Origin: Acidimicrobiia bacterium
GTDB lineage: Bacteria; Actinomycetota; Acidimicrobiia; Spongiisociales; SHLN01
Assembly (NCBI GenBank): GCA_041619515.1
Contig: JBFKDW010000001.1
Span: 79,129 to 127,954, forward strand
Length of the DNA: 48,826 bases
Direction: 5' to 3'
Shown here: positions 1 through 48,826 of the stretch, one piece after another
Position numbering within the stretch: the stretch's first letter is position 1
Layout of the letters: every line of letters starts with the position of its first letter
Position numbers and translations under genes: made by a program
The notes under the pieces: generated by a model
Seen by the model: the letters and a program-made list of their open reading frames with translations, nothing else
Database searches by the model: none
Told to the model about the DNA's origin: nothing

Positions 1-210
1 ACCGAGCACGCCTGCGATCAGCCACATGCCGGCCGGCAATCCGGCGAGGACCCCGAGGCTCACCAGCATCGCCCCGACCAGGTAGTAGGCCCCCGCCCGG
101 CGCCGGCGGGTGAGGCTCGGAACCGTATAGGGACCGAGTCGGGACGCATCGAGATCTTCGGGAAGGCCCTCGGCGCCGGCGACCTCGTCGGGAACCTCGA
201 TTCCCTGCAT
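1..210 (-). CDS. hypothetical membrane protein, runs off the left window edge
   Basis: Manual translation from ATG 210: MQGIEVPDEVAGAEGLPEDLDASRLGPYTVPSLTRRRRAGAYYLVGAMLVSLGVLAGLPAGMWLIAGVLG, open to position 1. Basic patch followed by hydrophobic helices; directly downstream of the MMPL gene. Start uncertain. Confidence 0.6.
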   Translation of the reverse strand, partial: MQGIEVPDEVAGAEGLPEDLDASRLGPYTVPSLTRRRRAGAYYLVGAMLVSLGVLAGLPAGMWLIAGVLG

Positions 211-256
211 CCCCGGGAGCTTCCGGGATCTCGGCCGATCTTCTTCCATCACGGCT

Positions 257-2854
257 TCACGCCGTCGCGTCCTGGAGGGCGTCGTGAACTGCCGCGTCGT
301 CGACCGGGTCACGGCCGCGGCTGCGATGCCAGCGGTCCCACAAGACGAGCAAGGAAGGCAGGACGAACACGGCGCCCACCATTGCGATGACGATCGACCA
401 GAACGTCACCTCGCCGAACTGCTGGAACGGCTTGAGCGTGGAGGTGATCAAGACCCCGAAACCGGCGGCGGTGGTGAAAGCCGAGCCGGCCAGTGCGCCA
501 CCGGTATGGGTGGTGGTCGACCGGATCGCCTCCCCGGGGGTGGAGAAGCGCAGACGGTCTTCCTGGTAGCGATGGGTGATGTGGATCGTGTAGGGCACGC
601 CGATGCCGATCGCCAGGTTGGCGATGACGGCCGTCACCGGGTTGAACGGGATGCCCCGCGCCGCCATGATGCCGAACACGAGCAGCACGATGAGTGCGAC
701 CGGCAGGATGGTGATGACTCCCAGTCCGGGCCGGCGAGCCTCGATCCAGAAGTTCACCACCAGCACGAGGCCGGCGACGAACACCGTGATGAAGAGTGAG
801 GAGAGCTGTGATTCGCGCAGCGACTGGGCCACACCCTGGCTGACGATGTTCTGGTTGGTGGCAACCGTCGTCGCCCCCACCTCGCGGACGGGCGCAAAAT
901 CGGCCTGGAGGTCGTCCTTCAGGGCCAGTGACCCGCTTTCTCCCGCCTGGGTGGACACGCCGACGTCGACGAACCGAAACGACCCATCCACCTCGGCGAC
1001 AACCCGGCGCATCGGATCACCCGCCGCGGCTAACGCCAGCCGGTAGAGCGCCCCGACGTCGGTGCCGGGCTCGACCGTGAGGTCCGGTTGCAGCCCCGAG
1101 GCGAAGGCAGACTGGGCGAAGGAAGCGTCGTACAGCTCCGGATCACCACCCTCCTCGGGCGGGGTGACCAACTGCGCGATCACCGACACCGGCGACTCGG
1201 CGGCCGCCCGGTCGCCGAACTGCACGACATTCGGGGTGTCTCGCAGGTTGTTCCACGCCGCGACGAGCGCGTTGTGCACGGCCGGTGTCGCCACATCCCC
1301 CTCGATGATGACTTCGGTCTCCTCGCCGAAGCCGCCGCCGAACTCCTCGGTGATCGTGTTGAAGGTTTCGAGCTCGACCGCATCCTCGGGGAGGAAGTCG
1401 GTGAAGCTGAACTCCGTATTGAGCTCGGTGTACCCGTAGGCACCGGCGGCGCCGAGAAGCAGGGCAACGGTCAGGGTCGCCACAGGGAACTTCTCGGCCA
1501 GAATCGAGGTCTTGCCCATCAACTTGGGGAGGATCCGCTCACCCTGGTAGCCAAAGGCTTGCGCCGGCAGGGTGCCTTTGGCCTCGGCCCTACGGTCGAG
1601 CAGAACCCGCACCGACGGCACCACCGTCAGCATCAGGACGAACGCGGCGGTGATCCCGACCGCCGACAGCACTCCGAAGTCGGCGATGGCGGTGATCGGG
1701 TTCACGATGTTGGTGAGAAAACCGATGGAGGTGGTGACCGTCGCCAGCACGAGGGCGATCCCGACGGTGCGGGTGGCGCGGCCGGCCGACTCCACCACCC
1801 CCATGCCATCGCCGAGCTCTTCCCGGTAGCGGCTCGTCATGTGGATGGCGTAGTCCACTCCCAGGCCGATGAGGAGGATGGGGATGATCTGGAGGATCTC
1901 ACTGAAATCGCCGATGAGGCCTAGGTACTTGGGCCCGAGCAGAACACCGACCCCATTCATCCACGTGATCGACATCACGATGACGAGCATCGTCACGGCC
2001 ATGTCGGCCAGGGACCGGCGGATCGACTTCCCCCTCCCCATCAGGCCCCGCGGGGTCACCCAGTACACGAACAACAGGATGACCACGATGATGAGAAACG
2101 CCGTCCCGAAGAGGCGGCCGATCTCGGATTCGAATTCGTCCTGATTGGCGAACAGGAGGGCGAAGCTGAAGGCGGCGCCCTCGCTGGTCGAGGTGGGCGC
2201 TGCCGCAATGGCGTCGGCCATGTCGACTTCCTTCGCCTGCAGGATCGTCTGATCGGGGTCATCGAGATCCGCCACGTTGAGGAACACCACCATGAGCCCG
2301 GTGTCGGCCACCGGCGCTTCGAGGTCGGCGTTCTGCGTGAGCAGGCCGGTGAACAGGGCGGAGAGCTCGGGGGGAACTTCGAGGAGAACGTCGAGATACG
2401 CCTGCTTGACATCGGCATCGGTGACTCCGGCCAGCAGGGCGTCGAACGGCACGCCCTCATCGGCGGCCCGCTCTTCGAGGCCGGCGACGACGGGGTCGAG
2501 GTACCCGACGATGTCACCGCCCGGGCGTCCCTTGAGCAGGTCGGACACGTCGCTGCCCCTGATGGCTTCCTGGACGACGACGTAGTCGCGCAAGCCGTCC
2601 GCCGTCAACAAGTCTCCGTTGCGGGCGGTCATGACGACCTGCACCGGCTCCTCTGAGTTGTCGGCGAAGTACTCAGAGATCGTGTCGAGGGCCCGGAACT
2701 CGGGCGAATCGGGCGAGAAGCCCTCGTTTCCGCTCGCCATTTCCTGCTGCGGCACGAAGAAGCCGAAGAATGCCGTGAGGGCGACGGCCCCTGCCAGGAC
2801 GCCCCAGGGAGATCGGCGCACCATGGCGGCGAGCAGGTTCACAAGGCGCTTCAC
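257..2854 (-). CDS. MMPL/RND-family membrane transporter
   Basis: Two repeats of large loop plus multi-TM block with LIGLGVDYAIH and AIGIGVPYTIH motifs. GTG 2854 is preceded by GAAGGGAGA. Confidence 0.9.
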   Translation of the reverse strand: MKRLVNLLAAMVRRSPWGVLAGAVALTAFFGFFVPQQEMASGNEGFSPDSPEFRALDTISEYFADNSEEPVQVVMTARNGDLLTADGLRDYVVVQEAIRGSDVSDLLKGRPGGDIVGYLDPVVAGLEERAADEGVPFDALLAGVTDADVKQAYLDVLLEVPPELSALFTGLLTQNADLEAPVADTGLMVVFLNVADLDDPDQTILQAKEVDMADAIAAAPTSTSEGAAFSFALLFANQDEFESEIGRLFGTAFLIIVVILLFVYWVTPRGLMGRGKSIRRSLADMAVTMLVIVMSITWMNGVGVLLGPKYLGLIGDFSEILQIIPILLIGLGVDYAIHMTSRYREELGDGMGVVESAGRATRTVGIALVLATVTTSIGFLTNIVNPITAIADFGVLSAVGITAAFVLMLTVVPSVRVLLDRRAEAKGTLPAQAFGYQGERILPKLMGKTSILAEKFPVATLTVALLLGAAGAYGYTELNTEFSFTDFLPEDAVELETFNTITEEFGGGFGEETEVIIEGDVATPAVHNALVAAWNNLRDTPNVVQFGDRAAAESPVSVIAQLVTPPEEGGDPELYDASFAQSAFASGLQPDLTVEPGTDVGALYRLALAAAGDPMRRVVAEVDGSFRFVDVGVSTQAGESGSLALKDDLQADFAPVREVGATTVATNQNIVSQGVAQSLRESQLSSLFITVFVAGLVLVVNFWIEARRPGLGVITILPVALIVLLVFGIMAARGIPFNPVTAVIANLAIGIGVPYTIHITHRYQEDRLRFSTPGEAIRSTTTHTGGALAGSAFTTAAGFGVLITSTLKPFQQFGEVTFWSIVIAMVGAVFVLPSLLVLWDRWHRSRGRDPVDDAAVHDALQDATA

Positions 2855-2972
2855 TCTGTCTCCCTTCGAAGCTGCGCCCGCGGAGGGCTGGGAAGTGGCG
2901 AAGCCTAGGTCGCCCGGGTCCCCACACAAGTCACTTGTGACCCATCGGAAGGACCGTTCCGGTGGAGGGCGG

Positions 2973-3461
2973 CTAGGCCAGCGCGGCCCGGAGGCGGGCC
3001 CAGGTGTCGGCCAGGGCCTCCGGCAGAATGCGGGCGTTGGCGGTGGCAGTCATGAAGTTGGCGTCTCCCGACCAGCGCGGCACAACGTGCAAATGGAAAT
3101 GGCCGAGCACGCCCGCCCCGCCGGCACGCCCCAGATTCGCTCCGAGGTTGTAGCCGTGCGGGCTGAGAACCGCGTCGAGCGCCCCTTGACTTCGGCCGAG
3201 CAGGCTCCACACATCGCGCTGCTCATCGGAGTCGAGCTCGGCCGGTCGGCCCACGTGGCGGTAGGGCGTGATCATGAGATGTCCGCTGGTGTATGGGTAC
3301 AGGTTGAGCACCGAGAACGCAGTCTCCGTCCGCTCTAGGATGTAGGCAGACTCGTCGGTGGCGTCGGGCAGCTCACAGAAGAGACAGGCGTCGGACGCGT
3401 CACCCTGCTGGACCTCGGACATGTACGCCGACCGCCATCCCGCCCAGAGGACGTCCATCAT
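2973..3461 (-). CDS. HIT-family hydrolase (Ap4A phosphorylase-like)
   Basis: LWAGWR, CLFC, NLYPYTSGHLM and HFHLHVVPRW histidine triad. ATGA overlap with the thrS stop, matching the usual actinobacterial thrS-HIT synteny. Confidence 0.92.
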   Translation of the reverse strand: MMDVLWAGWRSAYMSEVQQGDASDACLFCELPDATDESAYILERTETAFSVLNLYPYTSGHLMITPYRHVGRPAELDSDEQRDVWSLLGRSQGALDAVLSPHGYNLGANLGRAGGAGVLGHFHLHVVPRWSGDANFMTATANARILPEALADTWARLRAALA

Positions 3462-5395
3462 CGAGGCGGCTTGCACAGCTCGGCCAGACGGTCCCCGGCT
3501 TCGGCCAGGGGAACGCCGCGTTGCTCTCCCTCATCATCTCGCAAACGCAAGCCCACGGTGGTGTGCGCCACATCGTCGTCGCCCACCACCAGCACCGCCG
3601 GCGTCTTGTCGGTGATGGCCCGCCGCACCTTCTCTCCCAGCGTGTCGTCGTGGTCGTCGACGACGACACGCAGCCCGAGAGACCCGAGCTCGGCCGCCAC
3701 TGCCGCTGCGTACTGGTTGTGCCGGTCGGCAACCGGCAGGATGGCGGCCTGCACCGGCGCCAGCCAGCCGGGGAATGCACCGGCGTAGTGCTCTATGAGG
3801 ACACCGACGAAACGCTCAATCGAGCCCAGCAATGCTCGATGAATCATCACGGGCTGCTCGCGTGCGTTCTCGGTGCTGTTGAACTCGAGGTGGAAGTTCT
3901 GCGGCTGCGCGAAGTCGACCTGAATGGTCGACAGCTGCCAGCGACGGCCGATGGCATCGCGAACGTGGACGTCGATCTTCGGCCCGTAGAAGGCGCCCTC
4001 TCCCTCCGCCACCTCGAACGGGATCTCGGCCCGCTCGAGAGACGCCTGCAGGGCTTCGGTGGCGCGGTCCCACAGCACGGGGTCTCCGATCGCCTTTTCG
4101 GGGCGGGTGGACAGGTCCGCCTCGAACTCCTGGAAGCCGAAGTCCCGCAGCACCATCAGCGTGAAGTCGAGCAACGCCTGCAGCTCGCCGGGCAGCTGGC
4201 TCTCCATGCAGAAGATGTGGCTGTCGTCCACCGTGAAGCCGCGGATCCGGAGCAATCCATGCAGGACGCCGGAGCGTTCGTAGCGGTACACCGTTCCGAG
4301 CTCGAACAAGCGCAGCGGCAACTCCCGGTAGCTGCGAGCCCGGCTCTGGTACACGAGGATGTGAAACGGGCAGTTCATCGGCTTGGCGTAGTACTCCTGG
4401 CCGTTGTCGAGCTCCATCGGCGGGTACATGCCTTCGGAGTAGAAGTCGAGGTGCCCCGAGGTTTCCCACAGGTTGGCCTTGGCGACGTGGGGGGTGGCCA
4501 CGATCTCGTAGGCATGAGCCAGGTGCGTGTTGCGGCTGTAGTCCTCGATGAGCTTGCGCACAAGGGCGCCTTTCGGATGCCAGATGGCGAGCCCGGCGCC
4601 GAGCTGGTCCGGGAACGAGAAGAGATCCAAGGCAACGCCGAGCTTGCGGTGGTCCCGTCGTTCGGCCTCTTCCATCCGCTCGAGGTAGGCGTCGAGCTCT
4701 TTCTTGCTCTCCCATGCCGTTCCATAGATCCTCTGCAGCTGGGGGTTCTGCTCGTCACCGCGCCAGTACGCACCGGCGCTGCGCAGCAGCTTCAGCGCCG
4801 GGATGAAGCCGGTGGAGCGCACGTGCGGCCCGCGGCACAGGTCGACGAAATCGTGGTTGCGATACACCGTGATGACGCCGTCTCCCACCCCTTGACTGGC
4901 TTCGCCGTCGGTGATGATTTCGGTCTTGAATCGCTGGTCGGCGAACAGCTCGAGCCCCCGGTCCCGGTCGATCACTTCCCGCTCGAAGGGCTGATCCTCT
5001 GAAACGATCTCCTCCATGCGCTTTTCGAGGGCCGCGATATCGTCGGGGGTGAACGGACGGCCAACGTCGAAGTCGTAATAGAAGCCGTCCGCAATGGGCG
5101 GACCGATGGCGAATTGGGCGCCGGGGAACAAATCGAGGACCGCTTGGGCGAGCACGTGGGCCGACGAGTGGCGGAGGACGAACCGGCCCTCCTCTGAGTC
5201 GCCCGTGATCACTTCGAACGCGCCGCCCGACTCGAGCGGCCGGCCCACATCGTATTGGGCCCCGTCGACCTTGACGACGACTGCTGCTTTGGCGAGTCGC
5301 GGGCCGATACTCTCGGCGATCTCGAGGCCGGTGACCCCCGACGAAAAGGCGTGCCGGGACCCGTCCGGAAAGGTGAACTCGATCGAATCTGCCAC
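3458..5395 (-). CDS. thrS: threonine--tRNA ligase
   Basis: TGS domain, RHSSAHVLAQA, DLCRGPHV, RDHRKLG, KPMNCP, GAFYGPKID, HRALLGSIERF. Start placed at GTG 5395 (VADSIEFTFPDG). Confidence 0.98.
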   Translation of the reverse strand: MADSIEFTFPDGSRHAFSSGVTGLEIAESIGPRLAKAAVVVKVDGAQYDVGRPLESGGAFEVITGDSEEGRFVLRHSSAHVLAQAVLDLFPGAQFAIGPPIADGFYYDFDVGRPFTPDDIAALEKRMEEIVSEDQPFEREVIDRDRGLELFADQRFKTEIITDGEASQGVGDGVITVYRNHDFVDLCRGPHVRSTGFIPALKLLRSAGAYWRGDEQNPQLQRIYGTAWESKKELDAYLERMEEAERRDHRKLGVALDLFSFPDQLGAGLAIWHPKGALVRKLIEDYSRNTHLAHAYEIVATPHVAKANLWETSGHLDFYSEGMYPPMELDNGQEYYAKPMNCPFHILVYQSRARSYRELPLRLFELGTVYRYERSGVLHGLLRIRGFTVDDSHIFCMESQLPGELQALLDFTLMVLRDFGFQEFEADLSTRPEKAIGDPVLWDRATEALQASLERAEIPFEVAEGEGAFYGPKIDVHVRDAIGRRWQLSTIQVDFAQPQNFHLEFNSTENAREQPVMIHRALLGSIERFVGVLIEHYAGAFPGWLAPVQAAILPVADRHNQYAAAVAAELGSLGLRVVVDDHDDTLGEKVRRAITDKTPAVLVVGDDDVAHTTVGLRLRDDEGEQRGVPLAEAGDRLAELCKPPR

Positions 5396-5463
5396 GAGAG
5401 AAGCGTCCCTGTCGTTAGGCTGGAGCCGCCAAGGATAGGCCCACGCGGAGGAACCCCGGCGCC

Positions 5464-6297
5464 ATGGAAGCTGCTGATATCGCACGAAGTCTCTCGGGCG
5501 ACGGTCGGATCGTCGAAGTGGGAAGCGGCGTGGGTCGCCTCTACCGGGTGTGGGACGGCACCGAGACGAGCCTGGTGAAGGTGTACAGCAGCGTGTCGGC
5601 CGAACGCCGTGAGCATCAGGCTCTCGACGCGCTCGCCGACCTTCCAGGCCTTCCGAAGGTCGTGCGCCGCGGGCAGGAAAACGGCACGCCGTGGGTGGTC
5701 TTCGAAGAGCCGGGTCGGTGGAACCTGGCGTCGTTGCCCGAGAGCATCTCGCTGGGGCGAAAGGCCGGCAAGATCCTGGCCACGCTTCATGCGCACGATG
5801 CCGGCCATCTGAGCAATGTCGCCCACGGGATCGACTCCGACTGGGTCAACTCCGACTACCCGTCGACGTTCAAGCGGCTCGAACGCTATCGGGGCCGCCT
5901 GCATCTGCCGGCCGAAGTCGTCGCCTCCGCCCTCGAGATCGCCCCTCCGACGGCCGGTCCTGCGGTCATCGTGCACACCGACCCCAATCCTGAGCAGTTC
6001 ATGGTCGACGATCACGGCAACGTGACCCTGTTCCATTGGGAATGGTCGACACTCGGACCCCGCGAGTGGGACTACTCGCGATTGCTGTGGCTGACCCGGC
6101 TGAAGGCCGGGCCCGACTCCGCCGCCGGAGTCATTGAGGGCTACGGGCACGTCTTGTCGGTCGAGGAGCTGGAACGCTGGACCGTCTATCACTCCGGGAT
6201 GATGCTCAAACAAGCGGTCGAGGTCGCCGACCAGCAGCTCCGTGGAGCCGACTGGCTGGTGAAGGAGCTGACCCGGGCGGTCGACGCTCTCTCGTAG
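5464..6297 (+). CDS. aminoglycoside phosphotransferase/choline kinase-fold protein (atypical motifs)
   Basis: GSG loop, VKVY, E-helix (ERREHQAL), Brenner-like HTDPNPEQ, FHWEWS..GPREWD. GGAGG upstream. Confidence 0.8.
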   Translation: MEAADIARSLSGDGRIVEVGSGVGRLYRVWDGTETSLVKVYSSVSAERREHQALDALADLPGLPKVVRRGQENGTPWVVFEEPGRWNLASLPESISLGRKAGKILATLHAHDAGHLSNVAHGIDSDWVNSDYPSTFKRLERYRGRLHLPAEVVASALEIAPPTAGPAVIVHTDPNPEQFMVDDHGNVTLFHWEWSTLGPREWDYSRLLWLTRLKAGPDSAAGVIEGYGHVLSVEELERWTVYHSGMMLKQAVEVADQQLRGADWLVKELTRAVDALS

Positions 6298-6353
6298 GCG
6301 GAGCAAGACGGGGAAAACCCATCTAAATCCGCGAAAACCTCCTTTAGCTCCCC

Positions 6354-6359
6354 TAGCCT
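6354..6359 (+). promoter_or_regulatory. putative -10 element, leaderless transcript
   Basis: TAGCCT lies 6 nt before ATG 6366; no SD sequence. Confidence 0.5.
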
Positions 6360-6365
6360 TTTCGC

Positions 6366-6602
6366 ATGCTCGAAGCCATCGTCGTCATCGGCCTGTTCGT
6401 CGCGCTCGTCCTCGCAGGAGGGCGTTCCACACGCCCCACCCAAGCCCCCACCGTCCGGCTGTCGGACCTCGCCGATCTGCCCTGCCCGTGGTGCAGGGCG
6501 GCCACCAGCGAGTACGACGACTATTGCACCTCGTGCGGCCAGCCCTTCGGGATCTCGAAGCAGGCGTCCGCCCGCTCCACCTCGAATCCCAGCGACTGGT
6601 AG
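6366..6602 (+). CDS. small membrane-anchored zinc-ribbon protein
   Basis: N-terminal hydrophobic helix, then CPWC-x10-CTSCGQPF. The 3' end overlaps the mshD 3' end. Confidence 0.6.
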   Translation: MLEAIVVIGLFVALVLAGGRSTRPTQAPTVRLSDLADLPCPWCRAATSEYDDYCTSCGQPFGISKQASARSTSNPSDW

Positions 6603-7399
6603 AGGCCGAGCGCCGTACGGTTGGCGGCGTCGACGTACAGCATTGCCCTGTCGCACCCCGCTCCGGCGAGATATGCGAGCCCCTCGAGGACGATGGCCCG
6701 TCCCAGGCCCCGCCGCTGGAACTCCGGATGGACTCCGATCACGTGGATCTCCCCCAGCCGGGGCCCGTGGCGCTTGGTCCAGCAGAATCCGGCCACGCGA
6801 TCCTTCACCCACCAAAGGCGAAACCCTTCCGCCTCGAACCAATCCCGATGCTCGCGCTCGAGAATCTCACGCCTGGTCCACCCTCCGTTCTCCGGGTGTC
6901 CGGCAAATGCGGCGTTGTTGGCGACCAGCCACGCATCCTCATCCACCCCCGGTCGGAATGCTGCGATCCGGACAGCGTCGGGGACCTCAAAGCGTTCTGA
7001 AAGCGGAAGCGGTCCCTCCAGCAGATGCAGCCGGCGGGCAACCGCAAACCGCCTGCGAGCGAACTCTGCGCCCCCGGTCCGGCCGAAGGTCCACCACAGC
7101 ATCCGCCCCGATGCCAGGCGGGCTGCCTCGCCCAGGATCGACTCGAATCGGGATGCGCCCAGCCCGGCGGCGGCGGCCAGCTCCATTTCCCACACCCGGC
7201 TGGGCTCGTGCCACAGCATGTGCAGGTATGCCACGATCTCGCCATCTTCGCCCACGAACCCATGCCCGGTGAGCGGACCACCGAGGTCGACGAGCTTTGA
7301 TTCCCCGAGCGGGGCGACGCCCGAGGCCGCCTCGAGCCGCTGCAGGAAGGACAGCACTGCGTCGGAATCCCGTCCTGATTCGAAGCGGCGAACACGCAC
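6521..7399 (-). CDS. mshD: mycothiol synthase (tandem GNAT)
   Basis: Two GNAT halves; AFAGHPENGGWT, WFEAEGF, GFCWTKRH, GEIHVIGVHP..QRRGLGR, LYVDAAN..A..LY.SLGF. Confidence 0.88.
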   Translation of the reverse strand: MRVRRFESGRDSDAVLSFLQRLEAASGVAPLGESKLVDLGGPLTGHGFVGEDGEIVAYLHMLWHEPSRVWEMELAAAAGLGASRFESILGEAARLASGRMLWWTFGRTGGAEFARRRFAVARRLHLLEGPLPLSERFEVPDAVRIAAFRPGVDEDAWLVANNAAFAGHPENGGWTRREILEREHRDWFEAEGFRLWWVKDRVAGFCWTKRHGPRLGEIHVIGVHPEFQRRGLGRAIVLEGLAYLAGAGCDRAMLYVDAANRTALGLYQSLGFEVERADACFEIPKGWPHEVQ

Positions 7400-7405
7400 A
7401 TCGCC

Positions 7406-7411
7406 ACCCTA
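7406..7411 (-). promoter_or_regulatory. putative -10 element, leaderless mshD
   Basis: TAGGGT on the minus strand, 6 nt before GTG 7399. Confidence 0.5.
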
Positions 7412-7465
7412 GGAGCTGCCGGCAACGCAATCCGCGTCCTGGGGCGACCCTCCAGCTACCCTCCC

Positions 7466-8422
7466 GTGGCGATGAGCACTGTTGGCCTGGTACTCGGTGG
7501 TGGTGGAATCACCGGCGCCGCTTATGAATTCGCCGCCCTCATGGCGATTCGCATGGCCACAGGCTGGAATCCCGATGATGCCGAGATCATCATCGGTACC
7601 TCGGCCGGGGCGACGGTGGCGGCAGTCGCACGAGCCGACCGCCTCCAGATCGAGACGCTGACCGGAGGCGACCGCAGCCGCGCCGAATATGTGGACCATG
7701 TGTCCGAGTTCCTGCTCCGCCGGACACGACCGAGTGGTTTCGGCCGCTGGGTCCGCCATGGCATTCTCCCCGGGCTCCGGAATCCCGGCCTGGAAATGGC
7801 GCTGGGGGGGCCGGCTCCGTTCGATCCCACCGGCATCGCCGACTACGCGGAGCACCTGGCCGGCCCGCTCGCCAACTCCTGGCCGGACAAGCCGACCCTC
7901 ATTCCCGCCTTCGATCTACTCGATCGGCGTCTGGTCGTCTTCGGCGCCGACGGAGCTCCCGCCGTCCCGCTGCGGGAAGCCGTGGCGGCATCATCGGCGG
8001 TCCCCATGGTCTACCAGCCGGTGATGATCGGGGGGCGGCCGTACGTGGACGGTGGCGTGGCCTCGGGAACCAGCGCCCACCTCGTGTTCGAGCACGCCAA
8101 GCGGCCGCTCGACTTCATTCTCATCATCGCCCCCATGGCATCAGAGGAGGCACGGGAGAACGCCAGGTTCTACGAGAACATCTTCGACCGGCTTGGCTCG
8201 ATATCGCTCAGCCGTGAGCTGGAGATCATCGAAGCCACCTGGCCCGATACCGACGTCGTCATCCTGCGCCCCGACGACGCCGTGCTCTCCGCCGCCCGCC
8301 CCAACCCGATGTCGGTCGAGCAGACCATCCCGACCTTCCTGCGAACCCTGTCGTTCCTGCGCCGCGAGCTCTCGCGCTCGCATGTCTGGGATCTGCTCGG
8401 AGAGCACCTGGCGCGCACATGA
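7466..8422 (+). CDS. patatin-like phospholipase
   Basis: LVLGGGGITG oxyanion loop, GTSAG nucleophile, YVDGG catalytic Asp. Start at 7466 or 7472. Confidence 0.92.
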   Translation: MAMSTVGLVLGGGGITGAAYEFAALMAIRMATGWNPDDAEIIIGTSAGATVAAVARADRLQIETLTGGDRSRAEYVDHVSEFLLRRTRPSGFGRWVRHGILPGLRNPGLEMALGGPAPFDPTGIADYAEHLAGPLANSWPDKPTLIPAFDLLDRRLVVFGADGAPAVPLREAVAASSAVPMVYQPVMIGGRPYVDGGVASGTSAHLVFEHAKRPLDFILIIAPMASEEARENARFYENIFDRLGSISLSRELEIIEATWPDTDVVILRPDDAVLSAARPNPMSVEQTIPTFLRTLSFLRRELSRSHVWDLLGEHLART

Positions 8423-8889
8423 GCGTGGCCGCCCGACGATGGCCGGGCCGGTCCCTTCCCGGCCTGCCGGCAGGATGGGGAACCTTTTCGGCCGCGGCGG
8501 TGTTGCTCGCCGGAGTGCTGGCCGCCTGCGGAGGCGGGGAGGACGATGCACTCCCCGGCGGCCCGATAGAGGCCGATGGGTGCGCCCACGTCGTGGAAGT
8601 CGAAGTGCAGCCCGAACCGGACGCCACCTACCGATTCGACGTCGCAGTCCGGTCCGCCGATACCGGCTGGGAAAAGTACGCCGATGCCTGGGAGATTCGC
8701 TCGCCGGATGGAACGGTGCTCGGCACTCGGGCGCTCACCCATCCCCACGTCGACGAGCAGCCGTTCACGCGCAGGCTGCGGGGGGTGGTGATCCCGGCGG
8801 GCGTCTCGGAGGTGGAAGTGGCCGCCCGGGACCTCGTCGAGGGCTTCTGCGGCACGACGATGCGCGTGGGCATCCCCTCGCATCCCTGA
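8419..8889 (+). CDS. hypothetical lipoprotein
   Basis: Lipobox-like LAAC; FDVAVRSADTGWEKYADAWEI...HPHVDEQPFTR...ARDLVEGFCG. ATGA-coupled to patatin. Confidence 0.78.
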   Translation: MSVAARRWPGRSLPGLPAGWGTFSAAAVLLAGVLAACGGGEDDALPGGPIEADGCAHVVEVEVQPEPDATYRFDVAVRSADTGWEKYADAWEIRSPDGTVLGTRALTHPHVDEQPFTRRLRGVVIPAGVSEVEVAARDLVEGFCGTTMRVGIPSHP

Positions 8890-8905
8890 TCCTCCGGCAG
8901 CGGGC

Positions 8906-8911
8906 TAGCCT
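8906..8911 (+). promoter_or_regulatory. putative -10 element, leaderless selenoprotein gene
   Basis: TAGCCT lies 7 nt before ATG 8919. Confidence 0.5.
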
Positions 8912-8918
8912 GCCGGCC

Positions 8919-9155
8919 ATGAACGTCACGATCGAGTTCTGCAGAGCTTGAAACTATACGGGCCGTGCGGTCGGCATGGCAGAAGATCTATTCGAGGAGT
9001 TCGGGCAAGCGTTTGAGATCTTGCTCATCCCGTCGAAGGGTGGGGTCTTCGAGGTGACGGTCGATGGGGACCTCGTGTACAGCAAGCTCGCCACCGGGAG
9101 GCACGCCGAGTACGACGAGGTCGCCAAACCCATCCGGCAAACTCTCGGCACATAG
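8919..9155 (+). CDS. Rdx (SelT/SelW/SelH) family selenoprotein with CxxU motif; TGA 8949-8951 read as Sec
   Basis: MNVTIEFCRA-U-NYTGRAVGMAEDLFEEFGQAFEILLIPSKGGVFEVTVDGDLVYSKLATGRHAEYDEVAKPIRQTLGT*. The Rdx signature continues in frame on both sides of the TGA (IEFCxxU; LIPSxGGVFEVTVDGxLVYSK..TGRH). Confidence 0.92.
8962..8980 (+). promoter_or_regulatory. putative bacterial SECIS hairpin
   Basis: Stem GCCGUGC/GCAUGGC (7 bp, one G-U) with loop GGUCG, starting 10 nt after the UGA; G at the start of the apical loop. Confidence 0.7.
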
Positions 9156-9165
9156 CGGCGGCGTG

Positions 9166-9909
9166 ATGAGCGCGCCTTCCCTCATCGCCGACATCGAGCG
9201 CGAGCTCACGGCGTCCTCCACCAAAGAGCGAGCGGTCCGTGAGAAGGCCTACCTCAAGAGTGATCTCGAGTTCATCGGCGCCACCGTCCCCACCGTCACC
9301 GGGGCCGTCCGTCGCGTGCACCGCTCGCACCCGGAGCTCGAGCGACACGCCGTCCTCCGCCTGGCACAGGGACTGTGGGACCGCGAGGTCTTCGAGCTCC
9401 GGATGGCGGCCGTCGGGATACTCGAGAGCTACAACCCGGTGCTCGAACCAGACGACCTCGGGCTTGTCGAACAGATGCTGCGGGAGTCCAAGACCTGGGC
9501 TTTGGTCGACAAGCTGGCCGTCTCGGTCGCCGGGCTGCTGATCGAGCACTTCCCGGAGCTGGGCGCCGAGCTGGACCGCTGGGCGGGCGACGCCGACTTT
9601 TGGATTCGCCGATCGGCACTCCTGGCACTTCTCAAACCGTTGCGCGCCGGCGGCGGCGATTTCGAGCGGTTCGGCCGATACGCAGATGCCATGCTCGAGG
9701 AACGGGAGTTCTTCATCCGCAAGGCGATCGGGTGGGTCCTGCGGGACACGTCACGCCGTCGGCCGGGCCTGGTTGCCGCTTGGGTGAGACCGCGCACCCA
9801 CCGGATGTCGGGGGTAACCCTGCGCGAGGCCATCAAGAAACTCGACGCGGCCGAAGCGGCCGACTTGCTCGCCGCGTACAGGGAGAAGCGGCCGGCGGGG
9901 GGAGCCTAA
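9166..9909 (+). CDS. DNA alkylation repair protein (AlkD-like HEAT repeat)
   Basis: KAYLKSDLEFIG, TWALVD, DFWIRRSALL, EFFIRKAIGWVLRD, MSGVTLREAIK. Confidence 0.9.
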   Translation: MSAPSLIADIERELTASSTKERAVREKAYLKSDLEFIGATVPTVTGAVRRVHRSHPELERHAVLRLAQGLWDREVFELRMAAVGILESYNPVLEPDDLGLVEQMLRESKTWALVDKLAVSVAGLLIEHFPELGAELDRWAGDADFWIRRSALLALLKPLRAGGGDFERFGRYADAMLEEREFFIRKAIGWVLRDTSRRRPGLVAAWVRPRTHRMSGVTLREAIKKLDAAEAADLLAAYREKRPAGGA

Positions 9910-9951
9910 GTGCTCAGGTAGGGCCTTCCAGATCCCGATACCTCATGACGC

Positions 9952-11976
9952 ATGAGCGACGTCACCGCGCCCGAGAATTCAGCGATTCGCTGGTCATCTG
10001 CCAATCCGCCGCACAAGCCGGCCGGGCGGTACATCCTCGGTCTTGGTCTGATCGCGACGATGATGATGCTCTCGACCGTTCTCGTGGCCCGGGAGCTCAG
10101 AACCCAGGCCGCCGAGGTTGGGGTCCTCAATGTTGCGGCCGACCTGCCCGGGCTCACCTACGAGATCGGGACTTCGGTGTCGCATCTGGCAGAGACGGGA
10201 GGACGGGACGAGGCGGCGGCGCAGGCCCTCGAATCAGAGATCGAGACGTTCTCTCGCGCCTATATCGGCCTGCAGTTCGGAGACCCCGCACTCGGCCTAC
10301 CGGGCGCCCCCAGCCAGGAGGTCGACCGGCTGCTGGGACTGGCGGACCCGCTCTTCAATCAGGTCGTCAACATCGCCAGATCGGCGCTGGTCGAGCTCCC
10401 CAGTCAATCGGACGCCTCGCTGCTGGCGCTGAGCTCGAGTGCCTTCCGCGCCCGCATGGAGGCGGTGGTGCAGCAGTATCAGCGGGAGGCCGAGGCTCGG
10501 GTCCAATCCATGGCCCGGCTGCAATTCCTCCTGCTCAGTGGCGGGCTCCTGCTGCTCGTAGCTGAGGCCATGTTCCTGTTTCGGCCGGCCGCCCGCAACA
10601 CTCGGCGGAGATGGCTCGAGGCAAAGGCGCGGCACAACGCCGAGCGGGAGCAGGCGCGTGCCGAGCTCGAGTATCTGGCCCAGTTCGACTCACTCACGGG
10701 ACTCCCCAACCGGGTCCTCTTCCGTGACCGGCTGGCCCAGGCCATCAAGCGAAACCATCGCTCCGGTGGCTGGACCAGCGTCCTGTTCGTCAACCTCGAC
10801 AATTTCAGCGTGGTCAACGACCAGCTGGGCCATGAGGTGGGCGATGAGCTGCTCAAGCGGGCGGCGGAGCGGCTGTCCGAGACGGTGCGGGCAGCCGACA
10901 CGGTCGCCCACCTCGGTGGTGACGAGTTCGCCATCGTGGTGGAGGGTGCCGACGACACGACCGCCGCCGAAGCCGTAGCCGACAAGACGGTAGCCGCCCT
11001 CGCCGAACCCTACCGGATCTCGGGGCGCGACCTGTACGTGTCTGCCAGCATCGGCGTAGCCGTCTTTCCCATGGACGGTGACGACGCCGATGCACTGCTG
11101 CGGGACTCAGCGCTGGCGATGTACGCGGCCAAGGACCTGGGCCGGAACGCCTTCCAGTTCTACACACCCGAGCTGCGACAGAGGACTTCCGACCGCCTGG
11201 CCCTCATCACCAGCCTTCGCACCGCCATCAACTCATCCGGACAGCTCTCGCTGTGGTATCAGCCCAAGCTGGAATTGGCCACCGGCCGTCTCACCGGAGT
11301 CGAGGCGCTGGTGCGATGGCACCATCCCGAGCATGGTCTCATCATGCCCGACAGGTTCATCCCGCTGGCGGAGGAAACGGGGCTGATCATCCCGCTCGAT
11401 CACTGGGTCATCGAGACCGCCTGCAGGCAAATGCGGACCTGGCTCGACGCCGGGGTCGACCACCTCGTGCTCTCGGTCAACGTCTCCTCCCATCAGTTCC
11501 ATCATGGAGACCTGGCCACGACCGTGGAGGACGCGCTGGGACGGGCCGGGGTCAGTCCCGATCGCCTGGAGGTGGAGGTGACCGAGGGGACCCTCATCGA
11601 AAACATCGAAGTGGCGCGCCACACTCTGGGAGGCCTGCGCGACCTCGGGATCCGAGTCTCGATCGACGACTTCGGCACCGGATACTCATCGCTCAGCTAC
11701 CTCAGCAGACTGCCCATCGACGTGCTCAAGATCGACCGGTCGTTCATCTCCTCCCTGCCGGAGGACCCCGACGATTCGGCCATCTCCGAGGCAATCGTAC
11801 GGCTCGGGCACAGCCTCAACATGGAGATCGTGGCCGAGGGGGTCGAGACCGAGGCGCAGTACCAGTTCTTGCGCAGGCTCGGGTGCGACACCGCCCAGGG
11901 ATACCATATTGCCGCGCCCCTGCCGGAGCCCGAATTCGCCGACTTTGTCGGAAACTCCGCCCGCCTCCGGACCTGA
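9952..11976 (+). CDS. membrane-bound GGDEF-EAL protein (c-di-GMP turnover)
   Basis: Two TM helices flanking a helical sensor region; DSLTGLPNR, HLGGDEF, YQPK, VEALVRW, DDFGTGYSSLSYL, KIDRSF, AEGVET. Confidence 0.95.
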   Translation: MSDVTAPENSAIRWSSANPPHKPAGRYILGLGLIATMMMLSTVLVARELRTQAAEVGVLNVAADLPGLTYEIGTSVSHLAETGGRDEAAAQALESEIETFSRAYIGLQFGDPALGLPGAPSQEVDRLLGLADPLFNQVVNIARSALVELPSQSDASLLALSSSAFRARMEAVVQQYQREAEARVQSMARLQFLLLSGGLLLLVAEAMFLFRPAARNTRRRWLEAKARHNAEREQARAELEYLAQFDSLTGLPNRVLFRDRLAQAIKRNHRSGGWTSVLFVNLDNFSVVNDQLGHEVGDELLKRAAERLSETVRAADTVAHLGGDEFAIVVEGADDTTAAEAVADKTVAALAEPYRISGRDLYVSASIGVAVFPMDGDDADALLRDSALAMYAAKDLGRNAFQFYTPELRQRTSDRLALITSLRTAINSSGQLSLWYQPKLELATGRLTGVEALVRWHHPEHGLIMPDRFIPLAEETGLIIPLDHWVIETACRQMRTWLDAGVDHLVLSVNVSSHQFHHGDLATTVEDALGRAGVSPDRLEVEVTEGTLIENIEVARHTLGGLRDLGIRVSIDDFGTGYSSLSYLSRLPIDVLKIDRSFISSLPEDPDDSAISEAIVRLGHSLNMEIVAEGVETEAQYQFLRRLGCDTAQGYHIAAPLPEPEFADFVGNSARLRT

Positions 11977-12032
11977 CAGCCCGCTCGGAAGACCCCGGGC
12001 GCTCTACTGAAGTTGCGTCTACCCTGATCGAC

Positions 12033-12758
12033 ATGAGCGCGCGCGGCAAGGGGCAAAAGCCAGACCTGGTGGATCAAGCCGCCATCGCCGAGCGGCTCGG
12101 CGTTGGCACCTCCACTGTCTCGCGCTGGTTCCGGCGCTCGGTCCTGCCTCCCCCCGACCTCCGCGTCGGAACCACCGACCTGTGGTTCTGGGAGGCCGTG
12201 CACAAGTGGGCAGGCCAGCGCAGCAGGTCGATCTGGTTTCGAAAGACCCGTACCCGTCGCACCCCGCCGGATGTCGTGGACCTGGTAGAGCTCGCGTCGC
12301 GCCTCGGAGTCTCCAGCCGAACGGCTGCCACCTGGCAGCGCTCCGAGCTGCTGCCGAAGCCCGACTACGAGTGGGAGACCACCCAGGCCTGGCTGTGGAC
12401 GACCATTGAGCGCTGGTCGGTGCGTGGAGCCGGACGTATCCCCGGGCTGTTCCGGCCCGATGAGCCCGCCCCGGTGCCGAGTGTCCGTGAACCGAGCGGT
12501 CCTCGCCTCTCCGGGCGGGTTGGATCCGACACGGCGGAGGCACCCTCCGCGTCTACGGCACGATCGTCGGCTGCCGGCGACGACGGTGGCACCGTTGTCA
12601 TCCGGCCTGTTGCCACCCCCAAACCGGGGGCAACCCGGATCGAGGCGGCCGACGTCACGCCGGCCCGTGAGCGGAGCGCAGATCCGATCGGGGACATCGA
12701 TCGCATCCAGAAGTATTTCGCGGCCATGGCCGAGACATGGGGTGCCCCCGTTTCCTGA
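12033..12758 (+). CDS. protein with two tandem AlpA/excisionase-like (MerR-superfamily) HTH domains and a low-complexity tail
   Basis: Repeats DLVDQAAIAERLGVGTSTVSRW..LPPPD...WFWEAVHKWA and DVVDLVELASRLGVSSRTAATW..LPKPD...WLWTTIERWS. TACCCT (12020-12025) lies 7 nt before the ATG. Confidence 0.72.
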   Translation: MSARGKGQKPDLVDQAAIAERLGVGTSTVSRWFRRSVLPPPDLRVGTTDLWFWEAVHKWAGQRSRSIWFRKTRTRRTPPDVVDLVELASRLGVSSRTAATWQRSELLPKPDYEWETTQAWLWTTIERWSVRGAGRIPGLFRPDEPAPVPSVREPSGPRLSGRVGSDTAEAPSASTARSSAAGDDGGTVVIRPVATPKPGATRIEAADVTPARERSADPIGDIDRIQKYFAAMAETWGAPVS

Positions 12759-12771
12759 GTGCCGCTGAGGC

Positions 12772-14703
12772 TCAGACGTCGATGCGCGGCGTGGGCGGGG
12801 GGCTGGTGGGTATCGCCGGAGGGTCGATCCACATCTGGAACCATTGCTCGAGAACAAACAACATGAACACCTCGGCGTTGTGGCGGTTGCCGCCCCCGTA
12901 GTGCTGGTCGAGCAGGGTCCGGACTTTGGCCGAGTCGAGGAGGCCACGGCCGGTGGCGGCAGGGGCGAGCACCACGTCCCGGATCATGCTCTCCCGGGCG
13001 CTCAGGAAGGCGAAGTCCATGAAGAACCCCTGCTTCGGTCGGTACATGACCTCCTTGGGGACCCGGGGCAACAGGGCCTTCTTGAGCAACGACTTGAGCT
13101 CCATGCCCTGCATCCGCTGCTGTGGCGGGATGGCCGCCGCCCACTCCAGGAACTTGTGGTCGAGGAACGGGGATCGCCCTTCCAGGCCGTTTGCCATCGT
13201 GGCTATGTCGACCCGTACCTCGAGGTTCTCGTTCAGAAGTGCCTGCATGTCCGCTCGGGAGGCTGCGTCCTCGGGACGGATGGCGCCTGCGAAGTACGGG
13301 GAGAAGCGCTCGACCGCAGTGCGATAGAGCCGTTCGCGGGTGTCGGGAGTGGCGAGCACGTCGAGCATGTCGTCGGTCCCATACGTCACCCAATCGGTAT
13401 AGCGCTCGACGGGCGTTCGTGCCGCTCCCGCCAGTGCCTTGCCGATGTTGCGCACGGTTCGGCTGTGGCTCTGGAGCAGCCTGGGATTGCGCCCCACCGC
13501 CGAGATCATGCGCCGCACCGGCAGCGGAATGTGGTCGATCCTCGCCCCCATGCGCGAAGCGGCGTGGCGGCGATAGCCGAGAAACGCCTCATCGCCGCCG
13601 TCACCGTTGAGGGCGACGGTCACGTCCCGCCGTGCAATCGCCGAAATGCAGTAGGTGGGAATCGTCACCTCATCGGCGTAGGGCTCGCCGTAGAACCAGG
13701 CGAGGCTGTGGGTGATGGCGTCGACGTCGGGGCTGATGACGTACTCGGTGTGATGGGTTCCGTAGAGATCGGCGACCATCCGAGCGTACTTCCGCTCATC
13801 GATGCCGCTGGCGGCTTCGAACCCGACGGTGAAGGTGCGGACCGGTTCCGGGGACGCCAGCGCCATCGAAGCAACGACCGCCGAGGAGTCGACTCCCCCG
13901 GACAGGAAGGCGCCGAGCGGCACGTCGGAGATCATGCGCATCCGGGTCGCTTCATCCAGGTGATCCAGGAGCTCGGCCTCGAGCGCCTCCTGGTCTCGTG
14001 GCGAGCCCGAACCGGGTTCCGGGAGCTGCCAGTACCTGCGCTTGTCGATCCGGCCGGCGTGATCGATCGTGAGATAGTGGGCCGGTTCCAGGCGGTGGAC
14101 TCCTTCGAACGCGGTGTCGGTGCCCGGTACGTACCGGAACAGGAAGTACTGCTCGAGGGCGTCGAGGTTGGCGGCCCGCTGGAACCCCGGCCAGCGAAGC
14201 AAGGCCTTGATCTCCGACCCGAAGACGAAGCTCGAACCCGCCCAGCCGTAGTTGAGCGGCTTCTGTCCGATTCGGTCACGGGCCAGGAGCATGCGGTCCC
14301 CGTTGCCGTCCCAGATGGCGAAGGCGAACATGCCCCGCAGCCGGGCGACCACCCCGTCACCCCACTGCATGTAGCCGCGCAGGATCACCTCGGTGTCCGA
14401 CGTGCTCTTGAAATGATGTCCGAGCCCGATGAGCTCCTCCCGCAGCTGCGGGAAGTTGTAGATCTCGCCGTTGAATACGAGCCGGACGGCATCGGCCTCG
14501 TCGACCATCGGCTGGTGTGCGGCGTAGGAGAGGTCGAGAATGGAAAGCCTGGTGTGACCGAGGGCAATGCGGCCATCGGACCAGCTGCCGATGTCGTCCG
14601 GCCCGCGGTGGCGCAGCATTTCGGCCATATGGCGCACGTGGGCGTCGATCGTCTCCGGGGACCCGATCGGCTCCGGTGACCACACTCCCGCTATTCCACA
14701 CAT
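12772..14703 (-). CDS. asnB: asparagine synthase (glutamine-hydrolysing)-family amidotransferase
   Basis: MCGIAG, HRGPD, FNGEIYN, RDRIGQKPL, LSGGVDSS, GDGGDE, RSPFLD. Confidence 0.93.
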   Translation of the reverse strand: MCGIAGVWSPEPIGSPETIDAHVRHMAEMLRHRGPDDIGSWSDGRIALGHTRLSILDLSYAAHQPMVDEADAVRLVFNGEIYNFPQLREELIGLGHHFKSTSDTEVILRGYMQWGDGVVARLRGMFAFAIWDGNGDRMLLARDRIGQKPLNYGWAGSSFVFGSEIKALLRWPGFQRAANLDALEQYFLFRYVPGTDTAFEGVHRLEPAHYLTIDHAGRIDKRRYWQLPEPGSGSPRDQEALEAELLDHLDEATRMRMISDVPLGAFLSGGVDSSAVVASMALASPEPVRTFTVGFEAASGIDERKYARMVADLYGTHHTEYVISPDVDAITHSLAWFYGEPYADEVTIPTYCISAIARRDVTVALNGDGGDEAFLGYRRHAASRMGARIDHIPLPVRRMISAVGRNPRLLQSHSRTVRNIGKALAGAARTPVERYTDWVTYGTDDMLDVLATPDTRERLYRTAVERFSPYFAGAIRPEDAASRADMQALLNENLEVRVDIATMANGLEGRSPFLDHKFLEWAAAIPPQQRMQGMELKSLLKKALLPRVPKEVMYRPKQGFFMDFAFLSARESMIRDVVLAPAATGRGLLDSAKVRTLLDQHYGGGNRHNAEVFMLFVLEQWFQMWIDPPAIPTSPPPTPRIDV

Positions 14704-15022
14704 ATGCTCACCTGCCGCTCTTGCTGACCATGCCGTCTCGCCCCTATTCGTCGGTCGAAACCGGCCGCGGCTTGATAATCATGGCACACCCGGGGGTGAA
14801 CGCCGCCGGCACCGGGTCCGGTTTCCGGCCGGGGGGACGGGTCCTCGGTCCGTCCCGCCGGGCGGTCACCTCGACCCGGAGAGTCTCCTGCACCGCAGAG
14901 AGTTCGTCCCGCAAGATCCTCGGCACAGTGCTGGGGCACGCTTATAGTGCTGCTAGATTGTCACGGTGGGTGGAGCGGACTTCCCGGGTCTCGAGCTCCT
15001 CCATCCCGGTTGGGAGGGCACG

Positions 15023-15808
15023 ATGCTGCGTGCCGAGGACACGAAGAGGCGGAGACGAATGCAAGGCAACGGGTCATCGGGGGCGTCCGCGCACTCACCG
15101 GGGAACACGACCGAGGCGGTGCGGCTGGCGCCCGCCCGCCGCAGGGTCCTCTATGAAGTCCGCTACGTCTGCAAGCGGGCACTCGATATCGGGTTGAGCC
15201 TGGCGCTCCTCATCGCGACGGCCCCGGCGCTTGCCGTAATCGCACTGGCAATCAAGCTGGACAGTCGCGGTCCTGTCATCTTCGTGCAGGAGCGGGCCGG
15301 GTCGGCTCGCCTCGCCCGCCGCGGTCAGACATGGTGGGAACCGCGCACGTTTCGCTGCTACAAGTTCCGCTCGATGGTGGCAGATGCGGACGACGCCACC
15401 CACCAGAGCTACATCAGTCGTTTCGTGAACGGGAAACTCGACAGGTCCTCCTCCGGCTTCAAGTTGACCGGCGACGCCCGGGTGACACGGGTCGGACGGA
15501 TTCTTCGCCGGTCCAGCCTCGACGAGCTGCCACAGCTGGTCAACGTGCTCAAAGGGGAGATGAGCCTGGTGGGGCCGCGACCCGTGCCGCTGTACGAGGT
15601 CGCCGAATACGAGCCGTGGCACTACGAGCGACTTGCCGCCCTGCCCGGCATCACCGGTGTCTGGCAGGTGTACGGGCGAGGACGGGTCACCTTCACCGAG
15701 ATGATGCAGATGGACATCGGCTACGTCCGCCGGCCCTCGATCACCCACGACTTGAAGCTGCTCGCTCGAACACTGCCGGCGGTCCTCGCCGGCAAGGGAG
15801 CCCGCTAG
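15023..15808 (+). CDS. priming sugar transferase (bacterial phosphoglycosyl transferase)
   Basis: KRALD, single [59 protein letters not shown] precedes ATG 15023 (alternative starts 14966, 15059). Confidence 0.93.
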
Positions 15809-15810
15809 CG

Positions 15811-16902
15811 ATGACCGGGAGCGAAACTCATCATTTGGGTCCGGACATCGGCACTGCTTCGTTGGGGGTGGGCGTGGTCGGCTGCGGGTACTGGGGTGTC
15901 AACTACTTGCGAGTCCTCACCGAGCTGGCCGACGTGGCCTCGATAACCGCATACGAACACGACCCGGTCCGCCGCAAGGCCGTCACCGAGCGGTTCCGGG
16001 ACGTCACCCTGGCGAGGGATCTCGATGATCTGCTGGCCTCACCGGACACCGACGCAGTGGTCATCTGCACGCCGGCCAGCTCCCACTACGACGTCACCCG
16101 GCGATGCCTGGAGGCCGGGAAGCATGTGCTGGTCGAGAAGCCGATCACAACTCGCGCCGAAGAGGCAGCCGAACTGTTGGCGCTCGCCGATGAGCGTGAA
16201 CTGACGTTGGCGGTCGGCCATACGTTCCTGTACAACGCCGGAATCCAGAAAGTGAAAGGATATGTGCGCGACGGCGAGCTCGGCAGCCTGTATTACATGT
16301 ACTCGCGGCGCACCAATCTCGGGCCGATTCGCCACGACGTCAACGCGCTCTGGGACCTGGCCCCGCACGACATCTCCATCTTCAACTACCTCCTGGAATC
16401 TCCGCCCGCCTGGGTGAGCGCCGTCGGCCGGACCGTGCTGCGCGACACCAACGAGGACTTCGGGTTCGTCTCCATCGGATACCAGAACGGCGTCGTCGCC
16501 CATATCCACGTCAGCTGGGCCGACCCCAACAAGGTGCGCGAGGTGGTAGTCGTCGGCAGCAAGCAGCGCATCGTCTTCGACGACATCAAGACGTCGGAGC
16601 AGGTGCGGGTGTACGAGAAGGGCGTGACGCCGAATCCTGACGAGGTCTCCTCATTCGGGGAATTCCACTTCTCGATTCGTGACGGCGACATCATCAGCCC
16701 CAAGGTCGATGTGAGCGAGCCCCTCAAGAACCAGTGCCGGGATTTCCTCGAGTGCGTCGCCTCCGGCCGCCGTCCACTGTCGGACGGATGGACCGGGTTG
16801 GCGGTGGTCGAAGTGATGGAAGCCATCGACCGCTCCATCGCCCTCAACGGAGCACCGGTGCCCGTCGGTGCGAGAACACCATCGCGCTCGAAGGCAAGCT
16901 GA
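15811..16902 (+). CDS. Gfo/Idh/MocA-family oxidoreductase (NDP-sugar dehydrogenase)
   Basis: GVVGCGYWG, HVLVEKP, GHTFLYN, LWDLAPHD. Confidence 0.92.
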   Translation: MTGSETHHLGPDIGTASLGVGVVGCGYWGVNYLRVLTELADVASITAYEHDPVRRKAVTERFRDVTLARDLDDLLASPDTDAVVICTPASSHYDVTRRCLEAGKHVLVEKPITTRAEEAAELLALADERELTLAVGHTFLYNAGIQKVKGYVRDGELGSLYYMYSRRTNLGPIRHDVNALWDLAPHDISIFNYLLESPPAWVSAVGRTVLRDTNEDFGFVSIGYQNGVVAHIHVSWADPNKVREVVVVGSKQRIVFDDIKTSEQVRVYEKGVTPNPDEVSSFGEFHFSIRDGDIISPKVDVSEPLKNQCRDFLECVASGRRPLSDGWTGLAVVEVMEAIDRSIALNGAPVPVGARTPSRSKAS

Positions 16903-16904
16903 CC

Positions 16905-18062
16905 ATGAGCAACCGGGCCCCGGTTCCGTTCGTCGACCTGGGCGCCCAGCTCAGCCAGATCCGCCCCGACATCGATGCCGCCATTGCCGGCGTGCTCGAG
17001 CGGGGTGACTACATACTGGGGGCCAGTGTCGAGCGGTTCGAGGAGGAGTTCGCCGCGTACTGCCAGACCCGGTTCGCGGTCGGGGTCGATTCCGGCACCT
17101 CAGGCCTGGAGCTGGCACTCACCGCCTGCGGGGTCGGGGCCGGCCACGAGGTGATCACGGCGGCCAACACGTTCATAGCCACGGCCCTGGCGATCAGCCA
17201 CGCTGGCGCCCGGCCGGTGCTCGTCGACCTTGCCCCGGGCACCTTCAACATGGATCCCGCCGCCGTCGAGCGAGCGATCACACCCGACACCAGGGCGATC
17301 GTGCCCGTCCACCTGTACGGCTACCCGGCGGACATGGCACCACTGATGGAAATCGCCCGGCGGCACGGGCTGGCCGTCGTCGAGGACGCCTCCCAGGCTC
17401 ACGGTGCACGGTACGGCGGCAATCGGGTGGGGACCTTCGGCGACGCAGCCGCGTTCAGCCTGTACCCGGCCAAGAACCTGGGAGCACTCGGGGACGCCGG
17501 TGTCGTGGTGACCAACGATCCCGACATCGCCGACGCCCTGCGTTTGGCCCGTAACTACGGATCACCCGTCAAATACCACCACGTGAGCAAGGGCCACAAT
17601 CGAAGGCTCGACACGCTACAGGCCGCAGTGCTGCGGGTGAAGCTGCCCTACCTCGACGACTGGAACCGGCGACGACGTGCCAACGCCGCCGCCTACAACC
17701 GGCTGCTGGGCGACAGCGAAGGGGTCCTAGCTCCCCCTGGAGACGGCGTGGGAGCCGAGGCGGTCTACCACCTCTATGTCATCCGGTGCGAACAGCGTGA
17801 CCGGCTGCAACGGCACCTGTCGAACGAGGGCATCTCGACCGTCATCCACTATCCGGTGCCCATCCACCTGCAGCCGGCGTATGCCGACCTCGGCCACAGC
17901 AGGGGCGACTTCCCGATCGCAGAGCAGTATGCGAGGGAGGTCCTTTCCCTCCCGATGTACCCAGAGCTCGCCGAGGCAGGCATCGAACGGGTGGCCGCTG
18001 CCATCGAGCGCTTCCCGGCGAACCTACGCTCGATGTCCTACACGGTGCCGGCTGTCATATGA
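16905..18062 (+). CDS. DegT/DnrJ/EryC1/StrS NDP-sugar aminotransferase
   Basis: VPFVDL, PVHLYG, EDASQAHGA, FSLYPAKNLGALGDAG, RLDTLQAA, LSLPMYP. Confidence 0.95.
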   Translation: MSNRAPVPFVDLGAQLSQIRPDIDAAIAGVLERGDYILGASVERFEEEFAAYCQTRFAVGVDSGTSGLELALTACGVGAGHEVITAANTFIATALAISHAGARPVLVDLAPGTFNMDPAAVERAITPDTRAIVPVHLYGYPADMAPLMEIARRHGLAVVEDASQAHGARYGGNRVGTFGDAAAFSLYPAKNLGALGDAGVVVTNDPDIADALRLARNYGSPVKYHHVSKGHNRRLDTLQAAVLRVKLPYLDDWNRRRRANAAAYNRLLGDSEGVLAPPGDGVGAEAVYHLYVIRCEQRDRLQRHLSNEGISTVIHYPVPIHLQPAYADLGHSRGDFPIAEQYAREVLSLPMYPELAEAGIERVAAAIERFPANLRSMSYTVPAVI

Positions 18063-19258
18063 CCCGCTCGCCCCGGGACTTCCGGGTCTCTTCTGATCTC
18101 CCAGCGGCCGCCGGCGACCGCGGTCACCGTCCCGATTGCCTGGCGGCGGCTCACCAACTCCACGGCTACCTGGTGGCGGCCCACTGGACGCCCGACGGAG
18201 TGCTGGCCGGGCCCGATCCCGGCATCAGATTCAACGCCCGGGTGGGTAGATTCGCCAAGAGCTACAGCCGCCGGCTCCCGTGGACCGACGATCTCGTCTA
18301 TTTACAGGCACAGGGATACTGGATTCTCGACAACTGGCTGCTCCACGACGCCACCTCCCAGGACCGGTACGAGCAGCTGGCGGTGCGGACATCGGAGTCC
18401 GTCCTGGGCCTGCAGCACGACGACGGGCACTGGGCCTATCCAAACCCCGAGTGGAGTGGACGCGTGGCCACCGTTGAGGGCTGCTTCGCCGCCCTCGGCC
18501 TGCTCGAGAGCTATGCACGGACCGGCCGGACCGAGTTCCTCGACGGCGCCACCCGCTGGCACTCGTATCTGCGGGGCGCCATCGGATTCCGGTCACAGCC
18601 TCGCGCCGGGATGCTGGCAGTCAACTATTTCGCACACTCCCCGGGGAACGGGGGCGGGGTCCCGAACAACAGCACGCTCCTCCTGTGGACCGCAGCCCGC
18701 CTGGCCGAGGTGACCGGAGACCAGGACTTTCTCCGCGAGGCCCCCGACATGCTCCGCTGGCTCGAACACGTTCAGCAGCCCGATGGCGAGCTGCCGTACG
18801 CCGTCGGAGCCCATGCGGGCCGAACGCGGGTTCATTTTCTGTGCTACCAGTACAACGCGTTCGAATTCATGGACCTGGTCCACTATCACCGGATCACCGG
18901 CGACCCGGGCGCCCTGCCGGTGCTGGAGGGTCTGGCTGCGTATCTCACCGGCGGCCTGGTCGGCGGGACGGCCCGCTACGACTGCACGCACCTGAAGCCC
19001 GAGGTCGCCTACTACGCGACCGCCGTCGCTCGAGCTCTCAGCCAGGCGCACGGCCTGGGGATGGCAGACGGCAGCGCCGAGGTGGCTGCCGCCTACCGCC
19101 GCACCCTGGCGCATCAGGAAGCCGACGGCAGCTTCGCGTTCCACTCACGAAACAACTACCGCTTCCTCACCGACCGGCGATCGTACCCGCGGTACCTCTC
19201 GATGATGCTCCATCACCTCCTGCTCGAGGGGCTCGGGCCCCGGGAGGGCACGCCATGA
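18059..19258 (+). CDS. hypothetical protein, probable alpha/alpha-barrel (prenyltransferase/glycosidase-like repeats)
   Basis: Repeated QxxDGxW/F/L motifs (QHDDGHW, QQPDGEL, QEADGSF). ATGA-coupled on both sides within the sugar operon. Confidence 0.7.
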   Translation: MTRSPRDFRVSSDLPAAAGDRGHRPDCLAAAHQLHGYLVAAHWTPDGVLAGPDPGIRFNARVGRFAKSYSRRLPWTDDLVYLQAQGYWILDNWLLHDATSQDRYEQLAVRTSESVLGLQHDDGHWAYPNPEWSGRVATVEGCFAALGLLESYARTGRTEFLDGATRWHSYLRGAIGFRSQPRAGMLAVNYFAHSPGNGGGVPNNSTLLLWTAARLAEVTGDQDFLREAPDMLRWLEHVQQPDGELPYAVGAHAGRTRVHFLCYQYNAFEFMDLVHYHRITGDPGALPVLEGLAAYLTGGLVGGTARYDCTHLKPEVAYYATAVARALSQAHGLGMADGSAEVAAAYRRTLAHQEADGSFAFHSRNNYRFLTDRRSYPRYLSMMLHHLLLEGLGPREGTP

Positions 19259-20565
19259 GCGACCGATCGAACGCTGCGCCTCCGGACGGTTCGCTCGGGG
19301 TCGCCTACATCCTGCATCGGTTCCCGTACCTGACCGAGACCTTCATCGCTCGGGAGATGTTCTGGATCCAACGACATGGCGTGGAGGTCAGCGTGTTCTC
19401 GTTGATGCGACCCAGGCATCCGGCCGCATCGCCCGAAGCCCGGGCGCTGGCGGGGCGTGCCCACTACAGCCGGGGGCTCTCGCGGCGCCTCCTGCAGGCG
19501 CAGGCTCGCTTCCTGCGGCGAAGCCCGGCCGCCTACTTTCGGGCGCTTGCGAGGGTGGTTGCCCAGACCTACCGCGAGCCAAAAGTGCTGGCCCTCGCCC
19601 TCGCCCTGTTCCCCAAGAGCGTCCTGTTCGCAGCAATGATCGAAGACCGGGGCATCCGACACGTGCACGCCAACTTCGTCTGGCTCGAGGCCCTGGCGGC
19701 CGGGATCGTACGGGATCTCATCGGGACAACATTCACCATCAATCCGCACGCGTTCGGCCTGTTCGGAAGAGACCGGGTGAACGTCAGGCGCCAGCTTGCC
19801 AGCGCCACGCACGTGGTGACCATCTCCGAGTTCCATCGAAGCTTCATCACCGACCTCTGCCCCACCCTGTCGGCGTCGGATGTCTCGGTGGTGCACTGTG
19901 GCGTCGATACCAGCCTGATGTCACCCCGGCCCGACCGCCCTGCGTCCGCACCCCCCCGGATTCTGTCGGTGGGGAGGTGGGTGGAGAAGAAGGGCCACGA
20001 GTATCTGATCGAGGCATGCGCCATCTTGCGCGATCGGGGGCTGTCGTTCGACTGTCAGATCGTCCTCGGCGACGACGACGGGTGCCGGCATGTGCAGCAG
20101 CTCGTCGACCGGCACGGTCTGCGCTCGCACGTCACCCTGGTGGGGGCACTCGGCCAGGATGAGGTGCTCGGCCGCTACCGCGCCTCTGAGATCTTCGCCC
20201 TTGCCTGTGTTGTCGCCGCCGATGGGGATCGCGATGGGATCCCGGTCAGCCTGATGGAGGCGATGGCATGTGAGCTGCCCGTGGTCACAACCGGCGTGGC
20301 GGGGATCCCCGAGTTGGTGCAGGACGGCGAGAGCGGCTTACTGATTCCCGAGCGGGACGCGCCGGCCTTGGCGGACGCGCTCGAATGCCTCATTCGCCTT
20401 CCCGAGCTCCGGACCCGGCTCGGCCGGGCCGGCAGGCGGGTGGTCCAGGCAGGCTTCGAGGCCCAGCAGACTGCCGCAGACATGGCACAGGTCTTTCGCC
20501 GCCTGACGGACACCGCCGAGCCGGCCGGCATCGGTGGCCCGCAGGCACAAGGTGTGCGCGCATGA
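19255..20565 (+). CDS. GT4 glycosyltransferase (WcaL-like)
   Basis: FPYLTETFIARE, VGRWVEKKG, DRDGIPVSLMEAMA. Confidence 0.92.
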   Translation: MSDRSNAAPPDGSLGVAYILHRFPYLTETFIAREMFWIQRHGVEVSVFSLMRPRHPAASPEARALAGRAHYSRGLSRRLLQAQARFLRRSPAAYFRALARVVAQTYREPKVLALALALFPKSVLFAAMIEDRGIRHVHANFVWLEALAAGIVRDLIGTTFTINPHAFGLFGRDRVNVRRQLASATHVVTISEFHRSFITDLCPTLSASDVSVVHCGVDTSLMSPRPDRPASAPPRILSVGRWVEKKGHEYLIEACAILRDRGLSFDCQIVLGDDDGCRHVQQLVDRHGLRSHVTLVGALGQDEVLGRYRASEIFALACVVAADGDRDGIPVSLMEAMACELPVVTTGVAGIPELVQDGESGLLIPERDAPALADALECLIRLPELRTRLGRAGRRVVQAGFEAQQTAADMAQVFRRLTDTAEPAGIGGPQAQGVRA

Positions 20566-21878
20566 GGGTGAGCGTCTTCGGGCTCGGCTACGTCGGCACC
20601 GTCACCGCAGCCTGCCTCGCCCGGGACGGCCACGAGGTCATCGGGGTGGATATCAATGCCGAGAAGGCCGCCATGGTCGGGGCCGGCCGGTCGCCGGTCA
20701 TCGAGCCCGGCTTGGAAGAGGCGCTGCGGGCGGGGCTCTCGGCCGGTCGCCTCCGAGCCACGACCGATTCTGCCGAGGCGATCGCAGCCTCCGACGTGAG
20801 CCTGGTGTGCGTCGGCACCCCCAGCCGGCCCAACGGGAGCCTGGACACCAGTCACGTAGAGCGTGTCTCCCGTGAGATCGGACGGGCACTGGCCGGGGGA
20901 AGCGGCTACCACGTGGTGGTCGTACGCAGCACGGTCCTGCCCGGCACGACCGGTGATCGGATCGTCCCGATCTTGGAGGAGGCCTCCGGCAAGCGGGCGG
21001 GAGTCGACTTCGGTGTCAGCATGAATCCCGAGTTCCTGCGGGAAGGAAGCGCCATCGACGATTTCGATCACCCGAGCTACACGCTCATCGGCGAGCTCGA
21101 CACCCGCAGCGGTGACATCGTGGAGCAGCTCTACGCGAGCGTGTCCTCCCCCACCATTCGCACCGGGCTGGCGACCGCCGAGATGGCGAAATACGTGAGC
21201 AACTCCTACCACGCCCTGAAGGTGTCCTTCGCCAACGAGATCGGCAACCTCGCCAGGTTGCACAACATCGACGGGCGCGAGGTGATGGACATCTTCTGTC
21301 GAGACGACCAGCTCAACACCTCCGCCGCCTACCTGAAGCCGGGCTTCGCATTCGGAGGGTCGTGCCTGCCGAAGGACACCCGCGCCCTCGCCTATCGTGC
21401 TCGGGAGCTCGACGCCGAATCACCGCTGCTCAATTCGATAATCCCCAGCAACGAGGCCCACATTCGCCGGGCCATCGCCATGATCGAGGCCATCGGGCAC
21501 AAGCGGATCGGGGTGCTGGGACTCAGCTTCAAGGCCGGCACCGACGACGTGCGCGAGAGCCCGACCGTTTCGCTCATCGAAACGCTCATCGGCCGCGGCT
21601 ATCGGGTGAGCGTATACGACGAGCACGTTCAGCTGGAACGTCTGGTTGGGGCAAACAAGGCATTCCTCGAAGAAGAGATTCCCCACATTGCTTCCCTCAT
21701 ACGCCCCCGTCTCGAGGAGGTGGTGCAATCCAGTGATGTCATCGTGCTCGCCAACAGCAGCCCGGAGTTCATCAATGTCGCCCACCTGCTGGCCGCGGAT
21801 CAGGTGCTCGTCGATCTCACGGGCATCGCCAAGGGGGCCGGGGCGGGCCAGGGAGGCTACGAAGGCATTGGGTGGTAG
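20562..21878 (+). CDS. UDP-glucose/GDP-mannose 6-dehydrogenase (AlgD-like)
   Basis: FGLGYVG, CVGTP, RSTVLPG, NPEFLREG, FAFGGSCLPKD, GLSFKAGTDDVRESP. Confidence 0.95.
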   Translation: MRVSVFGLGYVGTVTAACLARDGHEVIGVDINAEKAAMVGAGRSPVIEPGLEEALRAGLSAGRLRATTDSAEAIAASDVSLVCVGTPSRPNGSLDTSHVERVSREIGRALAGGSGYHVVVVRSTVLPGTTGDRIVPILEEASGKRAGVDFGVSMNPEFLREGSAIDDFDHPSYTLIGELDTRSGDIVEQLYASVSSPTIRTGLATAEMAKYVSNSYHALKVSFANEIGNLARLHNIDGREVMDIFCRDDQLNTSAAYLKPGFAFGGSCLPKDTRALAYRARELDAESPLLNSIIPSNEAHIRRAIAMIEAIGHKRIGVLGLSFKAGTDDVRESPTVSLIETLIGRGYRVSVYDEHVQLERLVGANKAFLEEEIPHIASLIRPRLEEVVQSSDVIVLANSSPEFINVAHLLAADQVLVDLTGIAKGAGAGQGGYEGIGW

Positions 21879-23109
21879 ACGAGGGCCGAGGAAGAAGCGG
21901 GTTCTCATGCTCCTCGAGAACAACCCGTACCCGCAAGACGCCCGGGTTCGCCGGGAGGCGGCCACCCTCACCCAGGACGGCTACCGGGTTGATGTCATCT
22001 GCCCCGCCGCCAACGGCCAGAAGCGGACCGAGACGGTGGACGGCGTTCGGGTATATCGCTATCCGGCGCCGCCGGGCGGGCAGGGCACCCTCGGCTACCT
22101 GATCGAATACGGGTACTCGTGGCTGGCCTCGGCGCTCTTGACCGCCTACGTCGCCGTCCGGCGAGGATTCGACATCATCCACGCCCACAATCCGCCCGAC
22201 ACGTTCGCAGTGCTGGCGGCGCTGTTCAAGCCGTTCGGCAAGCGCTTCGTCTTCGATCATCACGACCTGTCGCCTGAAATGTATCTGGCACGGTTCGGGG
22301 CGGCGTCCGGCGGCGGCATTGCCCATCGGATGCTGCAGGCCTTCGAGAAGCTGTCGTTTCGGCTCGCAGACCTGGTCATCTCGACCAACGAGTCCTACCG
22401 CGCCATTGCAATCGAACGGGGGGGCGTCGAGGCCGAACGGGTGAGGGTGGTGCGCAACGGGCCGGACCTGAACCGGGTCCGGCTGGTGGAGCCCGACGAA
22501 GAGCTGAGGGCGAAGGCCCCGGCCATCATCGGATATGTCGGGGTGATGGGTTATCAAGACGGCGTCGACTATCTGCTCCGGGCCTTGCATCACCTCAAGG
22601 TGACTCTGGGACGAACGGACTTCTATGCGGTGCTCATCGGTACCGGCGACGCCGGGCGAGAGCTGGAGAGGCTGCGCGCCGAGCTCGACCTCGAGGACCA
22701 GGTCTGGCTGACGGGACGGGTGTCGGACGAGACGCTGATGCGGTACCTGTCGAGTGCGGACATCTGCGTCGATCCCGACCCGTCGAATCCCTTCAACGAC
22801 CGCTCCACCATGATCAAGATGACCGAGTATCTGGCGCTCGGCAAGCCCGTCGTAGCCTTCGACCTGCCCGAGCATCGGGTCACCGCCGGGGAGGCGGCGC
22901 TGTACGCCAGGGCCAACAGCGAGCGCGACTTCGCGGAGAAGCTGTCGAAGCTCATCGACGATCCCGCCGAGCGGCGCCGAATGGGCGACATCGGTCGGCG
23001 CCGTGTCGCCGAATTCCTGTCGTGGGACCGCCAGGCGCCGAAGCTGCTGGCGGCCTACGACCCGCTCACGGACGCACCCCGAGCGCGGAGGACCAGATCG
23101 ACGTCGTGA
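21868..23109 (+). CDS. GT4 glycosyltransferase
   Basis: RVLMLLEN..PQDARVRREA, HAHNPPD, FDHHDLSPE, KMTEYLALGKPVV. Start uncertain (TTG 21868 with GGGAGG upstream, or ATG 21907). Confidence 0.9.
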   Translation: MGGRRGPRKKRVLMLLENNPYPQDARVRREAATLTQDGYRVDVICPAANGQKRTETVDGVRVYRYPAPPGGQGTLGYLIEYGYSWLASALLTAYVAVRRGFDIIHAHNPPDTFAVLAALFKPFGKRFVFDHHDLSPEMYLARFGAASGGGIAHRMLQAFEKLSFRLADLVISTNESYRAIAIERGGVEAERVRVVRNGPDLNRVRLVEPDEELRAKAPAIIGYVGVMGYQDGVDYLLRALHHLKVTLGRTDFYAVLIGTGDAGRELERLRAELDLEDQVWLTGRVSDETLMRYLSSADICVDPDPSNPFNDRSTMIKMTEYLALGKPVVAFDLPEHRVTAGEAALYARANSERDFAEKLSKLIDDPAERRRMGDIGRRRVAEFLSWDRQAPKLLAAYDPLTDAPRARRTRSTS

Positions 23110-24146
23110 GCAGCACCATCACGGTCGACCCTGGGACCGATCCGATTTGGGACACGCTGGTGAGCGATCGCGACTCGGACGTGTTTCAATCCCCGCCGTG
23201 GCTGCGAGCCGTCGCCCAGACCTATCGGCTGGAGTCTCGGGGCAGTGTCCTCATGGCCGGCTCCCAGCCTGCTGCAGGATTGGCCTACGCCCGGGTCGAC
23301 GGGCTGAGCGGTCCGCGCCTGGCATCGTTCCCGTTCTCCGACTATTGCGATCCGATCGTCTCCTCCACCTCGCAGTGGCAGGCTGTGCTCACCGGACTGC
23401 CGGGAGACTCCCTGCCGCTCACCATCCGATGCCTCCACAGCCGGGTGCCCCTCTCCGACGAGCGGGTAGCCGTGACCGGCCGGGCCCGCTGGCACGGAAT
23501 CGACCTCCTGGCCGACGACCCGTGGGCCCGCCTCGACCCATCGGCCCGGCGGGCCGTTCGTCGATCCCGGCGCGACCGTGTGGAGGTAGCCGAGGCGGAG
23601 TCCTCCGGCGAGCTGCGTGCGTTCTACGAGCTGCATCTGCGCATCCGCAAGCACAAATACCGGCTGCTCGCCCAGCCGTACCGGTTCTTCGAGAACCTGT
23701 GGCGTGAGTTCATCGCACCCGGCCGCGGCGCCCTCCTACTGGCCCGCATCGACGACAAGATCGCAGCCGGGGTGCTGTTCCTGGAATGGAAGGACACCCT
23801 GTACTACAAATTCAACGCCTCGGATGCCCGATTCTCCGGCTCGCGCCCGAACGACGCGCTCATGTGGGCCGGCATCGAACACGCCCGGCGGCGGGGCGCA
23901 CGCCTGCTGGATCTGGGATTGACCGATCAGGATCAGGACGGGCTCATCCGCTACAAGCGCAAATATGCATCCGAGGAGAAGCCCATCGTCTTCCTGTCGC
24001 GCACTCCCGACACCCCACCGGCACCTTCCCCGCCCGGACGGCTCGCCGAGCTCATGCCTGCTCTCACGCGACTGCTGACCGATGAACGGATTCCGGACAC
24101 CATCACCGAGCGGGCCGGGGCCGCCCTCTACCGCTACTTCGCCTGA
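23106..24146 (+). CDS. FemAB-like/BcsL-type GNAT acyltransferase
   Basis: VFQSPPWL, SFPFSDYC, ARRAVRRS, LYYKFNAS, LDLGLT...GLIRYKRK. GTGA-coupled. Confidence 0.85.
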   Translation: MSSTITVDPGTDPIWDTLVSDRDSDVFQSPPWLRAVAQTYRLESRGSVLMAGSQPAAGLAYARVDGLSGPRLASFPFSDYCDPIVSSTSQWQAVLTGLPGDSLPLTIRCLHSRVPLSDERVAVTGRARWHGIDLLADDPWARLDPSARRAVRRSRRDRVEVAEAESSGELRAFYELHLRIRKHKYRLLAQPYRFFENLWREFIAPGRGALLLARIDDKIAAGVLFLEWKDTLYYKFNASDARFSGSRPNDALMWAGIEHARRRGARLLDLGLTDQDQDGLIRYKRKYASEEKPIVFLSRTPDTPPAPSPPGRLAELMPALTRLLTDERIPDTITERAGAALYRYFA

Positions 24147-24152
24147 GCCGGA

Positions 24153-25226
24153 TCACGGTCGAACAACGCTCCTGTACACCGCGAGCGTCTCGACGGCCAC
24201 GGCTTCGGCGGCAAACTCCCTCTCTGCCTTCTGCTTGCCCTGCTCCCCCAGACGAGCCCGGAGCGAAGGATCCTTCAAGAGCCTGACGATGGCGGCGGCC
24301 AGAGCCTCCACGTCCCGAGGTTCCACCAGATATCCGGTCACCCCGTCGTCGACCATGGATGGCAGTCCGCCGACGGTGGTCGCCACAACCGGCTTTCCGA
24401 AGTTGTAGGCGGTGGGGATGACTCCGCTCTGGGTGGCGTCGATATAGGGCAGTGCCACCACGCTGGCGCGCTGGAACAAGCGGGCGGTGTCGTCGAAGGG
24501 GATGAACTCGTTGAGAACCTCGAAACGTTCCGGATGCACCATCATTCGTCGATACCGGGCGAAGTCCTCACCCGCACCGGCGATGACGATCCGGACCTCG
24601 GGGACCTCGGCAGCGATCAGCGGCTCGGCCCGGATGAGGTATTCGAGCCCTTTGTACGGCCAGATCCGTCCGAAGAAGAGCACGACGTTTCCGGGCTCGG
24701 GGACGCCATCGCCCGCCTCGGCATTTCCCCTGATCACGGTCGGGACGACGTGAACCTTGTCGGCGGCGGTGCCCCGCTTGGTCATCTCGCCCTTCATCTG
24801 CTCATTGTGGACGACGACTGCGTTTGCCCTCCGGTAGGCGAGGTCGGCGACGATCTGGGGGGTCTTGCGGCCGAGCCGATCGCCCACGTGCGGAGTGGGG
24901 TCGTGAACGGTCACCACCACCGGGCAGCCGCGCATGAACCACAGCAGCGGATTGAACCAGACGTATCCCTGCTGGATGTGCAGGACGTCGGGCCGGAACT
25001 CCCTGATCTGGCGATACAGGCGAGCCATCGCCGGAACCTGCCGGAGTGCTTGGCGCATTCTCGGCTTTCGGAACGGCCGGAACTGCACACGATGATCCAA
25101 TCGCGCCAGGTGGGGCTCGGCCTGAAGGTCCGTCACCCACAAGCCGACCTCGGCGTGATCGGTGAGGGCGCTGGCGAGCCGCACGCTGTACTCCCCGAAT
25201 GCGAACGAGAGGAAGGCGACCCTCAT
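24153..25226 (-). CDS. GT4 glycosyltransferase
   Basis: TVHD..PH, FFGRIWPYKGL, LPYIDATQSGV, GKPVVATTVGGL. Confidence 0.92.
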   Translation of the reverse strand: MRVAFLSFAFGEYSVRLASALTDHAEVGLWVTDLQAEPHLARLDHRVQFRPFRKPRMRQALRQVPAMARLYRQIREFRPDVLHIQQGYVWFNPLLWFMRGCPVVVTVHDPTPHVGDRLGRKTPQIVADLAYRRANAVVVHNEQMKGEMTKRGTAADKVHVVPTVIRGNAEAGDGVPEPGNVVLFFGRIWPYKGLEYLIRAEPLIAAEVPEVRIVIAGAGEDFARYRRMMVHPERFEVLNEFIPFDDTARLFQRASVVALPYIDATQSGVIPTAYNFGKPVVATTVGGLPSMVDDGVTGYLVEPRDVEALAAAIVRLLKDPSLRARLGEQGKQKAEREFAAEAVAVETLAVYRSVVRP

Positions 25227-25245
25227 TCGGCCGCTGACGCCGGGC

Positions 25246-26742
25246 TCACGTCTCCAGCCCGGCCGATCGCAGATGGCCCCTGAGGCCGTCGTATCCGCCG
25301 GCCTCCAGGAGGTAGAGGAGGAACAAAGCTCCAACATAGCCGAGCCCGCCGGCAACGATCCGGAGTCCGAGCGGGATGGCCCCGGTGGCGAGGAGAACGG
25401 CCGCCATGACGCCCGAAGCCGCCACCGGCTTCCAGGCCAAACGCACAATATCGAGGCGGGTGAAGAGCCTGGCTACCGGCAGGTAGTGCTGCACGACGTT
25501 GAGCGCCCCAACCACCACCGAGGCGATGGCGGCACCGACCACGTCGAACCTCCAGATGAGGACGAACGCCACCACCACCATGACGATGGTGTTGGCCAGC
25601 GAGATGCGAAAGGAGATGCGCTCCTGACGGCTGGCCCACAGGATCTGGCCGAGTATGGCGGTGAGGGCGAACTGGATGGTGGTCCAAACGAGGATCCGCA
25701 GGACGACCACGGACTCGCCGAACTCAGGATCACGAAACACCAGGATCAATAGCGGGCCGGCGAGCACAAACAGTCCGGTCACTGCGGGGACGGCCAGCGC
25801 CAGGGTGAACTCGATCAGCCGCCGGCTGAGCCGGCGCAGCCCCGAGACTCCCGACGCGAAGCGCCGCACCATTGCCGGAAAGACCCCGAGGCCGGTCGCC
25901 TGGAATACGAGGTTGAGCGGCACCAGCAGTTGCTTGGCGGCCGAATAGATGCCGACGGCGGCCTCGCCGGCGAATCGTGAGAGAAACACGATCCCGATGT
26001 TGGCGCGTACTGCGTTCAGCGCTTGGATACCGAGAAAGGGCGCCGCCGACCTCAGCATCGCCGGCACGAACCGGAAGTCGACGACCAGCGGGGACCGGGT
26101 GATCGTCCGGAGCAGCAGCACCCAATGGACCGCCACCATGGCGACGTACGCCGCCACCATGGAGATCGCCACCATCTCGACTCCGTATCCGGCCTGGAGG
26201 AGAACGAAGACGGTGGTGGCCTGAATGATCCAGATCGGTGAGTTGGAGGCCGCAACATACTTGCTGCGCTCCCAACCGAGGAAGGTCGCTTCGGTCATCT
26301 GACTGAGCGCGTAGGGAACCATGCCCGCAAACAAGATGAGAATGACGCGAGAGGTGTCCCGGGAGTAGTCCATGACCTCGACGAACGCCCACATGACCGG
26401 CAGGGCCACCAGCGCACTCACCGTCACGGCAGCGCTGGACGTCGCCAGGAGCCTGCCGGTCTGGTGGTGGTCCTTGGCTACTTCGCGGGTTGTGAGCGTA
26501 TCGAGGCCCAGGAGCACGAAACGGCTCCCGAGTTGAAACAGCGAGACCGCCAGGGCGATCTGCCCGAGCTCCCGGGCGCCGAGGAGACGCGCCACCAGGG
26601 CGTACACCACGAAACTGGTGGCCCGGTTGACGACATTGCTCGTCAGAAGCGAACCTACGTTGGCGGCCAGCGACCCCAGCCCGAAGCGTCGTGCCGCCTC
26701 GTCGGTTGCCTCGTTTCCGGCCCCCCCGTCACCCGCGGTCAT
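25246..26742 (-). CDS. wzx: Wzx-type polysaccharide flippase
   Basis: Many TM helices; ARLLG...G, LTTREVA, AVGIYSAA, GAAIAS. ATGA-coupled to the upstream polymerase/ligase. Confidence 0.88.
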   Translation of the reverse strand: MTAGDGGAGNEATDEAARRFGLGSLAANVGSLLTSNVVNRATSFVVYALVARLLGARELGQIALAVSLFQLGSRFVLLGLDTLTTREVAKDHHQTGRLLATSSAAVTVSALVALPVMWAFVEVMDYSRDTSRVILILFAGMVPYALSQMTEATFLGWERSKYVAASNSPIWIIQATTVFVLLQAGYGVEMVAISMVAAYVAMVAVHWVLLLRTITRSPLVVDFRFVPAMLRSAAPFLGIQALNAVRANIGIVFLSRFAGEAAVGIYSAAKQLLVPLNLVFQATGLGVFPAMVRRFASGVSGLRRLSRRLIEFTLALAVPAVTGLFVLAGPLLILVFRDPEFGESVVVLRILVWTTIQFALTAILGQILWASRQERISFRISLANTIVMVVVAFVLIWRFDVVGAAIASVVVGALNVVQHYLPVARLFTRLDIVRLAWKPVAASGVMAAVLLATGAIPLGLRIVAGGLGYVGALFLLYLLEAGGYDGLRGHLRSAGLET

Positions 26743-28190
26743 CGGGTGCCGCTCAGCGTTCGGTCGGGCGTCGCAGCAATTGCGGCGGGCCGGGCGAGCC
26801 GGCCGGCGGCGAGGGTGAGCCCGATCACGGCCCACATCATCTGCAGCTGGGCCCGCCCGTGGAAGAGATCGACGGTCATATGGATCATGCTGGCGATCAG
26901 CCCCACCGCCAACCCAAACGCGATCGGCGAGATCATCGGATCACGGAGCCGGGAAAGCCGCCACCCGGCGGACACCGCCGCCACCATCGTCCACAGGAAC
27001 GCGATCAAGGCTCCGATGCCGGTTTCGGCCCACACGAGCAGGTACTTGTTGTGGACCGTCGAGACCCAGGACTGGCTGTATTCGACCGTGACGTAGGGGT
27101 CGAGTGCTGCTGCAAAGTTGTTGGCGCCCACCCCCAGGAGCGGCCGGTCCCGGATCATGCTGAACGCCAGTTCCATGAGCGGGAGTCGCGAGCGAGCCGC
27201 CAAGTTGTTGTATTGGGCGAGCCGAACCACGATCTCTTCCTGGAATCCGATCGCAAGCACGAGGACCACGGCGCCGAATGCCACAATCATCGAGCCACGT
27301 ACCCAGCGGCGGCGCCAGGCGACGGCCACCAGCAAGACGGTCGAGGCGGTGAAGCCGACCCACGCCCCCCGCGAGAACGACAGAACCAGCGCAACCGACC
27401 CGAGCACGAAAGCAGCGCCTCCCAGCCGGCGGTGGAAGGCGTCGACCCCGGCGACCACCAGGCTGAGCGCGACCGGCAGCAGCAGCGCCAGGTAGGCGCC
27501 GAGGGCGTTCGGCGATCCGAAGGTCCCGTTGACCCGGCTGAAATCGATGTCCGCCTTGACCGGGCCAACGACCACGTCGGCTTGCAGTACCCACAGACCG
27601 AGCACGATCACACTCTGCACAACGAGACCAACCATGAGCACCGTTACGACGAACATGAGATCGCGCCGGGTGGCCACATGGTGGAGGATGTAGAAAAAGA
27701 GCAGCAGCGCCTGGGCGAGGATCACGATCTCGTACAGAGCGAGGAGCATGTCGCCTGCGACCGCCAGGGACGCCGTTACGAGAGCGAGGTACACAAACGA
27801 CGGCAGCGCAGACCGCACAGCCGGCCGGGACGGCCGGGAGGCTCCGCTCGCCACCTCGGCGAACCAGAGGCTGTACAGGGCCACGAGCACCACGGTGGTG
27901 AGCGACAGGTTGAGCCCGCTGAGCGCATTCGCTTGCGCCACCGTCTCGTCGTGATTCAGGTAGATGTCCACCTGAATCGGAATCTCCAACAGGGCGATGG
28001 CAAGCAGCACCCGCTTGAGAGCCGGGACGGTGAGCGTCGCCAACAGCACCGCCATGATGGCCAGGATCGCCAGGCGGACCGTGACGCCGTCGGCGACTGC
28101 GAGGAGAAAACCTCCTGCCGCCAGCCCGGCGGCGACGGCCGGAGCCGCCTGCATCACCTGGTCTCGTCCTCCGCCGGTCCTGAAGCTCAT
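26739..28190 (-). CDS. O-antigen ligase/Wzy polymerase-family membrane protein
   Basis: RVNGTFGSPNALG, SFSRGAW, PLLGVGANNF, VHNKYL..WAETG. Confidence 0.9.
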   Translation of the reverse strand: MSFRTGGGRDQVMQAAPAVAAGLAAGGFLLAVADGVTVRLAILAIMAVLLATLTVPALKRVLLAIALLEIPIQVDIYLNHDETVAQANALSGLNLSLTTVVLVALYSLWFAEVASGASRPSRPAVRSALPSFVYLALVTASLAVAGDMLLALYEIVILAQALLLFFYILHHVATRRDLMFVVTVLMVGLVVQSVIVLGLWVLQADVVVGPVKADIDFSRVNGTFGSPNALGAYLALLLPVALSLVVAGVDAFHRRLGGAAFVLGSVALVLSFSRGAWVGFTASTVLLVAVAWRRRWVRGSMIVAFGAVVLVLAIGFQEEIVVRLAQYNNLAARSRLPLMELAFSMIRDRPLLGVGANNFAAALDPYVTVEYSQSWVSTVHNKYLLVWAETGIGALIAFLWTMVAAVSAGWRLSRLRDPMISPIAFGLAVGLIASMIHMTVDLFHGRAQLQMMWAVIGLTLAAGRLARPAAIAATPDRTLSGTR

Positions 28191-28212
28191 GGTGACTCAC
28201 CCCCGCAGACGA

Positions 28213-30048
28213 TCACGCCCGTTCTGATCTGAGCCTCGCCCACCAGGAGCTCCGGGCCGGTTCTTCCGTGGTCCCGAGCCGGTCGGCGGTTGAGCCCACT
28301 CCGGTCGTCATCTCCATCCGCAGCGGCGCCTTGGTATAGGCGTAACCCAGGACCGGCGTGCCGATCAGCTCCATGCGATCGGCCAGATCCTCCAGCTGGC
28401 GGGTCGAGCTCCGGTGAACGACCAGCACCACCGTTGCCTCGGTGTAGGCAACCAGAGTGCTGGCATAGGCCACCTGCAGCAATGGGGGGCAGTCGACCAG
28501 AACCAGGTCGTACAGCATGGGAAGATGGGCAAAGAACTCCCGGGTCAACACCGATTGATAGAAGCTGGCCGCCTCGACATCACGGCTGCCTCGCGACAAC
28601 AGCGACACCGACCGGCCGTCGCCGAGCGAAACTTCCACGAGCGCCTTGAGCAGGTGCACATCGCCCTGAACCACGTCGGTCAGTCCCCACTTCGGTGTCT
28701 CGTCCGTCAGCAGGCGGGTGAGCTCCTGGCTCCCGAAATCGCCGTCGACGAGCAGGATTCGTTTTCCCTCCCGGGCCGCCGCCATGCCTGCGTTCGCAAC
28801 CATGGCCGTCTTTCCGCCACCCACCGTGGCCGACACGATCGACACCATCCTCGCGTCGGTGGCCGATGCGCGGATGTCGATGGCGGCGGCGGCGAAGCGA
28901 AACGCCTCGGCGGCGGCCGAGGTGGGTGCCGCGGTGACCGGGACCTCCGATGAGATCCCCTCGTGGGCGAAGTCGGGAACTTCGGCCAACAGGGGCGCTC
29001 CCAGTACCTGTTCCGGGGACTCGCGGGTTGAGACCGCCTGGTACCGGAGCGCCAGATAGTTGGACAGCACGGCCGCAACCGCCAGCCCGAGCACGAGACT
29101 GGCCGCCAGCACCAGCGCATCGCCGATTCCAGCCGGATCCTCGGGCAGCGCCGCCGGTGAGGCGAGCGTGACTCCGCCCACCGCCAGCTCGGCGTCGACT
29201 GCAATGGCGTTGCGGCGAGCCGTCAGCGCGGCTCGCTCGGTGATGGCGGCGGCGCGCTCGGCCTGCAGAGTCGCCAGCTCCCCGTCCTCCAGCTCGATGG
29301 CCAGGACGGCTCGCCACGTCTCGAAGTCTCGCAGCAGCTCGTCGATTTGCTCGTTGATGGCCAGCCGGGCCTCGCTGCCGAGCGGAAGCGACGCCCGGAC
29401 GGTCCGCAGCGAGTTCAATTGCTGCACCGCGGCGGCGACTTGTGTCTCGAGCTCGAGTCGCTCGGGGTCGGCGGTGGTGAGCTGCTCGATGCGAGTCCCG
29501 AGTGATGCGATCTCGTCATCGACGGCTGCGGTGAGGGCGTCGAGCTTGGCGAGAGCGGCCTCGGCCGTCGCCTCCACCCGGCTTTGGAGAAGGGCCTCGT
29601 AGGCGTTGAGCAGGGCGTCGGCTCCCTGCTTGGCCCGGGCGGGCGTTGCGGCCCGGAATGAGATCTCGATGAGGTTGCTGGTCGAGTCCCCCGTCACGGA
29701 GCGGAATTCGAGGAGCTGCTTGCTGCTGATCTCCCCTCCGGTGAGGTTGCTGGCGAGCAGGGCAGCTTCGCTCGACCTCAGGATTTCCACCTGATCGGCC
29801 AGGTAGCGCTCAGAGTCCTGGGTGGACTGGCGAGCCACGTCGGTGACTTGCAGCGACGAGGCGCGTGGATCCTCGACGATCAGGTCGGCGGTGGCGACGT
29901 AATCGACGGTCTTGGCATCGTTGATGACGAACCCCAGCGCCAGCGCAGCCAGCACGGCCAGCAGCACCACCCAGCGATGCTGCCACATGGAAGCGAGCAG
30001 GCTCGGCTGCGCCGGCTGCCCTTGAACGTTGACTTGCTCCATCGCCAT
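28213..30048 (-). CDS. Wzc-like polysaccharide co-polymerase (Wzz domain, coiled coil, P-loop domain)
   Basis: TM-YVATA, coiled coil, P..P TM, AEAFR, Walker A SATVGGGKT, LLVDGD, LVLVDCPPL. Confidence 0.88.
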   Translation of the reverse strand: MAMEQVNVQGQPAQPSLLASMWQHRWVVLLAVLAALALGFVINDAKTVDYVATADLIVEDPRASSLQVTDVARQSTQDSERYLADQVEILRSSEAALLASNLTGGEISSKQLLEFRSVTGDSTSNLIEISFRAATPARAKQGADALLNAYEALLQSRVEATAEAALAKLDALTAAVDDEIASLGTRIEQLTTADPERLELETQVAAAVQQLNSLRTVRASLPLGSEARLAINEQIDELLRDFETWRAVLAIELEDGELATLQAERAAAITERAALTARRNAIAVDAELAVGGVTLASPAALPEDPAGIGDALVLAASLVLGLAVAAVLSNYLALRYQAVSTRESPEQVLGAPLLAEVPDFAHEGISSEVPVTAAPTSAAAEAFRFAAAAIDIRASATDARMVSIVSATVGGGKTAMVANAGMAAAREGKRILLVDGDFGSQELTRLLTDETPKWGLTDVVQGDVHLLKALVEVSLGDGRSVSLLSRGSRDVEAASFYQSVLTREFFAHLPMLYDLVLVDCPPLLQVAYASTLVAYTEATVVLVVHRSSTRQLEDLADRMELIGTPVLGYAYTKAPLRMEMTTGVGSTADRLGTTEEPARSSWWARLRSERA

Positions 30049-30174
30049 CCCGTGTGCGAGTGGTCACGCTGCAGACGCGACCACTCTGTGCGTTAGCCCT
30101 GTGGGCGATACCTTACCGCGATTCTGGAGCCGCCGGGCGCGGTCCATACCGCCCCGGGGGGACGTCGGGGGGAG

Positions 30175-31434
30175 TCAGGGACCGAGCCGGTAGGAACTCA
30201 CGGCGGCGTCATCGACGAAGATCGTGTGGGTTTCCGGGGTTGTGTCATTGGCGTAGTTGTTGACCGTCCATTGCCGCTTGCGGGTGTTGTACGGAAGGTC
30301 GAACTCGGTGATGATGCCCGACACGTCCCACAGCAGCTCACCGTCCTGCCAGCAGCTGATCCGGCCATCAGGCTGTTGTGACCAGCGGTAGAAGCACTCC
30401 AGGTGAACCCATGTCCCCGTCGGGATGGCGGTGGAAGAGCTGGCCGGTGTGCTGCCCGGCTGAACGTATTCCCCGTTGGCACCGACCTTGCTCCGAAGCT
30501 TGAAATACATGGCGCCGTCGCTGCGCAGCTCGACGTTGACCGTGTACACCGGATGCCTGGTCTGGGAGCCGTCGCTGCGCACATAGGCCTGCTTCCATTG
30601 ATAGACGTTCCACCAGGTTGAATCCACCGCCTGGGGGAAGTAGTAGTACACGCTGTAGAACGCCTCGGGAGGGAGGTTGTTGGGGTCCGAATCAGGGAGC
30701 GGCTGCACCTTCTCGACGGCCATCCTGACCCCGGGGCTCGGCGAGCCACCGTCTGCGTTGCGGATGGTCAACGCGTTGGCGAACCGTCCCGAATGCGCCA
30801 CCTCCTCGGTCACCCGCGCCTCGGCATCTCCCGAAATGGAGACCCGCGCCCATTCCGACAGGTCACCAGACTCATGGCCTGCCACCCAGCGCGAGAAGTC
30901 GCCGGCGGCCTGGGTCGTCGACGTGGTCGTGGGAGCCGCCGTGGTGGTCGACGTCGCCGGTGGAACGGTCGTCGCAGTCGGCGGCGCAGGTGGAGCGGTC
31001 GTCGTGGTCGGCGGCGCAGGTGGAGCGGTCGTCGTGGTCGGCGGCGCAGGTGGAGCGGTCGTCGTGGTCGACGTCGCCGATGGCGGAGCCGCGAATGCGG
31101 CCGGTGGGGGCGGAGCGCCGGCTGCGGCCACCGACGTCGTGGGGGCGGGTGGCGGCACGGTGTTCGACACGGCACCGGCCTCGGGAGAGCTCAACGGGGC
31201 GGCGGCCGAACCCGACGCGGTAAATGCCTGCTCGAGGCCCGGAGACTCGGGTGGGTCGGCAAAGCGCTGAGCGGTCGCCGAGCCGTCGGCATGCGGAGTG
31301 GCGGCCCCGGTCTCGGTGACCAGGCCGGCCGGGGGTGGTGGAACGACTGCGGCCGCCGCCGCCAGCCCGGCCATGGTGATGGCAATGACCGACACGAAGA
31401 AGTACGGCCGGACCCTCGTTCGAGGCGTTCGCAT
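30175..31434 (-). CDS. secreted/anchored protein with Pro/Thr linker and polysaccharide-lyase-like beta-sandwich domain
   Basis: GAGGAGG RBS, N-terminal hydrophobic helix, PT-rich linker, then HESGDLSEW, AHSGRFA, YSVYYYFP, WWNVYQWK, GTWVHLE, GRISCWQDG, FVDD. Confidence 0.72.
   Translation of the reverse strand: MRTPRTRVRPYFFVSVIAITMAGLAAAAAVVPPPPAGLVTETGAATPHADGSATAQRFADPPESPGLEQAFTASGSAAAPLSSPEAGAVSNTVPPPAPTTSVAAAGAPPPPAAFAAPPSATSTTTTAPPAPPTTTTAPPAPPTTTTAPPAPPTATTVPPATSTTTAAPTTTSTTQAAGDFSRWVAGHESGDLSEWARVSISGDAEARVTEEVAHSGRFANALTIRNADGGSPSPGVRMAVEKVQPLPDSDPNNLPPEAFYSVYYYFPQAVDSTWWNVYQWKQAYVRSDGSQTRHPVYTVNVELRSDGAMYFKLRSKVGANGEYVQPGSTPASSSTAIPTGTWVHLECFYRWSQQPDGRISCWQDGELLWDVSGIITEFDLPYNTRKRQWTVNNYANDTTPETHTIFVDDAAVSSYRLGP
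30961..31070. repeat. 30-bp coding tandem repeat, about 3.7 copies (PPAPPTTTTA)
   Basis: Unit tggagcggtcgtcgtggtcggcggcgcagg at 30961 (variant), 30991, 31021 and 31051 (partial). Confidence 0.9.
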
Positions 31435-31723
31435 TGACGATCCTCCTCGGCATCGCGATCAACGCTTCTAGGAGATCGTCACGTGCCTATGATTTCTTGA
31501 TCGGGGCCGGGGAGTTCCGGGTGGCGGAGCCGGCTCGGAGGTGCGGCGGCAATCCTCACGCAGCGCGATGCAAGCGCCACCCAATGCAATTCGCGGCACC
31601 CACAATGCGAAGTGTAGGCCGGTACGCCCCCGTTCTGGTAACGTCCCGCTTCCGGGCAGGAAAAACACGTTGGGTGGTTGGTCGGCGGGCCGGCGTCCGA
31701 AACAGGCAAGGGGCTGCAGGGGA

Positions 31724-32419
31724 ATGACGACAATTGCGCTGATAGGGCCCGACGGAGCGGGCAAGACCTCGATCGCCCAGGCGCTGCTCTCCGCCTCCCC
31801 GCTGCCACTCACCTACCTCTACATGGGCACCAGCGTCGAATCAGCCAACATGTCACTGCCGACGTCTCGGCTGGCCCATCACCTGAAGGTGGCCGCCCAC
31901 AAGCGGTCGCTCAGGAAATCCGGACGGGTGATTCCGTCGCGAGTGTCACTGCACGGAGCCGAGCATCGCACAGACAGGCGCGGCAAGCTGGGCGGGCTCT
32001 TGCGGCTGCTCCGGCGCATCTCCGAGGAGTCGTATCGCCAGATCGTCTCCTGGAGGTACCAGCGGCGGGGTGGCATCGTGCTCTACGATCGGCACTTCTT
32101 GTTCGATGCACTGCCCCGTCCGTCCCAACGGGGCCGGGAACGCCGCCTCACCGACCGGATCCACGATTGGTTCCTGTACCGGCTCTACCCGCGGCCCGAT
32201 CTCGTGATCCTGCTCGACGCTCCGCCCGACGTGCTGTACGAGCGCAAGCAGGAGGTGCCGCTCGAGCTCTTGCGAGCCGAGCGGGCGGGGCTGGTAGAGA
32301 AGCTCGAGTACGCCGGGGCACGTGTCATCGTCGACGCCGCCCGGCCATTCGACGTCGTGCTTGCCGATGTCGGTGCGGCGATCGCTGATCATTGCCGGGT
32401 GGAGATGTCCCATGGATAG
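31724..32419 (+). CDS. thymidylate-kinase-like P-loop protein
   Basis: IALIGPDGAGKT, YLYMG, VLYDRH, PRPDLVILLDAPPDVLYERKQE. Confidence 0.82.
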   Translation: MTTIALIGPDGAGKTSIAQALLSASPLPLTYLYMGTSVESANMSLPTSRLAHHLKVAAHKRSLRKSGRVIPSRVSLHGAEHRTDRRGKLGGLLRLLRRISEESYRQIVSWRYQRRGGIVLYDRHFLFDALPRPSQRGRERRLTDRIHDWFLYRLYPRPDLVILLDAPPDVLYERKQEVPLELLRAERAGLVEKLEYAGARVIVDAARPFDVVLADVGAAIADHCRVEMSHG

Positions 32420-33131
32420 TCACCCGCGCGACGGCCTGCCGGCAACGGAGAGACCCACGACCACCGTTCGCAGGCAGCTCAGCGAGTTGCGGCCGCTCCT
32501 GCTGCTCCTATACGTGCCGACGCTGCTCGGCATCGGAGTGCTCGTCGTCGTAGACCTCGTCGCCGACATCCCGTTGCGGCTGTTCTTCATCGACCCGGTC
32601 GCGGAGTTCGCGGCTCCCATGTACGTCGGGCTGGTCTCCAACTTCGGAGTTGCGCTCTGGGTCTCCACCGCCTCGGTCTGCCTCTTCGGGGCCTGGCTGT
32701 TGCATCGTGACCTCCGCACCCTTCCCGAAGCCCAGTTCCTCCTTGGGGCCGGGCTCATCTCGGCGGTGCTGGGGTTCGACGACCTCTACCTGATGCATGA
32801 GGAGGTCCTCCCCGAGCGCCTGCACATACCCGAGCCGGTCGTGTTCGCGGCGTATGGAGCCCTGGTTCTCGGGTTCTTGTTTCGATTCCGCAAGCCGATC
32901 CTCCGGTCGGAGTTTGCCCTGCTGCTGCTTGCCTTCGGGTTCTTTGCGTTCTCGATCTTCGTCGACGTCGTGATCCCGGAAGAAGAGTTCGAGATCGTCG
33001 GCGACCTGGCCGGCCGCCATCTCATCGAAGACGGCTTCAAGCTGTTCGGAATCGTCTCGTGGACCGCCTATTTCTGGCGGGTGGCCGTGCGCATGGTTGG
33101 GGGCGCCCTCAGGCGCCCCCGGGAAGCGTGA
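32412..33131 (+). CDS. multi-pass membrane protein of unknown function
   Basis: About 7 hydrophobic segments; DPVA, YVGLVSNFG, FDDLYLMHE, IEDGFKLFG. Confidence 0.78.
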   Translation: MDSHPRDGLPATERPTTTVRRQLSELRPLLLLLYVPTLLGIGVLVVVDLVADIPLRLFFIDPVAEFAAPMYVGLVSNFGVALWVSTASVCLFGAWLLHRDLRTLPEAQFLLGAGLISAVLGFDDLYLMHEEVLPERLHIPEPVVFAAYGALVLGFLFRFRKPILRSEFALLLLAFGFFAFSIFVDVVIPEEEFEIVGDLAGRHLIEDGFKLFGIVSWTAYFWRVAVRMVGGALRRPREA

Positions 33132-33883
33132 TGCCAACCGTCTACACAATGGAACGCCACCACCAGCTCCTTCACCTGTGGCAGGCTCACTCCGCCACCG
33201 GTTTGCGGGTGGTGCATCTGGATTTCCACTGCGACATGCGTGGGATGCTGATAGATCGTCGCGTCGGCCTTGCCTACCGGATTCGCGATCAGTTCCCGGA
33301 CCTCGACCAGGGCAACTTCCTCGCCCACGCCGTCATGGAAGGCCGCATCGACCGGCTCCGGTGGGTGCACGACGATCCCGGGGGACGGCGCGACGATATC
33401 GGTACGGTCAAATTCGAGTCAGATCTCACTGCCCTGCCGCATCGGGCGGCATTGGCGGTGCGCAACGTGGCGGGGCAGCCCCTGCACTACGAGGTCGTTC
33501 CTGCCCGCCGATGGCAGGGTGTCGAGGAAGACGAGGTCCTCGACATCGACTGGGACTACTTCGCGTGCGTGGACTACCCGACAGATTCGATCCCCGGCCG
33601 TATCGCGTCGTTCTGGGAGACCGACTCTGGTGTCATCCCGGAAGAGACGTACGTCTGCTACTCCCCCGAGTACTCCCATCCCACCCGCCGGCTCTTCGAC
33701 CAGTTTGTCCGCGACCTCGCCGGCCGGTTTGCCGCAACCATCGTGGCGCTCGACCCGCCCGCCACAAACGCGCCGCCCAATCGGCGCATCATCAGCGGCT
33801 ATCTACCCGACCGGGTGTACCGCACGGCCCGATCCGCCTACCGGCGGACCGCTCTGGCCCTCAAGCACCGGGGGCTCTATTGA
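33131..33883 (+). CDS. UPF0489/arginase-deacetylase-fold putative metallohydrolase
   Basis: ERHH, VHLDFHCD, GNFL, LDIDWDYF, YSPEY motifs. Confidence 0.7.
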   Translation: MPTVYTMERHHQLLHLWQAHSATGLRVVHLDFHCDMRGMLIDRRVGLAYRIRDQFPDLDQGNFLAHAVMEGRIDRLRWVHDDPGGRRDDIGTVKFESDLTALPHRAALAVRNVAGQPLHYEVVPARRWQGVEEDEVLDIDWDYFACVDYPTDSIPGRIASFWETDSGVIPEETYVCYSPEYSHPTRRLFDQFVRDLAGRFAATIVALDPPATNAPPNRRIISGYLPDRVYRTARSAYRRTALALKHRGLY

Positions 33884-33899
33884 TGCCGGGACGGGTCTG

Positions 33900-35012
33900 G
33901 TGACCGCGGGCCGCTCGGTACGGGTGATCATCTCCGAGGCACGGTTCGATCCTGTCTGGGATGAGTTCGTCGCCTCAGTCCCCGGAGGAGACCATGTCCA
34001 GACCTCGGCCTGGGCCCGCACCAAAGCGACCCAGGGATATACGGCTACCCGGATCAAGCTCGAAGCGGACGGCCGGATCATCGCCGGAGCCCAGGTTCTC
34101 CGTCGGGGGCTGCCTGCAGTTGGGGCCTTCGGCTACGTCCCGCGCGGTCCGGTCGTTTTCCCCCTTCAACGTGAACCGGCCCGTCTGGTGATCGAGCAAC
34201 TGAAAGTGCTGGCCCGCCGCCGGCGCATACGCCACCTGGTCGTCCAACCGGGACGCCAGGGTGACTGGATCGCCGAGCTCCTCCCGGCGGCGGGCTTGGT
34301 TCCCAGCGCCATCGCCGTCGCGCCGACGGCAACCCTGCTGGTCGAACTGGAGGCCCCCACCGAAGAGCTCTTCGCCAACATCACCAAATCGGCCCGCAAG
34401 CATGTGCGGCGCGGTCTTCGCGAGGGCATTCACGTCCGTCAGGGAACCCGCCAGGATCTCGAGAGGTTCCATGAGCTGGTGGTGGCGACTGCCGATCGGC
34501 ACGGATTCACGCCCTACTCTCTCGACTACTTCACGGCAATGTGGGACGCGTTCGATCCGAGCGATCATCTTCGGCTGTTCATCGCCGAGTTCGACCGGGA
34601 GACGATATCGGCCCACCTGGTCGTGCCGTTCGGAGACGTCCTGTTGTCAAAGGTGGTCGCCTGGTCCGGGAAACATGCTCGGATCTACCCGAACGAGGTC
34701 CTCGAATGGCACGTCATCGAGTGGGCCAAGGCGCACGGATTCCGCGCCTACGACCTGGAGGGGATGGACCGCCACACTGCGGAACAGATGTTGGCGAGCC
34801 CCACGGCCGACGTCGGGCTGCGCAACACCGATACGTTCAAGCTCAAGTTCGGAGGCAGGCCTGTGCTGCTCCCGACCGCCTTCGACTACTTCCCGAGCGC
34901 CCTGCTGGCCGGAACGTACGGGCGGGGCTATCGAGTTGCGTTCTCCGGCGGGTGGCCGAAGACGTCTCTCGCCCGTCTGCGCACCCGCACCCGCAAGAAG
35001 AGCCCGGCGTGA
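33900..35012 (+). CDS. FemABX-family (tRNA-dependent) aminoacyltransferase-like protein
   Basis: WDEFV, HVQTSAWARTK, YVPRGP, ARKHVRR, LEWHVIEWAK..G...YDL.G, FKLKFGG. Start uncertain. Confidence 0.85.
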   Translation: MTAGRSVRVIISEARFDPVWDEFVASVPGGDHVQTSAWARTKATQGYTATRIKLEADGRIIAGAQVLRRGLPAVGAFGYVPRGPVVFPLQREPARLVIEQLKVLARRRRIRHLVVQPGRQGDWIAELLPAAGLVPSAIAVAPTATLLVELEAPTEELFANITKSARKHVRRGLREGIHVRQGTRQDLERFHELVVATADRHGFTPYSLDYFTAMWDAFDPSDHLRLFIAEFDRETISAHLVVPFGDVLLSKVVAWSGKHARIYPNEVLEWHVIEWAKAHGFRAYDLEGMDRHTAEQMLASPTADVGLRNTDTFKLKFGGRPVLLPTAFDYFPSALLAGTYGRGYRVAFSGGWPKTSLARLRTRTRKKSPA

Positions 35013-36205
35013 GCGGGTCAACGCCGGCGGTTGTTCTCGTCGGCCTCGACACGATGCAGGGTTTGCAGGCGGCCCGCATCCTGGCCGGGCACGAGATCCC
35101 GGTCGTCGCCATCGCATCCAGCCCGGCCCACTATGCGTGCCGCACCAACGTGTGCGAGCGGATCATCTTCGCCGACTGCCACAGCGAAGAGGTGATCGAG
35201 GTGCTCGAGCGGGAGGCGTCCAGCTTCGACGAGAAGCCCGTCATCATCCCCTGCGACGACGCCGAGGTGGGCGTGATCTCACGCAACCGGCTCAGGCTCG
35301 AGGATGGCTACCACGTCCCGCTGCCGGCTCCCGAGGTGATCGACCTCATGCTCGACAAGGTGGCCTTCTACTCCTACGCCCAGGACGCCGGGCTTCCGAT
35401 TCCCCGCACTGCTTTCCTTCGCTCCCGGGAGGATGCCGAACGCGCCGCCCGCGACCTTGCGTTCCCGGTGGCGGTCAAACCGCCGGGCAAGGCGGGCCAA
35501 TGGGCCCGGCACACGACGAGAAAAGCGTTCAAGCTCGGCAGCCCGAGCGAGCTGGTTGCCTTCTACGACGACCACCGGACATGGGCCGAGGTGCTGATAG
35601 CACAAGAGTGGGTGGAGGGGCCGGACTCGGAGTTGTACTCCTGCAATGCCTACTTCGACGCCACCGGCAATCCGCTCGTGACCTTCGTAGCCCGCAAGAT
35701 CAGACAATGGCCGCCCCGGGTCGGCGACAGTTCGCTCGGCGTCGAGTGCCGGAACGATCGGGTGGCAGACGTGGCAGTCAAGCTGTTCGGCGGCGTCGGC
35801 TACCACGGGCTCGCCTATCTGGAGATGAAGCGCGACGACCGCTCGGGCGAGTACCTCATCATGGAACCCAACGTCGGCCGGCCCACCGGCCGGTCGGCGA
35901 TAGCCGAAGCGGGTGGCGTCGAGCTCCTGTATACCCTCTACTGCGACACGGTCGGCCGGCCGCTTCCGCCCAGTCGCCACCAGGCGTTCACGGGTGTCAA
36001 GTGGATCAACCTCCGCAAAGATGCCCAGTCGGCATTGCACAGCTGGCGGCGCCGGGAGCTCACCATGCGGGAATGGCGGGAGTCCTGGCGCGGCCCGAAG
36101 GGATACGCCGTGTGGTCGAGGCAAGATCCCCGCCCGTTCTTCAGCGACCTGGCGACCTCGTTTCGCCGGCTCCTCACGCGGAGGCGGGACACCCGGGTTC
36201 GTTGA
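35009..36205 (+). CDS. ATP-grasp carboxylate--amine ligase (D-aspartate-ligase-like)
   Basis: PCDD, DKVAFY, FPVAVKP, IAQEWVEGPD, KIRQWP..G, YLEMKRD, IMEPNVGRP. GTGA-coupled. Confidence 0.87.
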   Translation: MSGSTPAVVLVGLDTMQGLQAARILAGHEIPVVAIASSPAHYACRTNVCERIIFADCHSEEVIEVLEREASSFDEKPVIIPCDDAEVGVISRNRLRLEDGYHVPLPAPEVIDLMLDKVAFYSYAQDAGLPIPRTAFLRSREDAERAARDLAFPVAVKPPGKAGQWARHTTRKAFKLGSPSELVAFYDDHRTWAEVLIAQEWVEGPDSELYSCNAYFDATGNPLVTFVARKIRQWPPRVGDSSLGVECRNDRVADVAVKLFGGVGYHGLAYLEMKRDDRSGEYLIMEPNVGRPTGRSAIAEAGGVELLYTLYCDTVGRPLPPSRHQAFTGVKWINLRKDAQSALHSWRRRELTMREWRESWRGPKGYAVWSRQDPRPFFSDLATSFRRLLTRRRDTRVR

Positions 36206-36976
36206 TCAATCGCTCCCCGGGCCGGGCTTCCGGCAGAACAACACGTTTTCGTCTGCGAGGAGGCCGTAGCGAGCTTTGAGGTCCTCGGACAGTTCGTCGG
36301 CCCGGTCGAGCGTAACCGTGAAGCCGCACGCTTCCAGCCGATCGATGACGTCCACACCGTAGAGCCGCAGATGGTCGGTCTCGCCGAATGCGCGCCGCCG
36401 CGCCTCGGGATCGGTGATGGCGCCGTCCTCGTAGGTGGGGTGGTCGAGACGCAGCGGCACCGAGACCAGGGCCCAGCCGCCCGGCCGCATGACCCTGTGC
36501 AACTCCTGCATCGCCGCCCGGTCGTCCTCCACGTGCTCGAGCACGTGGATGCAAATGACTGCGTCGAAGGTGGCGTCCCCGAACGGAAGACGCTCGGCGG
36601 TGAACCGGACTGATATGAACGGCCGGGCCTCGATGTCACCGGCCACGTAGTCGAGATTCGGAAGCCGCACGAGCCTCCTCGCCAGGCTGAATTTGGGTGA
36701 CACATGGAGCAGGCGGAGCCGGTCGACGAACAGGTTGGTGTTGGCTTGAAGGAACAGCCAGTCCCGCCGGTGGCGGGCTTTGGCGTTGCAGCGCGGGCAA
36801 TAGCCGTTGGCGCGGGCCCGCCATGATCCGTCCGCCTCGGTGAAGGTGCGTAGCCGCCAGCCACAGCAGGGACAGGTGAAGCGGCGTCCGGTGAACAGCA
36901 CCGCCCGCACAGCCAGCATCCGGTCGAAGGCCTTGCTCGTCGCAGCCGGGCGGGCGTAGCGAAAGAGGCTCGCCAT
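36206..36976 (-). CDS. class I SAM-dependent methyltransferase with N-terminal zinc ribbon
   Basis: CPCC...CPRC...RHR, LLHVSP, LPFGDATFD..IC.HVLEHVEDD..AMQELHRVMRPGG, FGETDHLRLYG. Start uncertain. Confidence 0.88.
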   Translation of the reverse strand: MASLFRYARPAATSKAFDRMLAVRAVLFTGRRFTCPCCGWRLRTFTEADGSWRARANGYCPRCNAKARHRRDWLFLQANTNLFVDRLRLLHVSPKFSLARRLVRLPNLDYVAGDIEARPFISVRFTAERLPFGDATFDAVICIHVLEHVEDDRAAMQELHRVMRPGGWALVSVPLRLDHPTYEDGAITDPEARRRAFGETDHLRLYGVDVIDRLEACGFTVTLDRADELSEDLKARYGLLADENVLFCRKPGPGSD

Positions 36977-36986
36977 GGGCAGCTGC

Positions 36987-37907
36987 CTAGCGGGCCGCCC
37001 CGGCCTCTCCGGGGGGGACGTAGGGGGCATCTTCGGCTTCAATGGCACCGCGGGTCCCGACGAGATCGAACACGTGCTCGATTCCGGCAATGTGGTCTTC
37101 CGCCGCCTCGAGGTTTCGAGCCCCGGCGAGTATCTCGAGCGTCTCCTCCATCGCCCGCACCGACGCCCGCATCAGCTGGTTGGCAAAGATGATGAGGTTG
37201 AACCCCTTGGCCCGCAGCTCCTCGGCGGTGAAGCTGGGGAACAGTGTCGGCACTGCGACCAGTGGTACCGAGCCGAGGCCCTTCCATGTCGCCAGGAAGC
37301 TTTCGATCTCACCGAGGGTCTTGTCCTTGGAGTGCATCAGGATGGCGTCGGCTCCCGCCTCGACGTAGGCGTCGGCCCGGGCGCAGGCGTCGTCGAGGCC
37401 GTGGCCGGCGATGAACGACTCGATCCGGGCGATGAGGGCGAACTCGTCTGTTTCCTGAGCCGCTTTTGCCGCCGCAATGCGACGCGCCTGCTCGGTGGCC
37501 GGAAGCAACTCACGCTTGACGGTGCCGGCCAGGAGGCTGTTTCGTTTTGGGAACAGATTGTCCTCGATGGAGATGGCGGCGATTCCGGCTCGTTCGTACT
37601 CGCGGACGGTGCGCACGACGTTGTTGAGACCGCCGAAGCCGTTGTCGCAGTCGGCGATCACCGGCAGGTTGGTCGCGGTGTCGATCCGGACGGCAGCTGC
37701 CAGGGCTTCGGTCATCGTCACCAGATTGAGATCCGGGAGCGCGTGGGTCATGGTCGAGACGCCGAAGCCCGAGACCCACACGGCATCGAAGCCGAACGAG
37801 TCCACGAGCTGAGCGCTCATCGCATCATGGGCGCCGACCGCCACCACCGGGTCCGCGCCCTGCCAGCCTTGGCGCAGACGCAGCCGTTTGTCCCTGGCCA
37901 GGTTCAT
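36987..37907 (-). CDS. pepM: PEP mutase-like enzyme (ICL/PEPM superfamily), variant motif EDNLFPKRNS
   Basis: GAHDAMSA, AVWVSGF, LPD, ADCDNGFG, IEDNLFPKRNSLL, IARIES, ILMHSK, PLVAVPT, IFANQLMRA. GGAG RBS before ATG 37907. Confidence 0.8.
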   Translation of the reverse strand: MNLARDKRLRLRQGWQGADPVVAVGAHDAMSAQLVDSFGFDAVWVSGFGVSTMTHALPDLNLVTMTEALAAAVRIDTATNLPVIADCDNGFGGLNNVVRTVREYERAGIAAISIEDNLFPKRNSLLAGTVKRELLPATEQARRIAAAKAAQETDEFALIARIESFIAGHGLDDACARADAYVEAGADAILMHSKDKTLGEIESFLATWKGLGSVPLVAVPTLFPSFTAEELRAKGFNLIIFANQLMRASVRAMEETLEILAGARNLEAAEDHIAGIEHVFDLVGTRGAIEAEDAPYVPPGEAGAAR

Positions 37908-37954
37908 TGTGTCTTCTCCCATCTTGTTCTTCGGGTTGCTGAGCGGTGTGCCGG

Positions 37955-38932
37955 CTAGGCCAGCAGCTCTGTTGCGCGGGCCTCGGTGTCGAGGTCCCCG
38001 GCCACAAAGGCGGCAACCAGGTCGACCAGGCGTTTGCCGATCTCCTTCTGAGATTCCAGCGCCATGCCTCCAATATGGGGTGTCAGCACCACATTCGACA
38101 GGTCGGCCAGCCTCGGGATCACCCCGGTGCCCTCGTATTCGTGAACGTCGAGCGCCGCACCGGCGAGTCGACCCGATGCCAGGGCGTCGTATAGGGCCTC
38201 CTCGTCGACGACGCCTCCCCGCGACGTGTTGATCAGGTAGGCGCCGGAGGCCATGACCGCAAGCTGTGACGCCCCGATCAGCTTGAGGGTTGCGTCGGTG
38301 AGCGGAGTGTGGATGGTGACGATATCCGAGCCGCGTAGCACCTCGTCGAGAGTGCCGGCGCGCACATGCGGCGGGGGCTCCCATGCCAGCCCGGGCTCGA
38401 CACAGCCGATCACGTTCATTCCGAGCGCCACGGCCAGCTCGGCAACTCGCGTCCCGATGTTACCGACGCCAACCACCCCGAGGACTTTGCCGGCCAGCAG
38501 CGGGCCGCCCAGGGAGGGCTTGGGCCAGCGGCCCTGGCGCACGAGGCCGTCGGCCAAAACGATGCGGCGCGACGTGGCGAGGATCAGTCCGAGGGTGAAC
38601 TCGGCCACGGCCTCGGCGGCCGGACCCGGAATCCGAACCACCCGAATCCCTCGCCGCTGTGCGTGGTCGAGATCGATGTTGTCGAACCCGGAACCGGCCC
38701 GGACGATGAGGGCCAGCTTGGGTGCGAGATCCATCAGCTGAGCGTCGATCTCGACTCCGCTTCGGACCACGAGAACTTCGCGATCCTCCAGCAGGTCCGG
38801 AAGATGGCCACCGAAGTCGTCGAAGGCGCTCACGACGTCATGCAGGTCCGCCAGCCTGGCGACGGCATCGCCATCAACCGGGCTGGCGAGGATGACGTTG
38901 AGGCGCCCCTTACTCTCCGTGTTCACCCCCAT
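37955..38932 (-). CDS. D-isomer-specific 2-hydroxyacid dehydrogenase (SerA-like, no ACT domain); candidate phosphonopyruvate reductase
   Basis: VVRS, RAGSGFDNID, AVAEF, GVGNIG, HTPLT, INTSRGGVVDE, DV..E, TPHIGG. TAAGGT lies 6 nt before GTG 38926, suggesting an alternative leaderless start. Confidence 0.88.
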   Translation of the reverse strand: MGVNTESKGRLNVILASPVDGDAVARLADLHDVVSAFDDFGGHLPDLLEDREVLVVRSGVEIDAQLMDLAPKLALIVRAGSGFDNIDLDHAQRRGIRVVRIPGPAAEAVAEFTLGLILATSRRIVLADGLVRQGRWPKPSLGGPLLAGKVLGVVGVGNIGTRVAELAVALGMNVIGCVEPGLAWEPPPHVRAGTLDEVLRGSDIVTIHTPLTDATLKLIGASQLAVMASGAYLINTSRGGVVDEEALYDALASGRLAGAALDVHEYEGTGVIPRLADLSNVVLTPHIGGMALESQKEIGKRLVDLVAAFVAGDLDTEARATELLA

Positions 38933-39028
38933 ACCTTAGGGCTCAATCCGGACGGTGCGGACACGGCTCGCACCTGGCGGGGCCGTGCCGAACTCGGTAG
39001 GTTGAGGAGACCGGTTGAGGGGATCGGA

Positions 39029-39886
39029 TTGGAACGGAAGCGGAGGCTGGGGCTCGGCGCCATGATCGTCGTCGTCACCGGCCTCCTCATGACCCCGGTC
39101 GGCGATGCGACCGCCGATGAGCCCGGCACCGGCGACGTGGTTGTGCTCGTCGAACCAAGCGGCCGCTGGCACATTCGGACCTCCGGAATCGTCGACTACA
39201 CGTTCTGGTACGGAGTGCCCGGCGATGTGCCGCTCCTCGGCGATTGGGATGGTGACGGCGACGACACCCCGGGCATGTACCGGCCGAGCACGGGCTTCGC
39301 CTACCTGACCAACGAGTTGCCGCCGGATCGGGGAGTCGGCGTGGCAGACCCGTCACTGACGTTCTATTTCGGCATCCCCGGCGACCAGGTGTTCGGCGGC
39401 GACTGGGACGGTGACGGGGACGACACGCTCGGCATCAGCCGATCAGGCCATCTGTACCTCAGAAACAGCAACACCACAGGATTCGCCGACCTGGATTTCT
39501 GGTTCGGTGCCGCCGACGACCTGGCCTATGGCGGTGATCCGGACGGCGACGGCTCCGACAACGTGCTGGTCTACCGCGGCTCCACCGGGTTCGTGTATTA
39601 CCGGAACAGCAACACCTCCGGGATAGCCGACGGCGGGGCGTACTTCGGCGAGCCCACGGACCGGTTCGTGATGGGAGACTGGGATGGCGATGGGGACGAC
39701 ACCGTCGGGATGTTTCGACCGAGCGAACGAAGGGTGTATCTGAGCAACAGCCTGGAATCGGGCCCGGCCGACGTCACCTACACCTGGGGACAGAGCAGCT
39801 GGCTGCCGGTGGCCGGCAAGCTCATCCTCCCGTCCGACGAACCCGACCGCGCTCGGGAGGTCCCGGCACTCTCGGGTCCGGCCTGA
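39029..39886 (+). CDS. secreted protein of GDWDGDG (FG-GAP-like, Ca-binding) repeats
   Basis: Signal-like N-terminus and four repeats of (Y/F)G.P.D....GD(W/P)DGDG.D. TTG 39029 follows GAGGGG. Confidence 0.8.
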   Translation: MERKRRLGLGAMIVVVTGLLMTPVGDATADEPGTGDVVVLVEPSGRWHIRTSGIVDYTFWYGVPGDVPLLGDWDGDGDDTPGMYRPSTGFAYLTNELPPDRGVGVADPSLTFYFGIPGDQVFGGDWDGDGDDTLGISRSGHLYLRNSNTTGFADLDFWFGAADDLAYGGDPDGDGSDNVLVYRGSTGFVYYRNSNTSGIADGGAYFGEPTDRFVMGDWDGDGDDTVGMFRPSERRVYLSNSLESGPADVTYTWGQSSWLPVAGKLILPSDEPDRAREVPALSGPA

Positions 39887-39904
39887 CGGGCGCCGGCGGC
39901 TCGG

Positions 39905-41074
39905 TCATCGGGGGTCGGCACCGCGATGGTCCAGCCGGCCGAGGCGTTCCACCGCCCGGCGCAGGGTGTCGGTGTCGCGCGAAAACGAGAAGCGCACCAG
40001 GGAGGAACCGGCGGCGGGGTCGGTATAGAAGACCGAGGGCGGGATCGCGGCCACCCCGCACTGCTCGATCAAGTGGCGGCAGAAGCTCCGATCGTCTTGG
40101 AACCCGAAGGCGGTGTGGTCGGCCATGACGAAGTAGGTGCCCTCTGGCCGATACGGGCGCAGCCCGGCGTGCTCGAGGCCATCGACCAGCACGTCGCGCC
40201 GCTCCCGGTATGAATCCCGCAGCTCGTCGTAGAACTGGTCGGAGGCCCCCAGCGCCGTCACCGCTCCGTGCTGGACCGGGGTCGGGGTGGTGAAGGTCAG
40301 GAACTGGTGGGCTGCCCGCAGGCCGGCCGTGAGCCCCGGTGGCGCAATGGCCCACCCGACCTTCCATCCGGTGAGCGAGTAGGTCTTGCCGAGCGATGAG
40401 AGCGTTACGGTGCGCTCCTCCATGCCGGGCAGCCGGGCAAGGCGTCGATGCTCGGTTTCGTAGGTCATCCACTCGTAGACCTCGTCGCAGATGGCGATGA
40501 GGTCGCGCTCCTGGCAGAGACGGGCGATTTCGCCGAGCTCGGCGTCGTCGAACACTCTCCCGGTCGGGTTGTGCGGTGTGTTGACGACGATCGCCCTGGT
40601 ACGCGACGTGACGGCGGCGCGCAACTCGTCCGGCTCGAGGCGGAAGTCGGGTGGGCGGAGGGTCACGGTCCGAACCAACGCGCCGGCCAGGGCCGCATCG
40701 ACCGGGTAGGCGTCGTAGAACGGCTCGATGAGGACGACCTCGTCACCGGGGTCGAGGAGGCCGAGGAAACTGGCCGCCAGCGCCTCGGTGCACCCGGTGG
40801 TGACCGTGATCTCCTCCACCGGGTCGAGGTCACGTCCCAGCAGTGGTCCGTACCGGTCCGCCAGGGCGGCCCGCAATTGGGGGATCCCGGGGCTGGCCGG
40901 GTACTGGTCCCTGCCGCCCTCCAGCGACCGGGCGGCTGCCTGCTTGATGAATTCGGGCCCGTCCCAGTTCGGAAAGCCCTGTCCGAGGTTTATCGCCCCA
41001 TGCCGTTCGGCCAGCTGGGTGATCTCGGTGAAGATGGTCACCCCGAAGGGTTGGAGGCGGCGGGATACCGGCAT
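39905..41074 (-). CDS. PLP-dependent class I/II aminotransferase (DapC/YbdL-like)
   Basis: INLGQGFP, EPFYDAY, NTPHNPTG, DEVYE, SLGKTYSLTGWKVG. TAGGCT lies 6 nt before the ATG. Confidence 0.93.
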   Translation of the reverse strand: MPVSRRLQPFGVTIFTEITQLAERHGAINLGQGFPNWDGPEFIKQAAARSLEGGRDQYPASPGIPQLRAALADRYGPLLGRDLDPVEEITVTTGCTEALAASFLGLLDPGDEVVLIEPFYDAYPVDAALAGALVRTVTLRPPDFRLEPDELRAAVTSRTRAIVVNTPHNPTGRVFDDAELGEIARLCQERDLIAICDEVYEWMTYETEHRRLARLPGMEERTVTLSSLGKTYSLTGWKVGWAIAPPGLTAGLRAAHQFLTFTTPTPVQHGAVTALGASDQFYDELRDSYRERRDVLVDGLEHAGLRPYRPEGTYFVMADHTAFGFQDDRSFCRHLIEQCGVAAIPPSVFYTDPAAGSSLVRFSFSRDTDTLRRAVERLGRLDHRGADPR

Positions 41075-41288
41075 GGGCGGAGCCTACGATCCCGTGATCA
41101 CGAGTTGCGAAACGGGATGAGCACCGAATCGGGGGATGGCGGCAAATCCGGGACCCGGGGTGTGCGCCTTACCTTCGTGCTGACCGCAGCGAGACTTCCA
41201 GGTCGAAGTGGATGGTGGTGACCACGGTCCCGACAAGTTGGTCTCAGCGCTGTCGGCAGCAGGGAAGAAGGCAGCCTGGGTCATGCAA

Positions 41289-41314
41289 GGAGGGAGGGCT
41301 CGCGCCCTCCCTCC
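41289..41314 (-). terminator. probable intrinsic terminator hairpin
   Basis: Perfect 11-bp stem ggagggagggc/gccctccctcc; the loop reads GCGA (GNRA) on the minus strand; only a short U tail. Confidence 0.6.
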
Positions 41315-41336
41315 CCGTCGAAGCCGATTCTCCGGC

Positions 41337-41450
41337 TTACGGATCCTTCGGGTAGTACCGCCAGAAGAAGTTGAGCGGGTCGTCCTGGGCGACGCCCGTC
41401 AACCGGGGCTGGACCGATGCGACTGCAATCCCCTCTGAGAGGGGCTGCAG
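41337..41450 (-). CDS. possible 37-aa peptide with aromatic-rich C-terminus
   Basis: AGGAGG lies 5 nt before CTG 41450; (M)QPLSEGIAVASVQPRLTGVAQDDPLNFFWRYYPKDP*, followed by the hairpin. The frame is also open back to GTG 41549. Confidence 0.35.
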   Translation of the reverse strand: MQPLSEGIAVASVQPRLTGVAQDDPLNFFWRYYPKDP

Positions 41451-41545
41451 GCAGACCTCCTGCAGAACCGGGCCGCTAGGCGACGACAAAGGTTGGTCCG
41501 GCTTGACGCTTCTCAAAGACCACACCAGTCCCCAGTGACAACCGC

Positions 41546-44335
41546 TCACGACGGTTGATCGCAGGCATAGGCGGGATCGCCGTCTCCGAGATAGCGCCCG
41601 GCTTCGGTTTCGGTGAATCGCCGATCCCCGACAATGTCACAGGCAGCGGCCGCCACTTGGTCGGGACGGAGCTCCCACCGATGCACGCCCGACCCGCCTG
41701 CGTACACCACGCCCGAGTCGCTCGGATCGAACGTCACGCTCTGGGGCTGGGAGCCGAACTCGTTGCGGAGCGGACGGCCGACAATCGTCCCGGTTGCGAG
41801 GTCCCAGACGATGACGGTGGAATCCTCGCTCGATGAGGCCAGGCGGGCGCCGTCGACACTAAAAGCCACCGAGATGACACGGTCGTCGTGCCCGATGAGC
41901 CGTTGCACGAGCTCACCCGAAGCCAGATCCCACAGCTGAATGGTCCGGTCGTCGCTTCCGGTCGCCACAACGGGCTCCGTCGGGTGAACGGCCACCGCGT
42001 CAACCGTGGCGCGATGCCCCCGGAACACGAGAACCTCATCTGCCCCGGCCACCGACCAGACCCGGGCGGTCCGGTCCTCGCCGACCGAGATGACGACGGT
42101 GTCCGCCGACCCAAACGCCACCTCGGCCACATACCCGCCGCCGTGGTCGAAGGCCGTTTGGAGACCCGACTCCACCTCGGTGAGCACGACCCGCCCGTCC
42201 CGTCCTCCGCTCGCCACGAGCGTGCCGTCCCGGCTACCGGCCACCGAAGTCACACCCGGGTGTATCCCGACCTCAACGAACGATCCGTCCGGCTTCCGGA
42301 CCACTAACCGGCCGTCCCCGGTTCCAAACGCAAGATCTCCCGCTTCGCCCAGCGGAGCAACCGCCGCCACCGCACCGGCCCACACCGGATCGGTCCCCAG
42401 GCCGGCGCCGCCCGGATCGACCAGCTCCAGGCCGACAGCTCCGCCGACCGCCAGCTGCGAAACGGAGAAGGCCACCGACCGGACACCAGCCTGAACCGAC
42501 GGACGAGAGGCGAGAGGCGACCGGTCCTCCAGCTCCCAGGTGACGAGCCTGCCGTCGCTCAAGATGGATCGGCCGCGGTCGTCGTCGGCGAAGACGACGG
42601 CCAGCACCGAGGTCACGGCGCGATCCTCGGGAAGGCTGGCCACCACCGCCAGCTCAAACCCGGAAGCCACGTCCCAGGTCCGCACGGTCCCGTCGAGGCT
42701 GCCCGATATCAAGCGGGATCCCGGCTCGTTGAAGGCGACCGAGGTGACCCAATCGCCGTGCCCTCCCACGAGGCGCCGCGGCTCGTCAACCCGGCGAACC
42801 GTCCACATGTGGACCGACCCGTTGTCGGTTCCGCCCGCCAGCAGCTCGCCGTCCGGGGAGAAGGCGAACGACCGAAGCCCGGAGGGCGCCGGTGGCGGGG
42901 GGGGAAAGGGCAGACCGGTCGAGGGCTGCAAGAGGGTGAGGCCACCATCGATCGATCCGATGGCCAGCATGTCGGCATCACCCTGAAACGCGAGGGCGTT
43001 GATCTGCATGCCAGGAGAGACGGCCCCGGTTTCGACACAATCGGCGGCGGCCGTCTTCACCATCACCTCCCCGCCAGTTTGGATGACGGCGGCCACCCGG
43101 GCTCCCCCGGCATCCAGAGCGACCACTGTGGCGATGCCTCCAAATGAGCACTCAGCGACGATCGACCCACCGGCTCGTTCCAGGATGCGGACCCCGTCGG
43201 TCGTTCCGAACGCCATGCGGGTGCCATCGCCACTCACCGCCAGGGCGGTGGTGCTCCCGCTGCCGACGGGGTCGGTCGCCGTACCGGAGCCGGCCTCCCA
43301 GTCGTAAACAACATCCTCGGTGGTCCGGTACAGCGCCCATCTGCCGTCGGGGGTGAAGGCAGCGGCGTCGACCGGCGCATCGACACTGAGCGGCGTCGCC
43401 GATCGCAACCCCGGACCATCCGTCACTCCCCGGATGAGCTCCGATTGGGTTTGGAGGCTGTCGTCCAGGGCAACCCCTTCCAACGCAAGCAGCAAGCCGA
43501 GGTCGAGCTGGTCGTCGTAGAGCGTCGAGGCGTCGCTGGCCCGTCGCAGCGACTCTGCGATCCGCTCGTTCGCTTCCGCCACCTGCCACTGCCACACCGC
43601 CAGGCCGGCGGCGATCGCGATGAGGGTCACCGCCATTGCGATGCCACTCCATACGATGCGGCGCCGTTTCTCGGCCGACGTGCCGGCGCCCACGTACTCG
43701 GTCTGCAACTGGGTAACGGTCGGCTCACTGTCGGGATCAGCCGCCGTCAGGGCATCGCGGGCGCCATGAAGATCGCTCCCCCGCAGCAACAAGCTGCCGT
43801 CCCGCTCCAGCCCCGCCCATTCCAGCGCCCGTTCCAGCAACCGGGTGTGGAAGTCGATCCAGTCGAGATCGCGGTCGGCCGCCTCCTGCAATGATCCGGA
43901 TGCCGGAGCCGGGTCGTCCGGGTCGGCCACGATCCAGTTGATTCGTTCGATCTCCTCGGGAATCGGCTCCCCCGGTTCATCGAGCTTGACGACGATGAGC
44001 CGCTTTCCGTATTCGAGCGCCTTGTCCAGTTCCCGACGGCACTGTGCGGATCGGAGCGAATGATCCGAGAGCATGAACGTGAAGGCGTCGGAGCCGGCTA
44101 TCCCCTGGTCGACCCGATCCCGCCATTCAGCACTGGCCGGGATGTCTTCGAGGTCGAACCACAGCTCCTTGCCTGCCGCCCGCAGGGCATCGAGGAGGGG
44201 CTCCACCCGCTGGGTGTCCCGCCGGCTGTAGCAGATGAAGAGGTCCGGCTTCTCAGGAAGCCCCCGTTCCTCCGGTTGAGGCGACGTCGTCGTGTCGGGA
44301 GCCGCAGGATCGGGCAGATCGGGGCTCGACGTCAC
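41546..44335 (-). CDS. TIR-domain / single TM / WD40 beta-propeller protein
   Basis: TIR: LFICYSRRD, WFDLEDIP, LSDHSLRSAQCRREL..A...GKRLIVV. LLRGSDL linker, TM after RRR, then many WD40 repeats (GHGDWVTSVAFN..SGSLDGTVRTWD; GHDDRVISVAFS..SSSEDSTVIVWD). GTGA-coupled to the upstream lipoprotein. Confidence 0.92.
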   Translation of the reverse strand: MTSSPDLPDPAAPDTTTSPQPEERGLPEKPDLFICYSRRDTQRVEPLLDALRAAGKELWFDLEDIPASAEWRDRVDQGIAGSDAFTFMLSDHSLRSAQCRRELDKALEYGKRLIVVKLDEPGEPIPEEIERINWIVADPDDPAPASGSLQEAADRDLDWIDFHTRLLERALEWAGLERDGSLLLRGSDLHGARDALTAADPDSEPTVTQLQTEYVGAGTSAEKRRRIVWSGIAMAVTLIAIAAGLAVWQWQVAEANERIAESLRRASDASTLYDDQLDLGLLLALEGVALDDSLQTQSELIRGVTDGPGLRSATPLSVDAPVDAAAFTPDGRWALYRTTEDVVYDWEAGSGTATDPVGSGSTTALAVSGDGTRMAFGTTDGVRILERAGGSIVAECSFGGIATVVALDAGGARVAAVIQTGGEVMVKTAAADCVETGAVSPGMQINALAFQGDADMLAIGSIDGGLTLLQPSTGLPFPPPPPAPSGLRSFAFSPDGELLAGGTDNGSVHMWTVRRVDEPRRLVGGHGDWVTSVAFNEPGSRLISGSLDGTVRTWDVASGFELAVVASLPEDRAVTSVLAVVFADDDRGRSILSDGRLVTWELEDRSPLASRPSVQAGVRSVAFSVSQLAVGGAVGLELVDPGGAGLGTDPVWAGAVAAVAPLGEAGDLAFGTGDGRLVVRKPDGSFVEVGIHPGVTSVAGSRDGTLVASGGRDGRVVLTEVESGLQTAFDHGGGYVAEVAFGSADTVVISVGEDRTARVWSVAGADEVLVFRGHRATVDAVAVHPTEPVVATGSDDRTIQLWDLASGELVQRLIGHDDRVISVAFSVDGARLASSSEDSTVIVWDLATGTIVGRPLRNEFGSQPQSVTFDPSDSGVVYAGGSGVHRWELRPDQVAAAACDIVGDRRFTETEAGRYLGDGDPAYACDQPS

Positions 44336-45507
44336 GGCACGATCGTAAAGGAGTAGGTCGCCTCGCTCTTGCCTCCGGCATGGTCCATCGGGTCGACCCG
44401 TGCATAGAGCTGGCACGTCGGTGGTTCGGCAAAGGAAAGTGGATCCGGAATGGTGACTTCAACCTGGTAACGGGTCGTGCCGAGAGGTGAGGGATAGGCA
44501 GGCTCTGGTCCTTCCGTGACGGTGCACGACCCCTGCCAAACGTCCACCCATATCCCGAAGCCGTTGCCCGAGTTCTCCAGGACCACCAGCGTGAAGGAAC
44601 CGCCGGTCGCGCTAAACGACACCTCTTCTCCCTGCGAAACAATGTTCAGATCCAGGCTGGGCTGACGTATTTCGATGAGGGCGACAACCGGGTCGGGAGC
44701 CTCATAGTTGATTGAGGGCTCGGCGGCCTGTACTCGGATGCCGCAGGTTGCGGACAATGATGGGATCCCCGGCAGTTTCAGGTGCTGGTTCACGATCTCA
44801 CATGCGTCGTTGCTATAGGCCCCATCAACGTCGAAGATCTCGTACACCAAAGGAATAGCGGGTTCGACCACCGCCCACAAAGGAACTTCCAATGTCCGGG
44901 TATAGCGGACCGCGGATGCTCCGATCCTGTTCTCGAAGGTGATGTTTGGTTGGGCTTTGGCGATATCGAGTGTCAGCGGATCGGACTCGGCCGCTGCCCA
45001 TGTCGCATTCCCGGGATGCCTGGCTGTGATCGAGCATGTGCCCACCGACTCGATCGAGACCACCCCCGAGCGTTCAACCACCGTGCACCCGCCGGTCGCT
45101 GCGTACACGACACTGTCGTTTTCACCCGACGACGCCTCAGCAGTCACCGTGAAGTCAGGATCGCCCCAGCGCTTCTCACCGACCGCCGTCGTAAACACGA
45201 CTGTCTGAGGCGCAGGCGGCGCCGTCGTTGTAGTCGCCGGCGCGGCGGTCGTGGTGGTCGATGACCCGACCGTCGTGGTAGTGGACGACTCGACCGTTGT
45301 CGTAGTCGATGACCCCACCGTCGTCGTAGTCGATGACCCCACCGTCGTCGTAGTCGACGGCCCAACCGCGGTCGTGGTCGACGGTCCCACCACCATGGTC
45401 GTGGCGGCATCACCACCACCGCATGACGCCAACACCAGCAGTGACGTGGCCAACGCCAGCCTGCCTCGGCGAACCCTAGGGAGCAATAGCGAAGGTAACA
45501 GTGTCAC
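44332..45507 (-). CDS. lipoprotein with Thr/Ser-rich stalk and Cys-containing beta (Ig-like) domains, paralog 2
   Basis: Lipobox LASC, VG(P/S)STTTT repeats, KRWGDPDFTVTA..GGCTVV..VGTCSITA..KAQP.ITFE. Start uncertain; overlaps the paralog 1 end. Confidence 0.8.
   Translation of the reverse strand: MTLLPSLLLPRVRRGRLALATSLLVLASCGGGDAATTMVVGPSTTTAVGPSTTTTVGSSTTTTVGSSTTTTVESSTTTTVGSSTTTTAAPATTTTAPPAPQTVVFTTAVGEKRWGDPDFTVTAEASSGENDSVVYAATGGCTVVERSGVVSIESVGTCSITARHPGNATWAAAESDPLTLDIAKAQPNITFENRIGASAVRYTRTLEVPLWAVVEPAIPLVYEIFDVDGAYSNDACEIVNQHLKLPGIPSLSATCGIRVQAAEPSINYEAPDPVVALIEIRQPSLDLNIVSQGEEVSFSATGGSFTLVVLENSGNGFGIWVDVWQGSCTVTEGPEPAYPSPLGTTRYQVEVTIPDPLSFAEPPTCQLYARVDPMDHAGGKSEATYSFTIVP
45248..45390. 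repeat. 24-bp coding tandem repeat, about 6 imperfect copies (VGxSTTTT)
   Basis: Units such as gtcgatgaccccaccgtcgtcgta repeated in tandem. Confidence 0.85.
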
Positions 45508-46648
45508 TGCCCTTGCCTCCAATGTGGTCGGCAGGGAACCCGGAGGCGGTCACGCTGCAGGAGGGATCGGCCTGACCGGCCGGATCCTCGAGCAGGACCG
45601 TGGTGGTGAACTGAGTAGTGCCACGGGGCACGGTGGGCTCGGGGATTGCGAAGTAGAAGCCGTCGTTGTCGGGGTCGGCGATGCTGCACTGACCGAGGAA
45701 GAACAGCTCCATTCCGTAGACGTCGCCGGATGTCTCCAGAATCGTGAGCGTCACGGCTCCCCCGCTTTGGCTGAACGACACCGGCGATGCGACCGGAACG
45801 ATGTCGACGTTCCAGCTGGGAAACCCGACCGAAACGAGGGCGGTTACGGGGGCTGGGGCATCGTAGTTGCCTGACTTCTCGGCGGCTCGCACCTCGATAC
45901 CGCACACGGCACTGAGGACGGGAAACGGGTTGTCCGGGAAGGCAAATTGCGTGGCCCCAGCCCGGCAGTTGGCATCGTTGTAGGTGTCCAGAGTCTGCAC
46001 GACGCTGAACGTCAACGGAATGGCAGGCTCGACCGACGCCCACCAATCGAGGGTCAGGTTGCGGTTGAACCGGACGTCGACGTCTTCGAAAGTGATGACC
46101 GGCTGGGCTTTGCCGATGTCGAATGTCAGCGGATCTGACTCGGCGGCAGCCCATCTCGCATTGCCCGGATGCCTGGCCGTGATCGAACACGAGCCCACTT
46201 CCTCGATCGACACCACTCCCGAGCCCGCGACTACCGTGCACCCGCCGCTCGCCGTGTAGGTGACGTTCCCGTTGTCGCCCGACGAGGCCTGAGCGGTCAC
46301 CGGAAAGTCGGGATCGCCCCATCGCTTGTCCCCCACCGCAGTCGTGAAGCTGACCGTCTGGAGCGCAGGCGCCGCCGTCGTCGCGGTCGATGGCCCGACC
46401 GTCGTTGTCGTGGTCGATGGCCCGACCGTCGTTGTCGTGGTCGATGGCCCGATCGTCGCCGTTGTCGAGGGCCCCACCGTCGTCGTAGTCGAAGGCCCGA
46501 CCGTCGTACTTGTCGACCCCCCCACCGTAGTCGAGGTTGAAGAGGAGACCGTCGTGGCGGCATCACCACCGCCGCAGGACGCCAACGCCAACAGGCACGC
46601 CGCGGCCAGGGCGGGGAGCCGACGGTGATCGTACTCGGAAGCCCCCAT
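45476..46648 (-). CDS. lipoprotein with Thr/Ser-rich stalk and Cys-containing beta (Ig-like) domains, paralog 1
   Basis: GGAGGTGA RBS, lipobox LASC, VGPSTTTT repeats, and the same KRWGDPDF...AAAESDPLT.DI.KAQP block as paralog 2. Confidence 0.85.
   Translation of the reverse strand: MGASEYDHRRLPALAAACLLALASCGGGDAATTVSSSTSTTVGGSTSTTVGPSTTTTVGPSTTATIGPSTTTTTVGPSTTTTTVGPSTATTAAPALQTVSFTTAVGDKRWGDPDFPVTAQASSGDNGNVTYTASGGCTVVAGSGVVSIEEVGSCSITARHPGNARWAAAESDPLTFDIGKAQPVITFEDVDVRFNRNLTLDWWASVEPAIPLTFSVVQTLDTYNDANCRAGATQFAFPDNPFPVLSAVCGIEVRAAEKSGNYDAPAPVTALVSVGFPSWNVDIVPVASPVSFSQSGGAVTLTILETSGDVYGMELFFLGQCSIADPDNDGFYFAIPEPTVPRGTTQFTTTVLLEDPAGQADPSCSVTASGFPADHIGGKGSDTVTFAIAP
46377..46540. repeat. 24/27-bp coding tandem repeats (VGPSTTTT[T])
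   Basis: gtcgatggcccgaccgtcgttgtcgtg twice, plus diverged 24-bp units. Confidence 0.8.
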
Positions 46649-46827
46649 TCCACTCACCTCCGGACCTCCAGATCCTGGCGTGGTGCCTCTCACGACCATA
46701 CCCGTCGCCGTGACCATGTGGGAGCAGGTGCAGAATCTCACGTCACCGTTATCCACCGCCGGGGAGCGCGCTCAGAACGTGGCTGCCAGCTTCCGCGTCC
46801 AGCCGCCCGATGAGGTCCGGAGGGAAC

Positions 46828-47764
46828 ATGCCAAACCACCCAGCCCGTTTCGGGGTACGCGTCACATGCGCGGGCCCTTTGTCCGGAGCGGACGCCCTCC
46901 ACACGTCATCGGTGGCGGCGGACAAACTGGGCTTCGACACCCTGTGGGTGCACGACTATTTCGTCTGGAACCAGCTGCTGGATTCGGTGCATATCTCCTG
47001 TGGCTCCCGTGAGGCCTATTGGGAGGCGTCGGCACGGGACGACTACCAGCCGTTGTTCATGGAGTCACTCACCAACCTGGCCTATCTGGCCGGGGCAACG
47101 GAGAACATCCGCCTCGGTCTGGCGGTCCTGTGCCTTCCCTACCGAGAGCCAATCGGCACTGCAAAGTAAATAGCCAACATCGACGTGCTCAGCAACGGGC
47201 GCCTCGAGCTCGGGACCGGCCAGGGGGCCCCGAAGAGCACTCAACAATGTCGAGTTCGAGGTCATGGGCATCTCTCGCGCCACCAAAGTCACCCACACTC
47301 GCGAGGTGTTCGAGGCAATGCGGGAGATCTGGACCAAGGACAAGGCCTCCTGGGATGGCAGGTTCTATCCGTTCAAGGATGCCGAGGTGTACCCGAAGCC
47401 GGTCCAGAAGCCCTACCCGCCGATTTGGATCGGAGGCTCGGCCGAGAAGTCGCTCGAGATGATCGCCGACTACGCAGACGGATGGCTGTCCTTTTGGATA
47501 ACTCCCGAGCAGTTCCCGGCCGCCATCGACGACCTTCACGCCCGGATCGCCAACCGAGGGCGTGACCCGGAGGCCTTCACCGGCGGCACTGAAATTCAGG
47601 TGTATCTGGGCGACACGATGGAGCAGGCCCGGGCCGAGACTGAACCGACCATGTTGGCGTTCGAAGAGGGCTACGCCGGTACCACCGGGCATCATCAGGA
47701 AGCCGACGAGCGAGCCGACACCCTCACCGCGATTTGGGCATCGTCACTGGGCATGTGCGGGTAG
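46828..47764 (+). pseudogene. LLM-class (probably F420-dependent) oxidoreductase, disrupted
   Basis: GFDTLWVHDY, LAYLAGATENIRLG, AK*IANIDVLSNGRLELG (TAA 47167-47169 where Gln is expected), frameshift near 47242, then PKPVQKPYPPIWIGG and YADGW. C-terminus appears truncated. Confidence 0.85.
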
Positions 47765-47811
47765 CTCCGGGCGGCATCGACCACCAGAGTGCTCCCGAAG
47801 CAGCTTCGGGC

Positions 47812-47960
47812 GGCTGTGCCGTTGACGGCGAGCTGCGGGAAACCACGTTCCTGCTGCCCTTCCCGTTCGCCACGCCCTTCTACCCCATCTTCGTAGCCGA
47901 ATCGCTCGGCTACTACGAGGACGAGGGCTTGAAGGTAGATATTGAGTTTGCCACCAGCAC
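47812..47960 (+). pseudogene. fragment of a NitT/TauT (NMT1-like) ABC substrate-binding protein
   Basis: ELRETTFLLPFP..TPFYPIFVAESLGYYEDEGLKVDIE resembles the N-terminal motif of this family; no start/signal and no continuation. Confidence 0.6.
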
Positions 47961-48067
47961 CGCCTGGTCCACGGTACGCCACATCACCGGCCACGATGCA
48001 CCAGCGAGACGTCGAGTGCTCGACCTCGCGATCTCGAGCGGGCGCTCACAGGTTGCCGTTCGGGACG

Positions 48068-48826
48068 CTACTCTCGTGCGTTCCGCCCCCCGGCCGCACG
48101 CTCCTTCTTCAGCTCCTCGAGCCGCTGATTGAGCACAACCACCCGGCGGGCCGCTTCGTTGGCCTCTGCCTCGAGTTCGACCGGGTCGAGCAGCGCGGTC
48201 TCGAGTTCGGCAACCTCGCAGGCCTGATGGACCGCCGATACCTTCATCTCGATCCCGTCGGGGATTGCCGACACCAGGCCCAATCCCCGAAGCTGCAGGA
48301 GCATGTCCCGCAGTGACTCGTCGAGCAGGGCCCGCCGCTCCTGCACCGCTTGTGCCATCCGGGGGACTTCTCGGCGGAGGCGGCGAGCCTCGAGCCGGTG
48401 CGAGTTCACTTCGTCGTAGACAGTCCACGGTGGGGCGCCATGCTCTTCCTGGAACGCCCGAAACACTTCGTCGATGATTTCCGTTTCCTCCTCCAGCTCC
48501 CGGCGCAGCGCCTCGGCTACCTCGATGGCCGCGGTTCGTTCCCGGATCTCCGTGGTGAGGCGCTCGACGATGACCCACTGGCGGTCGGGATTCACCGCCG
48601 GCCGGCGTCGAAACCAGCCGGCACGGCGCATCGCCGACTCGTCAAAGGCCTCCCGAGCCCGGCTCAGATCTCGGGTCGCCTCCGCCAGCAGCTTGCGTTG
48701 CTCGTCGCGCCGGCGGGTGGCCTCGGACAGCTCCTCGACCAGGGATTGATAGCGGTCGGTGTGGTGCATGATGGCGAAGACGGCGCGTGCCCGCTCGGCC
48801 GCCTCCGGCTGCCGTTCTTCGGCGAC
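48068..48826 (-). CDS. coiled-coil hypothetical protein, 5' end outside the window
   Basis: Frame open from 48826 (VAEERQPEAAERARAVFAIMHH...); E/R/L/A-rich heptads. Confidence 0.7.
   Translation of the reverse strand, partial: VAEERQPEAAERARAVFAIMHHTDRYQSLVEELSEATRRRDEQRKLLAEATRDLSRAREAFDESAMRRAGWFRRRPAVNPDRQWVIVERLTTEIRERTAAIEVAEALRRELEEETEIIDEVFRAFQEEHGAPPWTVYDEVNSHRLEARRLRREVPRMAQAVQERRALLDESLRDMLLQLRGLGLVSAIPDGIEMKVSAVHQACEVAELETALLDPVELEAEANEAARRVVVLNQRLEELKKERAAGGRNARE

Follow-up and report, generated by a model that had tools for sequence, protein, structure and literature searches.

A candidate phosphonolactate cassette in a Wzx/Wzy polysaccharide locus of an Acidimicrobiia bacterium

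What might a PEP-mutase-like enzyme make when its gene stands beside a 2-hydroxyacid dehydrogenase gene at a surface polysaccharide locus? The characterised phosphonoglycans named in excerpts of PMC8942020 and PMC3266647 bear two-carbon phosphonates made by way of a decarboxylase, the equilibrium of PEP mutase favours PEP more than 500-fold (excerpt of PMC12871164), and the excerpted text of PMC8942020 (2022) reports phosphonolactate only from the valinophos producer. The first-pass annotation of this DNA, a window of 48,826 nucleotides, had proposed that a three-gene unit makes phosphonolactate, possibly O-methylated, and installs it on a polysaccharide. In our reading, to which we give a probability of roughly 0.55 from sequence comparisons, a cassette in the Wzx/Wzy locus is a likely producer of phosphonolactate, which it would then attach to a surface glycan, with the methyltransferase predicted to add a cap. 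What the sequences show directly is gene content, residues, folds, linkage and gene swaps.

Gene layout and conservation of the cassette

The genes concerned are the following.

37955..38932, minus strand: D-2-hydroxyacid dehydrogenase, predicted phosphonopyruvate reductase with a VlpB-like role (325 aa; PF02826 and PF00389)
36987..37907, minus strand: PEP-mutase-like enzyme with an EDNLFPKRNS loop, predicted C-P bond former (306 aa, ATG at 37907; PF13714, 189 bits)
36206..36976, minus strand: class I SAM methyltransferase fold, optional cassette member (256 aa; PF08241)
35009..36205, plus strand: ATP-grasp ligase, core cassette member, predicted carboxylate activator of phosphonolactate
33900..35012, plus strand: FemAB/GNAT-like transferase (PF02388, PF13480; start at 33900 or 33924)
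31724..32419, plus strand: thymidylate-kinase-like (TMK-like) P-loop protein, usual cassette member
25246..30048, minus strand: Wzc, Wzy-like and Wzx proteins of the host polysaccharide locus (PF02706/AAA_31, PF04932, PF01943)
14966..24146, plus strand: priming transferase, Gfo/Idh/MocA dehydrogenase, DegT aminotransferase, GT4s, UDP-sugar dehydrogenase and GNAT (Pfam, NCBIfam)

Pfam matches confirm the dehydrogenase, PEP-mutase-like and methyltransferase genes that had been placed on the minus strand near a Wzx/Wzy locus, with gaps of 47 nt (dehydrogenase/mutase) and 10 nt (mutase/methyltransferase). The ATP-grasp gene on the plus strand is convergent with the methyltransferase gene, their stops abutting base to base, and the last 4 nt of the FemAB-like gene overlap the beginning of the ATP-grasp gene. 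Wzx (PF01943), Wzy-like (PF04932), Wzc, the priming transferase and three GT4 genes span approximately 14966-30048, and the genes at 14966..24146 are a candidate source of an amino-sugar acceptor for the ligation. A promoter scan returned 0 sites against 0.8 expected, and 'FGGAP' matches, being opposite-strand shadows of the dehydrogenase, were ignored.

We kept 80 genome loci in a mutase-seeded set, 61 of them belonging to the clade of the window's EDN-type mutase, and call well-flanked the 41 mutase loci that have 6 kb of sequence to either side. In 57/61 related loci the dehydrogenase is the gene immediately upstream of the mutase. Among the 41 well-flanked loci, the ATP-grasp gene is present in 41, the dehydrogenase in 40 and the TMK-like gene in 36, together with glycan genes in 41 and assembly-type genes in 39. 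The dehydrogenase/mutase pair is thus both conserved and linked to glycan loci, two of the checks that the first-pass annotation had called for. The three genes that it drew as one unit are real, but its boundaries were wrong: the core is made up of the dehydrogenase, mutase and ATP-grasp genes, usually with the TMK-like kinase, and the omitted ATP-grasp and kinase-like genes are both linked more tightly than the methyltransferase, which occurs in 2/61 mutase-seeded and 12/80 ATP-grasp-seeded loci and is an optional accessory.

The reverse test, seeded with the ATP-grasp protein, identified a mutase in 41/80 loci, most of them short, and in 11 of the 15 loci with 3 kb on both sides, the other four having no mutase within reach. 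These mutases comprised 31 canonical EDK, 7 EDN and 3 partial sequences, so both mutase types fill one slot. In a class sample of 301 genomes, the ATP-grasp clade was found in five, all with a mutase (adjacent in four), and the dehydrogenase clade in seven, six of them with a mutase adjacent; in G276 the dehydrogenase lies at a glycan locus truncated by the end of a contig, and the clade mutase was not found. Cassette loci extend across Actinomycetota, Chloroflexota and KSB1, and the kinase variant of the cassette (see below) occurs in Geodermatophilus telluris DSM 45421 and Nocardioides caldifontis YIM 730233. The data sets overlap (G234 is L006 and G242 is L021), the unpublished genome G301 was used only as one tree row (L106), and all trees are quick trees.

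The presence of glycan genes in all 41 well-flanked loci across these phyla, and the lack of a recurring exporter among the neighbour families annotated, argue against a reading in which glycan islands merely house the cassette and its product is a small molecule or a phosphonolactyl amide linked to peptidoglycan or lipid. Such a product would fit the known phosphonate ATP-grasps, which make peptides (excerpt of PMC11867202), the coupling of the FemAB-like and ATP-grasp genes in the window, and several cassette copies away from glycan genes. In G023, the methyltransferase, dehydrogenase and mutase genes lie 1.7 Mb from the ATP-grasp gene, uncoupled from glycan genes; in G230 (93% complete) the pair is likewise uncoupled and the ATP-grasp was not found; and in L015 and L021 the cassette copies have housekeeping neighbours downstream. 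We consider this reading unlikely. Homologues of Gfo and DegT were found in 0/61 loci within 10 kb, indicating that the acceptor genes are not conserved.

Predicted formation and reduction of phosphonopyruvate

In the first two steps of the proposed pathway, the EDN-type mutase would turn PEP into phosphonopyruvate, and the dedicated dehydrogenase would draw the mutase reaction forward by reducing this product to phosphonolactate with NAD(P)H; judged from sequence, we think these two steps probable. The mutase loop, EDNLFPKRNS, is one residue away from the PEP mutase signature (EDN instead of EDK) and so departs from the EDKX5NS motif of PepM, and the protein scores 259.3 bits on TIGR02320, below the curated cut-off of 319.55, with three relatives at 257-269 bits. 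EDN is present in 61/61 clade loci and in 120/120 homologues among the matches listed. The enzyme is best described as PepM-like, with a predicted activity, and not as a formal PEP mutase member. Its closest solved structures are the PEP mutases 5unc (220 bits) and 1m1b (190), ahead of the phosphonopyruvate hydrolase 2dua (177). Furthermore, the catalytic residues listed for PEP mutase in PMC7916636 (Asp58, Asp85, Asp87, Glu114, Arg159, His190, Asn122 and Ser123 in Mytilus numbering) are all retained, as D59, D86, D88, E115, R161, H192, N123 and S124. A phosphonopyruvate hydrolase would have Thr in place of N123, and the score on TIGR02321 is 188 bits against a cut-off of 374.4.

These retained residues, N123 among them, speak against the suggestion that the EDN enzyme does not form C-P bonds but is a hydrolase or lyase with a different 2-oxo acid as substrate, or that the pair runs in reverse, salvaging phosphonolactate to PEP. 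The departure from the EDKX5NS motif, the sub-threshold TIGR02320 score, the equilibrium in favour of PEP and the position of the EDN clade, which in the quick tree is separate (support 93) and not nested among EDK mutases, would all be in keeping with it. However, canonical mutases occupy the same slot at 31 loci, and the cassette lies amid genes of glycan biosynthesis and includes a ligase that consumes ATP, so that we regard it as improbable.

The dehydrogenase, which had been called SerA-like, scores 246 bits on TIGR01327 (SerA; cut-off 454), compared with 624 bits for the genome's own SerA, on contig C42. In the quick tree, 23 cassette dehydrogenases make up one side of a branch with support 99, apart from four full-length SerA sequences; we therefore rejected a SerA identity and place the protein in a dedicated clade. 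Residues R57, S58, R238, E267 and H286 are present. Excerpts of PMC8942020 define a VlpB-like branch by a PF02826 gene within five genes of ppm, and here the dehydrogenase adjoins the mutase; the pairing itself is thus a branch point already described in that source. The VlpB sequence was not found among plasmids or in a 351-genome phylum sample.

The earlier observation that decarboxylase, AEP transaminase and cytidylyltransferase genes are missing from the window holds for the ORFs scanned: decarboxylase, AEP transaminase and NTP_transf_3 gave no match among the 52 and 39 window ORFs, and the first two are also below cut-off across the genome, which is 95.65% complete (TIGR03297, best 27 bits against 312.5; TIGR02326, best 101 bits against 400.8). 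The Ppd and AEP transaminase that mark AEP-type phosphonoglycans are thus both below cut-off, and no decarboxylase exceeded its cut-off in any of 11 genomes. L023 is the only well-flanked locus without the dehydrogenase, which is absent elsewhere in its genome too; a gene inside its cassette, with a best match to L-sulfolactate dehydrogenase (243 bits, cut-off 500), stands in its place. Genes of the PG-kinase, ArgC and PhpC types (vlpC, vlpD and vlpE of the vlpABCDE core), whose clustering with vlpAB marks the valinophos/DHPPA pathway, were found neither among the 52 window ORFs nor among 30 recurrent neighbour clusters, and their absence from the window ORFs suggests that the product likely stops at phosphonolactate.

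A class I/II aminotransferase (39905-41074) could instead pull phosphonopyruvate towards phosphonoalanine, since excerpts of PMC8942020 define the PnAla class by a PF00155 gene no more than five genes from the mutase. It matches best the generic family PRK07777, at 488 bits (cut-off 553), and a homologue occurs in 0/80 mutase loci, including that of an 81%-identical relative with 10 kb upstream. We rejected it as the pulling enzyme, a role that now seems very improbable.

Proposed ligation and variable cap

In the third step, the ATP-grasp protein would activate the carboxylate as an acyl phosphate and join it to a repeat-unit amine; in this locus the amine could plausibly belong to an amino sugar made by the Gfo/DegT pair or to an amino acid that the FemAB-like protein adds. 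We rate this step slightly better than an even chance. The model of the ATP-grasp protein (pLDDT 93; best fold match Z 27.2, rmsd 3.4, 294 aligned residues) and its K117, K157, E272, E286 and N288, invariant in 27 rows, agree with the fold and the nucleotide- and metal-binding residues of this family. A precedent is PnaB, an ATP-grasp ligating phosphonoalanine to dipeptides (excerpt of PMC11867202). Close homologues of the FemAB-like protein (at least 39% identity over more than 300 aa) occur in 5/14 methyltransferase loci and 0/63 loci with an HprK/FomB-like kinase.

Attachment could also proceed through the phosphonate end, if the TMK-like kinase, aided by the second kinase in loci that have it, made a phosphonyl-phosphate in place of a cytidylyltransferase product and the ATP-grasp merely amidated the carboxylate. 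The TMK-like gene of the 36 well-flanked loci has an intact P-loop and DRH (GxDGxGK and DRH are conserved in 25 rows, and the top PDB profile matches are thymidylate kinases), a cytidylyltransferase was not found among the recurrent neighbour families annotated, and the second kinase has a weak FomB-family match (E 6e-5 to 3e-3, far under cut-off). Yet the ATP-grasp gene, at 41/41, is more constant than the TMK-like gene, and no cassette-specific transferase recurs among the neighbour clusters, which makes this route rather unlikely.

Under carboxylate ligation, a fourth step would see the methyltransferase modify one position, most simply a phosphonate oxygen, corresponding to the site that the HprK/FomB-like kinase would phosphorylate in other lineages; this assignment is tentative, at a little under even odds. 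None of the four steps is given to the TMK-like kinase in this reading. The protein matches PF08241 above cut-off (57.5 bits), its model (pLDDT 89) returns only methyltransferase folds in Foldseek (TM-score about 0.5), and four N-terminal cysteines (C35, C38, C60 and C63) are invariant in 17 rows. A glycine-rich SAM-binding motif I is the expected mark of class I SAM methyltransferases; at this position the protein reads LLHVSP followed by a conserved Asp (D114), with no clear glycine-rich motif. DhpI is absent among the fold and similarity matches listed.

The two candidate cap genes alternate. Of 141 loci, 14 contain the methyltransferase, 63 the kinase and none both; of 53 genomes, in a test that leaves out 13 short loci, the figures are 6, 42 and 1, with neither gene in 6. 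In the one genome with both, the methyltransferase copy lies outside the cassette and, in the quick tree, falls with homologues that do not belong to cassettes. The Fisher p of 9e-4 is overstated, since genomes are related and many methyltransferase loci lie on short contigs. The position is also shared: directly after the ATP-grasp gene we found the methyltransferase in 8 loci and the kinase in 13, and directly before the TMK-like gene in 5/9 and 45/54, respectively. This alternation points to the methyltransferase as a specific accessory, and our look-ups found no earlier description of it.

Comparative genomics thus supports the first-pass proposal of phosphonolactate synthesis by mutase and reductase with a link to glycans, the three-gene unit having been misdrawn; installation on the polysaccharide and O-methylation are what we infer from it. 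More speculatively, and with the odds somewhat against it, the cassette may represent a phosphonoglycan class that is widespread and so far undescribed, in which an ATP-grasp N-acylates the polysaccharide with phosphonolactate without nucleotidyl activation, the cap is swappable (methyl here, phosphoryl elsewhere) and part of the production runs through an EDN mutase clade lost to motif-filtered surveys. Phosphonate surveys require EDKX5NS (excerpts of PMC8942020 and PMC12723261), so they would drop the window's mutase and miss its clade, which makes up 61 of the 80 genome loci kept. A literature search, whose coverage left out most subscription papers, found no paper on the cassette, phosphonolactyl glycans or EDN mutases; glycan-linked VlpAB clusters may already be described in the valinophos paper (Zhang 2022). 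If the proposal is true, phosphonolactyl glycans would bring both a new chemistry of the cell surface and a new activity for a ligase, and estimates of phosphonate production in soil and sediment would be too low, because motif filters lose the EDN clade.

Comparison with known systems

By gene content, the cassette resembles the early valinophos pathway of Streptomyces durhamensis (VlpA mutase, VlpB reductase and VlpF ATP-grasp; excerpts of PMC8942020 and PMC12723261), which shares a mutase beside a PF02826 dehydrogenase, an ATP-grasp and the lack of a decarboxylase; the window differs in its setting at a glycan locus, in the EDN form of its mutase and in having a TMK-like kinase and a methyltransferase. 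GCF 540 of Li and Horsman has a mutase flanked by a thymidylate kinase, like the cassette, together with a PF14907 nucleotidyltransferase, of which none was seen in the window. DhpI, reported as a phosphonate O-methyltransferase, offers a precedent for phosphonate O-methylation. AEP/HEP phosphonoglycans, such as Bacteroides fragilis polysaccharide B and the Stackebrandtia nassauensis EPS, likewise link phosphonate genes to polysaccharide synthesis, but arrive at a two-carbon phosphonate by way of the decarboxylase (excerpts of PMC8942020 and PMC3266647), whereas decarboxylase and AEP transaminase are below cut-off here. Canonical PEP mutases (1m1b, 5unc; TIGR02320) are the closest solved relatives of the window's mutase and have the same catalytic residues of PMC7916636, but read EDK and define a cut-off of 319.55, in contrast to EDN, 259 bits and a separate clade. 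Finally, the phosphonoalamide ligase PnaB, likened here by description, is also an ATP-grasp that couples an amine partner to a phosphonate acid with three carbons; its substrate is phosphonoalanine and its product a peptide (excerpt of PMC11867202), whereas the predicted substrate in the window is phosphonolactate.

Gene layout and the PEP-mutase-like enzyme

The three minus-strand genes read by the first-pass annotation as a candidate phosphonolactate operon were confirmed, with intergenic gaps of 47 and 10 nt. This unit adjoins a convergent run whose last gene encodes an ATP-grasp protein, and a Wzx/Wzy/Wzc locus precedes it. The genes of the region, including several noted in passing, are:

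12772-14703 (-), AsnB-type amidotransferase, transcribed divergently to the glycan operon, with uronic acids as possible targets of amidation
18059-19258 (+), weak GH127-like match, gene after DegT; 59% homologue in genome G276, absent from the corresponding region of same-genus G234
30175-31434 (-), polysaccharide lyase domain after a Pro/Thr-rich linker; first gene of the Wzc-Wzy-Wzx run
31724-32419 (+), thymidylate-kinase-like (TMK-like) gene
33059-33883 (+), UPF0489 family member, weakly matching peptide arginase, between the TMK-like and FemAB-like genes; homologues in close relatives only
33900-35012 (+), FemAB-like gene
35009-36205 (+), ATP-grasp
36206-36976 (-), methyltransferase
36987-37907 (-), PEP-mutase-like gene (mutase)
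37955-38932 (-), dehydrogenase
38366-39886 (+), open frame partly overlapping the dehydrogenase, no Pfam match; the second half, beyond the overlap, resembles a secreted protein with DWDGDG repeats
41546-44416 (-), 956-aa protein, TIR_2 at the N-terminus plus WD40 repeats; may serve in defence or signalling

The window (GC ~67%) lies at the end of contig C1 in a 3.1-Mb genome, and a family scan identified a mycothiol synthase within it. The reported absence of a decarboxylase and an AEP transaminase extends to the whole genome (95.65% complete), where neither scored above cut-off; PhnJ was likewise not found there. The genome has three PF13714 matches, the only strong one being the window mutase.

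Among solved structures, this mutase comes closest to PEP mutases (220 and 190 bits) and next to phosphonopyruvate hydrolase (177), from which it differs in carrying Asn where the hydrolase has Thr. All catalytic residues named in the accessible text of PMC7916636 are present, and the nearest named relative among the matches listed, from an uncultured Acidimicrobiaceae bacterium, is 81% identical, which points to an Acidimicrobiia-type actinobacterium as the source. TIGR02320 scores 259 bits, below its cut-off of 319.55, and the loop reads EDNLFPKRNS, which does not match EDKX5NS; on sequence, we call the enzyme PepM-like, not a formal PEP mutase member. EDN was found in 61/61 clade loci (from the best 80 of 158) and in 120/120 homologues among the matches listed. 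Because EDKX5NS is demanded by the surveys PMC8942020 (in its methods) and PMC12723261 (in its accessible text), an EDN mutase would be discarded by them. A second mutase-like clade (loci L067-L085; EDNxFPKRCS or KCS, long C-terminal extensions; Binatia, Rokubacteria and Omnitrophota) also fails EDKX5NS and has no adjoining dehydrogenase.

A conserved, glycan-linked cassette

The mutase-seeded set comprised the best 80 of 158 related stretches, of which 61 belong to the window mutase's clade (60-81% identity; Actinomycetota, Chloroflexota and KSB1) and 19 to a more distant clade with no adjoining dehydrogenase. Conservation of the dehydrogenase-mutase pair was borne out: among the 61 clade loci of these best 80, the dehydrogenase occurs in 58, directly upstream of the mutase in 57, together with ATP-grasp (58), TMK-like (47), c7, an HprK/FomB-like kinase (45), and methyltransferase (2). 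With 6 kb on both sides (41 clade loci), the counts are dehydrogenase 40, ATP-grasp 41 (three more distant, about 30%), TMK-like 36, c7 36 and methyltransferase 1. The proposed glycan linkage also held, since glycan genes were present in all 41, and Wzx, Wzy, Wzz/Wzc or a priming transferase in 39. The cassette is real, conserved and glycan-linked.

In the reverse test, seeded with the ATP-grasp (best 80 of 437 metagenome stretches), the mutase was detected in 41/80 loci and the dehydrogenase in 37/80; with 3 kb on both sides (n=15), in 11 and 12, respectively. The four mutase-less loci among these 15 count against the phosphonolactate-glycan reading, as do copies that have no glycan genes close by or lack an ATP-grasp (G023, G230, L015, L021). 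The class-wide sample of 301 genomes has the ATP-grasp clade in five, each with a mutase, which adjoins it in four. The 41 mutases comprise 31 canonical EDK, 7 EDN and 3 partial sequences, and canonical mutases are paired with the same dehydrogenase clade in genomes G007, G023 and G230. That EDN and EDK enzymes share one cassette slot speaks more strongly than any other finding for the EDN enzyme being a mutase too.

Several loci depart from the usual layout. L088 (G023:C1:239000-258999) and L087 represent a split cassette: a methyltransferase-dehydrogenase-canonical mutase run is flanked by ABC-transporter and GMC-oxidoreductase genes, and the ATP-grasp is 1.7 Mb away in a glycan locus. L090 (G230:C83) holds a dehydrogenase-canonical mutase pair close to a GDPD gene, and no ATP-grasp, methyltransferase or c7 match was found in that genome. 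Genes are inserted between mutase and ATP-grasp at L008:11001-12095, L009:10957-12141 and L011:10912-15385; by our reading of the sequences, two of the loci have a phytase-like protein there, and a locus from KSB1 has VTC-like and CotH-like genes.

The dehydrogenase stands apart from SerA. TIGR01327 scores 246 bits (cut-off 454), against 624 bits for the genome's full-length SerA on contig C42, and in a quick tree (48 rows) a branch of support 99 separates the 23 cassette dehydrogenases from four SerA and 21 other paralogues. Its clade occurs in 7/301 genomes of the class, adjoining a mutase in six; in the seventh, G276, it stands first in a similar glycan locus truncated at a contig end, and no clade mutase was found. 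L023 is the sole well-flanked locus without this dehydrogenase (no match in its genome at E 1e-40). Inside its cassette, L023:12712-13782 has L-sulfolactate dehydrogenase as best family, at 243 bits against a cut-off of 500. L-sulfolactate dehydrogenase catalyses the reduction of sulfopyruvate, which corresponds to phosphonopyruvate with sulfur in place of phosphorus. This replacement, a single case, is consistent with a 2-oxo-acid reduction step. L023 also carries two TMK-like genes.

Alternation of the methyltransferase with a kinase

The methyltransferase (class I fold, four invariant cysteines, degenerate SAM motif) proved a specific member of the unit, alternating with c7, though not a core one. 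Across 141 loci, many of them short contigs, 14 carry the methyltransferase, 63 c7 and none both; among 53 whole genomes the counts are 6 and 42, with both in one and neither in six (Fisher p 9e-4, overstated because the genomes are related). In the one double genome, the methyltransferase lies apart from other cassette genes and clusters with homologues from outside the cassette (support 98). Methyltransferase and c7 share their slots as well: immediately after the ATP-grasp (8 and 13 loci, respectively) or immediately before the TMK-like gene (5/9 and 45/54). c7, which matches HprK-related kinases and, weakly, FomB, was not found in the window's genome. We infer that methyltransferase and c7 may modify a common position. 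A close FemAB-like gene is present at 5/14 methyltransferase loci (three being close kin of the window) and 0/63 kinase loci.

Proposed pathway and relation to known systems

In the proposed pathway, PEP would be converted to phosphonopyruvate and reduced to phosphonolactate, whose carboxylate would be activated by the ATP-grasp to form an amide on a glycan amine; a methyl cap would then be added. The accessible text of PMC11867202 offers a precedent in PnaB, which ligates a three-carbon phosphonate acid. The predicted ATP-grasp structure (pLDDT 93) has the ATP-grasp fold, and, as its best solved match is remote (Z 27.2, rmsd 3.4, 294 aligned, 20% identity), the fold does not indicate a substrate. 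The main rival reading builds on the TMK-like protein, in which kinase motifs are kept and which does not figure in the pathway above: this kinase would activate the phosphonate end for attachment to the glycan, the ATP-grasp only amidating the carboxylate. Among genes that might bear on the acceptor, Gfo/DegT are present in the window and its closest relative but within 10 kb in 0/61 clade loci, while a polysaccharide deacetylase occurs in 17/61 (both from the best 80 of 158).

Literature searches, with most subscription papers outside their coverage, returned no description of the cassette. The branch of VlpB, the phosphonopyruvate reductase of the valinophos pathway, is defined in PMC8942020, where its members are called valinophos-like and the accessible text mentions no glycan-linked member. 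By its gene content, the cassette is probably a variant of this known mutase-plus-reductase branch, with the window as its methyltransferase form.
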